Part shown: positions 1 through 64,000 of the stretch, piece after piece | How positions within the stretch are numbered: the first letter of the stretch is position 1 | Layout of the letters: every line of letters begins with the position of its first letter | Origin: a virus | Taxonomy: Duplodnaviria; Caudoviricetes | Virus record (IMG/VR): IMGVR_UViG_3300025606_000003 | Coordinates: 43,036 to 107,035 of that record | DNA length: 64,000 bases | Direction: 5' to 3' (one strand) | Program-made: the position numbers and the translations under genes | The notes under the pieces: model-generated | What the model was told of the DNA's origin: nothing | Databases searched by the model: none | Seen by the model: the letters and a program-made list of their open reading frames with translations, nothing else

Positions 1-866
1 TCGTTAGCGGGGTTATACAGAATGGATTCTGTAAGAATTTCTGGTGCTTCTTTCTTAATCGCCGCTTGCTTGACGGGCACCTTGGCCTGCGCCTCGTTGT
101 AAGCCTCCAGCGCGTTGAGCACGTTGGCCGCCAGCTTGCAGGGCTCGCAGTCGCCAATAAACACTTCTTTGGTGGCAGCCTGCTTGGTCAGATGCGGGTA
201 CACGTTGGCCAGCTTGTTGAGCACAGCGGCCCCCTCGTCGCCCAGACGGAGCTCCGTCTCGCGTACGGCGTCCTTGAAGCTCATGTTGCCCGGGCGGCGG
301 AAATACTCGTGCAGCTCCTCCATCGCGGCAGCAGCCTTCGAGTAGGCCACAGTCGCTTGGCGGCGCAGCTCCTCGGCAGCCAGTTCAGCCGCGCGCTTTT
401 CGCTGGCAGCCCGCCGGACAGCCGCTTCGGGATCCCGGGGCGGCGGAGTCCAGGTTTTTTCGGGCAAAGATATCTTTGCGGCCGCGGCTTTGGTCAGCGC
501 TGACTGCCGCCGAGCAATCAGATCACGCACCGGAATGGTGTACTCGGCCGAAACCACGTGCTGCTGCGAGATCTCAGCCGAAGTTTTTACCGCCTTCGGG
601 TACAACCGGTCCATGACGGTATTGGCGTCAGCAATCGGAAAATCAGCGGCCTTGTCGAGCGTATTCTCGCCCTGCTCGCGCTGTTTGGTTGTTCGGCCCG
701 TGTTATACGCGTGAACCATGAGATTCACGTGCCCGGCCGGAACATTCGACTCAGAGGCGCTTTTTACGATTGCGTCGTCGGGCGCCATGCCGTTATTCAC
801 GTAGCCAGCCGCGCGCTCGATGGCAGCGATCAGTTTTTGCTCGGCCTCTTTAGTCAGTGGGCGCAT
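1..866 (-). CDS. Putative virion protein, N-terminal part (runs off the left edge)
   Basis: ATG at 866 with GGAG upstream; open to position 1 (MRPLTKEAEQKLIAAIERAA...); many K-x-A motifs (VKSAS, DKAAD, EKRAA, TKQAA, VKQAA). Confidence 0.7.
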   Translation of the reverse strand, partial: MRPLTKEAEQKLIAAIERAAGYVNNGMAPDDAIVKSASESNVPAGHVNLMVHAYNTGRTTKQREQGENTLDKAADFPIADANTVMDRLYPKAVKTSAEISQQHVVSAEYTIPVRDLIARRQSALTKAAAAKISLPEKTWTPPPRDPEAAVRRAASEKRAAELAAEELRRQATVAYSKAAAAMEELHEYFRRPGNMSFKDAVRETELRLGDEGAAVLNKLANVYPHLTKQAATKEVFIGDCEPCKLAANVLNALEAYNEAQAKVPVKQAAIKKEAPEILTESILYNPAN

Positions 867-868
867 TG

Positions 869-1798
869 CTATTCTCCGGGAAAACGCAGCTTTTCAATGT
901 CTTGTTGGTTATCTAGTTTACCGCCGGCGGCGAGCAGCATCAGCTCGGCGCTGCTTAATTCTGCTGCACTGTCATCGTAAGGTAACATTTTCGCGTCTAC
1001 GGAATCCAGTTTTGTCCCAACTTTGAACGGGAGCGCGGCCATCATGGCGCCGATATTCTCGACAATCGTGGAGTGCGCTTTCCCGGCATTTTCACTGTTC
1101 TTCTCGATTTCCACATACTTTACAAAGCTCTCGATCAGCGCAATTTGAGTATGCGTGTTGATCGGGATCGTGAGCGTGGCGATGGCGGCTTTGTGCTTTA
1201 CTGTGTTGACGGCAAATTCCTGGAAGAACGTACCAACACCGGACGCGTTGGTCGGCTTGTCGATTGGCGAAAACTTGGAAATCACGGCGTCGAGGACATG
1301 GCTGCCGCCGTGGTAGCCAAACAATTTCCAAAGCAGGTCGTACTGCCGTTCTGTTAACCCGCGTGTGACCGCGTCGGCCATCACCACGTTGACGATGTAG
1401 TCGCGGTTGGCCAGCATTTCCCGAACGTTAAAAAACACAGCTTCGTAGGCCTGAACAATTTCTTCGTCTACGCCCAAACGAGCAGCGATTTGCTTGTCGC
1501 TTTCTCCAGCGAGCACGCGGGCTTCGATGGCCCAGCGTGTCGGCGCCTTGTCTTCTAGCCAAAGCGAGTGCGCCCAAAACAGCGCGCGGTCTTGCTGCAA
1601 CAGTCGGTACAAAATGTCTGGTCGGTTGTTGGCCTGCTCGAACCGCCGTTTCAGCCGAGACGCGCGGCGAATCCACGCAAAACCCTCTTCGCCGTCGCGG
1701 GCGCGGGACGGCCTGGGTCCGGCGGCGTCGATCTGCACAGCCCGCAGCCAGCGCCAGTTCGGGGCACGGCGGGGGCTATCACGTAATTCGTGGAACAT
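869..1798 (-). CDS. Hypothetical protein
   Basis: Long ORF packed tightly against neighbours; start taken at MFHELRD. Confidence 0.75.
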   Translation of the reverse strand: MFHELRDSPRRAPNWRWLRAVQIDAAGPRPSRARDGEEGFAWIRRASRLKRRFEQANNRPDILYRLLQQDRALFWAHSLWLEDKAPTRWAIEARVLAGESDKQIAARLGVDEEIVQAYEAVFFNVREMLANRDYIVNVVMADAVTRGLTERQYDLLWKLFGYHGGSHVLDAVISKFSPIDKPTNASGVGTFFQEFAVNTVKHKAAIATLTIPINTHTQIALIESFVKYVEIEKNSENAGKAHSTIVENIGAMMAALPFKVGTKLDSVDAKMLPYDDSAAELSSAELMLLAAGGKLDNQQDIEKLRFPGE

Positions 1799-1825
1799 GT
1801 TTACAGTTTCATTACAGCACAATTA

Positions 1826-2614
1826 TTACGGCACGTTCTGATCAACAAACCCGAAACAGAGCGTGCAGTAATACTCGGCGGAACCGTAGTTGAACGTCAC
1901 ACTACTCATTGTGCCGTCGATGCGAATGATGTTAAACCCTTCTTCGCCGACAAATTGCGTGTACTGCGTAGGGCTTACTTGATTTAGATATGTCGTTTGT
2001 GTGCCGGAGACAATGCCGTTTGAAGACCAAATTGGTGTAAACGGTTTTGGCGCGCCAACTTCATCAAGCACTATTACAGGAACCTGCAAGCCCTGCTGGC
2101 CGACACTCGCAAATGCGACCAAAGCATCTGTAACGGGCTGGCTAAACACTGCGGTAAATACCCCGGTTTGCGTATTTGCAATTTGATTACCTGTAGTCGG
2201 CACACCGTATTCTGCGGGAAATAGCGCGGCCCCGACCATGCCGGTATGCAAGAACATACCGCCACCGCTTTGAGTAATTGCAACCGTGATGTTGTTCTGG
2301 CCGATTCCAGCCGCCGTAGTGGAAGCTACGCTAAGCATTCTCATCCACTTAAAACCAGAATCGCCAGTGCACGAAAAGTCATCGCAAGTTGCTAGCGGAT
2401 TGTAATTGTCGGCAATGGGGTTTGTGCAGCCATAAACGCATGAAATACACGAGCCGTCGTCGCACGTTGCGTTGGGGTTGTAGTTAAGGGCGGTGTTGTT
2501 CGTGCAGCCATAAACGCACGGCCACACCAATGTGCTGCCTAGATAAATTTTGCTCGCAGGCTGTGCGCCAACGGCGGCCGCAGCTAGGTTGAAAGCGCCC
2601 CGATAAATACTCAC
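1826..2614 (-). CDS. Tail-fibre-associated protein with two Cys-rich GCTNxxAxNYNPxAxxDDxSC repeats
   Basis: KIYLGSTLVW N-terminal motif, typical of genes that follow tail fibres; tandem VYGCTN..A.NYNP.ATCDD.SC repeats. Confidence 0.6.
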   Translation of the reverse strand: MSIYRGAFNLAAAAVGAQPASKIYLGSTLVWPCVYGCTNNTALNYNPNATCDDGSCISCVYGCTNPIADNYNPLATCDDFSCTGDSGFKWMRMLSVASTTAAGIGQNNITVAITQSGGGMFLHTGMVGAALFPAEYGVPTTGNQIANTQTGVFTAVFSQPVTDALVAFASVGQQGLQVPVIVLDEVGAPKPFTPIWSSNGIVSGTQTTYLNQVSPTQYTQFVGEEGFNIIRIDGTMSSVTFNYGSAEYYCTLCFGFVDQNVP

Positions 2615-4380
2615 GTAATCACGTACAGTGTGTTGGGGTCTTTCGACGCGATCGCGTCGTAATCGGTCTGAGAGATCGCCATGCAGTTCGTAATCCGGGT
2701 TGCGCCATTGACGCCATCCACGACGCTTGTGATGCCCGCCGAACGCTGGAACGTTTCATCCGTAAACGTCACACCGCCGCCAGATATTGCAGTCGTGTCC
2801 GCGCCGTCAGATACATGAAACGGTGAGTCACAGTAGATCGGATACGTAATATTGCCGCGCCACGACCGCAGCCGACCGCCCTGCCAGTTGAATTCGTATC
2901 CAACAGCGCAAATCAAACTGATACCATTTGCGCCGCCAGTGTCATTACCGAACGACCCCATAACGAGCTGCGTGAAGTTCGGCAGCATCATGCCAATGCC
3001 GCTGATTTGAGCTGTGCCGCCACCCGCGACAACAGCGAACCCGCCGCCGTAGTTGGGCAGAAAATCCGCTCCGTTGCTGCCGCTACCTTCGTTGCCGTTT
3101 GGGGCTGACGCACTTACCGGCACCCAACCCGTTGTAGGAAATACGTACGGGTTGCTGGAAGGATTCGTGAAGTATGTTCGCGGCCAATCCGCGCCGGAGC
3201 AGAGACGCCAATAATTCACTGGCGGGTCTGTCGCGCCATCGTCGTCCGGGTCAGTGCCCCATCCAGTGCGATTACCCGGAGCGAGGAAAAAAGCCACGCC
3301 GTTCAACAACGCGTCGTTTTGTACTAAATAGTAGTTGTGAGTACCGGGTTCAGGCGTGTGCATTCCGTCGTTCGCCCAACCGGTTGGCCGGACGGCAACA
3401 GCGGTTCGCACATAGGTGCCATTCATGTCTGACCACTGAGTTCCGCCGGGGCCGCCCCACGCCGGAACTGGACTGATATAACCCTCGCCAGCATTGGTGA
3501 TGCCGCTTACGACCACTGACGAAGTAAGCGTGACGTTGTTGAATGTCACGTTGTCGTGCGTATTCAGGTCTTGGTCAAACGGGTTGCCCCCACTACCACC
3601 GCCGCCGCTACTGACCTCTACCGCGCTCGTGTCTGCAAGTCCGGCGTACAGTTTGTTTTCTTCTTCGTCGTACAGCATCTCGCCCGGCTGCACGTTGATC
3701 GGCGTCGGGTTTTCGGCGCTGACGATTTCACGGCGGCGGTGCGGGAAGTGCAACGCACGGAAAACGCGCGTACCGGTCTCAACCGGGCCTTCGCTGATTT
3801 GAAGATATGTGAAATAAGATTTCTCGCCGCCTACAACGTCTGTATCAAGGTCGGCGTGGAAACCAATACGGTACGCGCCAGCAGAGAGCCGCTCGTTGGT
3901 AAGCGTAAGCGTGTCGACCGGAGAGCCGGTTGCGCTAGCGCCATCAAACAATTCGTGCGTAATGGTTTCCGCAACCGGGTTATAAGTCACGCGCGCTGTG
4001 TACGTATCGCCAGTGGTAAGTTCATATTGCGAATTAACATTGTTTTCTTCTTGCCCGTTAATTTCTGGGTCGCCGCAATTGTACTGAACTGCAATACGTG
4101 AAGTGTTATCGCCCCAACTCCAGTACGGTTCAACGTCGGCTTTGAAAAAACAAATGCCCTGATCGGGGCAGCCGTCGTCTACGTCAGCGTGCACAAAGGT
4201 GTAAATAATTACGACAGTCGTTTCGCCGTCGATGTCGTAGTTAGTGCGTACCGGGTACGGCGCCAACGACGCGTTGCCCGAGAACCACATGCCGGTGCTA
4301 TCAAACCCAAATAATACGTCCGCGTCGGGGAACGTATCGAGCCAGAACGGCTGTGTGCGCAGATTGCTAGAAACACTCAT
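2611..4380 (-). CDS. Tail fibre / receptor-binding-like protein
   Basis: Beta-rich mosaic sequence, Gly linker, C-terminal SQTDYDAIASKDPNTLYVIT motif common at phage fibre ends. Confidence 0.6.
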   Translation of the reverse strand: MSVSSNLRTQPFWLDTFPDADVLFGFDSTGMWFSGNASLAPYPVRTNYDIDGETTVVIIYTFVHADVDDGCPDQGICFFKADVEPYWSWGDNTSRIAVQYNCGDPEINGQEENNVNSQYELTTGDTYTARVTYNPVAETITHELFDGASATGSPVDTLTLTNERLSAGAYRIGFHADLDTDVVGGEKSYFTYLQISEGPVETGTRVFRALHFPHRRREIVSAENPTPINVQPGEMLYDEEENKLYAGLADTSAVEVSSGGGGSGGNPFDQDLNTHDNVTFNNVTLTSSVVVSGITNAGEGYISPVPAWGGPGGTQWSDMNGTYVRTAVAVRPTGWANDGMHTPEPGTHNYYLVQNDALLNGVAFFLAPGNRTGWGTDPDDDGATDPPVNYWRLCSGADWPRTYFTNPSSNPYVFPTTGWVPVSASAPNGNEGSGSNGADFLPNYGGGFAVVAGGGTAQISGIGMMLPNFTQLVMGSFGNDTGGANGISLICAVGYEFNWQGGRLRSWRGNITYPIYCDSPFHVSDGADTTAISGGGVTFTDETFQRSAGITSVVDGVNGATRITNCMAISQTDYDAIASKDPNTLYVIT

Positions 4381-4404
4381 GCCGGTACTCCCTGTGTAAG
4401 CGGT

Positions 4405-4824
4405 TCAGCGCAGCATCGGCGTCTCAACGGTCACGGTCAGCGCGAAGTCTTTGCTGCCCGTGCCAGACGGTTTGATCCACAGGTAAAGATATCTTTGGGG
4501 ATTCGTCGGCGAGCCGTCACGGTTGATGTACGCCACATTGATATTGCTGTTTTCAGCGATATCTACAACGTCCGGGTCTTCTACAACGTCGGCAAAATCA
4601 GACAAGCTCAACACGTGAAAAGACTCGGCCGGCAAAGACGCGTTGGGCTCTGTTTCCTGGTTGCTGGCATACAGATCGGCCTCGAAACCCGCCTTGGCGC
4701 CGGTGCGCTGCACGAGCTGATAGCCGCGCAGCACGCCACGGTGCGGCATCGAGATCGGGACGATTGTCTCCGCACCGCTCGCCGCCGAAAAAGCCTTCGT
4801 ACCGGACCAGATAGTGCTAGCCAT
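4405..4824 (-). CDS. Hypothetical beta-rich protein (possibly structural)
   Basis: 139 aa ORF in operon context. Confidence 0.65.
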   Translation of the reverse strand: MASTIWSGTKAFSAASGAETIVPISMPHRGVLRGYQLVQRTGAKAGFEADLYASNQETEPNASLPAESFHVLSLSDFADVVEDPDVVDIAENSNINVAYINRDGSPTNPQRYLYLWIKPSGTGSKDFALTVTVETPMLR

Positions 4825-4833
4825 TGCTCACCC

Positions 4834-7245
4834 TTAGTTGTTAGCGACACTGGACAGGTCAACGTCGGAACCAGCCTCTTCCGGATACGGCTCGATGGTT
4901 TTCTGCTTGAGAAAGAGGATAACGTCACCGAGCATCTCAAAGGCGTTGCGTAGCGAGTCTTCCAGTTCCGGCATGTCAGACTTGCCGTAACGCTCGGCAA
5001 ACTTGTCGCCGTGCCAGTAAAACATGAACAGAATGCGGCCAATCTTATCGAGACCTTTGGTCAACTCACCCATGTACCGGTCGACCAGCGAGTCGTCGCG
5101 CACGGCGCGCAGCATGCTGCCGATCATCGCCGTATCAAACACTTCTTTCTGCCCGGACTGCGCAGCCTGCAGCACGTTGTTAATGTCATGCTTGTCAAGC
5201 TTGGTGTTGGGGTTGTAGATCTGCCGATCGGTCTTGGCAGCAGACACGCTCGGCACCGGCACGCCAACATCGATGCCCATCTGCGTAGGAATGTCCGCGC
5301 CCATGATGGTCTCGCCACCCATGATCGGGCCTGGGTCGCTCGGCGCGTTGGGCGCGTCGTTGACCATCATCGGGGCGCCGTACGGATCGGCGTACTTCAC
5401 GCGGCACTCAAATTTGCGCTTAGCGGCCGCCGCCTTGAGAATTTCGCGGGCTGCGCCTTCGCGAAGACCGTGCCGACCTACAAGCGAAATAAGCGCCTGC
5501 TTCTCCGACAGTTCTTTTTCAATTAAGCCAATATGTCCTGGCTGGTGCGAGCACATTTCAACTGCCGTACCGTTGTGATACACAGTCAGCGCCGCGGTCT
5601 TCTGCATCAGCGCCAATTGTGCGTCCACGATGTTGCCTGGCATCAGCGGCGGATCTTTGCTCTCACCGCAGCCGCACACACCCTGATCGTCAGCGTCAGC
5701 CTCCGTTTTGTCGTCCTCGCCGGGCGCGCACTTGAGAGCTTTGAAGCTCTCCGGCACGAAGATGTCGCCCATCGAGCTGCGAAGGCTAGAGCCCTTCTTG
5801 CCGCCCAGATGAACGCGCACACCGTCGCGGTACTTGTCGTAGTTCAGTGGATCCGCGTAGCAGCACGCCGAAATATGCCCCTTCGGCGGATACTTGGAGT
5901 AATCTTCAAGATGAACCTCGTAGCTAGTCGTACCGAATTCATCTTCGCCGAGCTCGCGCAGTACGCGCACCGGGCATGTCGCGTCGCCGTTCTTGCCAAT
6001 CAGCATGGTGCGGGTGCGGCCGGTCGGAAGGCTGGTCGCGTCTTTCAGGCCGTTGAACCAGCTGTCAAACTCCTCGCCTTCGACCTGCGCAATGGCGAAA
6101 ACCTGGTCGGCGCGGGTGTTCACCCAATCGGGTGTGCCCTCGGTGCGCACCACGGTGACAAAGTCCGCGCGCTTGGCGGCGCCCATCGGAAACACGGCGA
6201 CATAGCAGCGCTCGATGTTGCCCGGCTTGACCAGAATGTCGTACAGACCAGAACAGGCCGGCGTGAAAAGTTTCTTCTCGACCTGAATCTGGTAGGGAAT
6301 CGAGACGTTGTCGCGATCCCGCTGGTCGAGAATCAGCACGCCGTCGCGCAACAGCTTTTCCTGGTCTTCCTCGCTGTAACCGGCCGGCAGCTTTGTCTGC
6401 AGCGTGACGTCGAGCGTCACAATCTTGAGGCCGGCAACAGACGCCGGCTCTTTGGGCGCCTCCGACAGCACACTGGCAATCTTCAGCTGCGCATCACGGG
6501 CCTTCGCCGCCGCAATCGCTTCCTTGATTACGCCCAGGCCGTGAAAGTTATCAAACGCCCTGGCGAGCGCCGGGGCGTCCTGGAACGTCTTCACGAGCAT
6601 TTCGACCGTGGTCAGGCGGGCTTCCTTGAGAAACTGCGCCAGGTTGAGTTTCTGGCCCAGCTCAGCCAGCGTGGCGCCTGTGTTCAGCGTGGCGCACTTG
6701 GCCAGGGTCGGCATCACGGCCGTCATCATTTCCCGAAGCGTGGGCTTGGCCGAGCCGAACTTGGCCGGGCTGCGCGAAAGCTGTGTAAAGTCGGGCTGCC
6801 GCTGACCGAGCCCGGACAGATTCCGGTCAACGCTCGAGCCGAGAATATTTGGCTTCCGGTTGATCAGGTAATTGATCCAGTTTTCCTTGAGCGGCACGAA
6901 CATGTCCTGGTTTTTGATGTACAGGAGCTCGTGACCTTTGAGGTCGCCGTTCAGGAAGAAAACAGGCGCGTACAGCCAGTTCGAGCCGACCTTGAAGGCA
7001 AAAACACCGACCGCCTTCGTGTTTTCACGGTTCCGGTCCAACAGCTGGAAGCCGACTTCATGATCCAGCAATTTCGGCGCCGAATCGCGGAGATACGCGT
7101 GCGCAAGATTGCTGAAAGCCTGCTCGAACGACGCGGAGTCGCCTTTGCCGCCAAAATCGGCCACCTTTGTCTGGGTCCGGTCGTGCGAACGGACCACAGT
7201 CAGCAGGTTCTTTAAGGACGATTCGGTATTCTTGCGGTTGTACAC
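4834..7245 (-). CDS. Large putative virion/head protein
   Basis: GTG start after GGAGG; about 800 aa; K-x-A motifs (TKVAD, LKIAS, QKTAA, VKYAD). Confidence 0.7.
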   Translation of the reverse strand: MYNRKNTESSLKNLLTVVRSHDRTQTKVADFGGKGDSASFEQAFSNLAHAYLRDSAPKLLDHEVGFQLLDRNRENTKAVGVFAFKVGSNWLYAPVFFLNGDLKGHELLYIKNQDMFVPLKENWINYLINRKPNILGSSVDRNLSGLGQRQPDFTQLSRSPAKFGSAKPTLREMMTAVMPTLAKCATLNTGATLAELGQKLNLAQFLKEARLTTVEMLVKTFQDAPALARAFDNFHGLGVIKEAIAAAKARDAQLKIASVLSEAPKEPASVAGLKIVTLDVTLQTKLPAGYSEEDQEKLLRDGVLILDQRDRDNVSIPYQIQVEKKLFTPACSGLYDILVKPGNIERCYVAVFPMGAAKRADFVTVVRTEGTPDWVNTRADQVFAIAQVEGEEFDSWFNGLKDATSLPTGRTRTMLIGKNGDATCPVRVLRELGEDEFGTTSYEVHLEDYSKYPPKGHISACCYADPLNYDKYRDGVRVHLGGKKGSSLRSSMGDIFVPESFKALKCAPGEDDKTEADADDQGVCGCGESKDPPLMPGNIVDAQLALMQKTAALTVYHNGTAVEMCSHQPGHIGLIEKELSEKQALISLVGRHGLREGAAREILKAAAAKRKFECRVKYADPYGAPMMVNDAPNAPSDPGPIMGGETIMGADIPTQMGIDVGVPVPSVSAAKTDRQIYNPNTKLDKHDINNVLQAAQSGQKEVFDTAMIGSMLRAVRDDSLVDRYMGELTKGLDKIGRILFMFYWHGDKFAERYGKSDMPELEDSLRNAFEMLGDVILFLKQKTIEPYPEEAGSDVDLSSVANN

Positions 7246-7332
7246 AGCCACCTCCGTGCGGCGTAGCGACAAATGACACTGATAACTCAACAATTTACCG
7301 TGTCTAAGCTCTTACATCCTACCGAAATGCGA

Positions 7333-9207
7333 TTATGGGCGCCATCCGCTTGTGGCGCCCGTTACGCCAAACTGTTCGCCGCGAGCCAGCGCCGGCACAA
7401 AACTGCTGCCAGATGTGTCGCTAACTCCGCCGTGGTGTACGCTGTCGAGCAGGCCCTTTTGCTGGTAAGACCCGAGCATCCGCGTCATCCAGTCCTGGTC
7501 GTTTGAAATGTTACTCATGCCGCGAACCATTTCCGGCTGAAACGGCGGCGGCGTCCGGTGCGCTTCGATGTTATTGATTCCGTACTTCTGCAACGTATCG
7601 GTCACATTTTTGCCGATTTTTGTTCCAACAGAATAGTGCAGCACTGGGCGCTCTAAGTAATGCCCCGCCAGACTTTTTGGCGCGCCGGTCACGCTACCCG
7701 GCCGCGGCTGCCAATTTCGTTCAACCATCGAATACGGCACGATATCGTCGGGGTTGTAATCACCGTACTCGTCGGTCATTCGCACGTGGTTTACAAGCCC
7801 GCGCGCCAGCAGCTCGATATTGCGCCGCTGCGGCGTAATTCCTGAGTTCTGCATAACCTGCCGCATAGCTGACACAAAATAGCGGCGCCCTTCGCCAACG
7901 CCCTTGTGCCGCACTATTTCGGCCGGACTGGGCATACCGTCTGACAGCACGTCGCCGGCTTCCAGCGAATCGCCTTTCTTCACGATGACTTGCCGGTCGG
8001 CCGGCACGTAATGGTCTTGGCTGTTGACCTGCACGTAAAACCCGCCCTGGGGCGCTGGTCGGATTTCTTGTACGTGCCCGTCAAACTGCGCATGTGTCGC
8101 GCCGTCCGGATATGTTTTCGGTACCTGCACAAGCGCATTGATCGCCTTAAAACCGGCGATTGAACCGGCGCCGCCGACGCCGCCGGAGTGCTTAGAGCTA
8201 ATCTGCGCCTGCGTCACGGGCTCACCTAACGCCTGCGCGGCCGCGATACCAACGTAATCGCCGACAGGTGGTAATTTTCCTTTTTCCCGATAACCAACGT
8301 CACGCGCAAATACGCCGCCATCATCCGGGCCGCCCACCGTCGGACTGCGCACGAGAATATCTTTCATGCCCATTTCTTTGATGTCGCGAAGAATCTTCGG
8401 CGTCAGCATCGTGTTGCGCTTGTACGGGCCGACCGGGCGCGCTAGCAGCGCGCCCTCGTTGTCAGAGTCGTCGACATCGGTCGGAAAGCCTCGGTCAACA
8501 GCGCCAGCTGCGCGCTCTTCGTCGTCATCGTCATCAGATGTAACTAGCAGCCGGTGCGTCATCTGTGAAAGCTGCTTGCTGAAAAACCCAGCGTCGGCGG
8601 TCGCTGTTTTTAGATCCATGACACCTTTACGCGTGCCGAAGGCGCCGGCGAAATATTCAACGGGCCGGAGCCCCTGACCGTAGCCGTGCAGCACCGGAAT
8701 CGGAATCGGGTCGTTCTTGTGGTCGACATACTGCATGTCGGCCCCAATCAGCGAATTCAGGCTGAACTTGTTGCCCTTGCCAACGCCGATGACCTGGTGC
8801 GCCAACGGGTTATCAAAACCTTTTGCTTCGTCGTAAACTTCGTTGACGAGCGAGCGCTGCGTGTCGCCGGCCAGCTTTAAAATTTTCAGTGTGCGCGCTT
8901 TTTCATCCAAGCTGCTGTCTGACAGAATTCCGCGCAGCTGCTGGTTAACTCTGTGTCGCGCGTTCTGGACCGCCACGGTGGCTTTGATATCTTTGAGACC
9001 GAACGACAAGCCGTTGGTGGTATAGCTGGCTTCGCGCCCCACGTCGTGCAACCGCTTCATCACGTCGCGGTATTTCTCGGGATATTTTTCAGCCAGCGTT
9101 GTCGCGAGCTGGGCCATATCTTTTTTTGTCAGCACGCGCTCGTAGTTGCGTAAGTCTTCTGGCAACGCGGCGTTAATGAGTACTTGGCCGAGCGTAGTTT
9201 TCAGCAT
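7333..9207 (-). CDS. rpoC: Phage RNA polymerase beta'-like subunit, C-terminal half
   Basis: Bridge helix TRKGVMDLKTATADAGFFSKQL; trigger loop VGIAAAQALGEPVTQAQISSKHSGG; RRNIELLARGL (cf. DKHIEVIVRQM). Confidence 0.9.
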   Translation of the reverse strand: MLKTTLGQVLINAALPEDLRNYERVLTKKDMAQLATTLAEKYPEKYRDVMKRLHDVGREASYTTNGLSFGLKDIKATVAVQNARHRVNQQLRGILSDSSLDEKARTLKILKLAGDTQRSLVNEVYDEAKGFDNPLAHQVIGVGKGNKFSLNSLIGADMQYVDHKNDPIPIPVLHGYGQGLRPVEYFAGAFGTRKGVMDLKTATADAGFFSKQLSQMTHRLLVTSDDDDDEERAAGAVDRGFPTDVDDSDNEGALLARPVGPYKRNTMLTPKILRDIKEMGMKDILVRSPTVGGPDDGGVFARDVGYREKGKLPPVGDYVGIAAAQALGEPVTQAQISSKHSGGVGGAGSIAGFKAINALVQVPKTYPDGATHAQFDGHVQEIRPAPQGGFYVQVNSQDHYVPADRQVIVKKGDSLEAGDVLSDGMPSPAEIVRHKGVGEGRRYFVSAMRQVMQNSGITPQRRNIELLARGLVNHVRMTDEYGDYNPDDIVPYSMVERNWQPRPGSVTGAPKSLAGHYLERPVLHYSVGTKIGKNVTDTLQKYGINNIEAHRTPPPFQPEMVRGMSNISNDQDWMTRMLGSYQQKGLLDSVHHGGVSDTSGSSFVPALARGEQFGVTGATSGWRP

Positions 9208-9208
9208 G

Positions 9209-9448
9209 TTACGGCGTCCAAATCAGATTTTGCATCGGCTTTGGCTGTACTTCTGTAACTGCTACGGTTTTGTTGACGCCCGCGGCCCGCAACAGCGCAT
9301 GAAAGTCTTTTTCTCGGGCGTCGGCATACACGATCGATTCGTCAAGCTGCAGCGCTACAAAAATAGGGTTGCCCAGCGCGTCCTCGATGACGACGCTGTG
9401 CGCTGACTGTTCATGCGGCTGTAGGTTGTGCTGCAGTTTAACGCGCAC
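9209..9448 (-). CDS. Small hypothetical protein
   Basis: 79 aa ORF between the RNAP genes, overlaps upstream stop, AGGAG upstream. Confidence 0.6.
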   Translation of the reverse strand: MRVKLQHNLQPHEQSAHSVVIEDALGNPIFVALQLDESIVYADAREKDFHALLRAAGVNKTVAVTEVQPKPMQNLIWTP

Positions 9449-10121
9449 GCCCCAAGCTCCTGCGCAAAACAGACAACGCCGCAGCCTTCAACTGCAGCTC
9501 AGACGGCGCATCAGGATCGGGCAGCTCGGCGGTAACTTGCTCCCACCACGCCTGCTTGCCAGCGTTCGGGTCCATTGGCATTTGACTCGGATCCTGGGGG
9601 CCACCCGGCGGCATTGGGCCGCCCGGCGGCTGCGGACCGCCAGCGGCATTCGGGTCTTGTGGGGGCGGCGGCGCCATAGGGCCACCAGGCAGCGCCGACT
9701 CGGCCGGCGGTGCGCCGTTAGAGCCTGGCGGCAGCACTAACGTAGCAGGGTCTACCTGCACGCCCATCGCGTTCATGATCGCCGTGAGTTGCTGTTGCAT
9801 GTTATACAGCCGGAAATCGATCATCTGCATCATTTGCTCGGGCTTCATCTTCTGCCCTTGCGCGGCGCCGGGCGGCGCAGCGGGCGCCGGAGCCGGCATC
9901 GGAGCGGGAGCCGGCGGCATCGCAGCAGCGCCGGCGCCGGTCGGATCTTGAGCAGCTGGCGGCGGTGCGGCACCCATAGCAGCTTGCGCCGGATCGACCG
10001 GCGGCGCAGCGCCCATTTGGGATGGATCCGGCTGCATGCCCATCATCGCAGCTTCAGACGGCACCACAGCCGACTTTTCGAACGTGGCGCGGGCCATCTT
10101 CATCAATTCACGATTGACCAT
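9438..10121 (-). CDS. Pro/Ala/Met/Gln-rich low-complexity protein
   Basis: GGAGG RBS; FEKSAV motif near the N-terminus; Pro-rich tracts flank a short helix. Confidence 0.7.
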   Translation of the reverse strand: MVNRELMKMARATFEKSAVVPSEAAMMGMQPDPSQMGAAPPVDPAQAAMGAAPPPAAQDPTGAGAAAMPPAPAPMPAPAPAAPPGAAQGQKMKPEQMMQMIDFRLYNMQQQLTAIMNAMGVQVDPATLVLPPGSNGAPPAESALPGGPMAPPPPQDPNAAGGPQPPGGPMPPGGPQDPSQMPMDPNAGKQAWWEQVTAELPDPDAPSELQLKAAALSVLRRSLGRAR

Positions 10122-10139
10122 GGACGTAAACCTCCGTGT

Positions 10140-13100
10140 TTAACTTTCGACGATGTGCACCGGGGAGTCGACGTCAAGTTCGCCCCGGCGGTAAGCGTTA
10201 ATTGCGTCCTGCGTGCTGCGATATACCCTGGGCTTAGCTTTTTTATCGATGCGGCTCGAGGCAAGATACACACCGGTCTGATAGTCCGCGTTCGGCACGT
10301 AATGCGCCTTGAAGTTGGATGTTGCAAAAAGGTTTTTGCTGGGAAGCATCTTTTCGACTGCTTCTTTTGCAGCGTCTTCTGTGCTGGGAACGTGATATTG
10401 CATCGCGTCTCCGTCAAAGTCGGCACCAAAACCTTTTGTAATGACCGGATTAACCTCCATGACCTTGTTTTTTGTAAGCTTTGGATAGAACGCCATCATA
10501 CCGTATCGGTGCAGAACCGGCGCACGGTTGATAACGATAGGCCGAGACGACATCTGGGTCTCCAGCTCTGCCATCGCCTGTTTATTGCGGTCTTCGACAG
10601 CCTGCAGCGCCTGCATGCGCGGTAACCCGCGGCGCACTAGCCCGCGCACAACAAACGGCTTGTAAACGGCCCAGGCCTTGTCTTCGGGCAGCGCGACCTC
10701 GTCCATGTTCAGGTCTGGGTTCGGCGTGATCACCGCCCGGCCCACAAGGTCAACCGTGGTGCTGAGCAACTTACGCTGCACGGTGCCGTATTTGGGCGAA
10801 GAGCCAAAAATATGGGACAAGAAGCCTTTCACGCGGCGTTCCTGGTTTTTTGGCTGCGTCGGATCGCCGAGCCCGGTCACGGCTTTCATAGTGTCGTACA
10901 GCGCCAGCCGTTCGTCGCCATAGCTTTCAAGCGCACCAGATGCCTCTTTCAAAGTGCTGTTGGCGTCCAGCAGTTCTTTGTAGAGATAGTTCGCATCGGC
11001 AACCAGGGGCAGTTTTTTATTACCCATTGTGCTGACCGGCCGGAAGAGCGGCGGCAGGACGGGCATTTTTGTCAGCATCCAATCTTTGGGATGCACGCCG
11101 GTCTGCTCTGCGTTCTTCAAGTATCCCAACTTGCGCACCGCAGCGTCGCGCAGGGTCTTCCGGCCGGACTTGATATCTTCGCGCACCTGCTCGAGCATTT
11201 TTGGCAGGTTAATCCGAGATAGCGCGTTTTGAATCGCTTTGGGCCCAGTCTCGTCGTGGATCTTGGCTTCGCCTGCGAGCACGTTCCGGTACTCTTTTTC
11301 AGTCAGCCCAAGCACGCGACGAATAGGCTCTTCCATGACCGGATTCGGCATCGGTTCGTGCAAAGATATCTTTGCCCACCGGTTGCCGCCGTGGCCGCCC
11401 GTAAGTTTTTCGTCGAAGAGGCCGCCAGCAATCGGCTTCAATCGGCCCTTCCAGTCGACGGTTTCAGAATTCTCGATTTCGCGACCGCCCGCCATGTCAT
11501 CGACGTCTTTGTCGGTCAACGCCATGATGTGCGTCTGGCTGCCAGTGCGCACGGTGTTAATACCGGCGCCCTTCAGCTGGTTAACGAACTTTTCGTAGAC
11601 GTGTGGCACCTTGGGCAACGGCGGAGTGTATCCGGCCATAAATTGCGACCAGTACTCTGGGTTTGCTTGGCCGCGCACCATCTTGGCGTCCCGGATTACT
11701 TTTCCAGCGCCGTGCGACAGTAACGCGCCAAGATCCAACATTCCGACGCGTTTAGCACCTTCGCTGCCGCCCTTGGCCGGAGTGCCTTCGGCTGTGTAAC
11801 TACCCATCGCGCGGCCTTGCCCTTTGCCTTCGGCCGTGTGGTGCAGCTTCATAAAGAACCGGGAACCGGTCAGCACGCCTTTGATCTTACGACCGGTTTC
11901 CGGATCAACTACGTCCTCGGTATCAGAGAGGCCGTGCTTCCCAAGCTCTTTTTGAGCGAAATCAACAAGATCAACACTGCCGTCAAAGTCTTTGAGTTTG
12001 AACGGCTGACCCGTTTTGGCTGCAACTTTTCCAAGCGCGGCCTCGATCACCTGCGCGGGATTCACGCGGCTGATAAGTCCAAGCGGGCTGACCAGCACTT
12101 CATACGGACTGCCGTCTTTATCGTGCGGCATCTGATGGTCAGGCACAATATCGGCAACAACGCCTTTGTCGCCGTATCGCCCGGTCAGCTTATCGCCAAC
12201 CTGCATTTCCGCCTGTGTTTTTACGACGACCTGCACACCCTTGTTGGTATGCGCAACGTCGGTCACGATACCGGGCGAATGATGATCCCAGGTTTCCGAC
12301 TCGTTTGAGAAGTTGCCGGCACGCCCGCGGTGCACTTTGCCGTACGTTGTTTCTTTGGCCTTGGCGTGCAGGATTAGCGGATCACCGAACTGCACAACGG
12401 CGCCCTTCTTGATCGCGCCTTTGTCGTCAAAGTTATCAAGCTGCTTTTTGTCGTACTCGCCGGGAAACAACGCAATAAATGCTTTCTTGCCAGCGTGGCT
12501 CGAGTCTGTCCATTCGGCGGCATGCTGATACATGTGCTCGCTGGTCAGCTTGCGCGCTGTGCTTTGACTGATCACAACCGCGTCTTCGTAGTTCTTGCCG
12601 TGATACGGCAAATACGCCACGCGCAAATTTTTACCCAGCGCTGCAGAACCGGCCGGATCTGTAAAGTTTGAGTGCGCCAGCAGCTGCCCCGGTTGAATAA
12701 CGTCGCCAGGCTGCACCGTCGGTGTTTGATGCCAAAACGTTTTCCGATTGAACGGGTGCTCGTTATACAGATCAATATCGTGTTTGTTGCCGTCGCGATC
12801 GCGCAGCACCATTTTGCCAGGTTCAGTTGAAACAACTTGCCCGTGAAATTGCGCGCGTACAGCGCCCAGCTGCTCGCCCATTTCATCTTCGTGCGACGTG
12901 CCGTCTTTGCCGATAATAGCTGACTGCACGTGTGGCGCTTCAGGTCCAACCAGCGGCAGCGCTTGCGTGAACATGCGGCTCGCCATGATCACGCGGTGGC
13001 CCTTCATGTAAGACTTCATCGGCACCATGTTAGACAGCGCCGAAAACGTGTTGTCCATGTGCGGCAGGCTGTACTGTACTTGCTCGCGCGGCATGTACTT

Positions 13101-15548
13101 CATCTTGCCGTTGACCATCGCGGCAATCATGGGCAGCGTGCTTTTTTCTTCGCCCGGAAACGCCAGCGGCAATTCAGCCAGCTCGCCGGGTGTTTTGTAC
13201 GTTGTCTCGCCTGTGCGCGTGTCAATTACGGGTGTGTAGATTTTGCCATCAGCGCCTTTGCGCGCGCCACGAGCAAAGCGCATGTCGACACCGACTTTTC
13301 CGCTGTTGCCGCACCAAAAACCGCAGCCGCCTTTTCGGCGCACGTAAAGCAGGCCGCCGGGCACGGTCGCGCAATACACCAGGCCGTCGTACTGTTGCCG
13401 GAAATAATGGCATTCGCCCTTGGGCGTATTCGGCAGCACTTGATGGCTAGTCTGTTTGTGTACGTGCACGACCCAGCAGCCGCCGACCGCTGCGTGAGGG
13501 CGCTTGTCGCGCTCGAACACGACTTTGCATGAATAACCCAGCCCAAAAGCCAGCCGCTCAAAATCAAGCGCGAGCTGGTGGCTGGCAGTGCAAAAACAAG
13601 TTCTTTCGCCGCGCTTGTTCTTGCGCCCTTCACTTTTCATCAGCGCGTCAAACAACCGAAAGCGGGCAGAAACCGGCGCATCCAAGAACTCTTCTGGGAT
13701 CCAGCGGCCCGGGCTGCCGTGGAATTGCTTGAAATACGCCGCAACTTGTTTTGTCGCGATCGAAAACGCCTTGCCGTGATAACCCCACTTAAACGGCAAG
13801 CGGCTCAACAACGCGCGGATTTGGTCGCAGTTTTCCGGATTGTGCTTTTGGCACTGCGTGATCTTAATCTGAAATTGCGACTTCTCCGGGCGATACACGC
13901 AGCTGCCCTCGCCCAAATACCAGCCGAGCAGTTCTGCCCAATCGTCCAACAAAACGTTGCCGACGACAACCCGGTTATTGCTCTCGTAAACCGGCGCCGG
14001 AATGCTAAACACGGCGGCAGAAACGCCGCTGTACGGGTCAAAACCGGCAGAAAGAACACCGCGAAACTTCAAGTGTGTCGTTTCGGCGGATTCGATTTTG
14101 TACGGCGCGCCTTCGTAAAGCGAGCGCACATACATCCGGTGATTCGGCGTCACAAGATAGTTAATCTTGCCGGTAGCAGCGCCGTACATTTCGCCGACGT
14201 AGCGCGATTCGTGCAACTTTTCTGCCTTGTGGAACTCGAGCTGCCCGGCGACCAGGCAGGCAAACTCGTCTCGCTCGGTGACGTCTGGCCACTTTTTCCA
14301 GCCACCGCGCGTCATAACCTCGGTTTGACTGTCGTAGCACTCGGGCGTGCGCAAGAAATCCACAAAACCAAGATGACTCGGCTGTACGCTGCGCGATTCT
14401 TGCGGCACGGCGTCAAGCGACCCGATGCCGCCTTCGCCCATGCGGGTCACGCGGGATTGATGATCGAAAATCTCGGCCGGATTGATTTCTTCAAGCGAGC
14501 TGCCCAACCCAGAGCCAATCAACGCAGCGCTGATGCCCTTGTTGAACACGCCAGTCGGAAGCCGATCAAGATTTTTCTTGGCGGTTGCTTTCCAGAGAAT
14601 CTGCCGCAACGTCTGCCGATCTTTTGTAAACCGCTCGGCGATCAAATCTTCCGGACCCACAACAGATTGGTACGCCATGGCGTCGCGATCGTCCGGGTCG
14701 GCTTCTTTGCGATTGAGCGCGATGAGCTTCTTAGTGATCGCCAGAATTGCGTCCGGCGTAAGATTTTTGTATTCAGCGCCGAGCGTGCGCCGCGTGACAT
14801 CTGGATCCATTTCCATGCGCGCAAATTCGTCGGCGATGGCTTTTTGTTTGCCGGCCGCGTCAATGCCCGGCACTGGTTTGTACACAAGTCGCTGGTACAG
14901 TTTGTCTAACGTGCCCGCGTCGCCTTTCTGCATATTGACGGCTGTAATGTCGTTGCCCCACGCAGCACGAATATCCTGATCGTGCGCGCCCATGGCTTTC
15001 AACAATGGCAACAGCGGAATTTTGGCCTGCCCAATATTGATGTTGAGCACGCCGGTTTTTGGATCCAAAAAGTAACGGTGCATGCGTCCTTTGCCAGGAA
15101 GCACATTGACGTGGGCTTCCAGCTCGCCGTTATCTTTTTCACGGGTGTAGACGCCGGGCTTCAGCCGCATCTGGTGTGCCAGCGTGTATTCAACACCGCG
15201 GTTCACAAACGTGCCAGAATCCGTGAGATACGGCACATGCGCCAGTGTTGTTTGCCGGCGGGCGATTGGCTGGCCCGTCACATTGTCGGTAAGCGACCAC
15301 GTGCCGGTCATACGCCGGTGCATAGAGTTACCGGTCAAAATAGCCGTCTTTTGATCAGCCTTGGTAAAACGCTCCGGCCCCGTGTACTTCACATCATGAA
15401 GCTGGAGCGTATAGAGATCGTTTTTAACCGGCTCAAGCGACGACGCACTGCGGAGCGCGCTGTCAAAGATGTTGTTACGCAGCGAACTGATGTCGCCAAA
15501 CGCGCGCATTTGCGGCGCCGGAGAACCTGGAAGCATCGAGTCTGGCAT
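10140..15548 (-). CDS. Phage RNA polymerase beta / beta'-N fusion subunit, intein-containing
   Basis: Beta motifs (SRVTRMGEGG, GKNLRVAY..NYEDAVVIS, GDKLTGRYGDKGVV, MKLHH) run into beta' motifs (GGLFDEKLTG, VLPPLFRP, GRAVITP, NRAPVLHR, catalytic GADFDGD). Confidence 0.92.
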   Translation of the reverse strand: MPDSMLPGSPAPQMRAFGDISSLRNNIFDSALRSASSLEPVKNDLYTLQLHDVKYTGPERFTKADQKTAILTGNSMHRRMTGTWSLTDNVTGQPIARRQTTLAHVPYLTDSGTFVNRGVEYTLAHQMRLKPGVYTREKDNGELEAHVNVLPGKGRMHRYFLDPKTGVLNINIGQAKIPLLPLLKAMGAHDQDIRAAWGNDITAVNMQKGDAGTLDKLYQRLVYKPVPGIDAAGKQKAIADEFARMEMDPDVTRRTLGAEYKNLTPDAILAITKKLIALNRKEADPDDRDAMAYQSVVGPEDLIAERFTKDRQTLRQILWKATAKKNLDRLPTGVFNKGISAALIGSGLGSSLEEINPAEIFDHQSRVTRMGEGGIGSLDAVPQESRSVQPSHLGFVDFLRTPECYDSQTEVMTRGGWKKWPDVTERDEFACLVAGQLEFHKAEKLHESRYVGEMYGAATGKINYLVTPNHRMYVRSLYEGAPYKIESAETTHLKFRGVLSAGFDPYSGVSAAVFSIPAPVYESNNRVVVGNVLLDDWAELLGWYLGEGSCVYRPEKSQFQIKITQCQKHNPENCDQIRALLSRLPFKWGYHGKAFSIATKQVAAYFKQFHGSPGRWIPEEFLDAPVSARFRLFDALMKSEGRKNKRGERTCFCTASHQLALDFERLAFGLGYSCKVVFERDKRPHAAVGGCWVVHVHKQTSHQVLPNTPKGECHYFRQQYDGLVYCATVPGGLLYVRRKGGCGFWCGNSGKVGVDMRFARGARKGADGKIYTPVIDTRTGETTYKTPGELAELPLAFPGEEKSTLPMIAAMVNGKMKYMPREQVQYSLPHMDNTFSALSNMVPMKSYMKGHRVIMASRMFTQALPLVGPEAPHVQSAIIGKDGTSHEDEMGEQLGAVRAQFHGQVVSTEPGKMVLRDRDGNKHDIDLYNEHPFNRKTFWHQTPTVQPGDVIQPGQLLAHSNFTDPAGSAALGKNLRVAYLPYHGKNYEDAVVISQSTARKLTSEHMYQHAAEWTDSSHAGKKAFIALFPGEYDKKQLDNFDDKGAIKKGAVVQFGDPLILHAKAKETTYGKVHRGRAGNFSNESETWDHHSPGIVTDVAHTNKGVQVVVKTQAEMQVGDKLTGRYGDKGVVADIVPDHQMPHDKDGSPYEVLVSPLGLISRVNPAQVIEAALGKVAAKTGQPFKLKDFDGSVDLVDFAQKELGKHGLSDTEDVVDPETGRKIKGVLTGSRFFMKLHHTAEGKGQGRAMGSYTAEGTPAKGGSEGAKRVGMLDLGALLSHGAGKVIRDAKMVRGQANPEYWSQFMAGYTPPLPKVPHVYEKFVNQLKGAGINTVRTGSQTHIMALTDKDVDDMAGGREIENSETVDWKGRLKPIAGGLFDEKLTGGHGGNRWAKISLHEPMPNPVMEEPIRRVLGLTEKEYRNVLAGEAKIHDETGPKAIQNALSRINLPKMLEQVREDIKSGRKTLRDAAVRKLGYLKNAEQTGVHPKDWMLTKMPVLPPLFRPVSTMGNKKLPLVADANYLYKELLDANSTLKEASGALESYGDERLALYDTMKAVTGLGDPTQPKNQERRVKGFLSHIFGSSPKYGTVQRKLLSTTVDLVGRAVITPNPDLNMDEVALPEDKAWAVYKPFVVRGLVRRGLPRMQALQAVEDRNKQAMAELETQMSSRPIVINRAPVLHRYGMMAFYPKLTKNKVMEVNPVITKGFGADFDGDAMQYHVPSTEDAAKEAVEKMLPSKNLFATSNFKAHYVPNADYQTGVYLASSRIDKKAKPRVYRSTQDAINAYRRGELDVDSPVHIVES
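13305..14339 (-). mobile_element. Intein (345 aa) with LAGLIDADG-type homing endonuclease
   Basis: RTPE|CYDSQTEVMT start; block B VTPNHRM; LLGWYLGEG and LFDALMKSEG; block F VYCATVPGG; ends WCGN|S; removal restores RTPE-SGKVG. Confidence 0.88.
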
Positions 15549-15553
15549 GTCGA

Positions 15554-16387
15554 TTACTCATGTGTCGGCTGCGTGGCCATCTGCTTAATCTGCGCCAGCT
15601 GATCGGGATCAACGTACACGTCAGGCAATCCGCGCATCCGCGCTCGGCTAGCCCGCGCCTTCGCAACGTTTTCGCCGCGCGTGCGCTCTGCTGTGCGATC
15701 GTACATGTACTTTCCGCCAACACCGGCAGCGGCAAGAGACGCCAGTACTTGCGTCGTCGCGACGCCGTGCGGCACGGTGTTGGTCAAAAAGTTCCACGGC
15801 ACGCTGAGCACGTCTGTAATGCTCGGCGCGGCCCACTTTTCATATACGGCGTCAAGCGCGGCCGCAGACTTGTCTTGTCCGCTGAGAATGGCGTAATAGC
15901 GCTGGCGTTCTTTTTCAACCTCATCCTTGGCTTCTTGCTTGTCTTTGTGCTTCACAATGGAATTGACCAGCGCCCCACCACCTAAAACGCCGCCGCCCAA
16001 AGCGCCAAAATTCATCGCCGTACCGAAAGCGTCCCGATACAGGTTGGGCATATACGAGCCAAGTTCGTCGCCCGACCGCAACCCAACCGGGCTAAAGATC
16101 GTGTCGGAAATACGCCCCGGAACAGAGCCAATCAAACTGGCGATATTGTTGTAAACGTTTTCAGTAGTTGAGCTAGCCGTCTTGACGTCTGGGGCCGCAA
16201 GCGTGGGTGCACCCGGGGCAAAATCCTGATAGCTAGTTTCTTTCTTGTTGGCCGGCTTCAACGCTCGAATAAGCTGCCACAGCGCCATACCGCCGACGCC
16301 GACACCAGCGCCGGTCGCCAGGTTTGTCAAAACCTGTTTGCCTAATGCGGCCTCGTCAAACGCAGCTGTTTTGTTTGCTGTAGTCAT
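15554..16387 (-). CDS. Putative internal virion protein with three Gly-zipper hydrophobic segments
   Basis: K-x-A motifs (NKTAA, VKTAS, DKSAA, EKWAA) precede Gly-rich hydrophobic helices. Confidence 0.65.
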   Translation of the reverse strand: MTTANKTAAFDEAALGKQVLTNLATGAGVGVGGMALWQLIRALKPANKKETSYQDFAPGAPTLAAPDVKTASSTTENVYNNIASLIGSVPGRISDTIFSPVGLRSGDELGSYMPNLYRDAFGTAMNFGALGGGVLGGGALVNSIVKHKDKQEAKDEVEKERQRYYAILSGQDKSAAALDAVYEKWAAPSITDVLSVPWNFLTNTVPHGVATTQVLASLAAAGVGGKYMYDRTAERTRGENVAKARASRARMRGLPDVYVDPDQLAQIKQMATQPTHE

Positions 16388-16392
16388 AGTTG

Positions 16393-16740
16393 TCACTTTG
16401 GCGGCAGCATTCCGTACACCTGAAACCATTCCAGCCAGGCGCGGTAATGTTTTTTTTCTTCATCCCAGTTGTCATTACGACGCACAAGCCTGTACCAGCC
16501 ATTGACTATTTTATCATTCACGTCGTCAAACTCGGCTTTTTGGGCGTCGTCCCAAAGCTCAAACATTTTTGACTTAAAGTCCAGCCGAAGATCGAGATTA
16601 TCAAGCTCGGCCTGCTTGAGATCGGGCTGGGGGCCCGGGCGTTTCAGCACAGGGAAGCCGTCTGGCGTACCGGGCCAATTCAACTGCGCGCCGCCGTGCG
16701 CCGGGCCGCCTAATTCACCGTAGTACTTGTGCATGCTCAT
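16393..16740 (-). CDS. Hypothetical protein
   Basis: 115 aa ORF in operon. Confidence 0.7.
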   Translation of the reverse strand: MSMHKYYGELGGPAHGGAQLNWPGTPDGFPVLKRPGPQPDLKQAELDNLDLRLDFKSKMFELWDDAQKAEFDDVNDKIVNGWYRLVRRNDNWDEEKKHYRAWLEWFQVYGMLPPK

Positions 16741-16750
16741 AATTTACGCC

Positions 16751-17125
16751 TTACATGGCAGATCGGTACTGCTTCGACTTCCTGTGCGCTTGCAGCCGGT
16801 CGGCGTAAACGCGGTACGTGTGCGCCAGCTCTTGAGCTTTCACCTGATCTTCGTCAATTTTTGGCTCGAGCATCTTTGCCGCACCCCAACCCCCCGCGGC
16901 GCCGGCAGTTAAACCTCCAGCGACGGGCAACCAGTACAGCGCGTTCATTGCGGACGGCGCAAATTTACTGGTAGTACTCATCGCAGCCCGTAGTGTTGCC
17001 AACGCCGTAAGCGGATTGACAGCGACTTTTTCAAGCCGGGCTGTTAACTGGTCGCCTGTAAGGCGCTCTTCCGCACACCGAGTCAAAAAACCTAACTTGA
17101 AAGCTTCTTTAGCGGCGTCAGACAT
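16751..17125 (-). CDS. Putative virion protein with Gly-zipper
   Basis: AFKLGFL...LEKVA leader, then AGGLTAGAAGGWGAA. Confidence 0.65.
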   Translation of the reverse strand: MSDAAKEAFKLGFLTRCAEERLTGDQLTARLEKVAVNPLTALATLRAAMSTTSKFAPSAMNALYWLPVAGGLTAGAAGGWGAAKMLEPKIDEDQVKAQELAHTYRVYADRLQAHRKSKQYRSAM

Positions 17126-17613
17126 CAGAAATCTCCCGGCAAAATGAGTTTTTTAGGCTGCGCGCCCAGCGTGAAATCAGGCATGACGTGTTTGCCGGTA
17201 TTTTGCCCCAGCGGCAGCGCACCAGGCGCGGCGGTCTTAAAGTTGGCTGCCGCGGCCAAAGACACGCGGCTCCGACTGTGCGGGCGGTGTCGCGCAAACC
17301 AGGCTGCGACCTCGGGGTCGTCGCGATCGCCTTGTTCTTTAGCCTCTTTGCAGCACGCCACCATGTTCTCAATTGCCTGCTGTAACTCCAAACGGTCGGA
17401 AACAATCCAAGCGCGCCCAGGATTGCTAATTGCCTGCTGCCGCAGCCTTCCCGCTTCGTCGGAAATGGCTTTTGCTCGCAAAAGAAACTCTTTTCGCGTC
17501 AAAACGAAAAAAGAGCCGTCGTCTTCGTCGTGCAAGCAGACAAAACCGTTGCGGGCGTAAAACTTCAGGCCGCGAAACGTGTAACATTTTCCCGTGACAT
17601 CAGCGACAGGCAT
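17125..17613 (-). CDS. Hypothetical protein
   Basis: 162 aa ORF, stop overlaps next start. Confidence 0.7.
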   Translation of the reverse strand: MPVADVTGKCYTFRGLKFYARNGFVCLHDEDDGSFFVLTRKEFLLRAKAISDEAGRLRQQAISNPGRAWIVSDRLELQQAIENMVACCKEAKEQGDRDDPEVAAWFARHRPHSRSRVSLAAAANFKTAAPGALPLGQNTGKHVMPDFTLGAQPKKLILPGDF

Positions 17614-17622
17614 AAAACACCT

Positions 17623-18015
17623 TTAGTTGCCAAGTTTTCCGGGCGGGCACTTACCGTCCGGGCAATTTGCGGGCAACGTAGTAGCCGGCACGCTTTGCAC
17701 GGGAGCAGCGCGGAAGAGCGCAGGGGCCGGCGGCATTTCGCGCAGGGGAAGCGTCGTAACTGGCAGCACGCGCCCAGTCCCTTTACACGGTTTACATGTG
17801 TTCATGACAATCCCGTCGCCGACTTTTCCGACTCCGTTGCAGTTGGGGCAGATGTCGCCGGGCTGCGGGATTGTTTTGTCGGGCGTACTAGGAAGCAGAG
17901 TAGCATAAGCAGCCTCTGCAGCGACCACGGCGACATAATCTTTCGCGGGCGCTTGTGCATTGGCTGTACCCGCGGCAGCTGGCGCTGAAAACAACAAAAA
18001 AAGCCATTCAAACAT
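17623..18015 (-). CDS. Secreted protein with DnaJ-type Zn-finger
   Basis: Signal peptide; CPNCNGVG and CKPCKGTG; C-terminal CPDGKC. Confidence 0.7.
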   Translation of the reverse strand: MFEWLFLLFSAPAAAGTANAQAPAKDYVAVVAAEAAYATLLPSTPDKTIPQPGDICPNCNGVGKVGDGIVMNTCKPCKGTGRVLPVTTLPLREMPPAPALFRAAPVQSVPATTLPANCPDGKCPPGKLGN

Positions 18016-18026
18016 GGGCCTGCTCC

Positions 18027-19052
18027 TTAAATGTTACCAAGTGCGCCATAACTCTTGAGCTTCTTCCGGGGCCAGCCGTTTACGCCGGAAAACGCAATCA
18101 TGTCTCGGTTTTTGATGTCCGACCATTTCACCCAAAATGCGCCAGTTGGAATGTCGATAAACGTGCCAAAAATGCGTTTACCACCCTCGTTCCAATCGCC
18201 CCAACTTTGCTGCAACATTACAAGCGGCCCGCCGTACAGCTTGTGAATCTCCGGCCGGTCGTCACAGGCCAGGTAGGCCATGGCGTGTCCCCAAGAGCCT
18301 TTGCGCGAGCTGACGCCGTTTGCGTCACGCTGGTCAGAAAAGCCCTCGCTGCCACACGAGCTTACGGCATAACCGTTCGCCAGCATGTCGCGCAGCTCTT
18401 CAAAGCTGTTCAGCACGGTGGCTGTGCGCAGCAGATGGTTCTTGCCAATCTCGAGCCAGCTGGCGGGCGGAGCACTCCCGCCGTACCTGCCCGCGTTCCG
18501 GGAGCTGTACTCTGTGAGATCCAGGCCAATCTCGGGATAGTCCTTGCGCAGCCACAGGCCGGATTTCTTAATCGCGACCTGCGCCGCGTCAGAACAAAAC
18601 CAGCCGTCGCCGGAGTGCCCGCGGAAGTTGTAAAACGCCTCGGTACTGAGCACGCCGCTGGCGATGCCCCTAGCGCTAACCTCGGGCGCGCCTTCCAGCT
18701 TGCCGGTCACTTCGTCGGGCTTGGCGCTGGTGATCTCCGCGCACATGGTGCCTAAGCACGCATTGCGGGTCGACCAGCTGACGCAGTCGCCGCGACCCTG
18801 TGCGCCGCCCGGCAGGCAGCCCGGATAGAGCGCGTAGATCTCTCGAAAGAGCAGCGTGAGCTTGTTTTTGCCGGTTTCTTCCAGGCCGAACTGCGAGCAG
18901 GCTATCGCCCCCTCGGGCACGCCGCCGTCCGCTGCGATCATGGCCTTCAGCGCGGCGATACGCTCGGGATCGCAAGAAGCACCGATGAAGCCGTCTTCAT
19001 ACGCCTTGCGAATATCGACGACAGAGTTGAAAAACACCGGTTCGTTGGCCAT
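18027..19052 (-). CDS. Papain-like (C1-type) cysteine peptidase
   Basis: Q-G-R-G-D-C-V-S-W nucleophile motif, GHAMAYL His motif, QQSWG. Confidence 0.8.
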   Translation of the reverse strand: MANEPVFFNSVVDIRKAYEDGFIGASCDPERIAALKAMIAADGGVPEGAIACSQFGLEETGKNKLTLLFREIYALYPGCLPGGAQGRGDCVSWSTRNACLGTMCAEITSAKPDEVTGKLEGAPEVSARGIASGVLSTEAFYNFRGHSGDGWFCSDAAQVAIKKSGLWLRKDYPEIGLDLTEYSSRNAGRYGGSAPPASWLEIGKNHLLRTATVLNSFEELRDMLANGYAVSSCGSEGFSDQRDANGVSSRKGSWGHAMAYLACDDRPEIHKLYGGPLVMLQQSWGDWNEGGKRIFGTFIDIPTGAFWVKWSDIKNRDMIAFSGVNGWPRKKLKSYGALGNI

Positions 19053-19072
19053 GACTCCCTCCGTGGAGCGGC

Positions 19073-19108
19073 AGAAAGGCCGGCGCAGGGGTTACCTGCG
19101 CCGGCCTC
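19073..19108 (-). terminator. Intrinsic terminator-like hairpin
   Basis: AGGCCGGCGCAGG/CCTGCGCCGGCCT stem followed by TTTCT on the minus strand. Confidence 0.6.
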
Positions 19109-19117
19109 TCATAGATA

Positions 19118-19555
19118 TCAAACCTCGTCGGACGGGCGCTCGGACACCAGCGTCACGCTAAACGAGCCCGGCGTCGAGGGCCGGAGCGTGTCGGACGCCA
19201 CGAACTCGACCACCGCCGGCTCCGAGTAGTTCCCGGCGTCGTCCACGTCGACCAGCGACAGCACGACGTTCGAGTTCTGCGCAACCTCGATCGTGCCCAG
19301 ATCCGTCGCCGCGCCCTCGTACGACTTCGAGCCCTCGGAAACCCCGTCTACGGTCACCGTCAGCTGCCGGGAAACCACGTCATGGTCGACCGGAGCGCCC
19401 ACCGTCACCTGATACGTCAAAACATCAGCCATAGGACTTTTTCCTTTCTGGGAAACCATCAACAACACAGGCCGCGAAACAGTTGGTCGTTTGTTGAGCC
19501 ACGCGAAGCAGATAAGCAACAGCAGCGCGGCAAGAACTGTAAATAACTTAAGCAT
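19118..19555 (-). CDS. Membrane-anchored Fn3/Ig-like protein
   Basis: N-terminal hydrophobic anchor; DVDDAGNYSEP Fn3-like terminal strand. Confidence 0.55.
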   Translation of the reverse strand: MLKLFTVLAALLLLICFAWLNKRPTVSRPVLLMVSQKGKSPMADVLTYQVTVGAPVDHDVVSRQLTVTVDGVSEGSKSYEGAATDLGTIEVAQNSNVVLSLVDVDDAGNYSEPAVVEFVASDTLRPSTPGSFSVTLVSERPSDEV

Positions 19556-19567
19556 GCTAACATAACC

Positions 19568-20050
19568 TCACTGCGCAGAAGCCGCCACAATGTCGCACGC
19601 CTCAATGATCAGCGCTTTCGTCTTCTCGTCAGCTGGCACGACTTCTTTGTCTTTACCGAGCTTGGACTCAAACACAGCCTCGATCGCTGTGTCCAGATCT
19701 TCGTATTTACCCTGAAGCGCCGTGTCGCCGATGGCAAGATTCAGGTGGTTCGCGTGCAACAGCTCCCACTGCTCGGTGGTCTTGATCAGCTTTTCTTTGT
19801 CTCGGCGCACAATGTCCGCGAGCGCCCGGTACAGCCCGTTGATGTGCGCCTTGTCAGCCGCGGGGGCCTTCGCCAAGATCTCGACGATCTTGGGATCCGC
19901 CGGCACAGTTGGCGCTGGCGCGGGCGCGGGGGCCGGCGTCACAGGCTTCGCCGGACGCGCAAACTGCGGCCCGTGCGGAAACACAATCGATACCGCCAGC
20001 AGCAGCCCGGCGAGCCAGACCAGCGGCGCAGCAGAGTTCTTCTTGATCAT
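19568..20050 (-). CDS. Membrane-anchored helical protein
   Basis: N-terminal TM, Pro-Ala linker, helical domain. Confidence 0.65.
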   Translation of the reverse strand: MIKKNSAAPLVWLAGLLLAVSIVFPHGPQFARPAKPVTPAPAPAPAPTVPADPKIVEILAKAPAADKAHINGLYRALADIVRRDKEKLIKTTEQWELLHANHLNLAIGDTALQGKYEDLDTAIEAVFESKLGKDKEVVPADEKTKALIIEACDIVAASAQ

Positions 20051-20340
20051 ACAACACCCTTCGACGGTTGCTGGTACTCCACGATCACGCGCAGCAGCAC
20101 GGTGCAGGCTTCTACGCCTTCCTTGCAGCCTTCCGCCGACAGGCGGTCTCGCAGGTTCGTCACCGACACGATGTCGTTCACCAGATTCACGGCGATCGAC
20201 GGCTGCACCACCGGCACATCACCGACAGACACGGCAGTCTTGCCAAACAGCGACCGCGCAACGGCGACAAGCTGCTGGCGGTACACAAGCCCGGCGACGA
20301 GCGCAAACAGCCCGGCGCACAGCGATTGAAACTCAGTCAT
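20047..20340 (-). CDS. Small membrane protein
   Basis: GGAG RBS, N-terminal TM. Confidence 0.6.
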   Translation of the reverse strand: MTEFQSLCAGLFALVAGLVYRQQLVAVARSLFGKTAVSVGDVPVVQPSIAVNLVNDIVSVTNLRDRLSAEGCKEGVEACTVLLRVIVEYQQPSKGVV

Positions 20341-20381
20341 AAAGCACTCCAGTCTTAAAATACAGGGTTTACACCAGTGTA

Positions 20382-21194
20382 TCACGTTTTAGGAACGAGA
20401 ATGTACGGCTTGCCATTGATAACGATTGTGCCGCCCAAATGCACTGACGCGTCGCTAGTCATCGGCAACGGGTTTTTACGCTTGCCATACAGCTCCACGA
20501 TTTCCCGCACATCGCCAGCCTGCGGCTCAGTGACATTCGGGTCGTAATACGGCGCCATCAGGTTGCCCTTCGCTAAATGCGGCAGGCCCAACGCGTGACC
20601 CAGCTCGTGGCAAATCACAGCCACGGCCATGTTGAAGCTCCAGTCCTCGGCTTCATCAAACATTTGATCAAGCTGGATGCGCTCGTGCACGTCGCAAGGC
20701 AGCTCGCTCCACGCCAGCGTGCCGCCACGGTCATCCAGGCCGGCTTTTCGGCCTTTACCTGACCTGGCCAGAATATTGGCCTGCTCAGCCACGTCAGCGC
20801 GTTTGGGCTCGATGTCGCACACCGCCGCCCACTGCGAGAACGCAATGTCGTAGGCTTGCCGGGCCTGTTCTACTGAAATGCCCGGCAGCTGGATGTTCGG
20901 GAAGTACGTGATGTTCTTGTGCGGCCACCGACACGTCGAGTCGGCCGCCGAAAAATTGAAATCTGGCAGACCGCAGCGGCGCCTAGCCATCACGCTGGCG
21001 GTTGTCACGCCAACGGTACCGTCCGGCTCAATGCCGTGAAAGCGCTGATATTCGCGAATTGCGCGAGTCAGTTCAGCGCCTTTGATCCCTTTAACCTGGT
21101 TCCAGGTCTTTGCGCCGAAATAGCCGAAACCGTAAAGTTTCTGCAGAATTTCGCGGGTGGGGATGACGTGTGAATTAGATGGCATCCTTGCCAT
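20382..21194 (-). CDS. Peptidoglycan-binding domain + matrixin (M10) metalloprotease
   Basis: AIREYQRFHGIEPDGTVG (PGBD); RCGLPD cysteine-switch-like; HELGHALGLPH; LMAP Met-turn. Confidence 0.85.
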   Translation of the reverse strand: MARMPSNSHVIPTREILQKLYGFGYFGAKTWNQVKGIKGAELTRAIREYQRFHGIEPDGTVGVTTASVMARRRCGLPDFNFSAADSTCRWPHKNITYFPNIQLPGISVEQARQAYDIAFSQWAAVCDIEPKRADVAEQANILARSGKGRKAGLDDRGGTLAWSELPCDVHERIQLDQMFDEAEDWSFNMAVAVICHELGHALGLPHLAKGNLMAPYYDPNVTEPQAGDVREIVELYGKRKNPLPMTSDASVHLGGTIVINGKPYILVPKT

Positions 21195-21231
21195 AATTTC
21201 GCATCCTTGCGAGTAATGCGGTTGTGAGCAA

Positions 21232-21648
21232 TCAGCCGTCGAGCGGTTTGTTGCGCTCGGCCAGCCACAGCAGCTCGTCAATTGCAGCGTCGTCCGCGCT
21301 GTCACTGAGCTCGTAAACGGCTTCCAGCAGCGGGTTGCGCGCAGCAAAAAGAGTATCGTCCGCGCACGTATTGCGCCAGAGGTCTTTCAATTTTCTGCGC
21401 AGCCGAATCAGCTTGCGCGCTGGCAGTGCCCGCAGCTCGCGCATGTCTAGCCGCAACTCGTCAGTGTTGCGGTGCTCGCGGCAGTACGTGAGTACCTGAA
21501 TCAGCACAGAAATCAACGAGATAATCAGCAGCGGACTGAACTGAATAGATTTGTCCATGCGAAAACTCACCTCGGACTGCAGCTGGTTTTGCAGCTGCGC
21601 GAGCGCTGGTGAATTCTCGAGCCGCTCTTTCAGTTCTGCTTCAGTCAT
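21232..21648 (-). CDS. Single-TM hypothetical protein
   Basis: Start MTEAELKE overlaps upstream stop; FSPLLIISLISVLIQVL TM. Confidence 0.6.
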   Translation of the reverse strand: MTEAELKERLENSPALAQLQNQLQSEVSFRMDKSIQFSPLLIISLISVLIQVLTYCREHRNTDELRLDMRELRALPARKLIRLRRKLKDLWRNTCADDTLFAARNPLLEAVYELSDSADDAAIDELLWLAERNKPLDG

Positions 21649-22019
21649 GCGCCGCCCCCTTGCTGCCGCAAACGCTGCAGCTCCATCGCAGCGGTCATGT
21701 ACTGATACTTCGCCGTAAGCGCGGCTTCTTTCACCTGAGTGCGCGCCGAAATGAACTTCCACACAAGCGCCGAGTTGAGCAGGATAACCTGCGCGGCTCC
21801 AAGCAGCGCCGACAGCGCTTTCGTGAGCGTCGCCGCGTCTGTGCTGCTGAGCCAACCTAACACGACGCCGACAGTCACAAGATTTGTCGCGGCAGACACA
21901 ACCATGGCCCAAAACTCGGGCGTGAACCAGTCATTCGTGTTCACGGCGCCAACAGATTCTTCGGCAACTTCACCCAAAACGCGCATTTCCTCACGAATCG
22001 ACGGCGGGTATACAGACAT
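21645..22019 (-). CDS. Holin-like two-TM protein
   Basis: AGGAG RBS; WFTPEFW followed by two hydrophobic helices and a charged tail. Confidence 0.55.
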   Translation of the reverse strand: MSVYPPSIREEMRVLGEVAEESVGAVNTNDWFTPEFWAMVVSAATNLVTVGVVLGWLSSTDAATLTKALSALLGAAQVILLNSALVWKFISARTQVKEAALTAKYQYMTAAMELQRLRQQGGGA

Positions 22020-22088
22020 AGCGGCAGCTCCTGTAAATACGTGTTTGACTGGTATTATTTTGGCAGGTTGCGGTAATTCGCGCAACGG

Positions 22089-23129
22089 CTAGCGCCCGCC
22101 AAAAAGCGGCGGAACAATGGCGTGCATCATGCCGGCCCACAGCCCCATGTCCTGAAGCTTGTTTTGCGCTGCAGGCGTCAATCCGGCCAGCGCAGACAAA
22201 GTACGCCCGGCCAGATTTGCCGTGGCCAGACCTACTCCAGCAGAGACAAATCCACGCACAACGTCGATCGGCCTGATAATCGGCGACTGCGTACCGGCAC
22301 TAATGCCGCTGAGCATGCCCGTTGTCACCGCGGCGTACTGCGGCGGCGTGTGCATGCCGTTAGGGTTGTAATATTGCTTGTTAACGTCGTTCCAAGCCAT
22401 TTGATTGAACTGCTGCACGGGAATACTCGGCGCATACAAACCCGTATCATTTGACATCGTGGGATCCGGTCCAAAGTCGTAACTCTTTTTTTCGCCGGCT
22501 GTTTGCAGGTACGGCGGAATCGCGTTGTTGGGTGTGATCAAACCGTGCAGCGTATCTGTGTTCATGGCGCGGCCGGCGGCATAGGCGTTATTCAGCGCCA
22601 GGCCGGCGCCTGCGAGCCCGCCGGCGGCGGCTAAAGACCGGCGCAGCTTGCCGCGCTGTAAATAACGCTCCGGAAACAGCGTCTCAGCCAGCGCGCCAGT
22701 TCCGTACCCCAAGCCGCCGAGCAGCAGCCCGGCTACAACGCCGTTCGTCAGCGGCCTCGAGCCGCCCAGCATGGCGTTGCCGTAGTGCCACACTTTATCT
22801 AAGCCGGGAATCAACGAGCTCGCGCGCTTGATCAGAATTTCGCGGGCCCAGTCCGGCTGGCTTGCCGGTGCTGGAAAAACAATCCGGTCGGCCGGGCGGA
22901 TGGCAGCTGACACGTACGCCGCCGCTGTTTTTTCAGAGACAAGCTGCGTCAGGTATACCCGCAAAGTATCTGTGTCGGGAGACCAGGTGGCGGCGCTGAG
23001 CGGCAGAATATGCGACGCCAGCGCGGCCTTTTCGTGCGCAACGCGGGCCTTGGCCGCTTCGGGCAGCAGCTGAGCTACCCGGACCGGAACTTCCTGCCAC
23101 ACATTGATATCTAAGTCGTTTGTTTTCAT
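22089..23129 (-). CDS. Putative virion protein with multiple Gly-zippers
   Basis: HEKAA, EKTAA, IKRAS motifs; GLLLGGLGYGTG and AGGLAGAGLA segments. Confidence 0.65.
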   Translation of the reverse strand: MKTNDLDINVWQEVPVRVAQLLPEAAKARVAHEKAALASHILPLSAATWSPDTDTLRVYLTQLVSEKTAAAYVSAAIRPADRIVFPAPASQPDWAREILIKRASSLIPGLDKVWHYGNAMLGGSRPLTNGVVAGLLLGGLGYGTGALAETLFPERYLQRGKLRRSLAAAGGLAGAGLALNNAYAAGRAMNTDTLHGLITPNNAIPPYLQTAGEKKSYDFGPDPTMSNDTGLYAPSIPVQQFNQMAWNDVNKQYYNPNGMHTPPQYAAVTTGMLSGISAGTQSPIIRPIDVVRGFVSAGVGLATANLAGRTLSALAGLTPAAQNKLQDMGLWAGMMHAIVPPLFGGR

Positions 23130-23181
23130 GGGTTTACGCGATTCGCGAATTACGATTTTCCATTTTCTAGAAAAAGATAAA

Positions 23182-23448
23182 TCAGCTAAACAACGCACGC
23201 GTAAAACGCACAACACCGCGCAAAAACAACCACACCCACAGCACGATACCGCTGACAGCTAAAAAAACCATCACCGGCACTGTAAACACAGCGGCCCCGA
23301 GCTTTTTCTTGTCCAGCTGCCGCAGCAGCAGCCACGCTTTCAACCACGCTGCCCGGGCCGGGTTCGGCTCGTCGGGGGGCGGGGTTGGTACAGGCACCGG
23401 AGTTGGCGCCGGCGGGGCGTCAGGTCGAATCCACGGAAACAGCGGCAT
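23182..23448 (-). CDS. Small membrane protein
   Basis: GGAGG RBS; Pro-rich N-terminus, C-terminal TM. Confidence 0.6.
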   Translation of the reverse strand: MPLFPWIRPDAPPAPTPVPVPTPPPDEPNPARAAWLKAWLLLRQLDKKKLGAAVFTVPVMVFLAVSGIVLWVWLFLRGVVRFTRALFS

Positions 23449-23449
23449 A

Positions 23450-24823
23450 TTAGCGCCTCCATCGTGGCAACGACGCGAGCGCGCCGTCACCGTAACGTTC
23501 GAACAACTGGTCTTGCAAACTCGGCTGCGGTAGCTCTCCGCGGAAAGCTTTCAGCGCCATTTGATAACGGTAATTTGGATCCAGCTGCGCGCGCCAAATG
23601 TCATGATTGCGGCGTGTTTGCAGCATGAAATCGCCGCGGCGTTTGACCTCAGCCAGCTGGTTTTGAATATTCTCAAACACAGGCTTAGCGTGATCATACG
23701 GAATGATGTTGTTCACAGCCGCCGGGTTGAACATCTGCATCGCCTGATTGAGATAAACGCTGCCAGCTTTTTTGACGCCGGGCGGAATCGCAGTCGGGTG
23801 CACATGAAACCGAAACTTTGTTGGGCTGTGCGTAACGCCCTTGTACTTTGGCGTGTCGTCGTCGATCTGCCAATCGTCCGGTTTTTCTGTCATCAACTGC
23901 CGCAAAATATTGTTCTTGTGCTCGTAGCGTTTGTTGTCGGAATGCTTTTTAGCCTCGTGCAGTCGCGACAACGTAGCAGCGGCAGCAAACTTTTCTACGG
24001 TTTCGATTTTTTGGTAGTCGCGCGGGTCTTCGGACAGGTGATCCTTGGCAATTTCTTTGGCGATTTGGTCATTGGCGGTGTGTTCGCACTCATGCTGTTG
24101 TCCTTCGGTCGTCGTCTTCGGGGGAAACTTGCTGTCCAATACGTGGTCTGCCGCAACGCCGGGCAAAATATCTTTGACGGCTGCCGCTTTTAGCTCGCCG
24201 CGAGTACTACCTTGCACGGGCATTGCATCTTCTTCTTCGGCGTGCGTCACCCGGCTCACCGAGTTATTGCGCAGCACATTGCGGCGGCGGACTGCCACTG
24301 TAATGTGAAACTGGTGGTCCTCATTAGGCAGCGGCGACAGGCCGTAACTTTTGCGCAGCGCCGCAAGCTCAGGACTGGCCGCCTGGATCGCCCAAACGCG
24401 GTTCAGACCATTACTGTCAGGCGTGAACTCGCGAACTTGGCCCAGCGCATAATGAAAATGGTGCCCGCGCTCGCTAATCTTGTCCGGCCCGATTTTTTCA
24501 ACCTCGTCGCCGGTCATGACCGTAATGTGCGCGTTGAGCACGTCTTTGTCGCCCGGCTCGCCTTGAAATGCGCTTAACGTTGGCAGCTCTGCGCCAGGCG
24601 CTGTCATGGCGTCAAATACGCCGCGCACAAGCGCATTGGGCACGGATAACAACAACCAGCCGCTTTTTGACAAGTACAGCCGGCCAGACAGATAGTGGTT
24701 TACGCCCACGGCAGCCCCGGTTTTGGACAACCAGGCCGCGGCGTTCCCGATCGTATACGCCGGGTGTAACTTCAGGCTGGCCGGATCCCAAGCCAGCGAA
24801 TCAAGAATAGAAAGCCCATCCAT
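23450..24823 (-). CDS. Modular protein: 2H phosphoesterase + EHT..IA.DHL (DUF5661-like) + two further modules
   Basis: Two HxT motifs (NAHITVM, QFHITVA); ECEHTANDQIAKEIAKDHLSEDP; modules separated by LKAAA, EKFAA, VKKAG. Confidence 0.7.
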   Translation of the reverse strand: MDGLSILDSLAWDPASLKLHPAYTIGNAAAWLSKTGAAVGVNHYLSGRLYLSKSGWLLLSVPNALVRGVFDAMTAPGAELPTLSAFQGEPGDKDVLNAHITVMTGDEVEKIGPDKISERGHHFHYALGQVREFTPDSNGLNRVWAIQAASPELAALRKSYGLSPLPNEDHQFHITVAVRRRNVLRNNSVSRVTHAEEEDAMPVQGSTRGELKAAAVKDILPGVAADHVLDSKFPPKTTTEGQQHECEHTANDQIAKEIAKDHLSEDPRDYQKIETVEKFAAAATLSRLHEAKKHSDNKRYEHKNNILRQLMTEKPDDWQIDDDTPKYKGVTHSPTKFRFHVHPTAIPPGVKKAGSVYLNQAMQMFNPAAVNNIIPYDHAKPVFENIQNQLAEVKRRGDFMLQTRRNHDIWRAQLDPNYRYQMALKAFRGELPQPSLQDQLFERYGDGALASLPRWRR

Positions 24824-24840
24824 GCCGTTGCCTTTCTGGC

Positions 24841-24993
24841 TTACGGCGCTTGATGCAGCTCGCCAGCTGCGGCAGCGTGCACCCGGGCCGAGGTCGCCAC
24901 CGATGCGGCAGACGAAAAGAGCGCCAAACCGCTCATAAACGCCGCCACCCACGCCACCGCGCTCAACGTATAACGAAGTTTACGCTCAATCAT
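24841..24993 (-). CDS. Small TM peptide downstream of holin
   Basis: 50 aa with a hydrophobic core; start overlaps the holin stop. Confidence 0.5.
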   Translation of the reverse strand: MIERKLRYTLSAVAWVAAFMSGLALFSSAASVATSARVHAAAAGELHQAP

Positions 24994-25345
24994 GCGTTTT
25001 CTCCTTGTCGGCGTCTTCAAATGTCGGGTTGCGCTCATGAGTGATTATGACCTTCACCCCCGCTCCGCTCAAAATCGACCAAAAAATGTCCGAGAGCGTA
25101 GAGCCGCCCATACCAGCCAGCGCGCAAATGCCGATCAGACCGGAAATGTTCTCTTCTTTACAGAAATGCCGGTACCAAATCAGCCCGATCGCCAGGCCCA
25201 TGAAGCCGGCGTTCAGCATCGCACTTAACACTGATAACCAGTTGATTTTACGCGCAAAACGCAAAAACGTGGCCAGTCCCGCAAAGGCTGCCACGCCGAA
25301 AGCGCTCAAAAAAACAAAAAGCGCGTCCAGGTTGTCTGTGTTCAT
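24986..25345 (-). CDS. Holin-like three-TM protein (LydA-like)
   Basis: Three hydrophobic helices, ALAGMGG motif, charged C-tail. Confidence 0.65.
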   Translation of the reverse strand: MNTDNLDALFVFLSAFGVAAFAGLATFLRFARKINWLSVLSAMLNAGFMGLAIGLIWYRHFCKEENISGLIGICALAGMGGSTLSDIFWSILSGAGVKVIITHERNPTFEDADKEKTHD

Positions 25346-25349
25346 GTGC

Positions 25350-25610
25350 CGCCCCGCTGAACTGGGATGTCGCAAGGCCCCTGTGATCCCCTCCCACAGG
25401 TCCTGCGTCAGCAAGCTGACGCTCCGCGATGACTTACAAGGGTGTTATTACCCCGTGTGGCATTCACCGCGCCTCCAACCGTGTTCACGTCGTACTCTGA
25501 CCACGGATCCTGCTCCCCCTGCGACATCCATGCCGCAAGAAAAGCGCCTAACCGATCGGCCACCACGACCAACCTGCGACACTTGCACGGATTAACCGCG
25601 CAAGTGTTAA
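25350..25610 (-). promoter_or_regulatory. Structured 5' leader of the holin-like gene
   Basis: ORF-free stretch with at least five hairpins, G-U pairs consistent with the minus strand. Confidence 0.5.
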
Positions 25611-25670
25611 TTTATCAGTTTTTGCCGGGTCGGCACAAAGCGTGTTGTCAAAGAGCGCGGCGAGCCAGCC

Positions 25671-26180
25671 TTAGAGATACCGTGAAATCTCATTACTGCA
25701 TACCCCCGCTGGCTCGCCAGACTCAAGCCAGCCGGGTTCTGCCAGTTCCGGATACACGGCAATCGCCCGCGGCGGCAGCGCAGTACCGGGCAAACACCAC
25801 AGATACTGCACGGTTGTTAATGTCACTGCAGCGCCAACCGGCACAACATGCGCCCCCATGTCACACAGCGAATTAAGTGTGACCGGGTCAGCCGCCAGAA
25901 ACCACACCTGCGGATTCGAAAGCATCGCGTACGGCAACCGGCAATATCCGGCTTTTGTCGGCAACAGCATCGCGCCGTGTTGCGCCACGACCTCGCAGCA
26001 CACGCTGTAGCCAATCGCCAGCGCGTTCTGTAAATAGCCCGGTGTGTTTTGCTGATCTTCCTGCACGCCAGAGATATTGCCGAGATGCGAAATCAGAATC
26101 AAGTTGCCGTGTTTGTGCTTGCGCTGCCCGGTGACCCAGCTGCTGATCAGTTTGCGATTTGAAACCTTGTTGCCCTTCAT
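25671..26180 (-). CDS. GDPD-like TIM-barrel protein
   Basis: LISHLGN...NTPGYLQNALAIGYSV resembles the ISHRGN...YI..A...GYDVE family. Confidence 0.55.
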   Translation of the reverse strand: MKGNKVSNRKLISSWVTGQRKHKHGNLILISHLGNISGVQEDQQNTPGYLQNALAIGYSVCCEVVAQHGAMLLPTKAGYCRLPYAMLSNPQVWFLAADPVTLNSLCDMGAHVVPVGAAVTLTTVQYLWCLPGTALPPRAIAVYPELAEPGWLESGEPAGVCSNEISRYL

Positions 26181-26194
26181 GGCTGTTTATCCTT

Positions 26195-26830
26195 TTAGCG
26201 GCAATATCGCAGGCGCTGCTCGCGCCAATATCTGGCCTGCGACGTGACCGGAATGTTGCTGTCGTCGTTGCCTTCTTGAAAACAGAGGGCGTATCGTAGC
26301 GGCATGCCCAGTGGCTGTCCATTGTGTTTGAGATAGTCGCGAGTCATCAGCACATCACAATGGTTGTAGCGCGAAATCGCGAGTAAATCCCGGCAGCCGG
26401 CTGCAGAAACCAGGTATCCGTGCGCGCCCCAGCCAGCTGAAACAATCCGCACGATGTACTTGGAAACCGGCTCCGTGCGGGCGTGCGAACTGTGGAATTG
26501 CCAGAAGCGCCACGTTGCCGGTAACTCGGCGGCAGCGCGCGGAAAGATATCTTTGAAGTCAGATGTGAATACAACGTCATCCTCGAACACGGCAACCGTC
26601 TCGTACCCGCGCTCGAGACAGAGTTTCCAGCAATGTCGGTGGCTGTCCAAGGCGCCTGCGTGCTTGCCATCAATGCCGCCGACTGTTTTAGCCGCGTATG
26701 TAATCGCAGACACACGCTCAACTGGCCAGGCCAGCTGCTGAAACCGCGGCAGCACCGATTCCCAGCGGTCGGCGCGCCGATCCATGTTGACGCAGAGCGC
26801 TGGAATGCGCCGATAGTCTACGAGGGCCAT
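26195..26830 (-). CDS. Glycosyltransferase family 25
   Basis: VNMDRRADRW, SH..W, VFEDD, WGAHGYLVS. Confidence 0.85.
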   Translation of the reverse strand: MALVDYRRIPALCVNMDRRADRWESVLPRFQQLAWPVERVSAITYAAKTVGGIDGKHAGALDSHRHCWKLCLERGYETVAVFEDDVVFTSDFKDIFPRAAAELPATWRFWQFHSSHARTEPVSKYIVRIVSAGWGAHGYLVSAAGCRDLLAISRYNHCDVLMTRDYLKHNGQPLGMPLRYALCFQEGNDDSNIPVTSQARYWREQRLRYCR

Positions 26831-26845
26831 GTTGCTGCCCCGCGA

Positions 26846-27247
26846 TCACAGATTCTTGGCAGCGATCAAACAGTCACGCGCTACAGCACGCAGCCAAAAC
26901 CATGTGCGGCGACAAAAAGAAGCTTTACCAGCAATCACGGCCGAGTAAGCATCGAACATGAGCCGCCGCCGGGCCTCGACCGAAACGGGATCTTGAAGGC
27001 GCGCCACTGCGCGCGCCGCGGACGCAAAAATGTACCGCGCAAACGTAGATTCAAAATCGCGCGCAGTAATAGTGCCGCCGGCATTGATGCCATCAAAAAC
27101 GATAGGCACATTTTGAGGGTCAAAATCTTTTTGCCAACCCGCGCCGCGCGGCCAGTGCGTCGAGTCAGGCCGCCACTCAGCGCGCGAAACCAATCGGGGC
27201 GGGATAATCGCGGAGTCATCTCGCCAAAATTTGCTTTCTGTAATCAC
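26846..27247 (-). CDS. Hypothetical protein
   Basis: AGGAG RBS, 133 aa. Confidence 0.6.
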   Translation of the reverse strand: MITESKFWRDDSAIIPPRLVSRAEWRPDSTHWPRGAGWQKDFDPQNVPIVFDGINAGGTITARDFESTFARYIFASAARAVARLQDPVSVEARRRLMFDAYSAVIAGKASFCRRTWFWLRAVARDCLIAAKNL

Positions 27248-27250
27248 AGT

Positions 27251-27616
27251 TCAGCTCCTTGTTACAGAATTTTCGTTGTCCGGTTTTTGTGCTGCTGCTT
27301 CTTCTTCGATCAAGCGCCGCAACACAACAACAGCCGCCTGCAAATCCACAGAAACACCGCTTTTGCCATCTTTGTCGCGTACTTGAATTGACGCGCCGCC
27401 GTCCGGTTGCGCAATAATTGCCCAGTTGTAAACGCCATTTTTACACTTGCGACTGCGCGCCGCAACATACACTGAATCGTGTTCAAAGCCTACGGTTACG
27501 TTCTCAACGGCGTTATCAATGGTGTTATCAACGGCCGGATTGCTAATCCACAAAAACGCCCTGGCTTTGTCCACCATAGACGCCAACATTGAAAAATGAA
27601 ACGGGGGCATATTCAT
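27251..27616 (-). CDS. Hypothetical protein
   Basis: AAGGAG RBS, 121 aa. Confidence 0.6.
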   Translation of the reverse strand: MNMPPFHFSMLASMVDKARAFLWISNPAVDNTIDNAVENVTVGFEHDSVYVAARSRKCKNGVYNWAIIAQPDGGASIQVRDKDGKSGVSVDLQAAVVVLRRLIEEEAAAQKPDNENSVTRS

Positions 27617-27641
27617 TGTTTAGCTCCTTGTAGCTTTTTAG

Positions 27642-28673
27642 TTAAAGAATCTTTGCCGCAATCAGGCACCCGCGGGCAACCGCGTGCAGCGGATCCCGAG
27701 CGTGCCGCACTTCTTTGACGGGCAGCGGAAAACCGCTGGCCGCCAATTTCTTCTCAAATACCGGCACAAAACCTTTGGCCTGGCTGGTGCCGCCCGCAAT
27801 CACCACCGGCAGCGGCTGTTTGAACTTCGGCAGCAGCTTGTGCCCGGTCATGGCTGCGGCAAGCTGTTTGGTGGTGTAGTCAATCAGGCGCACGTAATAG
27901 CTTGAAACAGCCGCCAGAATATGATTCTCGTTTGGCTGGCCGATCGTGAATTCGCCTTGTTCTTTCTCGGCTTGAACTACCGAGTCAGCCTCGGTAGTTG
28001 CCACAGCTGTCATCCGGTCGATCCAGTCGCCGGACTTAGTCGTGCTGAACATCACGGTCGGCTCGCCGTTGAGCATTACGCAGCAATTCACCATGCCCGC
28101 CCCGCAAGACAGCGCTACGCCTGTGTAATCATCTTGCTCGAGTTCGGAGTAGCACAGCGCCTCAGCTTCGTTGATTGCGCGGGCTTCGTAGCCACATTCG
28201 GCCAAAATGCCCTTTACAACGTCTTCGTGATACCCCACGTCAAAGTCGTCGTCTTCCTGGTCAACAGGCTGCGCTGGAATACAAAACACCAGCTTTTCGT
28301 TGGGCTGGCTGGCCTTGCCGCAGACCTGCTGCAGAATGAATGCCAGCACGCGCCGGGCGTCTTTTTCTTTCACAGACACAACGCCGCGGTGCATCGGCCG
28401 TTTCGCAGAGTCATTGCGCTCGATGGCTTTTTCGATGGCGTCTTTGCCCAACAGAATAAAGCTCCCGTCGGCATCTTTTACGAACACCCGCCCGGCCAGG
28501 CCCTTCTCGATCATCTTGGTAGCCACCGGCGTCGCGGGCTTGATCACGTAGAACGCGTCCCGAAAATCCGTGTAGTCCACGTTGCCGACGCGCACCTGGC
28601 TGGTGGTAGTGTTCGCAGCCGCGTCCTGCGCAAGCACAATAAAACTGGTACCGACGTCGAGTCCCTTGGCCAT
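27642..28673 (-). CDS. Actin-like ATPase (MreB/ParM/MamK superfamily)
   Basis: Phosphate-1 GLDVGTS, connect-1 INEAEAL, phosphate-2 SCGAGMVN, adenosine VIAGGTS, connect-2 PLHAVARG. Confidence 0.88.
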   Translation of the reverse strand: MAKGLDVGTSFIVLAQDAAANTTTSQVRVGNVDYTDFRDAFYVIKPATPVATKMIEKGLAGRVFVKDADGSFILLGKDAIEKAIERNDSAKRPMHRGVVSVKEKDARRVLAFILQQVCGKASQPNEKLVFCIPAQPVDQEDDDFDVGYHEDVVKGILAECGYEARAINEAEALCYSELEQDDYTGVALSCGAGMVNCCVMLNGEPTVMFSTTKSGDWIDRMTAVATTEADSVVQAEKEQGEFTIGQPNENHILAAVSSYYVRLIDYTTKQLAAAMTGHKLLPKFKQPLPVVIAGGTSQAKGFVPVFEKKLAASGFPLPVKEVRHARDPLHAVARGCLIAAKIL

Positions 28674-28676
28674 TTG

Positions 28677-29039
28677 TCAGCTCCTTTTGAGTTGGGCCAA
28701 CCTGTTGGCGGCCGAATCAATATCATCCTGCACGGTTTGTTTTTCGCCCAGCGCCACGGTCACTGGTTTTTCGAGGCCGGCTGTATTAACGTCTGTCACG
28801 AATTTCCGGTCGTCGATTGTGATCGGCTGCGGCTCGGCTGAACCTTTGACAAGCCACCGGCGCGGCTTTTCAATGGCGCCGGGCCTGGCCGGGCCGGAGC
28901 CTGCCGGTCCGTTTTCCAGGCGGCGCAGTTTCTCGTGCAGAGAATCAACCCGGCCGAGCAGATAGCCCAGCAGAAACGCGCCCGCCGCCAGTAAGCACCA
29001 CTGCGTCATGATGTGCGCCCGTTTTTGCCAGTCGGTCAT
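28677..29039 (-). CDS. N-terminally membrane-anchored protein upstream of actin
   Basis: TM LLAAGAFLLGYLLG, short coiled coil, C-terminal amphipathic helix; 3 nt before the actin ATG. Confidence 0.65.
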   Translation of the reverse strand: MTDWQKRAHIMTQWCLLAAGAFLLGYLLGRVDSLHEKLRRLENGPAGSGPARPGAIEKPRRWLVKGSAEPQPITIDDRKFVTDVNTAGLEKPVTVALGEKQTVQDDIDSAANRLAQLKRS

Positions 29040-29124
29040 TGATATCTATCCGACGCCAACGGCCGCCAGATCTACAGCGGTTTTAGCAAAAACAGGTAAC
29101 GTCTCACAAACTGCGGGAGCATCA

Positions 29125-29376
29125 TTAATTGCCCATGTACCGCACGGCGATGTAGGTGCCGAGAAATGCGCCGGCCGCCAGCGGAATCAAATACCACGGG
29201 TTGTGAAGGTAGCTCATCGTGCCGTAGGCGCCAAGACTGTACAGCACCGAGCTAATAGCGCTGGCGGCAAACGCCTGCTTGCGACTGACGCAGAGCACGT
29301 ACAGCGCATACAACACATCAAAAAACACGTAGACCACAAAAACAAGCAGCGCTGTCAACCAGTTGAAGTCATTCAT
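29125..29376 (-). CDS. Small three-TM membrane protein
   Basis: Hydrophobic throughout; YLIPLAAGAFLGTYIAV. Confidence 0.65.
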   Translation of the reverse strand: MNDFNWLTALLVFVVYVFFDVLYALYVLCVSRKQAFAASAISSVLYSLGAYGTMSYLHNPWYLIPLAAGAFLGTYIAVRYMGN

Positions 29377-29378
29377 GA

Positions 29379-30374
29379 TCAAAACTTTGGCTCGTATTCC
29401 AAGTGGTCCATGTACCGCTCAATTTGCCGGGCCACGTCATCGACAGTGATCATGCTCATGCAGTACGCGATCGCCTGACCGTCTTCCATAAATGTCGGCA
29501 GCTCGCACAGGCTGTTGTTTTTTGCGTCGTTGTCAGCAAGCGGGATCACACGGCTTTTCCAACAACCGCCCTGTTGGCAACACTTGAGCATGCCGCCAGT
29601 GTGCAGAAACTGGTGATCTGGGCCCTGCTCCCAGTGCGATGGCTCGCGGCCGCCCGCGAGCGTAATGTTCGCCCGGCTCTTACGGCCAAATCTTGGATGC
29701 GCGGGCACGGCGTAGGCCAGGTGCATTGGAAAACTCACGCCGGAGATCACGCCAAACGAGTTGTAAACCAGGCGGATCATCTGCCGGATATCAGTGCGGC
29801 CCACAAAGTTCAGCACATTGTCGCCATGGAGCAGCGGGTGCGTGTGCTCCTTGGCGCCGACTTGGACGAACCAAACATTGGGAAACCGCGAGACTAGCTC
29901 CTGATAGCGCGTGAAGCTCCAGGCTTTGGCGGTGTAGTCACTCTTGTGCCCGGCGTTGAGAATCCAGTACGGCACGTCTTTGCCGATCATTTCGTGCACG
30001 CCGGAAAACCACGCATGCTCTTCGGGCAGAATCTTGATCGCCCCGGCAAACTTGGCGGCTTTGATAGCCACGCCCAGCTTTTCACCGAGATACTCGTTGA
30101 AGCTTTCGATGAAGCGCACCGGGTGCGAGTTTGAGCGATGAATGCTGGGATACTCTGCCTGAATGACCGTGACGTCCGGGTCAGATTTGTCTAGCCGCGT
30201 GATGAGCGGGTTGCCGTGAAAGATCTCTTTGGCCGGGCAGTCCACGTCGGTAATGAACTTGCCCGGATGACTTTCGTGCAGGCTGGTCACAGCGTAGAGC
30301 AACATCACGATGTCGCCCGGGCTTTGCCAGTTCCGGAAGATAATCTTGCGCGGCACGGCGGCAGTAATCGACAT
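29379..30374 (-). CDS. Glycosyltransferase family 9 (heptosyltransferase-like)
   Basis: SPGDIVML, NPLI, KAWSFTRY, NFVGRTDIRQ, SFPMHLAYA. Confidence 0.8.
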   Translation of the reverse strand: MSITAAVPRKIIFRNWQSPGDIVMLLYAVTSLHESHPGKFITDVDCPAKEIFHGNPLITRLDKSDPDVTVIQAEYPSIHRSNSHPVRFIESFNEYLGEKLGVAIKAAKFAGAIKILPEEHAWFSGVHEMIGKDVPYWILNAGHKSDYTAKAWSFTRYQELVSRFPNVWFVQVGAKEHTHPLLHGDNVLNFVGRTDIRQMIRLVYNSFGVISGVSFPMHLAYAVPAHPRFGRKSRANITLAGGREPSHWEQGPDHQFLHTGGMLKCCQQGGCWKSRVIPLADNDAKNNSLCELPTFMEDGQAIAYCMSMITVDDVARQIERYMDHLEYEPKF

Positions 30375-30382
30375 AAAATGGT

Positions 30383-32308
30383 TCAACCGTTGGCGGCCAG
30401 ATATTCACGCATCTGCTGCAGCTTGTCGCCGCGGCCGGTGAAATGCACAAAGCGCGGCGGCGAGTCGAGGCCGACGGCAGCGTGGGAAAAATAGGTCGGC
30501 AGATAATTCCAAGTCAGCGGTAACAATTGCGTGCGTGTCGCCAGCTGCGTAACCGTTGTTTGCCTGACCGGCTCGACGGTGGTGGGCGGGTATCCAAGCT
30601 CCACCATCAGCGCCGCCTGCTCCCACCACGGGTGATCAATAAACTCGCGGGCGATCCAGATTTTTTCCAGCACTGGCAGCAATGCGCGAGTTAGGATCCA
30701 CACGCCACAATTTGGCACGGGGCCAATATCAATGTCGTGCCGCGTCATGGCTTGCCAACTAGAACCGTCAAACTCAGCGAAAATGTCTTTGTCGTCGCGC
30801 ATGATCAGCACGTCAGCATCGAGCCACAACACGCGCGCGTACTGCTGCAGCGCCTGAAACAGCGCTGGAATCTTGTACCACGCCGGCGGTCGAGAGCCTA
30901 CGAGATCGCAGGTCGCAAAATCGTAGCCGTATTTGCGCGCGTACGCGCGCATACGGGGCAATATTTCTTCGCTCATATTTGTAAAGGCGGGCCCGAAGTA
31001 TCCGGTGAGCACCAAAGTATCCGACGCTTTGTTCTCACCTGCCGGCGCAGGCAGCACGTTGTGCAATCGCGGCTTTCGTAACTCGACCATTTCGGTTTCA
31101 AGCTCTGCGGCCTTGTTCGCCGGCAGCATCACGATCGGCATTTTTTCATACATCATCCACTGGCCGTGCAGCATGCCGTTTTTGTAGGCCAGATCGGCCA
31201 AAATCGCGCCGTTGTGCCAGAACGCCACGCGCGGATCAGACTCGGTGCCAATCATCGACCACGTGTGCTCGACGGCTTTTTCACCGGCAGCAATCCGGCC
31301 GTGCTCCAACATCTCAATCCGCCGAAAATCGTGGCCGACGCGACAATACTGGTAATACCGCTGCGCCACGATTTGATTGGCGATTTCTTGGAATTTCAAG
31401 TTTGGCGCAGTCTTGGGCGCTTTTGACCAGATCGAGCGCAAATCCTCGAGATAGACCAGGCACTCGTTTTCCAGCTCGAAGCCGGGAATATGCTCATTGT
31501 GGCCCTGCAGCTGCCACTTACGAAGATTCCGGTGCTGGAACACCCGGCTGCCGTCGAAGTCGTGCTGACACATGGTTCCCGTGAGTGCATGAATACCCCG
31601 CCGCGGCATCGAGTATTCCTGCCCCAGCTTGCGCCACGCCATGTGAAACGTTTCTTTATCGCCGTGAATGTGCCGGTAGTAAAAACTGCTCCACTCGTTG
31701 AAGTGCATCGCGACGTTGAGCGCCTTCCAGCAGCGCCGCTTGTCAACTATGATCTGCCCGGATTCAAACTCGGGCTCGTCGCGATACGGCACGTTCACAA
31801 TGCGCCAAATAGCCCGGTCAGCGGCAAGCCGGCCGTAGTCAGGCCAGAAAATCGCGCCGGTGTTTTGATACTCCTGAGTATCAAACAAGTATTCCGGGTT
31901 CCGCACCGCTACGTTGTCGGCGTCCAGAAAGAGCACTTCCTCGAACGGGCAGTGCAGCAGCGCAAACGACTTGAGCTCCCAGCCGTGGAGCGTGCGCACC
32001 GGATATTGCTTCCGAACTTCATAGCCGTCGACGCATTCCACGTTGTACGGCTTTACAATAGCGCGCATTTCATCGTCGATCTCGTCGGGGCCGAGATGCC
32101 AGAATTGCGCCGGCAAATTGCAGCCGTGCCGACGCAGCATCCGAATCGCCACGTATGCGTTCGTGAAATACCGCGGACCGCCCGCGCAAATCACAATGCC
32201 GCGCCCAGCAAACCGGTCCTGGGGATACTCCTGCGGCGTCGCGACGTACGCCTCGAGCAGCTGCGTGTAGTCTGCGTCACTTCTGGGCGTGGGTTGTTCA
32301 GCTGTCAT
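30383..32308 (-). CDS. Fused GT71-like mannosyltransferase + GT34-like galactosyltransferase
   Basis: GRGIVICAGG, FEEVLFLDADN, IFWPD, ESGQ, GDKETF; second domain PAWYKI, VLWLDADV, NCGVW, WWEQAA, FVHFTG. Confidence 0.8.
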   Translation of the reverse strand: MTAEQPTPRSDADYTQLLEAYVATPQEYPQDRFAGRGIVICAGGPRYFTNAYVAIRMLRRHGCNLPAQFWHLGPDEIDDEMRAIVKPYNVECVDGYEVRKQYPVRTLHGWELKSFALLHCPFEEVLFLDADNVAVRNPEYLFDTQEYQNTGAIFWPDYGRLAADRAIWRIVNVPYRDEPEFESGQIIVDKRRCWKALNVAMHFNEWSSFYYRHIHGDKETFHMAWRKLGQEYSMPRRGIHALTGTMCQHDFDGSRVFQHRNLRKWQLQGHNEHIPGFELENECLVYLEDLRSIWSKAPKTAPNLKFQEIANQIVAQRYYQYCRVGHDFRRIEMLEHGRIAAGEKAVEHTWSMIGTESDPRVAFWHNGAILADLAYKNGMLHGQWMMYEKMPIVMLPANKAAELETEMVELRKPRLHNVLPAPAGENKASDTLVLTGYFGPAFTNMSEEILPRMRAYARKYGYDFATCDLVGSRPPAWYKIPALFQALQQYARVLWLDADVLIMRDDKDIFAEFDGSSWQAMTRHDIDIGPVPNCGVWILTRALLPVLEKIWIAREFIDHPWWEQAALMVELGYPPTTVEPVRQTTVTQLATRTQLLPLTWNYLPTYFSHAAVGLDSPPRFVHFTGRGDKLQQMREYLAANG

Positions 32309-32330
32309 GGCTTTCACTGCGGGTGCGGCG

Positions 32331-32849
32331 TTAGTTCTTCCAAAAAAAGCCCACGCCACGGCCGAGAATGTCGTACGTGACGCTGTAGATCGGCGTGCCA
32401 AGGTGCTGCAAAAAGCGCGGAATGTCGAATTCGTTGACGTCGTGCACGATGAGCAGGCCGTCGTCATCGAGCTTTTCGCGCCAGTACCGGATCAATTCTG
32501 GTACGACTGTCTCGCCGTGAAAAGAGTCGTGAAACACCACTGCGTAACGCCGCGGCAGCTGCAGCTCCGCCTCGCCTGTAATCAGCGCAAACTCTGCGTC
32601 CGGAGCCGCGGCCTGCCGGCGGGGCAGCGAGCCGGGATCTGGATCGCACGATTTCACGCACAGGCCAGCGCGGCTCAACGCCGCCGTGCCGTGCCCCCAG
32701 AACGACCCCACTTCAACTGCTGCGCGGCCGGCGTACGGTTTGACTGTCTGGTAAATCTGCAGAATGTGATTTACGTCTGTGACAAACTCGTGCGAGTAGT
32801 TCATCGCCCGCAAGGCCGCGATGTTCGCGTGATCTTTGAAATTCGCCAT
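32331..32849 (-). CDS. Class I SAM-dependent methyltransferase
   Basis: VEVGSFWGHGT, VFHDSFH, GLLIVHD. Confidence 0.75.
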   Translation of the reverse strand: MANFKDHANIAALRAMNYSHEFVTDVNHILQIYQTVKPYAGRAAVEVGSFWGHGTAALSRAGLCVKSCDPDPGSLPRRQAAAPDAEFALITGEAELQLPRRYAVVFHDSFHGETVVPELIRYWREKLDDDGLLIVHDVNEFDIPRFLQHLGTPIYSVTYDILGRGVGFFWKN

Positions 32850-32877
32850 GGTCGCGCTGGAATCTCTCGAGACTTGT

Positions 32878-33315
32878 TTACAGGCCCGCCAAAAGCTGGC
32901 GAATCCGCTCGCCGTCTTCGTAGCTGTCTTGGAGCTGGGCTTCGTAGAACACTTTCATGTACGCTGCCGCACTGCGATCACTGTTGGCGTATTCGTCAAG
33001 CCACTCCAGCCGCGCGGCGTAATTCTCAACGACCTCGCCCTCGATAGCCGCCGCATACCGCAGAATGTCTTCTACATTCTCGAGCCGCTTGAACTCGTTG
33101 GCGCCTGGCCAGACGATTCCGCCCAGGCCGTAAATACGGTCCTGGAATGCCAACACATGCTCGAGCTCGCCCTTGGCCGCCTCGTGCAGAAACTCCCTAT
33201 ACTCGGCGGCGTGCAGCCCGGTTACGGCGCTGGCGTGGTACAGATAAAAATCCAGGTGCATGCGCTCGTTGCGCAGGTCAGAGTTCAACAAAGATATCAA
33301 TTCGTCTCGAGTCAT
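32878..33315 (-). CDS. Ferritin/bacterioferritin-like protein
   Basis: LNSDLRNE, GELEHV...IYGLGG, IEGEVVENY four-helix pattern. Confidence 0.75.
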   Translation of the reverse strand: MTRDELISLLNSDLRNERMHLDFYLYHASAVTGLHAAEYREFLHEAAKGELEHVLAFQDRIYGLGGIVWPGANEFKRLENVEDILRYAAAIEGEVVENYAARLEWLDEYANSDRSAAAYMKVFYEAQLQDSYEDGERIRQLLAGL

Positions 33316-33794
33316 GCGGGCAGCTCCTGTAGAGTAACCGGAACATTCGGTGTCATCAATACGTGCCAGGCGTTTTCGTAGGGCGCGAGCTGGGAGTAGT
33401 ACAGCCAGTCTTTGGTGAAATCAATTTCGCTAGCCGGCACAATAAAGATCTTGTCGTGTTTCATCGTGACGCAAATCATAACGTCAATCATATTGGCTGT
33501 GTATTGTTTGTCGCGGTTTTCGCGCACGTTCTGGCCCGAAAATTTAGTCTTCCTGCGGCGCATGTTAAACCGGATTTGCGGCAGCGCCTGGCGGGCTGCA
33601 GTGCCGTCCAACATGGCTTTCACCTGGCAGCGCTTGAGTACGCCGCCTGCATCTGTGACAAGGTCATAGCCGGTATCTACCGTTGGGTGGGCTGTCGCGA
33701 TGCCGACTTTGAATAGCGACATCGCCGCGTAATGCGTTCCCGCCTGGCCCACCATCTGCGCTGTACGCTGCGGAAGCCTGAAATTAGCATCCAT
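33312..33794 (-). CDS. PD-(D/E)XK endonuclease (group I intron-associated type, free-standing)
   Basis: GQAG helix, GYDLVTD...RCQVK, Y....ID. Confidence 0.7.
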   Translation of the reverse strand: MDANFRLPQRTAQMVGQAGTHYAAMSLFKVGIATAHPTVDTGYDLVTDAGGVLKRCQVKAMLDGTAARQALPQIRFNMRRRKTKFSGQNVRENRDKQYTANMIDVMICVTMKHDKIFIVPASEIDFTKDWLYYSQLAPYENAWHVLMTPNVPVTLQELPA

Positions 33795-33834
33795 GCTTTT
33801 AATTCCAGAAGAACAGTAACAGGCTATAAAACGG

Positions 33835-34180
33835 GCTGGGCGCTGGCAGCAGAACCGCTCGTGTTCTGTTTGTGCTCGTGTTGCGTAGGGGCGAAGGAGG
33901 CGCTCGGATGGCATTGAAAACCCGGCAACCAGCGTTAAGCGCGGAAAGATATCTTTCCGCAGCATCCCGGCACCTCGGCTGTCCGATGAGGTGCAATCGC
34001 GACCCGGTTCGAGAAGTCGCGCACGCAGGTGATTTTCTTACGTTCGCGCAGCGGCTGGTAGCTGGACGCTAGCCGCGGCAAACAGCAAGCCGCCTCCCTG
34101 CGACTCTCCCGCATGTGCGCTCCTTGTGCGACGCGAACCGGACACAAGTTGTTACCGAAACACGAGTGTAGCCAGCCGGG
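33835..34180. ncRNA. Candidate large structured non-coding RNA
   Basis: ORF-poor ~410 nt gap with terminal long-range stems, several hairpins and an 8-bp loop-loop match; G-T pairs favour the + strand. Confidence 0.5.
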
Positions 34181-34207
34181 CTATACCGTCAAGGCGCGCT
34201 GCAGCGG

Positions 34208-34924
34208 TTACAGCCGGTCCAACATCGTGGCGACAACCGGGTGGCGCACGACGTCTTGCGTGTGAAACTCTACGCTGGCAATGTCTGGCGCTCCCTGCAG
34301 ACGCCGGATCACTTCAACCAGCGCCGGCGGCGAGATAGGCAGGTCGGACTGCTTGGGGTCACCCGTCACGATCATGCGGCTGCCCTCGCCAAACCGGGTT
34401 AAGAAAAGCTTCAGCTGGGCTGTCGTGGCGTTCTGAGCCTCGTCAAACACGCAGATCGAGTTCGTGAACGTACGGCCGCGCATGTAGCACAGCGGCGCCA
34501 GGACGATGCTCTTGTTAATCAGCTCGCGCCGGCCGGATTGCTTGCCGACCAGCACGTCCATGGCGTCGTACAGCGGCTGCATGTACGGGTTCACCTTGTC
34601 ACCAAATGTGCCAGGCAGAAATCCAAGCTTCTCGCCGGCTTCAACAATCGGCCGGGTCAGCACGATTTTTTCGGCCTGGCGGTTCAGCACAGCCTGAATC
34701 GCGTAGGCCATCGCCAGGAATGTTTTTCCTGAGCCTGCGGCGCCCAGCAGAAACGTGACAAGGTTCTCGTTCAGCGTGCGCCAGGCGAGCTTTTGAGACT
34801 CGTTCTTGAGCTCGATGACGAGCGGCTGGCGGGCCTGCTGGTCCCGATCGGCGGCGCGTGCCTGTCGGCGGGCAGCTTTTTCAGAAGACTTCTTGGGAAC
34901 AGACCGCGGTAATTTCTTGCTCAT
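34208..34924 (-). CDS. phoH: PhoH family ATPase
   Basis: GAAGSGKT, LGFLPG, MRGRTF, DEAQN, TGDPKQSD, VVRH. Confidence 0.92.
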   Translation of the reverse strand: MSKKLPRSVPKKSSEKAARRQARAADRDQQARQPLVIELKNESQKLAWRTLNENLVTFLLGAAGSGKTFLAMAYAIQAVLNRQAEKIVLTRPIVEAGEKLGFLPGTFGDKVNPYMQPLYDAMDVLVGKQSGRRELINKSIVLAPLCYMRGRTFTNSICVFDEAQNATTAQLKLFLTRFGEGSRMIVTGDPKQSDLPISPPALVEVIRRLQGAPDIASVEFHTQDVVRHPVVATMLDRL

Positions 34925-34956
34925 GCGGCGCGGAATCCTTTCCAGGCGAACAGCGT

Positions 34957-35595
34957 TTACTTCAGCTTGATGAGCAAACCGCAGTCGATGTAGTCAATCC
35001 GTTGCCACCATTCGTAGTCAGCCTGCTTTCCGGCCTCTCCGACGGCGTGAGCGACCTCAGCTGAATTGTAATCGTCGACCCAGATGTACTGCGGTTTTGC
35101 GGTCAACGCTAGCAGGCAGTCTTCATACGCGTTTGTAAAGTCATGTGCGGCGTCGACGACAACAAAATCAGCGGCCGGCAGCGTTTTCAATTGTCGAAGA
35201 TCGGTTTGAAAAAGCTCAAACGTGGCGCCGATATCCTGTAGCAGCGCGTGCGCAACTTTCAGCGGCTGCCACGGCTCGCCGTCGTATTGCGAAATATTTC
35301 CGCTTCCAAACACGTCATACCCGCTGTACCGGGCAGCCGGCGCGCCGTGCAGATACGCGTGCGCACCAGACGCTGCGTGCGTGCCGAGCTCTAGCACGTG
35401 CTCGGGTTGCAGCACGCGAGTCACAGCCGCAAAAATCCGGTACTTGTGCTGAAAATCTTCTCGGCGCGGCGCGTAGTAGCTCGGCCCGTCGTACTGCGTG
35501 AACACGCTGTACTGATGGTGCGGCTGGTATGTGCTGGTTTGCAGCGCCGCGGCAAACCGCGCGTTGAACTCAGCCTGCGACAAAATTGTGGCCAT
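34957..35595 (-). CDS. Class I SAM-dependent methyltransferase
   Basis: VLELGTHAASGA, VVVDAAH, IWVDDY. Confidence 0.7.
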   Translation of the reverse strand: MATILSQAEFNARFAAALQTSTYQPHHQYSVFTQYDGPSYYAPRREDFQHKYRIFAAVTRVLQPEHVLELGTHAASGAHAYLHGAPAARYSGYDVFGSGNISQYDGEPWQPLKVAHALLQDIGATFELFQTDLRQLKTLPAADFVVVDAAHDFTNAYEDCLLALTAKPQYIWVDDYNSAEVAHAVGEAGKQADYEWWQRIDYIDCGLLIKLK

Positions 35596-35668
35596 GATTT
35601 TTCCCAGCTAGCAGTGCAGCACAGCAATCCGAAGCCAAAGATATCAATGTGCGTGGTGCGTGCGCCGC

Positions 35669-38071
35669 TCAGCCAGCCGCCGTCGGTCCGTCGGTTGGCT
35701 GACCGAGACCGCCCGTCACCACGCTGTTGGAATGTTGCGTGCCGGTTTGCTTAGGCCGCACTTGTTTCGTGGGTTCGCCGGCCTCGTGCACAGGCAGAAT
35801 GCTGTTCGTCACGCAAGATTCTTCCGACTTCTTCTGAGTGGCGCCCGGAACCAGCTTGCCCATCGCGCTGTTGCCGGCCTGCACTCGGCTCTTGAAGTTC
35901 TGCAACCACGAGTTTGGCATAACAATCCCTGCGGCGGGCTTACCAGCCAAAGGCTGTGGCGCGCCGGCCGTTTTGAGTGGCGTCGGGCCGCCCGGTCGAA
36001 GCCGTTGCCGTGAAATAGGCGCAGCGGCCGGGCTGCGGGCCGGGCCAGCTGCCGGGCGCACAGGAGGGCGAACTGCCGGCATAGCAGCAACCGGAGCAGG
36101 TGCGGGCCCGCCAGGAGCCGGAGCGGCCGAGGGGCCGGCGGCAACCGGCGCCTGCGGCTTTCCGGCAGGCGCTGCAGCAGCCGTGCCGGCACTAAATTGC
36201 GGCGGCAGCCCGTTGTACTTGCTACGAAACGCATCAAACTGCGTTGGATTGAACTTGTTATTCCGATACATGTGCATCATGCGGTTATACACCTGCTGCG
36301 GCGGAGCGGCCGCGCTCATACCCAGCGTTTGCGCCGCGTGGACCGCGTCAAACGGCGTAGAGCTGCGCGGGCCTGTGTAGGGCTGCGCAGCTGTTTTCTC
36401 TTTCGTGCTCTTCTTGTTTTTCTTGGTGCTCTTCGCGCCGGCCGGGCGGCACGAGTCTTCGCTGTACGGCGCTTTGCCCGGCACCGGCTCATAGCCAGCC
36501 CAGCAGCGCGCGGCCTTCATCATTTCGTTCTGGAGATAGATCTGCTGCGCAATGTTCATAGATGCACCCTTGGTGTTTGATGTTTCCGGCGGGCCGTGCC
36601 ACCAGTTTTTAAACCGCTGCACGTACGGCGAAGCTTTTTCGATTGCTGCGCCGGTAATACCTGACTTGTTTGGATCCGCGTACCAGCCGGCATTCTGGAG
36701 TTGCTGACTGAGCGGACTGTTCGGATCTCCGTGTTGCTGAACCAGCGAGTTCATGTTCTGCACGGCTTGTGCGGCCTCAGCCGGCGAGAAACCCATGCTC
36801 TGAAATACGCGTGCTTGCGTCTGCGCGTCGCCGATACGGTGGAACAGCTTGAGCTGCGAAAGTTGCCGCTGAACATCTTCGAGCTGCGCGGCGGTTTGTT
36901 CGCGGGTAAGCCCCTGGCCGCCGGCGCTCATCGCTGCCTGTACTGGGTCTTTTGCCGTCAGAATTGCTTTCTGTGTTGGAGTTAGTTGTTTCGGAATAAA
37001 CCCTGCTGTTTGGCCCAAACCCGCCAGCGTGTCGGTCATGGTGTTCTTGGCGCCTTGCCCAAAAACACCAGCCCCGGTTAAACCCGCGCCAACTGCGCCC
37101 AGGCCCAGCAGCCCCAGCAACATACCGCCCATCCCGCCGCCGCCTTCTTCGCCGCCGGACATCGACATCATCATGCCGACGAGCGCAGCGCCACCGCCCA
37201 GGCCGACAAGCATCTGCCCGTGCGTGCCTAAATTGTGCCAGAAGTCCTGCGCCTGCGCCAAAAATCCGCCGTACTGCTCGGGCGTAGGGTTGGGATTTTC
37301 GGCGAGATACTTCTGCAGCTGCTCGTTGGTGACTTCGATCTTGGCTTCTTTCAGCCGGGCCGCAAACTGCTGCGCTGCCGGCGAGTTTTTCCCGGCCAGC
37401 GTGTCGCGCGCGCCGTTGGCAAACTCCTGGTTCATGTTTTGTTTCATGAACGCGGTAAAGTCCTGCGTGGCTTTTTGTTTTTGCTCCGGTGTTGCGCCGG
37501 GCGCAGCTGCGGCCGCGACGCTTGCGTGCACGGCGTCTTGCGCAGTTTGCTGCTCAGCTGGCTGGGTAACTGGCTGGGCAGCTGGTTGGGCCGCAGCTTC
37601 GGGAGGCGCAGTAGTAGCTGGCGCTGGCGCTGGCGCGGGCGCCGGAACAGCCGGAACAGCCGGAACAGCCGGAGCAGCCGGAGCAACAGCGGGCGCCGGC
37701 GAGGAGCCGGCCGCGGGAGCCGCGGGCGATGCCGCTGGCGCCGGCGGCACTGGAACTGGAGCCGGCATTGCCGCAGCCGGCGGGACCGTGGCGGCGGGCG
37801 AAACGGCCGGGGCGGCTAAAGGAGTCGGCGCGGGTGCCGGTACAGGATCCGCAGCCGGCGTAGGCGGCGGTTCCGGCGTCGGCGGCTTTAAAGGCTCGAT
37901 TTCCGGCGGCTTTGGGCCAGCTAGTGCGTCGTTGGCGCCGGGCCCACCTATCTCACCGAGCGCTGTCTTGACCAGCATGCACGCCAGCGCGTTTCTGTAA
38001 ACCGCAGCGGCAATGTCACGTGTCGGCGTCCTCATCGTCATCGGTCTCCGTACCATTGCCGAGAGCGCCAT
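35669..38071 (-). CDS. Large modular Pro/Ala-rich virion protein with Gly-zipper TMs
   Basis: VKTAL, MKAAR, EKTAA, LKTAG motifs; RCWAGYEPVPGK..SCRP module; start uncertain. Confidence 0.7.
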   Translation of the reverse strand: MALSAMVRRPMTMRTPTRDIAAAVYRNALACMLVKTALGEIGGPGANDALAGPKPPEIEPLKPPTPEPPPTPAADPVPAPAPTPLAAPAVSPAATVPPAAAMPAPVPVPPAPAASPAAPAAGSSPAPAVAPAAPAVPAVPAVPAPAPAPAPATTAPPEAAAQPAAQPVTQPAEQQTAQDAVHASVAAAAAPGATPEQKQKATQDFTAFMKQNMNQEFANGARDTLAGKNSPAAQQFAARLKEAKIEVTNEQLQKYLAENPNPTPEQYGGFLAQAQDFWHNLGTHGQMLVGLGGGAALVGMMMSMSGGEEGGGGMGGMLLGLLGLGAVGAGLTGAGVFGQGAKNTMTDTLAGLGQTAGFIPKQLTPTQKAILTAKDPVQAAMSAGGQGLTREQTAAQLEDVQRQLSQLKLFHRIGDAQTQARVFQSMGFSPAEAAQAVQNMNSLVQQHGDPNSPLSQQLQNAGWYADPNKSGITGAAIEKASPYVQRFKNWWHGPPETSNTKGASMNIAQQIYLQNEMMKAARCWAGYEPVPGKAPYSEDSCRPAGAKSTKKNKKSTKEKTAAQPYTGPRSSTPFDAVHAAQTLGMSAAAPPQQVYNRMMHMYRNNKFNPTQFDAFRSKYNGLPPQFSAGTAAAAPAGKPQAPVAAGPSAAPAPGGPAPAPVAAMPAVRPPVRPAAGPARSPAAAPISRQRLRPGGPTPLKTAGAPQPLAGKPAAGIVMPNSWLQNFKSRVQAGNSAMGKLVPGATQKKSEESCVTNSILPVHEAGEPTKQVRPKQTGTQHSNSVVTGGLGQPTDGPTAAG

Positions 38072-38444
38072 GCTCGCCCGCCCGCACGACGTCCTTGTCG
38101 CTGTGGTGCGTGCTGAACTCCGTCATCACCGAATTTTCGAGGCCGTAAAACTTGTGCCACATGCCAGGCGGAATATGAAACGCCATGTCGGGTGTTAACG
38201 CAATCTGCGCTGCCGCGGTGACATCTTCGTCCCAGCCGTACGTGAGAATAATTTTACCAGATTCGACGTACATAACCTCGTCCTTCACCCGATGGTGGTG
38301 GAACGAGCACTCTTTTCCCTTGGTTACGCCGAGTTTTTTGCCGCAATACCGGCCGTTGTAGATCCAGTCCTCGTAGCCCCAGGACTTTTCAACCCAAACG
38401 CGCTGCTCGGCGTTCATCAAAAACCGCTTGGCGGGTTCAGCCAT
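38016..38444 (-). CDS. Cupin-domain protein (sugar isomerase-like)
   Basis: KSWGYE, SFHHHRVKDE, IPPGMWH. Confidence 0.8.
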   Translation of the reverse strand: MAEPAKRFLMNAEQRVWVEKSWGYEDWIYNGRYCGKKLGVTKGKECSFHHHRVKDEVMYVESGKIILTYGWDEDVTAAAQIALTPDMAFHIPPGMWHKFYGLENSVMTEFSTHHSDKDVVRAGEHGALGNGTETDDDEDADT

Positions 38445-38730
38445 GCTGTTCCTCCTGTGTGTGAGTCTTTGTCCGTTCCAGCAGGTCGTCGATAACGGCT
38501 GCGAGGGCGGCGAAGCCGCCGGCCTTCAAATCGTTACGCGCCTCACGCAGCACCTCTCGCTCTAAGAGGGTGAGCGCAGGCACCAATTTCACAACGTGGC
38601 ACGGCCCGTCGCGCTCGGCGCTCTGTTGTCGGGCTTCGGCGTCATTTTGGCTCAAATAAACGGCAAACGCGCCCGTGTTGAACTGGTCGTCAACGACCGC
38701 CCACGCCACCGGTTCTTGCTGCGCACTCAT
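38437..38730 (-). CDS. EPVAW-motif hypothetical protein
   Basis: GGAGG RBS; shares EPVAW and LT..ER modules with neighbours. Confidence 0.65.
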   Translation of the reverse strand: MSAQQEPVAWAVVDDQFNTGAFAVYLSQNDAEARQQSAERDGPCHVVKLVPALTLLEREVLREARNDLKAGGFAALAAVIDDLLERTKTHTQEEQHG

Positions 38731-39035
38731 TGCGCCACCTCCGCTTCGGGTTTCTTCGTACACGGGCAGCTGGGATGGTGCATGAATGGCCGCGAGCCGT
38801 CCTGCGTGCGCGAAATGACAAACCAGTGCCCGTCATGCGCGACGGTGAACAAATACCAGCTACCATCTTGCGGCGCCGGTACAACAATCTGCGCCGGTAC
38901 GGCTGCCTGCCCGCCAGCTTGGTTGCCGTTTTTGGCGAAGGCTATTTGAACAGCGGGCGCGAGCAGGCCAATCAGCGTGCCGATGATCGCAATGATCACG
39001 AGCACTTCGACCAATGTAATTCCACGTTTTTTCAT
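38727..39035 (-). CDS. Prepilin-type N-terminal methylation domain protein (DUF1559-like N-terminus)
   Basis: MKKRG|ITLVEVLVIIAIIGTLIGLLAPAVQ. Confidence 0.8.
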   Translation of the reverse strand: MKKRGITLVEVLVIIAIIGTLIGLLAPAVQIAFAKNGNQAGGQAAVPAQIVVPAPQDGSWYLFTVAHDGHWFVISRTQDGSRPFMHHPSCPCTKKPEAEVAQ

Positions 39036-39589
39036 GTGTCCTCCTGTTTGTTATCTAACCGGGCAAGCAAATCGCGTAAAATAGCTAGCGCGGTTATCGT
39101 ATTTTGATACAGAATAGCGTCGGACAGGCACATTGGTGCGCGTTTATACGATTGCTCGCGCAAAACTGCGATTGAAAATTGTTCTGCTGCAAAATTGATC
39201 GCCAACCGCTCCTCGTCGGTGAGCGTGACCGTTTGTTTGGCCGGTTCCTGTGCGTCGCAAGCGGGCGTATTTTCAGGCGCAGACTGGCTTTGCCCGCGAG
39301 AATCTTGGCCGCTTGTTTGGCCGCTTGCCCGCGCGAGCAGGCCGGTCAGCAAGTCGGCATAGTCATGCGAGCCCAGCTGGCGGTTCAGCGCGTCGCGGCC
39401 CTCCTGAATAGCCCCCCGCTCCGCGTCGGTGAGCGTGGGCGGTGGCGGGTCGCGGTACAGAGGGAAGATCAGCCCATTGCAGTCGTTGGCGTCTTCCACC
39501 GCAGCGGTTTTGTACCGATGGACACTGAATGGCTCCAGCTTCCCGTCCAAAACAAGCCACGCCACAGGCTCCCGCGTTGTGTCGCTCAT
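39032..39589 (-). CDS. Hypothetical protein with EPVAW and two TLTDxER modules
   Basis: Repeated modules visible in protein and DNA. Confidence 0.65.
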   Translation of the reverse strand: MSDTTREPVAWLVLDGKLEPFSVHRYKTAAVEDANDCNGLIFPLYRDPPPPTLTDAERGAIQEGRDALNRQLGSHDYADLLTGLLARASGQTSGQDSRGQSQSAPENTPACDAQEPAKQTVTLTDEERLAINFAAEQFSIAVLREQSYKRAPMCLSDAILYQNTITALAILRDLLARLDNKQEDT

Positions 39590-39900
39590 CGCCCGCCTCC
39601 CAGCCGGGCGAGGAGGTCGCGCAGGATGGCGGCGGCGATTCTGGAGCCTCGGGCTTCCGCGTCAAACAACGCCCCTTCAATCGCCTCCCGCTCCTCGTCG
39701 GTGAGCGTCGCGTCCATCGTCACCGTCACGGCGTCATTACGCACCGATAACGTAGCGTCTTGTTCTGCGAGGCGCCGAATGGCTTCACGTAGATAAGAGT
39801 TCGTGCCGCATTTCACGATCTCTTCCCGGGCTGCGTCCACGTCAAACATCGTCACAGCCGTGTGGTCGGCCAATTTGTCAACAATATCAACAGCGGACAT
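39586..39900 (-). CDS. Hypothetical protein with TLTDEEREAI module
   Basis: AAAGGA RBS before MSAVDIV; frame stays open further upstream. Confidence 0.55.
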   Translation of the reverse strand: MSAVDIVDKLADHTAVTMFDVDAAREEIVKCGTNSYLREAIRRLAEQDATLSVRNDAVTVTMDATLTDEEREAIEGALFDAEARGSRIAAAILRDLLARLGGGR

Positions 39901-40079
39901 GGTGTTTCCTTTTTGATGCGTTGGCAATTCTTCAACTGATGTTTCAGGCCCCCGCCCACTCGTCGCCAAGCCGTTGTCGGGCTGCGTTACGTCTGGGGGC
40001 GCGTCAGGGCGGCACGAACTCTTATCTGCGTGTGGCACGCAGGCCGCGCCTGACGGTGTTTGTGTGCTGGCGTTTTTGT

Positions 40080-40265
40080 TCAGCGCATCCATACCAAAAC
40101 TCCCAGATAAATGACCCATGTGGCGAGAATCGGGATCAGCCACAGCAGGCGAAAAAGGGGGCCGAAGTCATATGGGCTGGACGGGCTATACGGTCGCAGC
40201 ATCATCAGCAGCATGACGACAGTCATGGCCGCCGGAATGACCCACGCCGGAAACGAAATTGTCAT
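40080..40265 (-). CDS. Small two-TM protein
   Basis: Hydrophobic, AAGGA RBS. Confidence 0.6.
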   Translation of the reverse strand: MTISFPAWVIPAAMTVVMLLMMLRPYSPSSPYDFGPLFRLLWLIPILATWVIYLGVLVWMR

Positions 40266-40450
40266 GGTGCATCCTTACGTGATGGCTCGTTCAAAACCTT
40301 CGGGCGCGTCTGCCGCATTCGGAAAAAGCCGTCGAAGCTGCTGGCAGCCAAAACAATGCCGCCAACAACAACGCCGCCGATCGCTGCGCCCGCAAGCAAC
40401 CACGGCCAAAACATGAGCCCGATAAACAACATCATTCCGAGATAATCCAT
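40262..40450 (-). CDS. Small membrane protein
   Basis: Hydrophobic N-half, coupled start and stop. Confidence 0.6.
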   Translation of the reverse strand: MDYLGMMLFIGLMFWPWLLAGAAIGGVVVGGIVLAASSFDGFFRMRQTRPKVLNEPSRKDAP

Positions 40451-40953
40451 TATTCTTCGCCTTTCCCAGTTGGCCCCGGCGACCGCTTTGCCCAGAACAA
40501 GTTACTCAGCTGCACCCGTGTATATGACTCTGTGAGATTTCCGGCGCTGTCTACCGGCAGGCGCGGATCTTCGCGGTGCCCAACAGGCGCCAGCCATTCG
40601 CCGCATCCGCAGGGCTCGCCTGACGGCGACAGACAGTCACGCGACGCTTCTTCAAACAGGGCGCCGCAAGCATCGCACTCAAACACCCGCCAGCCGGGAA
40701 TCGGTTTACGCATAATTAGGCGTCCTTGCGAAGCTTGCTCGCCGGGCTCTTTGTCGTCCGGCTCAAAGATATCAGGCGCCTTTTTTCCCGCAAGACTGAT
40801 CTCGTAGTCTGCTGGGTAGTGGCGCAAGAGCCGCGCAGCGCGTTGCCGGAGCGCGCGAAAACTGCGAAAGTCGGCAGCTTTACCGGTCAGAATGCTCACC
40901 AGAAACTCGCGGGTGTTCTTCACCGCGCGCGTCCGTTCGTGAGGCAGCGTCAT
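40450..40953 (-). CDS. BPSL0761-like N-terminus fused to a Zn-ribbon
   Basis: MTLPHERTRAV...TREFL...AARLLRHYP; CDACG..C..CGCG. Confidence 0.6.
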   Translation of the reverse strand: MTLPHERTRAVKNTREFLVSILTGKAADFRSFRALRQRAARLLRHYPADYEISLAGKKAPDIFEPDDKEPGEQASQGRLIMRKPIPGWRVFECDACGALFEEASRDCLSPSGEPCGCGEWLAPVGHREDPRLPVDSAGNLTESYTRVQLSNLFWAKRSPGPTGKGEE

Positions 40954-41089
40954 GGTTGAGGCGCGGCTCCGGAGCGTACTGGCACAACCCGCCTTCGCAG
41001 CAAGTTTCCAGAATAAGATGGCAAAACGGGCAGACTTGCTTGCCGCGAATTTCGACCGGCTGAGCTTCGCAGACTGGGCAGACAAGCAT
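40880..41089 (-). CDS. Small Zn-finger protein
   Basis: CPVC...CPFC...ETCCEG. Confidence 0.5.
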   Translation of the reverse strand: MLVCPVCEAQPVEIRGKQVCPFCHLILETCCEGGLCQYAPEPRLNHDAASRTDARGEEHPRVSGEHSDR

Positions 41090-41138
41090 ATGCCACCTTT
41101 GCTGGTTCTGCAAGTCAGATCAATCCGCCGCCAGTTGG

Positions 41139-41492
41139 CTAGATTCTGTCCGAGTCAGGAATGAATTTTTGCTCAAACGCCGCGTATACCTCAGCGTAGG
41201 CTACACCCCAGGCAGCATCGTGCGACAGCCGGTTAAACGTGATGGCGTCAGCTGTGTCTAACAGATGATTCCAGGCCCGCGCGTGTGCCCATTCGTGCAG
41301 CAAGACTTCAATAGCGCGGGCTTCATCTAGATTTTTATCGATCTCGATTACAAACTTTTTGCCTTCCTTCCAGCAACGGCCGTCAAGTTGCCGGGGCATA
41401 ACAATTCGTCTGACAGAGATCGGATACGCCGGCGCGCAGTGCTGTCTTAGTATTGTCACAAGCTGTCTGTACCGGCTGTAGCGCGCAGCCAT
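41139..41492 (-). CDS. Small HExxH metallopeptidase-like protein (SprT-like)
   Basis: LLHEWAHA and later HDAAWG; GGAGG RBS. Confidence 0.7.
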   Translation of the reverse strand: MAARYSRYRQLVTILRQHCAPAYPISVRRIVMPRQLDGRCWKEGKKFVIEIDKNLDEARAIEVLLHEWAHARAWNHLLDTADAITFNRLSHDAAWGVAYAEVYAAFEQKFIPDSDRI

Positions 41493-41616
41493 GCGTAATC
41501 CTCCGTGACATGTGACAAATACGCCCAGGTTGCCCAGCAAACCCGGCTGCGCGACACCAACGTCCAGTGTTAGTGCGGCCCTGATTATACAGCAGCTGGA
41601 AAACCAAACTGCAGGC

Positions 41617-44600
41617 CTAAATTCGCGATTTGTTAGCGGCTAGATATGCAGCCGCCGCGCCTAAACCGCCGCCGCCTAGAACGCTGCTCCAGTACAGCAG
41701 CGGATTTGTGTCTTTTTTGTTGCGGGTCAGATAGTGCCCCAAAGCTGCGCCGGCCGCGGTGCCGCCGGTGGTATATCCGATATGCTTGAGTTTGTCCCGG
41801 AAATTGATCAGCGCCTCAGCCTTGGGCAGGTAATTCCCGGTTTGATCTGCGTAACCGGGGCCCGGATTCTCCGCCTCGAGCCGGAATTGCTGCTGGTCAG
41901 TCGGCAAAGACTTGTAAAAGTCTTCCATGAGCTTGACCTGCTCTTCATGCGGCATGAACCGGGTAGTAACCTCAAACGGATTGATCCGCTGGCCGGCGCG
42001 CTGAGCCACGAAATCCTCTAGCTTGCGGCCCATCCAGTCGCTGTAACGCGTGCCCGGCGGCGCCAGCGTTTCCGGTACAGCCCTGTCAGAGAGCCGCGCC
42101 TTGAGCTGGTGCATGTAAGCTGCTACCGGGCCGCGCGAGAACATTTCGTAATGCGCCATACCGCCTACGCCCCGCTGCTCGGCAGGCGTTTTCAGCAAAT
42201 ACGGCTCTGTGCCAAGCCGTTTCATCAAAGTCGGCGAGCTGCGCAGCTTGACCAGTAACTCGCCGACAGGGATACCAAACGGCTTGAGCTGCGCGCCGGG
42301 GCTGAGCGTTTTCTGGTAATAGGTCAAGCCAGTGTAGTTCGGCGGCGGCGTGTTGTTTCGAAACACGTTCGGGTCGTAGTTTTTGACAGCGGCGCGCACC
42401 CGGGCAACCTGCTCGTCGCTCGCAATACCGTAAGCACCGCCAACGCCAAGTTTGCCGGCCAATCCCAACGCCGGAATCATCCACGGAAGCTTCGCAGGTA
42501 ACTTCGCAGGTAACTTCGCCGGGGTTTTCTTGTCGTCTGGCGAAGTCGCGTCGGACTTAGTTTTGGGCTTATGCTCAGGCTTGTCTGTGATTTTTGCCGT
42601 TTTTTGCTGCGTGCCAATCTCGCGCAGCAGCTGCCGAAACTGCTCGTTGAGATGTTCTTTTGTGCTGGCCAGATGCTGGATTACCTCATCGCCGGTGCGC
42701 TGCCGCCGCTGGCCAGTGAGCTTGCCGAGTAGCCCGGGCTCTTCGCTGCGAGATAGATATCTTTGCACGGCGACGTTCTTGAGCTCTTCCGGTAAACCAT
42801 CGTGCGAATCAAATCTGAGGCCGCGACCCTGGGCTTGTTGCAGTCTGGCTTCGTTCCAGTACGGGTCGAGCAGCTGGATCAGGCTTGTACCCTTGGTACT
42901 CAAACCCTCGGCGCCAGCCGGGCCGATCAGCAGCGCCCGGAGTTTGCCCGCGTTATAGTCAGCCAAGGCCTGCTGACGTTGCTTGGTCGAGATACCGCCG
43001 TGGAAAATACCGTACGGAATTTTGTTCTCGGCCAGCCCAGCAGCATACGGACTCAAACCGGCGTCTACGAAGTTCGAGTAAATAATGGCCTTCTTGCGCT
43101 CGTCTGAGTTTAACGTCTCGCGCAGCCGCTTGAAGGCCTCCTGCAGCTTCGCAGATTGCTGGAAGGCCTTTAGCGGGCTCTTGTCGGCCCGGAACGGCTG
43201 CGTAGACAGAGATACCTGCCGCATGCCGGTCATGAAGCTGTTCAGCTTGGCCAGTTCTTCGCGGCTGAGGGGGAACTCTTGATCTAGCTTCCAGAGAAAC
43301 CCAGGCGGTATCTTGGTCCGGATAGCTTTCTGAATACGCTGTTGCTCGGCGCTCAGCGGCACAGACACAGTCTCTTCGTTGATATTCACGCCGGTGGGCG
43401 CTTTGCTGGGCTGGTAATCAATATGGCCCTCGAGCAGCTTGCGCAGTTTGGGGCCGTTCTTCATGATCGGCGTCACACCGGTGCCGGCGCCGTGCAGAAA
43501 GCCCCAGAAGCTCGGCCAAACCTTCTTTTCGCCGATGAAGTCTTTGTCGAACTGCGCAGGGTCATACTTCTCGTTCCGAACAATAGATATCAAACTGGCC
43601 AGGTCTTTTGGCTCGTTCGTAATCGGCGTGCCAGTGAGCAGCATCACTCGTTTGGCGAGGCCGGCGTTTTGCAGGGCGGCTCTGCTCATGGCCGCGTCTG
43701 GATTGCGCAGCCGCGCGGCCTCGTCCATGATGAGCGTGTCAGGCTGCTTCTGGAATTTCTTGCCCATTCCGAGCCCGGTGTAGCTCATGACTTCCGGATG
43801 ACTATCAGTGAACTTCTTGATTTCTTTCTGAAAGTTCCCGCGCAGGCTGGCCGGCGCAACAATGCCGTAGCTGCTGCCGTCGAGCTTTTTGGCGGCTTCT
43901 GCTGCAGCAATCGCCGAGAGAGATTTTCCTGAACCTAGACCGTGATACACGATCATCCGGGGATCTTCGCCAGAAACCCGGTCAGCAATACGTTGCTGGT
44001 GTTCTTGTAGCTGGATTTCGGGCAGCAAAGCAGCTTGTTTACCCAGGCCCTGCACGTACTTCTGCATGGCTTTGCGCTGGTGCTCGTCCAGCATCTCTAC
44101 TACACCGTTTTGCGCCTCGTTAGGGACCATTTTTGCAGGGTCGATCGCCCAGTTGCGCAGCGCCCAGCCCCGCCGTGGCGTTGGGTTCTTGGCAAACGAA
44201 CTGCCGTGCCGGGCTTTGAAGCTCAGCCAGCGCTTGATCTGCCGCGCGTCTTCATCTGGAATTCTGCGCCCAGAAGCATAGCGCTTGTACCACTGCGCCC
44301 AGCCTTTGGGATCATGCTCAGAGATCCACTCGGGCTTCCACTCGCCTAGACTGGCCAGTCTGGGACCCTGCCCTCGGTACAGCGCGTCATACACGCCTAG
44401 GTTTTCAAGCTGCTCTGGCGTGTAGTCTGGCGTAAAGTCGGCAGCAAGCTTCGCCCACGCCCGGCCAGCTGCAACAGCTGCGCTATTTTTTTGCCGCGGC
44501 GGGAGGTTGTTGTAATACCCCTCCGATCCCGGCAGCGCTTCACCCGTAAAACCGTGATCATACACGTACCGCTTACTGTGGTTGTACGTGCCTTTGAGCA

Positions 44601-45975
44601 TAGACTGCAAAAAATTATCTTTCGAGCCCGTCTCGGGTTGCGTAGGTCCGATATCATACGCGGGCGCCGACCAACCGGACCGCCCGGGTCCAAGGCCGCG
44701 CCACGATTCGTTCCGTCTAAAAGCATTTTGCGGCCCCCAATGCTGGCCGTCCTCATTGTGGCCGTAGATGTGCGGGTCAACGGGGCCATCAGTTATAGGC
44801 ATACCGTCAACAGTGCCTATTACTTCTGCATTGTCTTTTGGAAAAGTTATGCCAGTTGTTTTTGTGATACGCTTTTGTAACTCCGCCATGGACAGCCCAG
44901 CAGTCTGGTCTTGTGTGTCCTGCGGCGGCGCAGCAGCGTAGCTTTTGGGATTCCCGGCGGCGTTGTATTGCTGCATTTGCATACGCAGCCACGCCTGACC
45001 AGCGGGCGCGTTAAGCAGCTGCGTCATGTTCTTATCGCCACCGAGCGGCGCGTACCCATGTTGCTGTGCTTGTTGCCGCATCCAGTCAATCTTAGGCGCA
45101 TAACCCGGGGCTAACGACACGCGAGCTTGCACCGGAGCGCCAGTGGCTGTGCGCGCAGCGTCGGCAGCATTTACAAACTCACCCATGACAGCGCCGGGCT
45201 CGTGAAAATGAGCGGAAGGATGTGCCTCGAAAGCGCCCGACATGGGCGTGACTTCCATGCCTGTATCTTGAATCTGCTTCAATGCCGGCGGCGCTTGCGG
45301 CACATGTTCAAGTTCATGCAACCCAATAAGTGACCGGGGCAACGCTTTGCCCCACGTGTTGGCATCTTGAAAGTAGTTTTTATCGCCCTCGTATTTCGTA
45401 CCCATCCAATTGTTTTGCCCGGCGTACTGCTGTTTTGGATTGTTGGGCAAATTCAACGTAGGCGGTGCGGCGCCATGTGGCGTAACGTTTGAGCCCATGA
45501 GCTTGCCGGCGGGGTCTTCAACAAGCTCAAAAGGTGTCCGTTTCTGGACGTTCGCGATTTGGTCTTGAAATTTTTTATCTAGAACGCCGGTGTACCGTTG
45601 CATGCTATCAGGCTGCGCAACGCCCGATTGCGAAGCTGCCGGCGCATTATGTTGCTGCAAATGATCTTGCACGGAGCGATAAAAATTTTGCCTGTTTTGG
45701 CCAAAATCGTGGTCATCCCCCGAGTAGTTATTTCTCATCCACGCGGTCGACGCGGCGGCCGTGGCCTGCGGCGTATTCAAAAACGGCAGTTTTGGCACGA
45801 CCGTATTTGGCGGTGCAACGGGCGCCGCCGCTGAAGGCGCCGGTTTAGGAGTTGCTGGCGCGGGCGGCAGCGGCGTGGCAGCCTGCTTTGCCCACGCTTT
45901 GCCGGCAGCCTGCGCACCGGTCTCGTCGCCTGGCTCAGCGCCGGTTCTATCCAGACTGGGAGCGTTCTCGGGCAT
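41617..45975 (-). CDS. Multi-module virion protein containing a SNF2-family helicase
   Basis: GLGSGKS, DEAA, TGTP, EGLS, QAQGRGLR (about 42600-44030); HELEH module; DPKGWAQWY..RY..GRR module; C-terminal Gly-zipper. Confidence 0.85.
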   Translation of the reverse strand: MPENAPSLDRTGAEPGDETGAQAAGKAWAKQAATPLPPAPATPKPAPSAAAPVAPPNTVVPKLPFLNTPQATAAASTAWMRNNYSGDDHDFGQNRQNFYRSVQDHLQQHNAPAASQSGVAQPDSMQRYTGVLDKKFQDQIANVQKRTPFELVEDPAGKLMGSNVTPHGAAPPTLNLPNNPKQQYAGQNNWMGTKYEGDKNYFQDANTWGKALPRSLIGLHELEHVPQAPPALKQIQDTGMEVTPMSGAFEAHPSAHFHEPGAVMGEFVNAADAARTATGAPVQARVSLAPGYAPKIDWMRQQAQQHGYAPLGGDKNMTQLLNAPAGQAWLRMQMQQYNAAGNPKSYAAAPPQDTQDQTAGLSMAELQKRITKTTGITFPKDNAEVIGTVDGMPITDGPVDPHIYGHNEDGQHWGPQNAFRRNESWRGLGPGRSGWSAPAYDIGPTQPETGSKDNFLQSMLKGTYNHSKRYVYDHGFTGEALPGSEGYYNNLPPRQKNSAAVAAGRAWAKLAADFTPDYTPEQLENLGVYDALYRGQGPRLASLGEWKPEWISEHDPKGWAQWYKRYASGRRIPDEDARQIKRWLSFKARHGSSFAKNPTPRRGWALRNWAIDPAKMVPNEAQNGVVEMLDEHQRKAMQKYVQGLGKQAALLPEIQLQEHQQRIADRVSGEDPRMIVYHGLGSGKSLSAIAAAEAAKKLDGSSYGIVAPASLRGNFQKEIKKFTDSHPEVMSYTGLGMGKKFQKQPDTLIMDEAARLRNPDAAMSRAALQNAGLAKRVMLLTGTPITNEPKDLASLISIVRNEKYDPAQFDKDFIGEKKVWPSFWGFLHGAGTGVTPIMKNGPKLRKLLEGHIDYQPSKAPTGVNINEETVSVPLSAEQQRIQKAIRTKIPPGFLWKLDQEFPLSREELAKLNSFMTGMRQVSLSTQPFRADKSPLKAFQQSAKLQEAFKRLRETLNSDERKKAIIYSNFVDAGLSPYAAGLAENKIPYGIFHGGISTKQRQQALADYNAGKLRALLIGPAGAEGLSTKGTSLIQLLDPYWNEARLQQAQGRGLRFDSHDGLPEELKNVAVQRYLSRSEEPGLLGKLTGQRRQRTGDEVIQHLASTKEHLNEQFRQLLREIGTQQKTAKITDKPEHKPKTKSDATSPDDKKTPAKLPAKLPAKLPWMIPALGLAGKLGVGGAYGIASDEQVARVRAAVKNYDPNVFRNNTPPPNYTGLTYYQKTLSPGAQLKPFGIPVGELLVKLRSSPTLMKRLGTEPYLLKTPAEQRGVGGMAHYEMFSRGPVAAYMHQLKARLSDRAVPETLAPPGTRYSDWMGRKLEDFVAQRAGQRINPFEVTTRFMPHEEQVKLMEDFYKSLPTDQQQFRLEAENPGPGYADQTGNYLPKAEALINFRDKLKHIGYTTGGTAAGAALGHYLTRNKKDTNPLLYWSSVLGGGGLGAAAAYLAANKSRI

Positions 45976-46041
45976 ACGGGCATCCTTGCCGAGAGCCAAT
46001 AGATATCTTTGCGCGCAGCTCAGCGCGCAAGAGCTCTGTTA

Positions 46042-46488
46042 TTACCGCTTCAGCGCACCCATGCCTGTGCCGCGAGGCGGTGTGGGTGTGGCGGGGCCAG
46101 GCCGGCGATCGCCGTACTGCATCGGCTGCCGCGGCGCGCCGGTACTAAACGTGGATCCATATCCGTCATTGACCCGGTACGCGTGCCCAGGTGTGACAGA
46201 GCGCCTGATATCGGTGTTACCCACGCCGCCAATCCCGCTTAGCCGTGGCTCCGTGTAATCAGCCTGCATCATGTCTTCGCCGGCGTTCGTCGTCTGTATT
46301 GAATTCGACACGTCTCCGGGGCCGGATTGTAAGTATTTGTGCCAACTTGGAGCCGTGTCGAGATAGTTTGGCGGCACTTTTTCGGCGTAACCGGCGTGTT
46401 GCTTGGGGTATTGATTGGCGACCGCCGTGGCGATTCCGTTCATGTCGATCGACAACTTGACCATTCTTCCAAACTGAAACGCGTTCAT
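46042..46488 (-). CDS. Hypothetical protein with FGRMVKLS leader
   Basis: Leader motif shared with neighbouring virion proteins. Confidence 0.6.
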   Translation of the reverse strand: MNAFQFGRMVKLSIDMNGIATAVANQYPKQHAGYAEKVPPNYLDTAPSWHKYLQSGPGDVSNSIQTTNAGEDMMQADYTEPRLSGIGGVGNTDIRRSVTPGHAYRVNDGYGSTFSTGAPRQPMQYGDRRPGPATPTPPRGTGMGALKR

Positions 46489-46558
46489 GTGTGCACTCAC
46501 TTTTGGGTTTACTGCAAGTTTACCGGCACTGTTTTAACTTACGGCGTGATCAGATCTG

Positions 46559-47992
46559 TCACTGTTGGGGCGCAGGCGGGCGACGGCTCATCACCTCAGC
46601 CATGCCAACGTCGCCACCGGCAGACGGATACTTGCGCAACAGCTCGCGCTCACCGCCTAACCGATGCTGTTTGATATCAGCTTCGCTAGGCGGCCCAGCC
46701 TGCGTGTTCGGCTCGAGACCGATATTGTCCGTCAGCTCCCGAAGACGGCCGGCTTCTTGAAACAGCGCCCGTTGCTGCGCGCTAGGCGGCCCAGCCTGCG
46801 TGTTCGGCTCGAGACCGATGTTGTCCTTCAGCTCTTGCAGCCGACCGGCTTCCTGAAACAGCGCCCGTTGCTGCGCGAGTTGTTCCGGCAGCACGAGGTT
46901 ATTCGGGTCATCTCCGGCCGGTTCTTGGTCGCCGGCAGCCAACAGCGCAGCGTGATCTTCAGGGGCTGCGCCACCGCCCGCCGAAAGCTGCGCCATTTGC
47001 CGCTCGTGCGCCTTTAGCGCCTCAGACTTGGGCGCCTCTGGAGTTACAGGCGGCTTGCTCCCGCCGAGCTGCGGCAACTTGTCCTTGAGCGAACCAAACA
47101 TTTTCTGCAGCTTGGCGATCTGGTTCGGCGCAAAGCCGCCGACACCAGCGCCAACGCCACCGCCGACAAGACCACCACCGAGCGCACCACGCAACGCAGC
47201 GCCAAGGCGGCCTTTGCGCTGTTTAACAATATTTCCGGCGTCGTCAACAGTCTCTTCTTCGCCCGGATTGAACGCGCCGTACAGGCCGCCAGCCAACGCA
47301 CCCAGACCCGCGCCGCCGAGACCGCCCGCCATCATGGCCGGCGCCCGACTGGGGTTGTGGGGATCAGGCAGCGTGAGCTCGCCCTCGCCCTCGGCCCGCT
47401 TTTCGGCGACGGCCCGTTTGACATAAGCGCCAAACGCGCGCATGTTGGCAGCCTTCTGTTGCTGCTGTTGGCGCTTGTTTTTCCGTGCCGAGTACTTGAA
47501 TTCCATGGAAGAATCTCCTTGAAGGAAAGTAATATCCTGAGCCGTGTTTTTTTTCTCGAGATCGCCGTAAACCAGTTGGCCGCCCGGCAAGTCAGACTGC
47601 CGACGCATGCTGTATTCCATAAGCTCGGGTATACGATTGATCTTGCGGGCCATATCTTCGCCCCAAGTATCTTGCTTACCGGTGATCGCGTTATGAAGGG
47701 CATGCCCAATATCTTCGGTTTTGTACTTGAGCCCTAGGCCAACCCCAGGCAGCCCATACTCAGCAGCGCCACCCAGCGCGCCACCAGCGGCGCCTCCGAT
47801 GAGCGCTCCGCGCAGCCGTTTACCCTTACCGGCTGCCAGAGCGCCAACGCCGGTGCCAAGTCCGGCGGCCATCAACGGCGCAATAAACGCCGGGTCAATG
47901 GCAGAGCTAGCTCCAGCTTTCACAGCGGAGAGCGCGCCGGCTCGGTATTGAAGCTTCTGTGCCATATACTGCGGCCCACACAACAGCATCAA
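46559..47992 (-). CDS. Gly-zipper virion protein with internal 32-aa duplication
   Basis: Two RLRGAL.G..GG hairpin modules; EKRA, QKAA motifs. Confidence 0.7.
   Translation of the reverse strand: MMLLCGPQYMAQKLQYRAGALSAVKAGASSAIDPAFIAPLMAAGLGTGVGALAAGKGKRLRGALIGGAAGGALGGAAEYGLPGVGLGLKYKTEDIGHALHNAITGKQDTWGEDMARKINRIPELMEYSMRRQSDLPGGQLVYGDLEKKNTAQDITFLQGDSSMEFKYSARKNKRQQQQQKAANMRAFGAYVKRAVAEKRAEGEGELTLPDPHNPSRAPAMMAGGLGGAGLGALAGGLYGAFNPGEEETVDDAGNIVKQRKGRLGAALRGALGGGLVGGGVGAGVGGFAPNQIAKLQKMFGSLKDKLPQLGGSKPPVTPEAPKSEALKAHERQMAQLSAGGGAAPEDHAALLAAGDQEPAGDDPNNLVLPEQLAQQRALFQEAGRLQELKDNIGLEPNTQAGPPSAQQRALFQEAGRLRELTDNIGLEPNTQAGPPSEADIKQHRLGGERELLRKYPSAGGDVGMAEVMSRRPPAPQQ
46685..46876. repeat. Near-identical 96-bp tandem duplication
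   Basis: AQQRALFQEAGRL.EL.DNIGLEPNTQAGPPS x2. Confidence 0.9.
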
Positions 47993-48046
47993 AACAACAC
48001 GGAATTACGCAAAACTACGCAAGAATATGGCAGTATACCAACTAAC

Positions 48047-49576
48047 CTACCCGATAGTTAGCAACTCGTAGCGGATATGCCTGCCAAACTCACGCGGGGT
48101 GATTGCGGCAGCTTTGCGCAGCGGTTTTTTATCTTTTTGCTCAGGTTTTTTTGTGCTTGTGTTTTTTTTATCGTCACGGTCGGGCATTTTGATCGTAGCG
48201 GGCGAAGTATCTTTGTCTTTTTCGCTGTGCGACTTGGCGGGTTTTTGAGGCTCGTTGACGTACTTTCCGCCACGGCGGCGCGACTCCATCAGGCCAAACC
48301 GTTTACCCTGCAGCATGCCGTAAAGCGGCAGCATGGCCGCAAACGGCCCTGCAAACGGCGCTGCGGCAGCCCCCATGTAGCTGCCATACCCAGCCGGCAG
48401 CATTTTTTGCCGGTCGTCTAGAATCTTGTTCAGTTTGGCCGGGTTGTCTTTGTACGTACGCCGCAGATTCTTTTCGCTCAGTCTGTTGGCTTGCGCTTCT
48501 TGATACAGCGCGTGAAACATGCCGACCGTAGGCACCATGCGGCCAGCACCGTAAACATCGTGCAGTAAACCTTTACCCTGCCGCTTGAGCCATGTTTTTA
48601 CTTTGTTTTCGTTGTCGGAATATTCCGGAACTTTGTTGCTGTTGAAATCAAGCGCGTGCCCAATTTCGTGCGTCAGTACCGCCGGCTTGTCGCCCATCAA
48701 ATACGTGCTATTTGTAGCCGGGTTAAACAATGAGCCACGCAGTAACGCGGCATACAACTGCGTCGCGGGATGCTGCGCCAAGCCGAGTAGCTTTCCAGCA
48801 ACCGATGTTCGCGGGTTCTTGAAGATACGCGGAATCTCGCGAAAGAAATCACCGCCGCCCAGGTACACACGGTGATCTTTGAGCGCTTCCGGATCCGCGC
48901 GCTCCATGTCTTTGGCTAACTGCGTAAGTTTCTGTGCGCGCGCGTCGTCAGGGCTGATCTCTGGCGTGAGATAACCGCCGTTCGCGCCTTGCCACTGTGT
49001 CGGATTCACGTGACTGCGCAGCGACATGATTGTGCCGCCTGGAAATGCGCCAAGATGCCCAACCGTTGAGGCCAATGCGCGCGCACCCAGACCGCCCCGC
49101 ATGACCTCGAGCGCCGCAGATTTGTCCTGCAAACTGGTTACGGCGCTGGTTGTTGGGCTGGGTACAGCTGCCTGTTTTGGCTGCTGCCCGTAAATTTCAT
49201 CGTAGGCTGCGTATACGGGCAGTTTACTGTGATCGCTGTACAACTCGCTGATTTTGTGCTTTGGCGTAATACCCGGAGGCGCCGCCAGCGAAAAAAAGTG
49301 CGGAAACACTTCGTCATTGAGTCCGGTTAACGGCCGTTTTTGCAGCAAATCCGCGTATGCCTCGGCCGGCACAGGATCGCCATACCGCACGTTTGTAAAT
49401 CCAAGTTTGTAGCCGGCTTTGTTCGCATGCGCAGCGGCTGCGCGCAAGTACTCTGGAAATTTCTTGTAATCCGTTTTGTCGTCAAACAACCACGGCGTAC
49501 GGTCAGAGAGCCCGTAATCGTCCGCGGCGCCGTATGCCCGCTTTATGTTGTTAGCAACAGATGTTTCAGGCGGCAT
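48047..49576 (-). CDS. Modular virion protein with zincin-like HExxH domain
   Basis: VLTHEIGHALD and QEAQAN; IKRA, PKQAA, DKSAA, RKAAA motifs. Confidence 0.7.
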   Translation of the reverse strand: MPPETSVANNIKRAYGAADDYGLSDRTPWLFDDKTDYKKFPEYLRAAAAHANKAGYKLGFTNVRYGDPVPAEAYADLLQKRPLTGLNDEVFPHFFSLAAPPGITPKHKISELYSDHSKLPVYAAYDEIYGQQPKQAAVPSPTTSAVTSLQDKSAALEVMRGGLGARALASTVGHLGAFPGGTIMSLRSHVNPTQWQGANGGYLTPEISPDDARAQKLTQLAKDMERADPEALKDHRVYLGGGDFFREIPRIFKNPRTSVAGKLLGLAQHPATQLYAALLRGSLFNPATNSTYLMGDKPAVLTHEIGHALDFNSNKVPEYSDNENKVKTWLKRQGKGLLHDVYGAGRMVPTVGMFHALYQEAQANRLSEKNLRRTYKDNPAKLNKILDDRQKMLPAGYGSYMGAAAAPFAGPFAAMLPLYGMLQGKRFGLMESRRRGGKYVNEPQKPAKSHSEKDKDTSPATIKMPDRDDKKNTSTKKPEQKDKKPLRKAAAITPREFGRHIRYELLTIG

Positions 49577-49603
49577 GCGACAGCTTTTCTAAAAATGGCC
49601 TGG

Positions 49604-49637
49604 TTAGATATCCCGGTTAGATATCAATTAGATATCA
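49604..49637. repeat. Triple TTAGATATC cluster
   Basis: GATATC at 49607, 49620 and 49631, each preceded by TTA, essentially intergenic. Confidence 0.9.
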
Positions 49638-51479
49638 GTGTTCGATCTCAGCGCCGTGGGCCGTTGAACCTAACCCGGCGCCAAAGCCGTTACTGTGCGC
49701 CATCGCGTGCTCAAGGCCGTGCAACACCGGGTGCGCAACGGTGTGCGCGGCTTCATATGGCAGCGCGAGACTGTGCGGCAGTAAATTAGTTGGGTTGCCG
49801 GTGTTCGCAAAATTAGTCGGGCCGTTCAACGGGTGGCCGATAGCATCTGCGCCAAGATTGCGCGCCGCCTGCTCAATCGGCGCGCCAATGTTATGCTCAT
49901 AGGCGCGCCATAGATTCTGCGCAGTTTCTGGGACTGCTCGCTGGATCTGTTTGCCAAGCTGGGTTTTCATGTCGCCAAACCGAGCAGCCGTGTTAAGCTG
50001 CGCGTCGCTAAGCCGCAGCGCTGTTTGATGGCCGAACTGTGACAGGTTTCCTGCATACCGGGAAAACGTCGGGAGCATTTGTTGCACGCGCGGGTTTGCA
50101 GCTGCCGCGCCCAGTGCGCCGGCAGCCGTTGTGCCGGCTTGCGCAGCTGTGGTGCCGCCAGCAGCAGCAACAGCCGGAGCAGCCGCAGCTGCGCCGGCCA
50201 CAGCCGGAATTGCTGCAGCAGCTCCGGCGCCCACACCCAGGGCGCCCTGCCCAATCCGCATGTTTTGGGCTTCTCGCGGATCTGTTACTTGCTGGCTTGT
50301 ATTTGGGTTGTACCAGCGACTCAGCGTGTCTTGATAGCCGGCCCGGCCGAACAACCCGCCGATTTGCTTTGGCATCAGCGCGTCTGTGCCAGCAGCCGAG
50401 CGGTTTGGAGTTAGGCCTGTCGGTGCAGCCTGCTGTGGGGCCGCGCCAGTAGTTACCAGCGGCGATTGGGCTGGCTGCAAAGCTGGCGGTGAGCTTGGCG
50501 GCGAGCTCAGCGGTTGCGGTTTAGGCGGCGCCAGCGACGTGGCCGACGTGACAGGCGTAAACTGCCCAGGAGCTTTGCCGGCTGCCGGGCCGGGCCTATT
50601 CAGCGACAGCGTGCCAGACGTTGAAGTTTGGTTTCCTGGTTGTGAATACGGCGCGAACTCTTGGGCCAACTTTAACCGCACAAGTTTGCCGAACTGATAT
50701 GGCTGCATATCGTCAGCTGTCTTTACAGCCCCGGCAATCTTCGAGCTATCCGGCGAGTTCTTTGCGCCGAATGCAGCGTTGCCGTTGAGCTGGCCCTTGT
50801 TGCCCAGGGCGCCGAAAGCCTGAATCGGATTGTGCTGCGGATTGGAGCCCCCACCGACAGGCCCGGCAGGCTGTGTGTTTGCGGGATGCTGCGCAGCCGG
50901 TTGAGCAGCAGCATTTCCAGCGGGGGGCGCCATCCCCATCGGCAGCGGAATCATCGGCGCCGGCATGGACATGCGCTTTAAAAGCATGTTTTGCGGCACG
51001 AAACGCGGGTCGCGGCCTTCCTGTCCAGCATGATGCGCCTCCATCATTTCGCGCAACGGCTTCGCAAGAACTACGGCTAATTTACCGAAAATGGCTTCGA
51101 CAGAGTTGGAGCTGTGATTTTTGCCGTCTGGGCTCGAGTTATGTGTTTCGTCCTGTTTTGGCTGGATTTCTGTACTGTCCTGGCCTGCGTAAGTCGGTTT
51201 GTCGTTCTGTGGCATCTTGACTTGCACCATCCCAGAGTTGGCTTGCTTTATCTCGTTGCCCAGTATAGAGTTACGCTCAGTTTTTTTGGCGTTAGCAAAA
51301 ACTGATAAAACGTTATCAAGTACGGCCAGCGCGGCGGCCTTCTCTTTGGATTCTGGTTCTTGCTTATTTGCGTACATAGGCAGCTTCTTTTGGTTCGGGT
51401 ATTCGTGCGCCCAGCGTTTGGCAATATCCGGATGTGCCGCCCAAAGAAAACGGCGCTGTTTTTCGGATTTAAACGGCAT
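49635..51479 (-). CDS. Modular low-complexity virion protein
   Basis: MPFKSEKQRRFLWA..P..AKRW N-terminal module; EKAAA, IKQAN, SKIAG, VKTAD, LKLAQ; Gly/Ala zipper. Confidence 0.7.
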   Translation of the reverse strand: MPFKSEKQRRFLWAAHPDIAKRWAHEYPNQKKLPMYANKQEPESKEKAAALAVLDNVLSVFANAKKTERNSILGNEIKQANSGMVQVKMPQNDKPTYAGQDSTEIQPKQDETHNSSPDGKNHSSNSVEAIFGKLAVVLAKPLREMMEAHHAGQEGRDPRFVPQNMLLKRMSMPAPMIPLPMGMAPPAGNAAAQPAAQHPANTQPAGPVGGGSNPQHNPIQAFGALGNKGQLNGNAAFGAKNSPDSSKIAGAVKTADDMQPYQFGKLVRLKLAQEFAPYSQPGNQTSTSGTLSLNRPGPAAGKAPGQFTPVTSATSLAPPKPQPLSSPPSSPPALQPAQSPLVTTGAAPQQAAPTGLTPNRSAAGTDALMPKQIGGLFGRAGYQDTLSRWYNPNTSQQVTDPREAQNMRIGQGALGVGAGAAAAIPAVAGAAAAAPAVAAAGGTTAAQAGTTAAGALGAAAANPRVQQMLPTFSRYAGNLSQFGHQTALRLSDAQLNTAARFGDMKTQLGKQIQRAVPETAQNLWRAYEHNIGAPIEQAARNLGADAIGHPLNGPTNFANTGNPTNLLPHSLALPYEAAHTVAHPVLHGLEHAMAHSNGFGAGLGSTAHGAEIEH

Positions 51480-51599
51480 GGCGCGATTCCCTATCAGAAT
51501 AGCGTTATCTTAGCAAACTGATATGGAAAGCACTGATAGCTAAAAAAAGGCCGCAAAGGCCTTCGTGGTGAGTTGACGGCGTCGCCAACTCACCACTAA

Positions 51600-51758
51600 T
51601 CAGGTCACGTCCCAGCTGTTCAGCCGGACGTGCCGGCCGTCGAGGCTCTTGGCCACCAGGCGGTTCAGCCGGTGGTTGTGCCGCTTGAGGGCGCGGCGGA
51701 TCTTGGCGGCGCCCCGCGTCTTGGGGCAGTGCCGCCAAGCCCGTTGCCAGTCGGTCAT
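51600..51758 (-). CDS. 52-aa Arg/Lys-rich peptide
   Basis: GGAGG-5nt-ATG; MTDWQRAWRHCPKTRGAAKIRRALKRHNHRLNRL... Confidence 0.6.
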   Translation of the reverse strand: MTDWQRAWRHCPKTRGAAKIRRALKRHNHRLNRLVAKSLDGRHVRLNSWDVT

Positions 51759-51962
51759 GGTGACCTCCGGTGTTAGGCTGCAGGATTTACAAACGCATCC
51801 TGCTCGCGTTTCGCGGTGGCGGCTCGCTACGCCCAGCTGCACTTCCCAGCTGTATTACACCGGAGTTATCCGGCTTCACCAGAATTATCTGGGTCAGACT
51901 TCGTTGTACACCCGCCAGTCACGGCATGGGGGAGCGCCACTTCCCCTTCGCCAAGAGAGTTG

Positions 51963-52097
51963 CTAGCTCTTCTTGGCGCCATCACGAGCCGGGCGCTGGC
52001 GACGAGCGCCAACGGGGTTCGTGATGGGGCGGGCGACGACGGCAGCAACCTGCCACGACTTCGTCACCAGCCGGCACCGACCACGACGGTAAGCCAT
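51963..52097 (-). CDS. 44-aa Arg-rich peptide (below the ORF-track cut-off)
   Basis: GGAGG-9nt-ATG; MAYRRGRCRLVTKSWQVAAVVARPITNPVGARRQRPARDGAKKS. Confidence 0.5.
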   Translation of the reverse strand: MAYRRGRCRLVTKSWQVAAVVARPITNPVGARRQRPARDGAKKS

Positions 52098-52217
52098 AAA
52101 GCTATACCTCCGCGGGACGCATCTCGCTGCGTCCTAGCGTTCAGCTCGCGCCTACATAGGGCTTTACGGGGGAGCTGAAGTCTCCCCGTACACAGATACG
52201 AATATCCGTGTACATTT

Positions 52218-52247
52218 TATATGCCGTGTTTTTGGCCTGTATTTAGC
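52218..52247 (-). promoter_or_regulatory. Repeated promoter GCTAAA-N16-GGCATAT, copy 1
   Basis: Identical boxes and spacing in 4 intergenic or gene-end positions. Confidence 0.7.
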
Positions 52248-52332
52248 TTGCAGCAAAACAGCTGATAGCTAAGAGAAACCGAGCACGCGGAGCCCGTAGG
52301 CCCCGCTGCTGGTTTCCCCTGGCGCCGGTGGC

Positions 52333-52800
52333 TCAGACTGCCGAGCCGCAGCCGGTTGCGCAGGGCGCGCCCGGCGCGGCGACCTGCTGGTGGCCGCACC
52401 AGGTGCAGTTCACCAGCCGCTCGGTCTGGCTCTTCCGCGCGGCATCCAGCTGCTTGCGCAGCTTGAGGATCTCCGCGTCCCTTGCTCGAACTGTTCGCCA
52501 CAGCGCAGCGGTCTCCGTCACCGGCGCGCTGTGATCGAATTGCCGCCACTCGCGGAGCTGGCGGGCCGCGTAGTCAACCGCTGTGACTACGCTGACAAAC
52601 ATTACGCCGCTGGCGAGCGCGGCCGTCGTCGCCAGGGCGGCGACAACCGGCCAGTGGGGCAGGTCGAGCACCGTCACTTTGGCGGCGGCCAGCACCGCGT
52701 CGAACGCGGTGAACGTGGCGGCGCCGGCGACCACGGTTGTGGCCGCCATGAGGACCAACCCGGCGGCCAGCCAAAACACGAACTTGACGAAATCGACCAT
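52333..52800 (-). CDS. Membrane protein with coiled coil and C-terminal Zn-ribbon
   Basis: AGGAGG RBS; two TMs; CTWC...CATGC. Confidence 0.7.
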   Translation of the reverse strand: MVDFVKFVFWLAAGLVLMAATTVVAGAATFTAFDAVLAAAKVTVLDLPHWPVVAALATTAALASGVMFVSVVTAVDYAARQLREWRQFDHSAPVTETAALWRTVRARDAEILKLRKQLDAARKSQTERLVNCTWCGHQQVAAPGAPCATGCGSAV

Positions 52801-52893
52801 GATTGCCTCCTTTGGGCAACCCAGGAGTCTGCCTGAGACAGGAGTTCACCGGCGGCCAACGTACATACGCCGACACTTACGGATTCCTCAATA

Positions 52894-52923
52894 TATATGC
52901 CCGCGAAACACCCGGTATTTAGC
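52894..52923 (-). promoter_or_regulatory. Repeated promoter, copy 2
   Basis: GCTAAATA-N14-GGCATATA. Confidence 0.7.
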
Positions 52924-53269
52924 CTTCGGGTTTGATATCTAACCCGGGCGCTGATAGCTAAGAGAAGACGCAGACCACGGGCTTACGCCCTGTGACCTGG
53001 CTTCCCTGCGCTTGGGGCGCGGCGGCTCGCGGAGGCTTACGCCTTCCGCAACCGCCATTGCTTGCCCTCGATCAGCCCGGCCGCTATCGTCTTTCGCGCC
53101 TTGCGGCGCGACGGGCCCGGGATCTTTTCCCATGTTGCCCACGCCTTAGCGTCCTTCGACCAGAACTCAAGGTTGTACATGTCTACCTCCAAACTTTTGC
53201 GACATTACTGTTGTCGCGAAACAGCGCGCCCCGTTGAATTACGCGCTGGGGGCGCAGACAGCACACCAC

Positions 53270-53710
53270 TTACAACCCGATGAGAAATCCTTGCGCGAAC
53301 GCAAGAGCTGGGTCTCTTGCAATCACGCCGCCGTCGTCCAGAACGGCAACCTGGATTTGTGCGCCCACCTGCTTCATGAATTGCTTCATGAATGCCTCGC
53401 CGGGTGTGCTGGCCGGCGTGGCGTTGGAGAGGGCCTCCAACAGCAACCCGCCCGTAAACGCCAGGACGCGGTCCTGGCGCACGCGCCGGCCAAGAGCGGC
53501 CCGGGCAGCCGGCGCAGGCTGCTCGGGCTCGGCGGCCACCGGCGGCACGCCTTCGACCACCGGCGGCGCGGCGGCGAGGCGCGCGGGTGCGGCGGCCGAG
53601 GCGAGCTTGATGCTCGTCTCGACGGTCGCCGCGATCAGCGCCAGACTGCCGGCAATCACGACGCCGCCAACGAAGGCGACGCAAAAATCAACCGTGTAGT
53701 TCTTGTTCAT
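53270..53710 (-). CDS. Membrane-anchored hypothetical protein
   Basis: GGAG RBS, N-terminal TM, directly behind promoter copy 3. Confidence 0.65.
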   Translation of the reverse strand: MNKNYTVDFCVAFVGGVVIAGSLALIAATVETSIKLASAAAPARLAAAPPVVEGVPPVAAEPEQPAPAARAALGRRVRQDRVLAFTGGLLLEALSNATPASTPGEAFMKQFMKQVGAQIQVAVLDDGGVIARDPALAFAQGFLIGL

Positions 53711-53771
53711 GACACGCTCCATGGACCAGAAACCGCTGGTCGCGGGACCGGACAACGGAGCCCGATCGTTG

Positions 53772-53801
53772 AATATGCCAGCTATTTAGGTCAGATTTAG
53801 C
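53772..53801 (-). promoter_or_regulatory. Repeated promoter, copy 3
   Basis: GCTAAATC-N14-GGCATATT. Confidence 0.7.
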
Positions 53802-54036
53802 CGGGCGCGGCCGGCGATTCCGGGGCCTCTTTGCTCAGCGATACGACCAGAATGTCTGCGCCCGGATGCAGCCGCTCGAAGAACTTTTTCAACTGCGCCG
53901 GGCTGTCCAGCTGTAGCAGTTCCAGCAGCGTGTCGATGAAATACTGGGTGTACATATCCGGCATCGGATACCTGTTCTCGACCAGCACCGCCAGGTCGGC
54001 GGCCATGTCCTGATCATCATCATTGAACGCGACCAT
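53797..54036 (-). CDS. Small acidic protein
   Basis: AGGAGG RBS, 79 aa. Confidence 0.65.
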   Translation of the reverse strand: MVAFNDDDQDMAADLAVLVENRYPMPDMYTQYFIDTLLELLQLDSPAQLKKFFERLHPGADILVVSLSKEAPESPAAPG

Positions 54037-54149
54037 GCGTACTTCCTCCTGGGAGCGTCTTGCCTAGCTAAACAAAACCGAGCGGCCGGGGCCGAAGCCC
54101 CGGACCGCCCGGTCTTGAACACATCATGCGCTGAAAGCAGGCCCAGCTA

Positions 54150-54596
54150 CTAGCGCTTCGGCGGGCAAGCCGCGATCAGCGCCTGCAGCGGCGCCAGCTG
54201 CTCGTCCAGCTCCGCCAGCGCGTCCTTGGCGGCGCCGCGCGCGCAGCCCGCCGCGAAGAACGCCTTACGCGCGTTCGACGCGGCAGTTGCAAGCGCTTCC
54301 AACTCTTCCGGCGTCGCGCTCGGCGAGGCGGCCGTCGCCGAATGCCACGCGGCGGCATCCTCGGCCTCCGCCTCGGCCGCCCACGCGGCCTCCAGCTGCG
54401 TGAACGCTTCCTGCCGCTTGACCAGCAGCGGCCTGATCTGCGCCTCCGCCCGGAGCGCCGCCAGCGCGCTCGTCCGGTGCTCGGGCGCGTACTCGAACAG
54501 CTTGTTGTACTCCTCCTGCGTGATCGAGCAGTCGTGTACCAGCAACTGCCCGATCGAAAGCCCGCCGGTGCGGGCATTGAGCGCGTAAACGCTCAT
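54150..54596 (-). CDS. Ala-rich coiled-coil protein
   Basis: AGGAGG RBS before MSVYALN. Confidence 0.65.
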   Translation of the reverse strand: MSVYALNARTGGLSIGQLLVHDCSITQEEYNKLFEYAPEHRTSALAALRAEAQIRPLLVKRQEAFTQLEAAWAAEAEAEDAAAWHSATAASPSATPEELEALATAASNARKAFFAAGCARGAAKDALAELDEQLAPLQALIAACPPKR

Positions 54597-55189
54597 GTAG
54601 CCTCCTTCTCGGTGTTGGGTTGCAACCACCACGGTGTGTCGACCGTCGCGGGCAACGTAGAGCGCATGTTTCGGACGTAAAAACACGATCGATCCAACCA
54701 GCGCAGAACAGCGCCGTTGCCGTCCTGCCGAATCATCTCCTCGGCCGCCCGCCGCTTGTCGATTAATTCTAACTGCAGCTTTCGCAACATCAGCTGATCA
54801 TCACTGGGCGCAACGGCCATGTACGCCCCGATAGCCGCCTCGGCGTACATACATCCCAACAAGAAATCGATCAGCGAGCACGCGCAGTCGGCCGCGTACT
54901 CGCGCTCATCCTCATCTTTCCAGTCTTCCTTGATGCGCATTAGCAGGGACGGGAGCTCTTTAAGCTCAGCGTCGCACTGTTTGAGCATCTCGCTGACAAC
55001 CACCCGCAGCTCGCTGGCGCTGCGGGTCGGGAGCGTGAACTGCACTTTGTGCAGGGCCAGCCTCCCGACCTGACAGAGCACTGCCGGGTGCTCCGGCGGC
55101 AGTTCGCCGCTCGCCGCGTCGGCCAGGTCGGCGGCGAGGGTCTGCAGCCAGTGCTCGACCATGGGGCTGTGGGCAGATTCAATGGTCAT
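54593..55189 (-). CDS. Hypothetical protein
   Basis: GAGGT RBS, 198 aa. Confidence 0.65.
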   Translation of the reverse strand: MTIESAHSPMVEHWLQTLAADLADAASGELPPEHPAVLCQVGRLALHKVQFTLPTRSASELRVVVSEMLKQCDAELKELPSLLMRIKEDWKDEDEREYAADCACSLIDFLLGCMYAEAAIGAYMAVAPSDDQLMLRKLQLELIDKRRAAEEMIRQDGNGAVLRWLDRSCFYVRNMRSTLPATVDTPWWLQPNTEKEAT

Positions 55190-55236
55190 GAGTTCACCTC
55201 TACTTAGAGTTAGATATCAATTCAACAAAGAACAAA

Positions 55237-55309
55237 AGCCGGTGGCCGGGAACGATCCGGCGACACGCTGATTACAAATCAGCTGCTCTACCAGCTGAGC
55301 TACACCGGC
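55237..55309 (-). tRNA. tRNA-Thr(UGU)
   Basis: Cloverleaf GCCGGTG/CACCGGC, loop TT-TGT-AA; atypical T-loop ATCGTTC; no encoded CCA. Confidence 0.85.
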
Positions 55310-55332
55310 CTGACCGACCTGCGCGGCGCAGC

Positions 55333-55632
55333 TTAGTTCTGCGCCACGCCCACCTCGAGCTTCCTGGGATCCGGGTACTCGCTGGGGTGGGCGATGTGGC
55401 GGAACCTTGCCCGCCCCGTGTTCGAGTGATTCCCGAACACGTCTCGCGCGTGCATTGCCGCGCGGAGCTTCTCCATTGCCGACTCGATCAGCAGCCACCA
55501 AGCGTAGCTGAGCTCGCCGCGGGCCTGCACGTCGGCGTTGACCTGCTCGACAACCCCGTCGAGGTTGGCGAGTTCTTGCTTTACTCGGTCGTTGTAGTAG
55601 TCCGCCAGCCGTTCCATTTCGTCAGCGGCCAT
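55333..55632 (-). CDS. Hypothetical protein
   Basis: AGGAGG RBS, 99 aa. Confidence 0.65.
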   Translation of the reverse strand: MAADEMERLADYYNDRVKQELANLDGVVEQVNADVQARGELSYAWWLLIESAMEKLRAAMHARDVFGNHSNTGRARFRHIAHPSEYPDPRKLEVGVAQN

Positions 55633-55776
55633 GAAACCCTCCTAGTAAAAGAACCAATCGAACACAACGTCTCGAACAGGGCCGTGGTCCGGCGGGCATT
55701 TTGATGCCCTCCCACAGTTTAAGGAGGATAACTTCCCCCTGTTTTTCGCGGCGCTCTTGCTGCGCCGCCGAGACGA

Positions 55777-56119
55777 TGGAGGTGGCGGGAATCGAACCCG
55801 CGTCCCGTGATGATTCAGAACAGACGTCTACGTGCGTGTGCTGTTGTTACTCACACAACAGCCAAGGCCAGCCGATTATCGGCGTCAGGTGGGCTACCAC
55901 CATCTTTGGCTGTCTTTCCAGCCTGCCGGCCGTCTTCCCGGCTTCCAGCGTGAGGGGCGAAGGTGTCACGCGCACCTCCCGGTCACTGCACTCAGGCAGC
56001 GAGAGCGGGAGCGCTGTTGAAGGCGCCAGATAACTGTGGGCGATTTTTAACGTGGCCATTCGTCCAACCACGGCACGCAATCTGAACCTCTTGCATCCGG
56101 TCGAAACCTTTACACCCCC
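55777..56119 (-). ncRNA. ssrA: tmRNA, tag (A)GAFNSAPALAA
   Basis: 5' GGGGGTG..TTCGAC pairs with 3' GGTTCGATTCCCGCCACCTCCA (G3-U70); tag ORF 56027-55992 ends ALAA-stop. Confidence 0.92.
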
Positions 56120-56535
56120 GCATAGCCTGCAAACACTTTGTTTATCGCATAATCGGCAGCTGCATGTACGTTTTTTGCTTGCCCGTTTTTTGACGGTTGT
56201 TTGCGCAGCGTCAACGTGTTGACAGTTTTACGCAACACGTCGGACTTAACCGCGTATACACACCCGTCTGACAAATCGCAAATTGCGAAATAGTCAAACA
56301 TGTCGGGTTGGTACGTGAATTTGTAACCGGGGCCGCTTTTTCTCAGCGGCAAGCGCAGACAGCCCGATACAGGCGTAATCGCTTTGCACTGAAAACGCAG
56401 CAACTTTCCGTTTTTTTCAGCGACGAGGTCAATTTTAGAGATATCGCCTTCTTCGCTAAACACGGAAAAACCAAGCTGGGCTAAAGCCAGACTGGCGGCA
56501 AATTGCCCGATGTTGCCTTTAATCTTACTGTGCAT
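56110..56535 (-). CDS. Free-standing PD-(D/E)XK endonuclease
   Basis: KGNIGQ, IDLVAEK...RFQCK, Y....FDYF; stop overlaps the tmRNA 5' end. Confidence 0.75.
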   Translation of the reverse strand: MHSKIKGNIGQFAASLALAQLGFSVFSEEGDISKIDLVAEKNGKLLRFQCKAITPVSGCLRLPLRKSGPGYKFTYQPDMFDYFAICDLSDGCVYAVKSDVLRKTVNTLTLRKQPSKNGQAKNVHAAADYAINKVFAGYAGV

Positions 56536-56578
56536 ATTTGTCTTCCTTGACACCGTGTGATTAGTAATCTCACGGTTG

Positions 56579-56607
56579 AATATACACAGCGTTGCGCAAA
56601 GCTACAA
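56579..56607 (-). promoter_or_regulatory. Sigma70-like promoter
   Basis: TTGTAG-N17-TATATT upstream of the endonuclease and tmRNA. Confidence 0.45.
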
Positions 56608-56612
56608 CCTAA

Positions 56613-56684
56613 TAGGGGCGTCCGGAGTTGCGCCGGATTCACAGGATTAAAAGTCGAGTGCATCACTAACAATGCTTCGCCCCC
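56613..56684 (-). tRNA. Atypical tRNA-Lys(UUU)
   Basis: Acceptor GGGGGCG/CGCCCCT, loop CT-TTT-AA; two mismatches in the anticodon stem; T-loop CGCAACT. Confidence 0.6.
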
Positions 56685-56691
56685 GATAAAA

Positions 56692-57036
56692 TCATCGACT
56701 TGCGCGGCCCAGCTTACTCGCAAAATTACGCCGCGCAAGCCAAATTCTTGTCTGCCACGCCTCCATGCGGTGGCGCAGCCAGCGGCGAACGCGGCGATAT
56801 GGCGTGTTCATGCCATTCTTGGTCATGTAGGCGTGGGTGCACCACATGACTACTTCATCGCTGGCGCCGTCCAGCGTGGTGTTGCCGCACGACATGCACC
56901 GATGGCACGGCACATTTTGCACCGGAACGTCGTGCAGTGCGCCGTCGAGCCGAAGCTTCCAGGTATCGGTGAGCGTGCACTGCTCAATCCGACCCCCGCA
57001 GCGGTAACACTGCAGAGACTTGTAAGTTGCTGGCAT
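56692..57036 (-). CDS. YgiT/MqsA-type Zn-finger protein without HTH
   Basis: CYRCGG...VPVQNVPCHRCMSCG; GGAGG RBS. Confidence 0.7.
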   Translation of the reverse strand: MPATYKSLQCYRCGGRIEQCTLTDTWKLRLDGALHDVPVQNVPCHRCMSCGNTTLDGASDEVVMWCTHAYMTKNGMNTPYRRVRRWLRHRMEAWQTRIWLARRNFASKLGRASR

Positions 57037-57056
57037 GCAACCTCCCTTTTTTTAAA

Positions 57057-57140
57057 TGGCCGAGGCGGGAATCGAACCCGCACGGGATTACTCCCACGGG
57101 ATTTTAAATCCCGTGCGTCTGCCGGTTTCGCCACTCGGCC
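57057..57140 (-). tRNA. tRNA-Leu(UAA)
   Basis: Cloverleaf with long variable arm, loop TT-TAA-AA, GGTTCGATT. Confidence 0.92.
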
Positions 57141-57149
57141 CAAGGCCAG

Positions 57150-57223
57150 TGGGCGACAAGGGACTCGAACCCCTAACCCCCTCGGTGTAAACGAGGTGCT
57201 CTGACCAATTGAGCTAGTCGCCC
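57150..57223 (-). tRNA. tRNA-Val(UAC)
   Basis: Canonical cloverleaf, loop TT-TAC-AC. Confidence 0.92.
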
Positions 57224-57314
57224 GGAAGCGCGGCTGGTTGAAAAATGGCAACCATTTAACAAGTGTAACACCACGGGTTTTTACACCCTGCGAATCACTT
57301 GTGCACCGCGCGAT

Positions 57315-57389
57315 TGACCCCGTGGGGATTTGAACCCCAGTCCCCACCGTGAAAGGGTGGTGTCCTAGACCAGGCTAGACGACGGGGCC
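57315..57389 (-). tRNA. tRNA-Glu(UUC)
   Basis: Canonical cloverleaf, loop CT-TTC-AC. Confidence 0.92.
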
Positions 57390-57441
57390 GTGCGTACCAG
57401 AACTTAGCCGAAAAACAGCTAATATTCCAGTACATGGGACA

Positions 57442-57771
57442 TCACTTCCCAGCCTCGATAAGCTGGGAGAATCGCTTGAGCGCGTTCTCGACCAGCTCGC
57501 GGCACTCGGGGGTGCCGCGGAACCAGTCGGAGAACACGCCGCTGGACTTGGCCGCCATCCGACGACAGATGGCGAGCAGCTGCACCCGCTCTTCCAGTTG
57601 GAGCCGCCGGATGCTGACCGTGAGGAAGACTTCGTCTTCCATGGCCTCCGCCCGGCAGCCCTCCGGGATCTCTTCACCCAGCGGCCAGAACTGCACGATG
57701 ATCCAGGCCAGCCGCCGCAGGTACTCCCGCGTGTACTGCTGGCCGCGGGTCAGCTTCTTCGTCTTGGGCAT
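57442..57771 (-). CDS. Hypothetical protein
   Basis: GGAG RBS before MPKTKK. Confidence 0.6.
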   Translation of the reverse strand: MPKTKKLTRGQQYTREYLRRLAWIIVQFWPLGEEIPEGCRAEAMEDEVFLTVSIRRLQLEERVQLLAICRRMAAKSSGVFSDWFRGTPECRELVENALKRFSQLIEAGK

Positions 57772-57772
57772 T

Positions 57773-58417
57773 TTATTCTCCCAGTATCGCGATCTGCACC
57801 TCAGCCGGGAGCTGCTCGATTTTGCGGCGATTGATCGCCTCGTAATCATAGCCCGGCTCCTTGGTCTCTCCGTAATTCAACAGCCACAAAAAGGGCTGTT
57901 CTTTCCATTGCGCGAGAAACGCACCGTTCTCGCGCAGCCGCTTCAGGTGGGTCATCATCCCTTCGCGGCCGTCCGAGTGGCCGACCCAGACCCACTCGGG
58001 CTTGTCTCGGAAGCCGCCAGAGTGAACGAGCTTCCAGGCGTCCATAACTGGCACGCGGGGCGCCCAGTTGTAGTACACCGTCGACGAGTTCAGTGACGCG
58101 CCGAGATAGGATTCTGTTGTGATCAGAATTCCCTCGGGGTGCCACCAGATGCTGAACTCGTCCGGCTTCTCATAGACTTGGAATGTCTCGACAAACACTT
58201 TCTGAAAACCGTGGCGGCCAAGAATTTCCATCGTCGCGGCGTACGTGCTCTGACACGTATCGCCCAGGACGTCGAACACGTCCCGCTTGGCGCTGTTCAG
58301 AGCCTGCATCAAACCGAACGCGACATCCACCGCCGCGTCCGAGCCAACCGCCTTTTCAGCCACAGCGAGCGGGTCGATCGCCATGAGCTTTTCAGCATGC
58401 TTCTCGAGCTCGTTCAT
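57773..58417 (-). CDS. Hypothetical protein
   Basis: GGAG RBS, 214 aa. Confidence 0.7.
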   Translation of the reverse strand: MNELEKHAEKLMAIDPLAVAEKAVGSDAAVDVAFGLMQALNSAKRDVFDVLGDTCQSTYAATMEILGRHGFQKVFVETFQVYEKPDEFSIWWHPEGILITTESYLGASLNSSTVYYNWAPRVPVMDAWKLVHSGGFRDKPEWVWVGHSDGREGMMTHLKRLRENGAFLAQWKEQPFLWLLNYGETKEPGYDYEAINRRKIEQLPAEVQIAILGE

Positions 58418-58437
58418 TTGCTATTTGCTCTCCAGGT

Positions 58438-58481
58438 AAGAAAGGGCGGGCGCCCAGGATGTTCACCCCAGGCGCCCGCCC
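58438..58481 (-). terminator. Intrinsic terminator-like hairpin
   Basis: GGGCGGGCGCC/GGCGCCCGCCC stem followed by TTTCTT. Confidence 0.55.
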
Positions 58482-58533
58482 CGAAAGATCTGCGTCATTG
58501 GCGCCACCGGGTTCCCCAGCAGCGCCTAGCAGA

Positions 58534-58842
58534 TCACCTCCAACTTCTGACGCGATACCATCGACCATCCGGCCCTTGCGCCGCCGCGTCGCCGGTAAGG
58601 CGCATCGGCCTCGACGGCGTGCATGTGTTGCAGTTCGGCGAACTGCCCCTGCCGACGCCTTCGAAACTGCCGATACAGCTTCCGACGTGCCCGCAAAACC
58701 GGCGTGAGGCCATGATGTTGGCCTCTTGCTGGCACCGGGCCTGGTCGTCACCCCGGTAGGTCGTGTACTGCCTTGGTGCCGCCTCAGCCACTCCGTTGCC
58801 GAGCACCGCCAGTGCCATCAACACGCAAAATCCGCGAATCAT
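58534..58842 (-). CDS. Small secreted Cys-rich protein (minimal CAP-like)
   Basis: Signal peptide; A..MA.....GH, EGVG, G.DGRWY..R.W. Confidence 0.6.
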   Translation of the reverse strand: MIRGFCVLMALAVLGNGVAEAAPRQYTTYRGDDQARCQQEANIMASRRFCGHVGSCIGSFEGVGRGSSPNCNTCTPSRPMRLTGDAAAQGPDGRWYRVRSWR

Positions 58843-58950
58843 AAACTACCCTCCTTGAGGAACCATCGAAACGTCTGCCGCCGCGCGGCAAACGGAACGG
58901 GCAGGCGGGGGACGAGCCCGACGCGCCATGTTGCGCCCTGCCCGGAAACA

Positions 58951-59481
58951 TCACGTGGCGGGTGACCAGGTGGCCGCGACCACCTTGGGGTCGTAACACC
59001 CCAGCATTTGCGCCACCCTCGTCGCGGCCGTGCGCGCCCAGTCGTCCGGGTCATACCCGAACCCCGGGGTTTGCTCACGGTCGGCCTCGACGACCACCGT
59101 GATCAGCACCTTCTCTCGCCGCGGCCGTTCGAGCTCGGCAACCTTGGTCCGCAGCCGCTCGATTTCCTCGACCACCGCGTCCTGCAAGAAGACGCCGTCG
59201 ACCACTGCGTCGCACTGCGCGCAGTAGTCAAACTTCTTGATCTGCTCGAGCACGTCGAGCGCCGGCGGCGTTTCCGCCATCGGCGCTGCGGGTAAAAATC
59301 CGTGCGGCGCGGTGACACTCACGGCCGCGCCGTCGGCGACGCGGGCGGCCGGGTCGGCGACATTCTCGCCGTTGACGTACACCCGCCCCGTCACGATCAA
59401 CTTTCTGGCGGTCGACGTGTCGCAGCCCCGCCGAATTGCGACGACGTCAACCAACGGTGTCGTTTCAGTTTCCATTGTCAT
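58951..59481 (-). CDS. S4 RNA-binding domain protein
   Basis: STARKLIVTGRVYVNGENVADPAARV S4 signature, then CAQC and a coiled coil. Confidence 0.7.
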   Translation of the reverse strand: MTMETETTPLVDVVAIRRGCDTSTARKLIVTGRVYVNGENVADPAARVADGAAVSVTAPHGFLPAAPMAETPPALDVLEQIKKFDYCAQCDAVVDGVFLQDAVVEEIERLRTKVAELERPRREKVLITVVVEADREQTPGFGYDPDDWARTAATRVAQMLGCYDPKVVAATWSPAT

Positions 59482-59650
59482 CTTCGTTTTCCTCCAACTG
59501 CGTAGTTAGAACATCGGCCATGAACGCACAGGCGAACATGCAGCCGAACGCGGACAACAGCGCCGCGAAATCGTTGTCGGCTGTAACGTAGCCGAAAACG
59601 CCGCCGAGCAAGCCGGCAGTGCTGGTTATGCAATGCTTAACGCAGTGCAC
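59465..59650 (-). CDS. Small two-TM protein
   Basis: AGGAGGAG before GTG; hydrophobic. Confidence 0.5.
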   Translation of the reverse strand: MHCVKHCITSTAGLLGGVFGYVTADNDFAALLSAFGCMFACAFMADVLTTQLEENEDDNGN

Positions 59651-59894
59651 GAGCTCCTCCTTGAGCCAGTTGTAGTTGCGGCTGCGGCTGGTTTGTCCAC
59701 ACCAGCCACACGCCGTTCTCGAACTTCCACCACGCGCCGGCGTGGTAGACGCAGTTAGCTTGCCCCACTTCGGGAGGCGCGGGCGCAATAGCGATTGGCG
59801 ACGGCCGGCGGACCTGCTGCGCAAACTGCAGACTCCGTTCAGCCAACGGCAAAACCGCGGACAAAATCGTCAAAACTGTAAGAATCAGATTCAT
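59637..59894 (-). CDS. Small secreted or anchored protein
   Basis: AAGGAGG RBS; YHAGAWWKFENGVWLVW. Confidence 0.6.
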   Translation of the reverse strand: MNLILTVLTILSAVLPLAERSLQFAQQVRRPSPIAIAPAPPEVGQANCVYHAGAWWKFENGVWLVWTNQPQPQLQLAQGGARALR

Positions 59895-59917
59895 GTGCCC
59901 CTCCTTGGGATAGATAT

Positions 59918-60169
59918 CTATCTCGGCATTGTTTGGGCGCCGAGTTTCCCAGATGCCCAATTATCTTGGACGTATGCCAAGAAAATGTGGATCGCCTCTA
60001 TGCTGTTCGTGTAGAACGGATCAACATCTGTGCCGGCGATTTTCTTCGCCAACTCCGGGTTTACGTCGTATAGGGCGTTGAAATAAGCCTGCCCAAGCCG
60101 ACAGTGCTTACGATGCCGGTCGTAGTGCGCGATGGCCTCGCGCACATAATCCTGATAGGAGGCGGGCAT
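59918..60169 (-). CDS. Hypothetical phage protein (RLGQAYFNAL..DPFY)
   Basis: Motif recurrent in small phage proteins; GGAG RBS. Confidence 0.65.
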   Translation of the reverse strand: MPASYQDYVREAIAHYDRHRKHCRLGQAYFNALYDVNPELAKKIAGTDVDPFYTNSIEAIHIFLAYVQDNWASGKLGAQTMPR

Positions 60170-60178
60170 TTTTGCTCC

Positions 60179-60688
60179 CTAGTTTGGATTGAAGCTGGCA
60201 GTGCGTCCGTCGTAGACGAACTGTTTGATCTCAACGCGGGCCGATGGCTTTTCGGCGTCGTGACGAGCTCGAACTTCTGCCAGCCGCTCCGCGATCTCGG
60301 CCAGTTCCTCCGGGCCGGGATCTTCAAGCGAATCAAGTTTGCAGCGCGGCTTGCGGCATTTGCGCTGTTTGTCGGCCCACGCCATTGGGCCCTCGATTTT
60401 TTCAAACAGGCGCTTGCGCGACCAGTTCACGGCAGCCGCAGCCGCCGTCGAGCTGATTCCGTGTTCGAACAGGAATCGGCCCCACACAAGAGCCAGCGGC
60501 GCGGCGAGCAGATACGCACCGGCCATTTGGTGCGGCGAGTTGTCCTTGTCGTGGCGCTCGAGCCACGTCAGGATCTCCCGTGCGTCTTCGACCGGCACGC
60601 CAGCGGCGACTGCTGCATGGTGCACAGCGCGCGTCTGGTTAAACGCGCGCACCAACTCCTTTGCCTTTTTCAGGCTGTACGCTTTCAT
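60179..60688 (-). CDS. Hypothetical protein
   Basis: AAGGAG RBS behind promoter copy 4. Confidence 0.65.
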   Translation of the reverse strand: MKAYSLKKAKELVRAFNQTRAVHHAAVAAGVPVEDAREILTWLERHDKDNSPHQMAGAYLLAAPLALVWGRFLFEHGISSTAAAAAVNWSRKRLFEKIEGPMAWADKQRKCRKPRCKLDSLEDPGPEELAEIAERLAEVRARHDAEKPSARVEIKQFVYDGRTASFNPN

Positions 60689-60745
60689 GCGTACACGCTC
60701 CTTTCGTTCCTTGAAAAGCCCCAGAAAAAGCCACGCGGGGCAAGT

Positions 60746-60775
60746 AATATGCCCTGAAAACGGCGGCAGTTTAGC
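60746..60775 (-). promoter_or_regulatory. Repeated promoter, copy 4
   Basis: GCTAAACT-N14-GGCATATT. Confidence 0.7.
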
Positions 60776-61961
60776 TGACCGTTGGCGGCGATGGAAGAGT
60801 GCCGGTCACGTCCGCCACAAAAGCTTGCGCCTCTGGGCCGGTTGGGCCGCGGAACGGCATTCTGGGGGCATCAGGCGGAGCAGGTAACGTGTACCAACCT
60901 TCTTCGTGCAGCTCGTCCAGCTGCCGAAACACAGCGTCGTACTCAACGCCGCACTGGCGCAGGCTGTATCTCGCTCGCGCCGCTTCAGCAATCTTCTTGC
61001 GGTCAAGCTTTTGGACAGCGTTGATCGCGCCCAGCCATTGTTTAAGCACGTGACACCGGTAACCGTTGAAGCCGGGCTGCACGGTTTCAGTGAATGCGCC
61101 AAAGTCTGACGCGATTAATGGCGTGCCGCACAGTAGCCCCTCGACACCAGCGCCTCCGAACGGTTCTACGAATTGCGTCGGCATCAGCTGGCAGTACGCG
61201 TTGCGCAAGAACTCGCTACGCTCTTTGCCCTTGAGCGGCCCCACGTATTCGATGTTTGGGTGGGCCCACGGCGTCGGGTCGCCTTGGCCGGCAATCTTGA
61301 CCGGCATGTTGACGCGCCGGGCAATCTGCAGCACCGTGTCGAGGCCCTTGGCGGCTGTAATACGGCCCATGAACGCGATGTAGCCGCCCGGCTTGTCACT
61401 GGGCTCCCAATCGTCAATGTCGAAGTAGTTGGGAATCACCCATTCGTAGTTCTGGCCTTTTCGCTTTTCTTTGCCCTGGTGATAGTGCATCCAGGCGTAA
61501 CTTTCAAAGATCTTAAAAGCGCCGGGCAGCAGCTCAGGGTAGCCGATCCCGGTTTCCACGTGAATGTGGTTTGGAAACTCGTTCACCAGCTGCGCGTGCG
61601 CCATGCCAAACGGGTGGCAGATGATATCGCGGCGGTCCAACCGTTCACGCAACGCCGGAAAAAGCTTGGCTTCAAATGCCGCGTGCCACTCGCTGCCAAC
61701 CTGCGCAGTGTCGCCGTGAAACTTGTTGCCGCCCTGCTTGTCGCCGATGTAGCTTTGGAGCTCAGCCTGCGACAGCATTGGCACTTTGACCTGCGCCTCG
61801 CTTTCGCTGCCTTCGTTGGCGTACTCGATGACAGGGTAGTCATACTCCTGCATCATCTTGGAAAAGCGCAGGGCTTTCCCAGTGAATGCGCAGTGAGAGT
61901 ATTCCTGACTGTGTACCGTGTGAAAGATACCCAGCAGGTGCAGCGTGGGTTTCAGCGGCAT
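60771..61961 (-). CDS. Glycosyltransferase family 4 (GT-B)
   Basis: FMGRITAAKG, EPFGGAGVEGLLCGTPLI. Confidence 0.88.
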   Translation of the reverse strand: MPLKPTLHLLGIFHTVHSQEYSHCAFTGKALRFSKMMQEYDYPVIEYANEGSESEAQVKVPMLSQAELQSYIGDKQGGNKFHGDTAQVGSEWHAAFEAKLFPALRERLDRRDIICHPFGMAHAQLVNEFPNHIHVETGIGYPELLPGAFKIFESYAWMHYHQGKEKRKGQNYEWVIPNYFDIDDWEPSDKPGGYIAFMGRITAAKGLDTVLQIARRVNMPVKIAGQGDPTPWAHPNIEYVGPLKGKERSEFLRNAYCQLMPTQFVEPFGGAGVEGLLCGTPLIASDFGAFTETVQPGFNGYRCHVLKQWLGAINAVQKLDRKKIAEAARARYSLRQCGVEYDAVFRQLDELHEEGWYTLPAPPDAPRMPFRGPTGPEAQAFVADVTGTLPSPPTVS

Positions 61962-61971
61962 GATGGGCTCG

Positions 61972-62340
61972 TTACTCCGAGAACGGCAGATCTAACTGTG
62001 TCGATAAATCTGGTTGCGTAACAAACCGGGCTTTTGGCTTACTGTTGGGTACATACAGCACGTAAGCCTGATCCGGCCCAAACCGAAAAACAACGTCGTT
62101 CTCGGCGACAGGTTCCGGCTTTATGTCGCGATTCAGCAGTTTTCGCAACATGTTGTTTTCAATTACTAGTGCAGCAATCTGCTCAGCCAGCGCTCGGACA
62201 GAGTCGTTGGGCCACGGAATCAGATTTTTCAGGCCTGTCTGCGCTACAGAAAGCAGCTGCGTAACCACCCAGTCAGGCAAGCTAACCATTTCAGCGCGCG
62301 GCAAGTTATTTTGACAGCAACCTTCTTTTTTGCAGGCCAT
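61972..62340 (-). CDS. Hypothetical protein
   Basis: Start MACKKEG follows the tdk stop. Confidence 0.55.
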   Translation of the reverse strand: MACKKEGCCQNNLPRAEMVSLPDWVVTQLLSVAQTGLKNLIPWPNDSVRALAEQIAALVIENNMLRKLLNRDIKPEPVAENDVVFRFGPDQAYVLYVPNSKPKARFVTQPDLSTQLDLPFSE

Positions 62341-62383
62341 GATTCTTTCTTTCGTAGCGAATAGCTGCGCCAAAAAGCCAAGC

Positions 62384-63016
62384 TTACACGATAACTGTTT
62401 TAGCTGCTTGAAGCCTGGCGCGGTTTGCTTTCCAGTGCTGCTCTTGATAACACGCCGCACAAGTTGCCACGTATTTGTCTTCAAAACCGAGTTCAACTGA
62501 AGGGCCGTCTAAGCTGGCCAGCCCATCGACTAGCTTGAGATTAAAAATGGCTTTGGATTCGCAGTAGTGACAGATCGTTTTGATCTCTTCAATTGAATCG
62601 GCCAGTTCCATGAGCCGTTGCGCTGCCGGGAACGCCTGCCGACGGAAATCCGTGCGCAGGCCGTAGCAGATCACCGGAATGCCGCGCCGGTTGTAGGGCC
62701 GGTAGGTACACGCGTGCGCCAGGCTCGAGAACTGGTCAATGCAGTCAGGATGCAAAAACTGCGCCTCGTCGACCAGCACGCATGCCGTGTCTTCTGGAAA
62801 CTCAAAAGATATCTTTGCGCCGTCAGGGACCAAGATATCTGCGTGCTCGCGCAAACCGGCCCGGGTCGCAATCCATTCAACACCAGAGCGGGTGTCTGTT
62901 GCTGGCTTGACCAAAATCACCCGTTTGCCCTGCTGTCGGTAGTTATGCGCCACAGCTAGCAGGTTTAGCGTCTTGGCTGAGTTCACAGTGCCGTACCGAA
63001 AATACAGCTTTGCCAT
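62384..63016 (-). CDS. tdk: Thymidine kinase
   Basis: YGTVNSAKT, LVDEAQF, YGLRTDF, C..C Zn sites. Confidence 0.93.
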   Translation of the reverse strand: MAKLYFRYGTVNSAKTLNLLAVAHNYRQQGKRVILVKPATDTRSGVEWIATRAGLREHADILVPDGAKISFEFPEDTACVLVDEAQFLHPDCIDQFSSLAHACTYRPYNRRGIPVICYGLRTDFRRQAFPAAQRLMELADSIEEIKTICHYCESKAIFNLKLVDGLASLDGPSVELGFEDKYVATCAACYQEQHWKANRARLQAAKTVIV

Positions 63017-63119
63017 TACCGGCTTTCTATGCAGTAAACGAGCAGCGCGGCCAAAGAAAAACCGAGCATAAAAGCACACAAATGCGGCCACACCAGCCGG
63101 AAAACGATTTCGTCCATGG

Positions 63120-63551
63120 TTAATCCGCAGGAAACCAGAACTGCTCAGGCAGCAAATTACCCAGTGTAAATTCTGCTGTTTCGCCGAAGTGATACAGGTT
63201 GTCCAGCAGAATTTCGGTGGTCAGGCTACCGAATTCAGCCATGACCTGCAAGCACGCGCCGCACGGCATACAGCCAGTCCGCGGATCGCCGCGTTCGTCG
63301 ACGCGTGAAATAGCCACGTGCGTGAGTTTGAGCGTTTTGATTTCTGCCCGGCGTAGCGACACCGCGTGACAAATTGCTACGCGCTCAGAACAAATCGTTG
63401 AACCGTAAGCCGCGTTCTCGACGTTGGCGCCGGTGTAGATCTCCGGGTCGTTTTCAAACTTGAGCGCGCAGCCAAACCGAACATTTGAATAGGGCGCGTA
63501 AGCCCCGGTAGCGGCTTTGCGGGCAGCAGCGATCAACGGCGACAGCGTCAT
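63120..63551 (-). CDS. cdd: Cytidine deaminase
   Basis: AYAPYS, GANVENAAY, ICSER, PCGAC. Confidence 0.92.
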   Translation of the reverse strand: MTLSPLIAAARKAATGAYAPYSNVRFGCALKFENDPEIYTGANVENAAYGSTICSERVAICHAVSLRRAEIKTLKLTHVAISRVDERGDPRTGCMPCGACLQVMAEFGSLTTEILLDNLYHFGETAEFTLGNLLPEQFWFPAD

Positions 63552-63826
63552 TGCGTTTGGTCTTCCTGAATTACTTGTTGTTCTACCGGCACAAACTGAT
63601 CAAGTTCTTCGTCGTAGCGCATGCCGATACTCGCGTAATTTCCGCGAAACGGAATGCCGCCTTTCGTGTGTTCGCCATTAAGTGTGTTGTAAGAAGTTCG
63701 CAGGCACCGCAGGCCACGAAACTCGGAGTAGTGCTGCTCCCAGTCGATGCCAAGCTCGCCTTCGTCTCGGCCGACGATCACCTCCACCACGTTGCCGTCT
63801 GCGTCAACGAATGCGTAGTGAGCCAT
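63548..63826 (-). CDS. Small phage protein (MAHYA...RTSYN..FRGNYA family)
   Basis: Motif family usually found after Gly-rich tail proteins. Confidence 0.7.
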   Translation of the reverse strand: MAHYAFVDADGNVVEVIVGRDEGELGIDWEQHYSEFRGLRCLRTSYNTLNGEHTKGGIPFRGNYASIGMRYDEELDQFVPVEQQVIQEDQTQ

Positions 63827-63833
63827 GCTTGCC

Positions 63834-64000
63834 TCAAGAAAACGTGACCGTGCCGGTGCCTGCCGTGAACGTGACGATTGCGTCCGAGCCAGAGAATTGC
63901 GTCGTGTAGGTCAAGCCGGAGGTAGCTGTCATCAGCAGCGCGTTGTTGAACCTCACAATTACAACACCGCTGCCGCCGTTGCCGCCCGAGCTACCGTTGC
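63834..64000 (-). CDS. Gly-rich tail-type protein, C-terminal end (partial)
   Basis: GGNGGSGVVIVRF...FTAGTGTVTFS-stop. Confidence 0.65.
   Translation of the reverse strand, partial: NGSSGGNGGSGVVIVRFNNALLMTATSGLTYTTQFSGSDAIVTFTAGTGTVTFS

Follow-up and report, generated by a model that had tools for sequence, protein, structure and literature searches.

The locus described here raises the question of what is encoded between the genes for a PhoH-like ATPase and a PD-(D/E)XK nuclease of an uncultured phage, where the original prediction had placed an orphan structured RNA. The window, that is, the whole stretch of DNA analysed, comprises 64,000 nucleotides (positions 43,036 to 107,035 of the IMG/VR virus record IMGVR_UViG_3300025606_000003), and its parent record of 107 kb has an estimated completeness of 52%, from which a phage of about 200 kb is deduced. 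All the genes around the locus are encoded on the minus strand, in the order PhoH-like ATPase, a 412-nt spacer, PDDEXK_5 nuclease, ferritin-like gene, Methyltransf_24 gene and glycosyltransferases. No close cultured relative could be found, since PhoH is less than 50% identical to all phage records in the GenBank-derived collection searched; blastn gave only a weak match, and PHROGs assigned no function to the neighbouring genes. The main features are as follows:

34208..34924, minus strand: PhoH-like ATPase (Pfam PhoH, 1.6e-69), the upstream neighbour of the RNA
33827..34114, minus strand: conserved structured non-coding RNA of 288 nt, with its 5' end at 34114 and a 3' U-run at 33830-33827, as located by an nhmmer profile of relatives
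33312..33794, minus strand: I-Ssp6803I-type PD-(D/E)XK nuclease, flanked by the RNA and by the ferritin-like gene

PhoH was used as the anchor for fetching related loci, 38 of which were obtained. The nhmmer profile of relatives revealed full-length copies in the related loci and placed that of the window at 34114->33827 on the minus strand, the family ranging in size from about 240 to 290 nt, with 252 nt in L018; the extent of about 340 nt (33835-34180) first proposed has to be corrected to these 288 nt. Alignment A1 contains 25 distinct homologues, and pattern scans added further viral and metagenome contigs and one MAG contig, giving a total of 29 distinct full-length sequences plus the divergent member L075, all from viral and metagenome contigs. 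Other pattern matches (L072, L077/L087, L079/L084 and L081) were discarded as due to chance, as they lie in coding sequence by eye and are not significant with model R1. The spacer DNA is better conserved than the adjacent gene: 78-80% identical over about 300 nt where PhoH is 70-73% identical, 87% over 170 nt where PhoH is 63-70% identical, and 80-85% over 100 nt with PhoH down to 56-62% identity, so that in diverged relatives an RNA identity of 80-87% stands against 56-63% for the PhoH protein. The RNA stays in place while the flanking genes reshuffle, and each of the three genomes in which the model detects it has a single copy. One complete 205-kb relative has none, so this phage can do without the RNA. 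To date, the family is limited to one clade of uncultured phages of about 200 kb, with some 30 distinct sequences, and, as all homologues come from this clade, their shared context is not independent evidence.

With respect to the fold, RNAalifold of the 25 sequences gave 33 pairs, 14 of them with compensatory changes, while group-wise folding and independent MFE folds of each homologue agreed on one shared architecture, also reproduced by the MFE fold of 34114->33827. The order is P1, which closes the molecule, an invariant AGAG, three successive hairpin arms (P2, P3 and P4), CCG, P5 around P6/P7, a single strand and P8, and finally the 3' strand of P1 and the U-run. In the window these elements are:

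34108..34112, minus strand: 5' strand of P1 (GCGGG), which covaries and is followed by the invariant junction AGAG at 34107-34104
34024..34102, minus strand: P2 domain, a long, irregularly paired hairpin whose base helix is CGCAGG/CCUGCG (34102-34097 with 34029-34024)
33998..34021, minus strand: P3 hairpin, CGCGAC...GUCGCG; all lineages have a hairpin here
33970..33994, minus strand: P4 hairpin, GCACCUC...GAGGUGC, with compensatory changes in several pairs (RNAalifold columns 137-163)
33987-33977, minus strand: loop L4, with the kissing core UCGGA at 33986-33982
33941..33960, minus strand: P4a, a palindromic hairpin of 20 nt, GCGGAAAGAUAUCUUUCCGC, inserted in P5 as a branch in certain lineages
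33928..33935, minus strand: 5' strand of P5, ACGCUGGU, paired with 33847-33841 (CG:17/UA:12, GC:19/AU:10, CG:19/UA:10)
33889..33923, minus strand: P6 (GGGU/GCCC), invariant, enclosing P7 (33913-33901)
33908-33904, minus strand: kissing core UCCGA of loop L7, covarying with the L4 core at 33986-33982
33900-33894, minus strand: conserved CCUCCUU within the P6 region
33848..33888, minus strand: near-invariant single strand CUACGCAACACGAGCACAAAC, followed by the P8 hairpin at 33870-33848
33841..33847, minus strand: 3' strand of P5, GCCAGCG, from the covariance-model alignment
33831..33835, minus strand: 3' strand of P1, CCCGU, with the U-run directly after it

The helices change in sequence between lineages and keep their pairing. 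The five pairs of P1 appear as GCGGG/CCCGC, GCAGG/CCUGC, GCGGA/UCCGC and ACGGG/CCCGU, and the base of P2 as CGCAGG/CCUGCG, UGCGG/CCGCA or CAGCAAG/CUUGUUG depending on the group, its distal part being formed by GCGGCTGG/CTAGCCGC. At the position of P3, a hairpin of 6-10 bp is present in each lineage, with sequences that are unrelated between lineages. P4a was found in 9 of the 25 homologues as an insertion of 34-37 nt; in L061 its arms are flipped (UUUGAUAUCAAA) and the GAUAUC is retained. Its core, AAGATATCTT, is also a genome-wide repeat, present in the window in 6 exact copies, or 11 with one mismatch allowed, versus 0.5 expected. Furthermore, a covariance model was built on the 3' domain and 29 sequences were re-aligned with it. 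In this alignment, itself fitted to the model, 93.9% of the cells were paired, compared with 29-53% when the partners were slid by 1-3 columns; changes on both sides were seen in 19 of 32 pairs, and none of 500 shuffles matched any observed measure. All three P7 pairs had changed on both sides, and P8 was 99.1% paired, with compensatory changes in 4 of its 8 pairs, one of which is A-U in 16 sequences and G.U in 13. Nine group-A rows of this alignment carry the P4a hairpin in the P4 columns, and for this reason the support for P4 in group A is that provided by RNAalifold.

At the 5' side, the P2-P3 architecture appeared in 25 of 27 independent native folds as against 15 of 1080 shuffles. On both strands, the folding energies of the spacer and the exact RNA were no better than those of dinucleotide-shuffled controls (z = -0.03, -0.27 and -0.62); in this GC-rich DNA such z-scores are uninformative, and the evidence for structure is comparative. 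Covariation is blind to P6 and to the conserved single strands, all of them being invariant. About 60 nt, mostly unpaired, belong to this class: the AGAG, the AGCC of L4, CCUCCUUCGCCCC, ACACGAGCACAAGC and the ACGAGCG loop of P8, which is preceded by a single strand of 21 nt.

A tertiary contact is also supported. In all homologues, the cores of the P4 and P7 loops can form 4-8 Watson-Crick pairs with each other, whose two sides co-vary, and seven versions of L4/L7 were recorded: UCGGA/UCCGA, UCAGACA/UGUCUGA, CUUGG/CCAAG, CUUGA/UCAAG, CUUGAA/UUCAAG, UUGA/UCAA and CCUGG/CCAGG, the last in L075. The existence of a kissing loop, proposed from the window sequence, is borne out in this way, but between other partners than those named at the time. 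The proposed loops at 34004 and 34134 are the P3 loop and a loop of the non-conserved leader hairpin, and their match of 8 nt shrinks, by eye, to 6 and 5 nt in two close relatives and is lost in the others. By our estimate, about one perfect 8-mer match such as that between 34004 and 34134 is expected by chance in 400 nt. Additional contacts were sought by eye in the alignments, where no covariation was seen for CCUCCUU with the purine run of the P2 5' strand, the GGAGG of the leader or the downstream Shine-Dalgarno (SD) sequences, nor for the CUCCC loop of P2 with the GGGAG of P1/J1-2, nor for GCUGG/CCAGC and GUUGC/GCAAC.

The comparative fold allows the helices of the original prediction to be sorted, all the strings that it quoted being present where it had located them. 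Its internal hairpins CGCAGG/CCTGCG, GCGAC/GTCGC and GCACCTC/GAGGTGC correspond, once read on the minus strand, to P2, P3 and P4 and are supported comparatively, while the 20-bp palindrome and GCGGCTGG/CTAGCCGC survive as P4a and the distal part of P2, respectively. CTTGTG/CACAAG and GCGCAC/GTGCGC, both of which use 34115-34180, are not conserved and drop out. The two closing stems, 33842/34171 and 33856/34159, have to be abandoned as well, for they use the same non-conserved segment, which overlaps a promoter-like site at 34192-34165, and they compete with covarying helices: 33842-47 pairs with the P5 strand at 33928-33934, and 33856-65 is loop and stem of P8.

The RNA had been assigned to the plus strand, opposite to all genes. 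In the modelled helices, 101 G.U cells were counted versus 25 A.C cells, and the paired share falls from 93.9% on the minus strand to 85.7% if the same alignment is read on the plus strand. This asymmetry, together with the co-orientation with the genes, places the RNA on the minus strand, where the TATAAA at 33825 is the complement of the U-rich 3' tail and no promoter. That a structured non-coding RNA is present was correctly foreseen, the compensatory changes having upheld it in both alignments, and we consider it very probable that a real minus-strand RNA family exists at this locus.

As regards known families, no model of Rfam 15 (4227 models, including RNase P, group I and II introns, SRP, 6S, tmRNA, GOLLD, ROOL, HEARO, raiA, OLE and the riboswitches) matched the RNA at the gathering threshold, and the hits of the window were a tmRNA and four tRNAs, all elsewhere. 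At E <= 10, the region and three divergent homologues gave only short chance hairpins (an L31 leader at 13.7 bits and miRNA models), so the earlier statement that RNase P, group I intron, SRP and 6S motifs were not recognizable holds in Rfam 15 for four divergent members. The fragments UGGGUU..GUCC, CGCAAC..GAGC.CAA, UGCCAGCG and CCUCCUU presumably recall 16S rRNA (3' major domain and anti-SD). A 16S rRNA mimic or fragment was considered and rejected: no match to the SSU model was obtained in the phage record, and the lowest E of model R1, run unfiltered on E. coli rrsA, was 0.63, with no hit in the region suspected. The CCUCCUU motif is variable (CCCCUUU, CUUCCUU, CGUCCUU). A full-text literature search found no description of this RNA. 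As judged from these searches, it is a new family with no detectable relation to any curated one. In a previous survey, 10,006 candidate structured RNAs were predicted from viral sequences, mostly of IMG/VR (PMC10690425), and the RNA may be listed, uncharacterised, among them.

The neighbouring gene had been suggested as a partner or mobiliser of the RNA. Its product belongs to Pfam PF11645 (4.7e-10, 40.1 bits versus a curated cut-off of 26.1), and its best PDB match is 2OST, over the full length (residues 14-147, E = 0.027). In this gene, the likeness to I-Ssp6803I (PDB 2OST) lies in the PF11645 score above cut-off, the full-length alignment and a sporadic distribution, but I-Ssp6803I sits inside a tRNA group I intron, while the nuclease of the window is free-standing between the RNA gene and the ferritin-like gene. 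A partnership is not supported: a PDDEXK_5 gene is near only 5 of the 25 distinct RNA-bearing loci, 33-825 nt downstream of the RNA, with alleles 34-81% identical to each other, and L030 has the nuclease without the RNA. Among close relatives the nuclease is sporadic and always found within the stretch from PhoH to the glycan cluster. It is read as a probable free-standing homing endonuclease, which may have taken the conserved RNA gene, or the junction of that gene, as its target. The RNA is, with high probability, independent of it.

Several accounts of the locus can be weighed with these data. In the window, an ATG at 34114 that follows AAGGAG could be the start of a small protein, with an ORF of 59 codons; groups A and B have an SD-like GGAG at a distance of 5-9 nt upstream of an ATG, ORFs of 84-98 codons occur in some relatives, and in L007, L005, L061 and L055 they cover the whole element. 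Nevertheless, no ORF is conserved: 13 of 29 homologues have ACG, TTT, CTG, AAG, TTA or TAT in place of the start codon, the frame ends after 9-26 codons in 14 sequences, most have stops in all frames, and 1-nt indels and the 34-37 nt P4a insertion shift the frame. Moreover, tblastx scores are equal in all six frames across related loci and the substitutions are compensatory across helices, which leaves this account with next to no probability. Conservation at the DNA level, as a homing endonuclease site, a replication or packaging site, or an operator on the iterated palindrome, is likewise highly improbable. Homing endonucleases do choose highly conserved targets, and AAGATATCTT is over-represented in the window as given above, but a DNA site does not give rise to compensatory changes across nine helices and at a loop-loop contact, or to the bias of G.U over A.C; in addition, the palindrome arm is missing from 16 of the 25 homologues and most RNA-bearing genomes are without the nuclease. 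A degenerate or unusual group I intron, or a remnant that once carried the I-Ssp6803I-type endonuclease gene, might be thought of because PF11645 is the family of the intron-encoded I-Ssp6803I, and the 5' segment GCGGGAGAG of the RNA presumably resembles the group I P3-J3/4 stretch. This is hardly credible, as four members gave no Rfam group I match at E <= 10, the helices are nested except for L4-L7, with no P3/P7 pseudoknot, the endonuclease ORF is outside the RNA, and the flanks are different complete genes in each lineage, leaving no exons to join. Finally, the combination originally put forward (a plus-strand RNA of about 340 nt with its closing stems, the 34004/34134 loop contact and a nuclease that is partner or mobiliser) has very little chance of being correct: its strings exist, Watson-Crick helices read equally on both strands and five lineages do have the PDDEXK_5 gene downstream, but the G.U excess, the lower paired share on the plus strand, the lack of conservation of 34115-34180, the competition of the closing stems with P5 and P8, and the absence of the nuclease from most RNA-bearing loci are all against it.

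How such an RNA would be expressed can be approached from its flanks, in which two further features were delimited:

34165..34192, minus strand: putative sigma70-like promoter TTGACG-16-TACACT, from a consensus scan, with a predicted start near 34158
34115..34158, minus strand: non-conserved leader with the hairpin CUUGUG...CACAAG (34152-34125), which holds the loop at 34134; conservation starts at about 34131-34114

In eight relatives a TTGCGC-17-TAnAnT is found at the equivalent place, about 35 nt before P1, the hexamers being kept and the spacers unrelated. The pattern is no general motif of the window, where TTGCGC-N16-18-TAnAnT has 1 match versus 0.74 expected. In about 20 of the 25 homologues, a run of at least 3 U is found 0-4 nt past P1. 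The next ORF usually starts 10-35 nt past the RNA, and a canonical terminator is mostly lacking. Lineages B and C show no recognisable promoter; there, the ferritin-like gene precedes the RNA, which starts 0-50 nt past the stop codon of that gene. Such an arrangement is also compatible with a cis leader or an intra-operon element.

The RNA neighbourhood is a same-strand array rich in glycosyltransferase, Glf and Methyltransf_24 genes, and the broader surroundings are devoted to glycan synthesis in all cases. The immediate flanks vary by lineage: a nuclease, a ferritin-like gene, an unknown gene, a methyltransferase, a glycosyltransferase or, in L035/L037, a tRNA-Ser(UGA) gene that starts 2 nt past the RNA. 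The ferritin-like gene is downstream of the RNA in some lineages and upstream in others; Glf, a radical-SAM/GT25 fusion and unknown genes are also found around it in some, and in the divergent L075 a methyltransferase gene begins about 10 nt past the RNA, still in a glycan-synthesis array. Because its neighbours change between lineages, the RNA is a conserved island within a variable glycan-synthesis region.

Given this setting, the RNA could be a cis-acting leader or intra-operon element for the downstream ferritin-like and glycan-synthesis genes, either a riboswitch-like attenuator, in which a ligand-stabilised P1 and the U-run would stop transcription, or a processive-antitermination or processing element. 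We consider this rather unlikely, but it is the main rival reading. In nine lineages the order is putative promoter, RNA, U-run, and an SD and start codon 10-35 nt further on; the RNA keeps its place in the same-strand glycosyltransferase/Glf/Methyltransf_24 array even in L075; and a junction with a kissing loop is typical of riboswitch aptamers. The lysine and cobalamin aptamers are P1-closed junctions locked by a loop-loop contact, and antitermination RNAs such as EAR classically act on polysaccharide operons. Against a cis role, the next downstream gene is inconstant, being a tRNA in two lineages and an unknown gene without SD in the largest group; in groups B and C the ferritin-like gene is upstream of the RNA and not downstream; no alternative pairing that might serve as an expression platform was found by inspection, CCUCCUU having shown no covariation with the downstream SDs or with the leader GGAGG; and a length of 240-290 nt exceeds that of almost all aptamers.

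On balance, we lean towards 34114->33827 being an unclassified phage-specific structured non-coding RNA gene of about 240-290 nt, whose product would be a stable RNA beside an unrelated homing endonuclease. In the lineage of the window and eight others, it would have a sigma70-type promoter of its own some 35-45 nt upstream, from which the host RNA polymerase would transcribe it. The 3' end would lie at the U-run after P1 or, in one lineage, at the 5' end of the tRNA 2 nt later. The RNA would then act as a free, stable molecule, the approximately 60 invariant, mostly unpaired nucleotides forming a binding or active surface for a protein or RNA partner, and the adjacent PD-(D/E)XK gene would be a mobile homing endonuclease which landed beside a conserved gene rather than a partner of the RNA. 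More tentatively, the RNA could well act in trans, as a stable molecule, rather than in cis. Action in trans is favoured by the retention of the unit while its neighbours change and by its ability to adjoin a tRNA gene, by the putative promoter that it has in many lineages and its U-tail, and by its being large and rich in conserved unpaired positions like the phage-borne ornate RNAs (PMC12286853). Ribozyme-like or other roles take up the remaining probability.

The comparison with known systems is instructive in this respect. GOLLD and ROOL are large ornate non-coding RNAs often carried by phages (PMC12286853), and the RNA described here resembles them in being a large, multi-helix, phage-borne RNA with many invariant unpaired nucleotides, sometimes located beside tRNA genes, and with no protein partner encoded alongside. 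However, it matches neither Rfam model and is two to three times smaller, and a palindromic GAUAUC loop that could dimerise is present only in the lineages bearing P4a. By analogy, the lysine and cobalamin riboswitches share with it a P1-closed multi-helix junction, a purine-rich strand after P1 and a long-range kissing loop locking two arms, but the RNA of the window has no Rfam match, constant downstream gene, identifiable expression platform, B12 box or L-box core. EAR (the eps-associated RNA) and the HK022 put RNAs, which are cis-acting processive antitermination elements, are similar in that they are structured RNAs set among co-oriented genes in long polysaccharide or phage operons, although they are much smaller (about 120 nt for EAR and 70 nt for put) and unrelated in sequence. 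The stable RNAs C and D of phage T4 lie with the segB homing endonuclease gene in the tRNA region, and may be analogous as stable RNA genes with a free-standing homing endonuclease gene alongside; in that case the endonuclease is of the GIY-YIG type and the RNAs are of about 120-140 nt.

RNAs of more than 200 nt with a complex fold are rare, and the earlier classes proved to be ribozymes, riboswitches, guide RNAs or RNA-only assemblies. In this context, a new functional class would be conceivable here, but is rather improbable: either a ligand-sensing or catalytic RNA gating the glycan operon, or an RNA assembling into a higher-order particle, as the jumbo-phage counterpart of the ornate RNAs. 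A particle-forming RNA would assemble through the L4-L7 contact and also, in those lineages that have it, through the palindromic GAUAUC loop. Within a fast-changing region of this clade of uncultured phages of about 200 kb, no nucleotide element is better conserved than the RNA, and the locus exemplifies how a homing endonuclease may settle beside a conserved RNA gene. Moreover, the well-determined fold of the RNA, its covariation-supported tertiary contact and its probably defined ends make in vitro study feasible without culturing the phage.

The leader of the structured RNA carries a short motif, CACGGAG(G), located 8-12 nt upstream of helix P1 in groups A and B of the homologues, as found in the window (34115-34125) and in the homologous leaders of the relatives. 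The motif looks like a Shine-Dalgarno (SD) element, but the ORFs behind it are not conserved, and it may instead fold into a small hairpin within the leader (CCC..GGG, CUC..GAG). At the opposite end of the molecule, a tRNA-Ser(UGA) gene begins 2 nt past the 3' tail in two related phages (L037:5518-5605 and L035:5536-5623), where cutting by RNase P at this tRNA would set the 3' end of the structured RNA. Within the window the phage encodes a tmRNA and tRNAs of its own, which lie approximately 20 kb away from the structured RNA:

55774-56119, minus strand: one-piece tmRNA (110.7 bits)
55237-55309, 57057-57140, 57150-57223 and 57315-57389 (minus strand): tRNAs (at least four)

The tip of the P4a hairpin is one copy of the palindrome AAGATATCTT, which is iterated along the window, with 11 copies at no more than one mismatch compared with 0.5 expected, frequently in the longer form (G)CAAAGATATCTTTG(C). 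Judging from the coordinates, at least some of these copies seem to lie within long ORFs. The 11 copies are at these positions:

467, 4486, 11363, 26544, 33946 and 62806: exact copies
24165, 30220, 42754, 46000 and 62832: copies with one mismatch

Downstream of the structured RNA, a run of glycan-related genes occupies 26195-32849 on the minus strand (the first three entries below), and Glf, GT1 and a GT25/radical-SAM fusion were found in the corresponding region of relatives. In addition, several other proteins are encoded in the window, among which the one matching Volactin, an actin-like family, is an unusual phage cargo, and the metallopeptidase fusion could be a lysin:

32849-32331, minus strand: Methyltransf_24
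32467-30383, minus strand: 694-aa protein with a Mannosyl_trans3 domain and weak, sub-threshold GT8/GT34 matches
26830-26195, minus strand: GT25
27642-28673, minus strand: 343-aa protein (Pfam Volactin, 1.1e-61)
23450-24952, minus strand: 500-aa protein with a 2H phosphoesterase 'Swiss Army Knife' domain and DUF5661
20382-21347, minus strand: matrixin-type metallopeptidase fused to a peptidoglycan-binding domain

As regards the distribution of the RNA, the complete 205010-bp genome of a relative (G001, the genome of locus L013) has PhoH and the ferritin-like gene 2.2 kb apart, and gave no match to the structured-RNA model at E <= 0.01. A strongly diverged homologue was found on the metagenome contig Ga0172381_10039934 (L075:1440-1703; 55.7 bits, E = 1e-11), with a version of the kissing loop, CCUGG/CCAGG, which is particular to this locus. 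There, a Methyltransf_24 gene and a GT1 glycosyltransferase lie downstream of the RNA, beginning some 10 nt after it. The RNA family thus extends past the PhoH-anchored clade.

Follow-up and report, generated by a model that had tools for sequence, protein, structure and literature searches.

The window analysed here, a stretch of 64,000 nucleotides, comes from an uncultured ~200-kb phage, a distant relative of Salmonella phage Arash. The original prediction placed in it a single polyprotein-like gene with four K-x-A sites, and one open reading frame does run through the interval concerned, with all four sites at the positions expected (Table 1). The ATG at 45975 is preferred as the start codon over a possible TTG at 45999, since the N-termini of the family read 'MPD..' or 'MPE..'. 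The lysines of the four sites are K30 (45888), within AAGKAWAKQA; K509 (44451), within AAGRAWAKLA; K646 (44040), within GLGKQA and directly followed by LLPEIQLQEHQQR; and K1125 (42603), within QQKTA. The residue after the fourth site is Lys, instead of Ala or Asp. A fifth site of the K-x-[A/S] type, K496-N-S, lies 13 residues ahead of K509. Inside the protein the number of K.A[AD] motifs is at the chance level (3 observed versus 1.8 expected, p 0.28), and a plain K-x-A count within the target was dropped as a test of significance on these same figures. The sites are judged non-random from their placement and their conservation in homologues. The string AWAK is absent from the rest of the window.

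Table 1. Features of the window discussed in the text (residue numbers refer to the 1452-residue protein)
Feature	Position	Strand	Remarks
Whole open reading frame, candidate polyvalent cargo polyprotein	41617..45975	-	1452 aa plus stop
Leader, residues 1-32	45880..45975	-	Ends in tag AAGKAWAK-Q-A (K30)
Module A, residues 33-498	44482..45879	-	Zincin-like; HELEH at 220-224 (45304-45318)
Spacer, two-site junction tag	44443..44481	-	13 aa between K496-N-S and K509-L-A, with AAGRAWAK; predicted helical
Module B, residues 512-648	44032..44442	-	DPKGWAQWYKRY..GRR..RQIKRW (DPKGW..RQIKRW); all-helical model, pLDDT 85-93
SNF2/SWI2 ATPase, residues 649-1127	42595..44031	-	K646-Q-A before, K1125-T-A after
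Module C, residues 1128-1452	41620..42594	-	Lys/Pro-rich linker, then a domain between two Gly/Ala-rich segments
Scaffold-like protein	1..866	-	N-terminal 288 of 478 aa, gene runs off window start; 8 K.A[AD] sites versus 0.95 expected
Head-module protein, 819 aa	4834..7293	-	Homologue of Arash structural protein gp218; 5 K.A[AD] sites versus 0.85 expected
SprT-like zincin, 133 aa	41139..41540	-	HEWAH; conserved in nearly all relatives, directly after the helicase gene
Small upstream reading frame	46042..46500	-	N-terminus MNAFQFG.., fits the 'F-x-F-G' leader of stand-alone genes adjoining the helicase gene in relatives
HEIGH protein	48047-49576		Candidate zinc metalloprotease
614-aa protein	49635..51479	-	Conserved N-domain (~1-240), variable C-part

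The SNF2 helicase is complete, as in the original prediction. Both Pfam models score above their curated cut-offs (Helicase_C, 51.6 bits versus 23.5; SNF2-rel_dom, 39.5 bits versus 24.9). Its motifs include a Walker A sequence, GLGSGKS, at 679-685, a DEAA motif at 750-758 (MDEAARL, 750-756) and motif VI, QAQGRGLRFDSH, at 1047-1058; the Walker A, DExx and motif VI arginine positions are invariant in an alignment of 18 sequences. Sequence matches of this part in the PDB are SsoRad54, CHD1, ISWI, Rad26 and vaccinia NPH-I. Module B, which is the constant partner of the helicase and a stand-alone gene elsewhere, gave no match in Pfam, nothing significant in a PDB sequence search and nothing usable in an Atlas search. 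The best fold match of its model, the C-terminal domain of mimivirus R596 (3td7_A, Z 5.6, rmsd 5.7, 120 aa aligned), is at the noise level for helical domains, and no family is claimed from it. Module A belongs to a family of 19 copies (F3), 10 of them N-terminal and 9 C-terminal to the helicase, and a GLHExxHxxQ motif is conserved in 16 of the 19. It has no Pfam match at E values up to 0.1, and the predicted structure of residues 1-649 does not define its fold, with pLDDT below 50 across most of the module. Module C (family F9, 10 copies) is C-terminal in every protein that contains it; its Gly/Ala-rich segments, at 1165-1185 and 1426-1447, are only moderately hydrophobic. Four unrelated modules had been proposed for the gene. 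This needs amending: B is regularly paired with the helicase, the two occurring together in 115 of 121 proteins, and the other two modules are swappable accessories.

The 120 homologues range in length from 803 to 2184 aa, and identity in their SNF2 core is 65-76%. When the 121 proteins are divided wherever a K.[AS] site and a BLAST breakpoint fall together, about 74 module families in 116 distinct architectures result, with NUDIX, P-loop kinase and ART-like modules among those present in the homologues. Module B stands ahead of the helicase 109 times and behind it 6 times, and the helicase-then-B order is common among IMG/VR loci. In this respect the gene fits the polyvalent proteins, in which at least two unrelated domains share one phage polypeptide and architectures vary among homologues. 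Modules in other orders and as stand-alone genes, which had been suggested as a check, both occur in relatives: A on either side of the helicase, and B as a gene of its own.

The limits of homology fall at the K-x-A sites, in agreement with the domain edges of the original prediction. A K.[AS] motif lies within 8-14 aa upstream of every internal helicase copy (95/95) and of nearly all internal copies from six other module families (F2, 37/37; F4, 19/20; ART-like modules, 22/25; kinase, 9/9; F11, 7/7), and the control motif R.[AS] scores 0-3 ahead of the same modules. Of the homology breakpoints, 63% are no more than 8 aa from a K.[AS], versus 10% expected, with the controls R.A, Q.A and K.[LV] at about 1x, and as many as five full tags occur in a single homologue. 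Away from the borders of B and the helicase, a K.A is present within 8 aa of only some 30% of the breakpoints with good support, a 3.6x enrichment, so the strict rule of a K-x-A at every junction is ruled out. The conservation at junctions that had been expected in homologues holds for the helicase and six other module families, but extends to only this minority of the accessory junctions.

Free-standing relatives have their natural ends only a few residues away from these positions. Stand-alone B (P0275) ends 6 residues ahead of the Ala of K646-Q-A and the stand-alone helicase of Arash begins 3 residues past it, and for modules that open a protein the median distance between Met1 and the K-x-A cut in internal copies is 3-9 residues. 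The leader tag AAGKAWAK-x-A is also an N-terminal leader, at position ~16, in many homologues. The fuller tags (..AAG[KR]AWAK.A and ..FGEK.A) also open separate genes nearby, as leaders at the N-terminus: B proteins encoded alone, and further small genes next to the helicase gene, start with ..FGxK-x-A or K-x-AA..FGEK-x-A. In the 614-aa protein of the window the junction tag recurs, as K-I-A..K-T-A-D..YQFGKLV, at the border of its two parts.

The motif is also concentrated in the head module. The whole contig contains 62 K.A[AD] sites versus 31 expected, concentrated in six head-module proteins, and in about 40 relatives the same six ortholog groups exceed the composition-based expectation 4-6x. 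No enrichment is seen when the motif is reversed, shifted or given Arg, and the remaining 350 proteins have fewer sites than expected. Ala/Lys-rich helices are frequent in scaffold proteins and part of the enrichment could reflect helix composition, a source that the directional motif controls disfavour. As judged from sequence, the motif of the leaders and linkers at the cargo junctions is the one that marks the scaffold and core proteins. These six proteins flank a protease-like protein of 486 aa (contig positions 39904-41364, outside the window), whose model (pLDDT 85) has T4 gp21 as its best structural match (5jbl_A, Z 10.1, rmsd 3.6, 141 aa aligned), followed by more than 30 herpesvirus capsid proteases (assemblin Z up to 9.6). 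Sequence and profile searches with the protein against the PDB found nothing, and fold comparison alone identified it; 54 of its relatives gave no peptidase family in Pfam. Residues His103 and Ser164 are invariant. On the strength of the model, the head module is taken to encode a gp21/assemblin-fold protease. A 308-aa neighbour of the protease matches the major capsid protein of Arash; for the neighbours and the head-module proteins, Pfam and PHROGs gave nothing useful.

Arash shares its head-gene order with the present phage, and K.A[ADE] is over-represented in two of its head proteins, gp220 (p 0.006) and gp225 (p 0.002). Its gp217 is a homologous SNF2 ATPase (33% identity, E 3e-66) that sits in the head gene module, adjoining the RNA polymerase beta' gene, but stands alone at 472 aa, lacking module B, accessory modules and tags. 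In mass spectrometry of Arash virions gp217 was abundant, with 38 unique peptides and 1148 spectra, beside RNA polymerase beta and beta' (PMC10585845); the virion list comprises 116 proteins, some of them replication enzymes, and its presence there is therefore suggestive only.

All the computational checks suggested with the original prediction turned out in its favour. From the way the modules are built together, the conserved tag, the concentration of the motif in head-module proteins and the protease fold, we infer that the gene probably encodes a polyvalent cargo polyprotein that is packaged in the prohead, cut at its K-x-A tags by the gp21/assemblin-fold head protease and injected as separate products. 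Module B and the SNF2 ATPase would form a chassis, to which swappable accessories (here the zincin-like module A and the Gly-rich module C) are attached. Each module would be preceded by a tag with the core Lys-x-Ala/Ser, often with an amphipathic helix (..AAG[K/R]AWAK-x-A or ..FGEK-x-A) and a second K-x-A. Such tags may act like the capsid-targeting and cleavage leader of T4, so that the precursor is incorporated in the prohead, where the serine protease would cut at K-x-A, probably after Ala. The predicted products are a zincin-like protein of ~50 kDa, a 15-kDa module B, a 54-kDa helicase and a 35-kDa Gly-rich protein, which would remain in the head until they pass into the cell alongside the DNA. 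There the helicase and B would most likely serve the co-packaged phage RNA polymerase.

A different and unlikely reading, although the best of the alternatives, is that the protein is an uncut multi-domain polyvalent protein, whose K-x-A tags are no more than conserved linkers, flexible or helical, that double as short stretches of homology through which cassettes recombine. In its favour, shuffling is extreme and takes place exactly at the tags, the junction tag is predicted as a helix that runs on into module B, K-x-A stands at a minority of accessory junctions, as noted above, and some plasmid polyvalent proteins move full-length (Iyer et al., PMC5512222). Yet the two tags of the window differ at synonymous as well as non-synonymous positions while the peptide is kept, which suggests selection at the protein level, though a nucleotide alignment of four sites does not separate selection from recombination. 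A recombination scar would also leave unexplained both the motif-filled, scaffold-like proteins beside the head protease, in the clade and in Arash, and the retention of the tag as an N-terminal leader by stand-alone genes.

It is quite improbable that a zinc metalloprotease, instead of the head protease, cuts at K-x-A before or after delivery, be it the SprT-like protein, the HEIGH protein or module A acting in cis. The SprT-like gene does follow the helicase gene in nearly all related loci, module A conserves its GLHExxHxxQ motif in most copies, and autoproteolysis by zincin-like metallopeptidase domains has been proposed (Iyer et al., PMC5512222). However, module A occurs in only 19 of the 121 family members, whereas tags occur in all; Arash has no SprT-like homologue detectable at E values up to 1, yet has an excess of the motif in two proteins of its head module; and the densest carriers of the motif are the scaffold-like proteins flanking the gp21-fold protease. 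Lastly, that the pattern is a functionless by-product of Ala/Lys-rich composition and conserved N-terminal residues of domains is very improbable, for although the motif is just three residues long and its count in the target is at the chance level, K-x-A and not Arg-x-Ala almost always precedes seven unrelated module families, the Arash helicase lacks the K-x-A residues, which are hence not part of the helicase fold, and reversed and shifted versions are not enriched.

Cleavage of a packaged cargo polyprotein by the head protease remains the preferred reading for this gene, and its extension to a whole clade is offered more tentatively, as something that may or may not hold. In a large, mostly uncultured clade of ~200-kb phages, whose cultured outlier is Arash, a portable 'address plus scissors' tag of Lys-x-Ala would be read by an assemblin-fold head protease, so that nearly any enzyme module could be plugged onto the helicase chassis, or encoded in a small gene by itself, then packaged in the capsid and set free as an injected protein in its own right. 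Should the tag prove to be a genuine signal for targeting and cleavage, it would supply a Lys-x-Ala specificity for a large unstudied branch of capsid proteases, whose domain has relatives in more than 2,500 clusters at 50% identity. Such a system would amount to a new cleavage code and a natural plug-and-play loading of cargo, would explain how dozens of enzyme modules are exchanged without loss of delivery, and would offer a short peptide with which foreign proteins could be brought into capsids, in the manner of the T4 capsid-targeting sequence. It would also add the SNF2 ATPase and its partner B to the virion proteins that accompany the multisubunit phage RNA polymerase. Arash, which grows on a laboratory Salmonella strain, has the protease and the head-gene order in common with this phage and an excess of the motif in two head proteins, and so allows the question to be put to a direct test.

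Two known kinds of system lie behind the finding: polyvalent proteins, and head processing of the T4 and phiKZ type. Polyvalent proteins combine SWI2/SNF2 ATPase, zincin-like metallopeptidase, ART-like, kinase and NUDIX modules in highly variable architectures, and both their delivery with DNA and the proteolytic release of their domains have been predicted (Iyer, Burroughs, Anand, de Souza and Aravind 2017, PMC5512222). The present protein similarly joins many unrelated enzyme domains in one phage polypeptide, but its modules carry a defined, portable K-x-A tag common to head scaffold and core proteins, which points to the capsid protease over metallopeptidase autoproteolysis. In DarB the helicase is paired with a DNA methylase, whereas here it is paired with module B.

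The T4 internal proteins IPI-III and Alt have a capsid targeting sequence and are cleaved by gp21 (PMC9026906; Mullaney and Black 1996, via PMC10052503). The likeness would lie in a short N-terminal leader ending in the head protease motif, in a protease of the same fold in the head module and in a cargo that includes enzymes acting early on the host. The T4 motif is Leu/Ile-x-Glu, whereas the putative motif here is Lys-x-Ala, and the tags here are internal as well as N-terminal, which would place several cargoes on one chain. With phiKZ gp175 and SPN3US gp245, head and ejection proteins are processed, and propeptides of 20 to 254 residues are cut several times (PMC10052503, PMC5694885). These too are large phages with a virion RNA polymerase, many internal proteins and a three-residue code (P3-x-P1) repeated in propeptides, but SPN3US cuts after A-x-E and chiefly removes N-terminal propeptides, whereas K-x-A would part whole enzymes. 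Herpesvirus assemblin, which cuts after Ala in (V/L/I)-x-A followed by Ser, has a fold in common with the protease model and a site of the same P3-x-Ala shape, although its P3 residue is hydrophobic instead of Lys and its substrate is the herpesvirus scaffold instead of phage cargo.

The window is a section of a 107-kb viral contig from IMG/VR, about half complete by the CheckV estimate. The original prediction, a polyprotein-like gene whose modules are joined at K-x-A sites, is confirmed as an observation: the target is a single ORF, and K30, K509, K646 and K1125 all lie where they had been placed. A fifth site, K496-N-S, occurs 13 residues upstream of K509. The pieces that would result from cutting after each K-x-A/S are listed in the table; for modules A, B, the helicase and module C the expected sizes are near 50, 15, 54 and 35 kDa. 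The only part of the target recognized by Pfam is the SNF2 ATPase (residues 650-1060), a generic member of its class whose nearest solved relatives are SsoRad54, CHD1, ISWI, Rad26 and vaccinia NPH-I. Module B is an all-helical domain in a confident model, for which comparison with known folds gave no significant match, and the tag, a short peptide with a Lys-x-Ala/Ser core, is predicted to be helical at residues 495-513.

Features of the target, the head block and other genes (K.A[AD], sites observed versus expected)
Feature	Position	Strand	Description
Target ORF	window 41617-45975	-	single ORF, 1452 aa
Leader			piece, 32 aa
Module A	residues 33-498		piece; HELEH 220-224
Spacer			piece, 13 aa
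Module B	residues 512-648		piece
Helicase	residues 649-1127		piece
Module C	residues 1128-1452		piece
127-aa protein			K.A[AD] 6 vs 0.8
478-aa protein	window 1-866 (N-terminal part)		scaffold-like; K.A[AD] 8 vs 0.95
819-aa protein	window 4834-7293		K.A[AD] 5 vs 0.85
464-aa protein			acidic, Gly/Met-rich; K.A[AD]-concentrated, same gene block
486-aa protein	contig 39904-41364		middle of head block; capsid-protease-like by model
Upstream ORF	window 46042-46500		N-terminus MNAFQFG
614-aa protein	window 49635-51479		K-T-A-D..YQFGKLV at border of conserved N-domain and variable C-part
477-aa protein	window 46559-47992	-	Gly/Ala-rich; ~31-aa near-exact internal duplication (QQRALFQEAGRL.EL.DNIGLEPNTQAGPPS); in variable block upstream of target
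509-aa protein	window 48047-49576	-	HEIGH zincin motif, three K-x-A-A sites; weak Peptidase_M13 match (E 0.006)
624-aa protein	window 7333-9207	-	homologue of Arash gp216 (beta'-like), near 1802-aa polymerase protein
1802-aa protein	window 10140-15548	-	Rpb2 (beta) then Rpb1 (beta') N-terminal domains, apparently fused
343-aa protein	window 27642-28673	-	actin family; matches Pfam Volactin strongly over its full length (PF25216, E 1e-61), encoded by a phage of ~200 kb
694-aa protein	window 30383-32467	-	mannosyltransferase-like domain (PF11051, E 4.5e-39) and second glycosyltransferase-like region
Island-bearing protein	window 35669-38071 (residues 519-546)	-	26-28-aa island ARCWxGYEPVPGKxPYSxxSCRP, 74-92% conserved across relatives in otherwise unalignable 550-780-aa proteins

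A search of 5.8 billion proteins found 120 relatives of 803-2184 aa, the contigs of many being about 200 kb. In the SNF2 core they share 65-76% identity with the window protein, with query coverage of only one third to two thirds. Split wherever a K-x-[A/S] site and a BLAST breakpoint fall together, the 121 proteins resolve into 74 module families (at least 40 aa) and 116 different architectures, and the accessory modules that can be named include NUDIX domains and P-loop kinases. The helicase is present in 121/121 proteins. Module A (family F3) lies on its N-terminal side 10 times and on its C-terminal side 9 times, and the order helicase then B is seen in many IMG/VR loci. On one 201-kb contig B is a gene of its own, overlapping the stop of the helicase gene, and other long contigs also carry stand-alone B proteins. 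Thus, modules do occur alone and in other orders, as had been proposed for checking. The description of four unrelated modules is better put as one conserved pair, B and the helicase (B in 115/121), plus two accessories that are swappable. The surrounding region (window 40450-51500) is a hypervariable island whose gene content is almost wholly different among related contigs, the helicase gene being the sole constant; both of its anchors, the N-domain of the 614-aa protein and a SprT-like gene at window 41139-41540, are conserved. A helicase match (24% identity, E 6e-30) was also found on L079, an IMG/VR contig labelled as a giant-virus metagenome-assembled genome.

Both AWAK sites of the window fit a strongly conserved peptide, [I/L]D[I/V][I/F]A.AAG[K/R]AWAK.A, which is an N-terminal leader in many homologues and has up to five internal copies per protein; the tag peptides include AAGKAWAKQAAT, EFGEKQAL and GLGKQAALLPE. 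K-x-[A/S]-[A/D/E]-L-x-P precedes the helicase whatever stands upstream, and T-Q-x-K-T-A-A-x-E-F-G-x-K-x-A, or a Trp-containing variant, comes after it. In seven unrelated families, K-x-[A/S] was counted within 8-14 residues upstream of internal module copies. It precedes 95/95 copies of the helicase, 37/37 of F2, 19/20 of F4, 22/25 of the ART-like modules, 9/9 of the kinase and 7/7 of F11, for all of which the Arg-x-[A/S] control gives 0-3. Module B is less consistent (36/80), and many of its copies that lack the motif stand close to the start of the protein, after a short leader. Over all pairs, 63% of homology breakpoints fall within 8 residues of K-x-[A/S] versus 10% expected, the controls R.A, Q.A and K.[LV] being about 1x. 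With B/helicase borders removed, K-x-A enrichment is 2.2x, 2.8x and 3.6x with rising breakpoint support, and just ~30% of breakpoints are near K-x-A. The rule thus holds almost without exception for well-defined modules but is not universal, and to that extent K-x-A is conserved at junctions in homologues.

The sites also coincide with natural protein ends. In Arash, a cultured Salmonella phage and distant relative, the stand-alone helicase starts 3 residues past the Ala of K646-Q-A, and a stand-alone B protein (P0275) ends 6 residues short of it. For modules that open a protein, the median distance between Met1 and the position at which internal copies would be cut is 3-9 residues. The peptide that follows the helicase within polyproteins (..FGxK-x-A or K-x-AA..FGEK-x-A) is found at the start of B proteins encoded alone and of further small genes adjoining the helicase gene. 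A recombination scar would not readily account for a tag that separate genes retain as a leader. A homologue of the 509-aa HEIGH protein, in the relative L064, has the leader K-K-T-A-A-M-L-F-G-E-K-C-A.

The phage's own contig has 62 K.A[AD] sites, versus 31 expected from shuffles, and they are concentrated in a few proteins, all within one gene block. Across 40 related contigs, the ortholog groups of these proteins carry 3.9-27 sites per 1000 residues, 4-6x the compositional expectation, and reversed, shifted and Arg versions of the motif are low in them; the remaining 350 proteins have 0.42 per 1000 versus 0.65 expected. The N-domain of the 486-aa protein has >2,500 clusters of relatives, with His103 and Ser164 invariant. 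The protein gives a confident model (pLDDT 85), to which the closest structure is that of T4 gp21, the protease of capsid assembly (5jbl_A, Z 10.1, rmsd 3.6, 141/165 residues), followed by >30 herpesvirus capsid proteases (Z 5.5-9.6); Foldseek E-values alone are weak. Two genes past it, a protein of 308 aa, with 92% identity among relatives, matches what is annotated as the major capsid protein of Arash (E 2e-21). Many protease relatives (P0123, P0138, P0179, P0236 and others) have lengths of 600-1300 aa and align with the 260-aa domain in 2-3 separated stretches, which suggests large insertions, perhaps inteins or homing elements. The processing enzyme could also be the conserved SprT-like zincin encoded downstream of the helicase gene, or module A itself, whose HExxH is kept in 16/19 copies; however, most family members are without module A, and the densest motif carriers flank the serine protease. 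In the reading we prefer, the modules would bear a clade-specific targeting and cleavage tag that is read by the head protease.

Gene order in Arash is as here: beta'-like RNA polymerase subunit, helicase, gp218, protease homologue gp222 (38% identical to the 486-aa protease) and capsid protein. K.A[ADE] is enriched in the head-module proteins gp220 (4 sites versus 0.8 expected, p 0.006) and gp225 (4 versus 0.5, p 0.002); a search of Arash for a SprT-like zincin homologue found none. In the Arash virion proteome the helicase gp217 is represented by 38 unique peptides and 1148 spectra, and RNA polymerase beta and beta' by 3516 and 1210 spectra (PMC10585845). Since the list of 116 proteins includes replication enzymes (PMC10585845), this detection of the helicase is suggestive rather than proof. 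Its adjacency to the RNA polymerase gene in Arash and co-detection in virions suggest a role alongside a packaged polymerase. RNA polymerase subunits rank among the most abundant Arash virion proteins.

The target is best read as a polyprotein of cargo modules, matching what has been predicted for polyvalent proteins (PMC5512222). All the computational tests that could be applied favour the interpretation in the original prediction, a polyprotein that would be packaged and cut, and it would place the protein among two known kinds of system, polyvalent proteins and, through its predicted processing, capsid cargo cut by head proteases. The tagged modules and head protease predicted here parallel the internal proteins IP/Alt and the gp21 protease of T4. 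Herpesvirus assemblin cleaves between Ala and Ser of (V/L/I)-x-A-S, and its P3-x-P1 shape with Ala at P1 may by analogy recall the K-x-A of this phage. Head-protease processing in phiKZ and SPN3US likewise parallels the predicted tag reading; in SPN3US, gp245 cuts after A-x-E, and propeptides of 20-254 residues are removed in several steps (PMC10052503).
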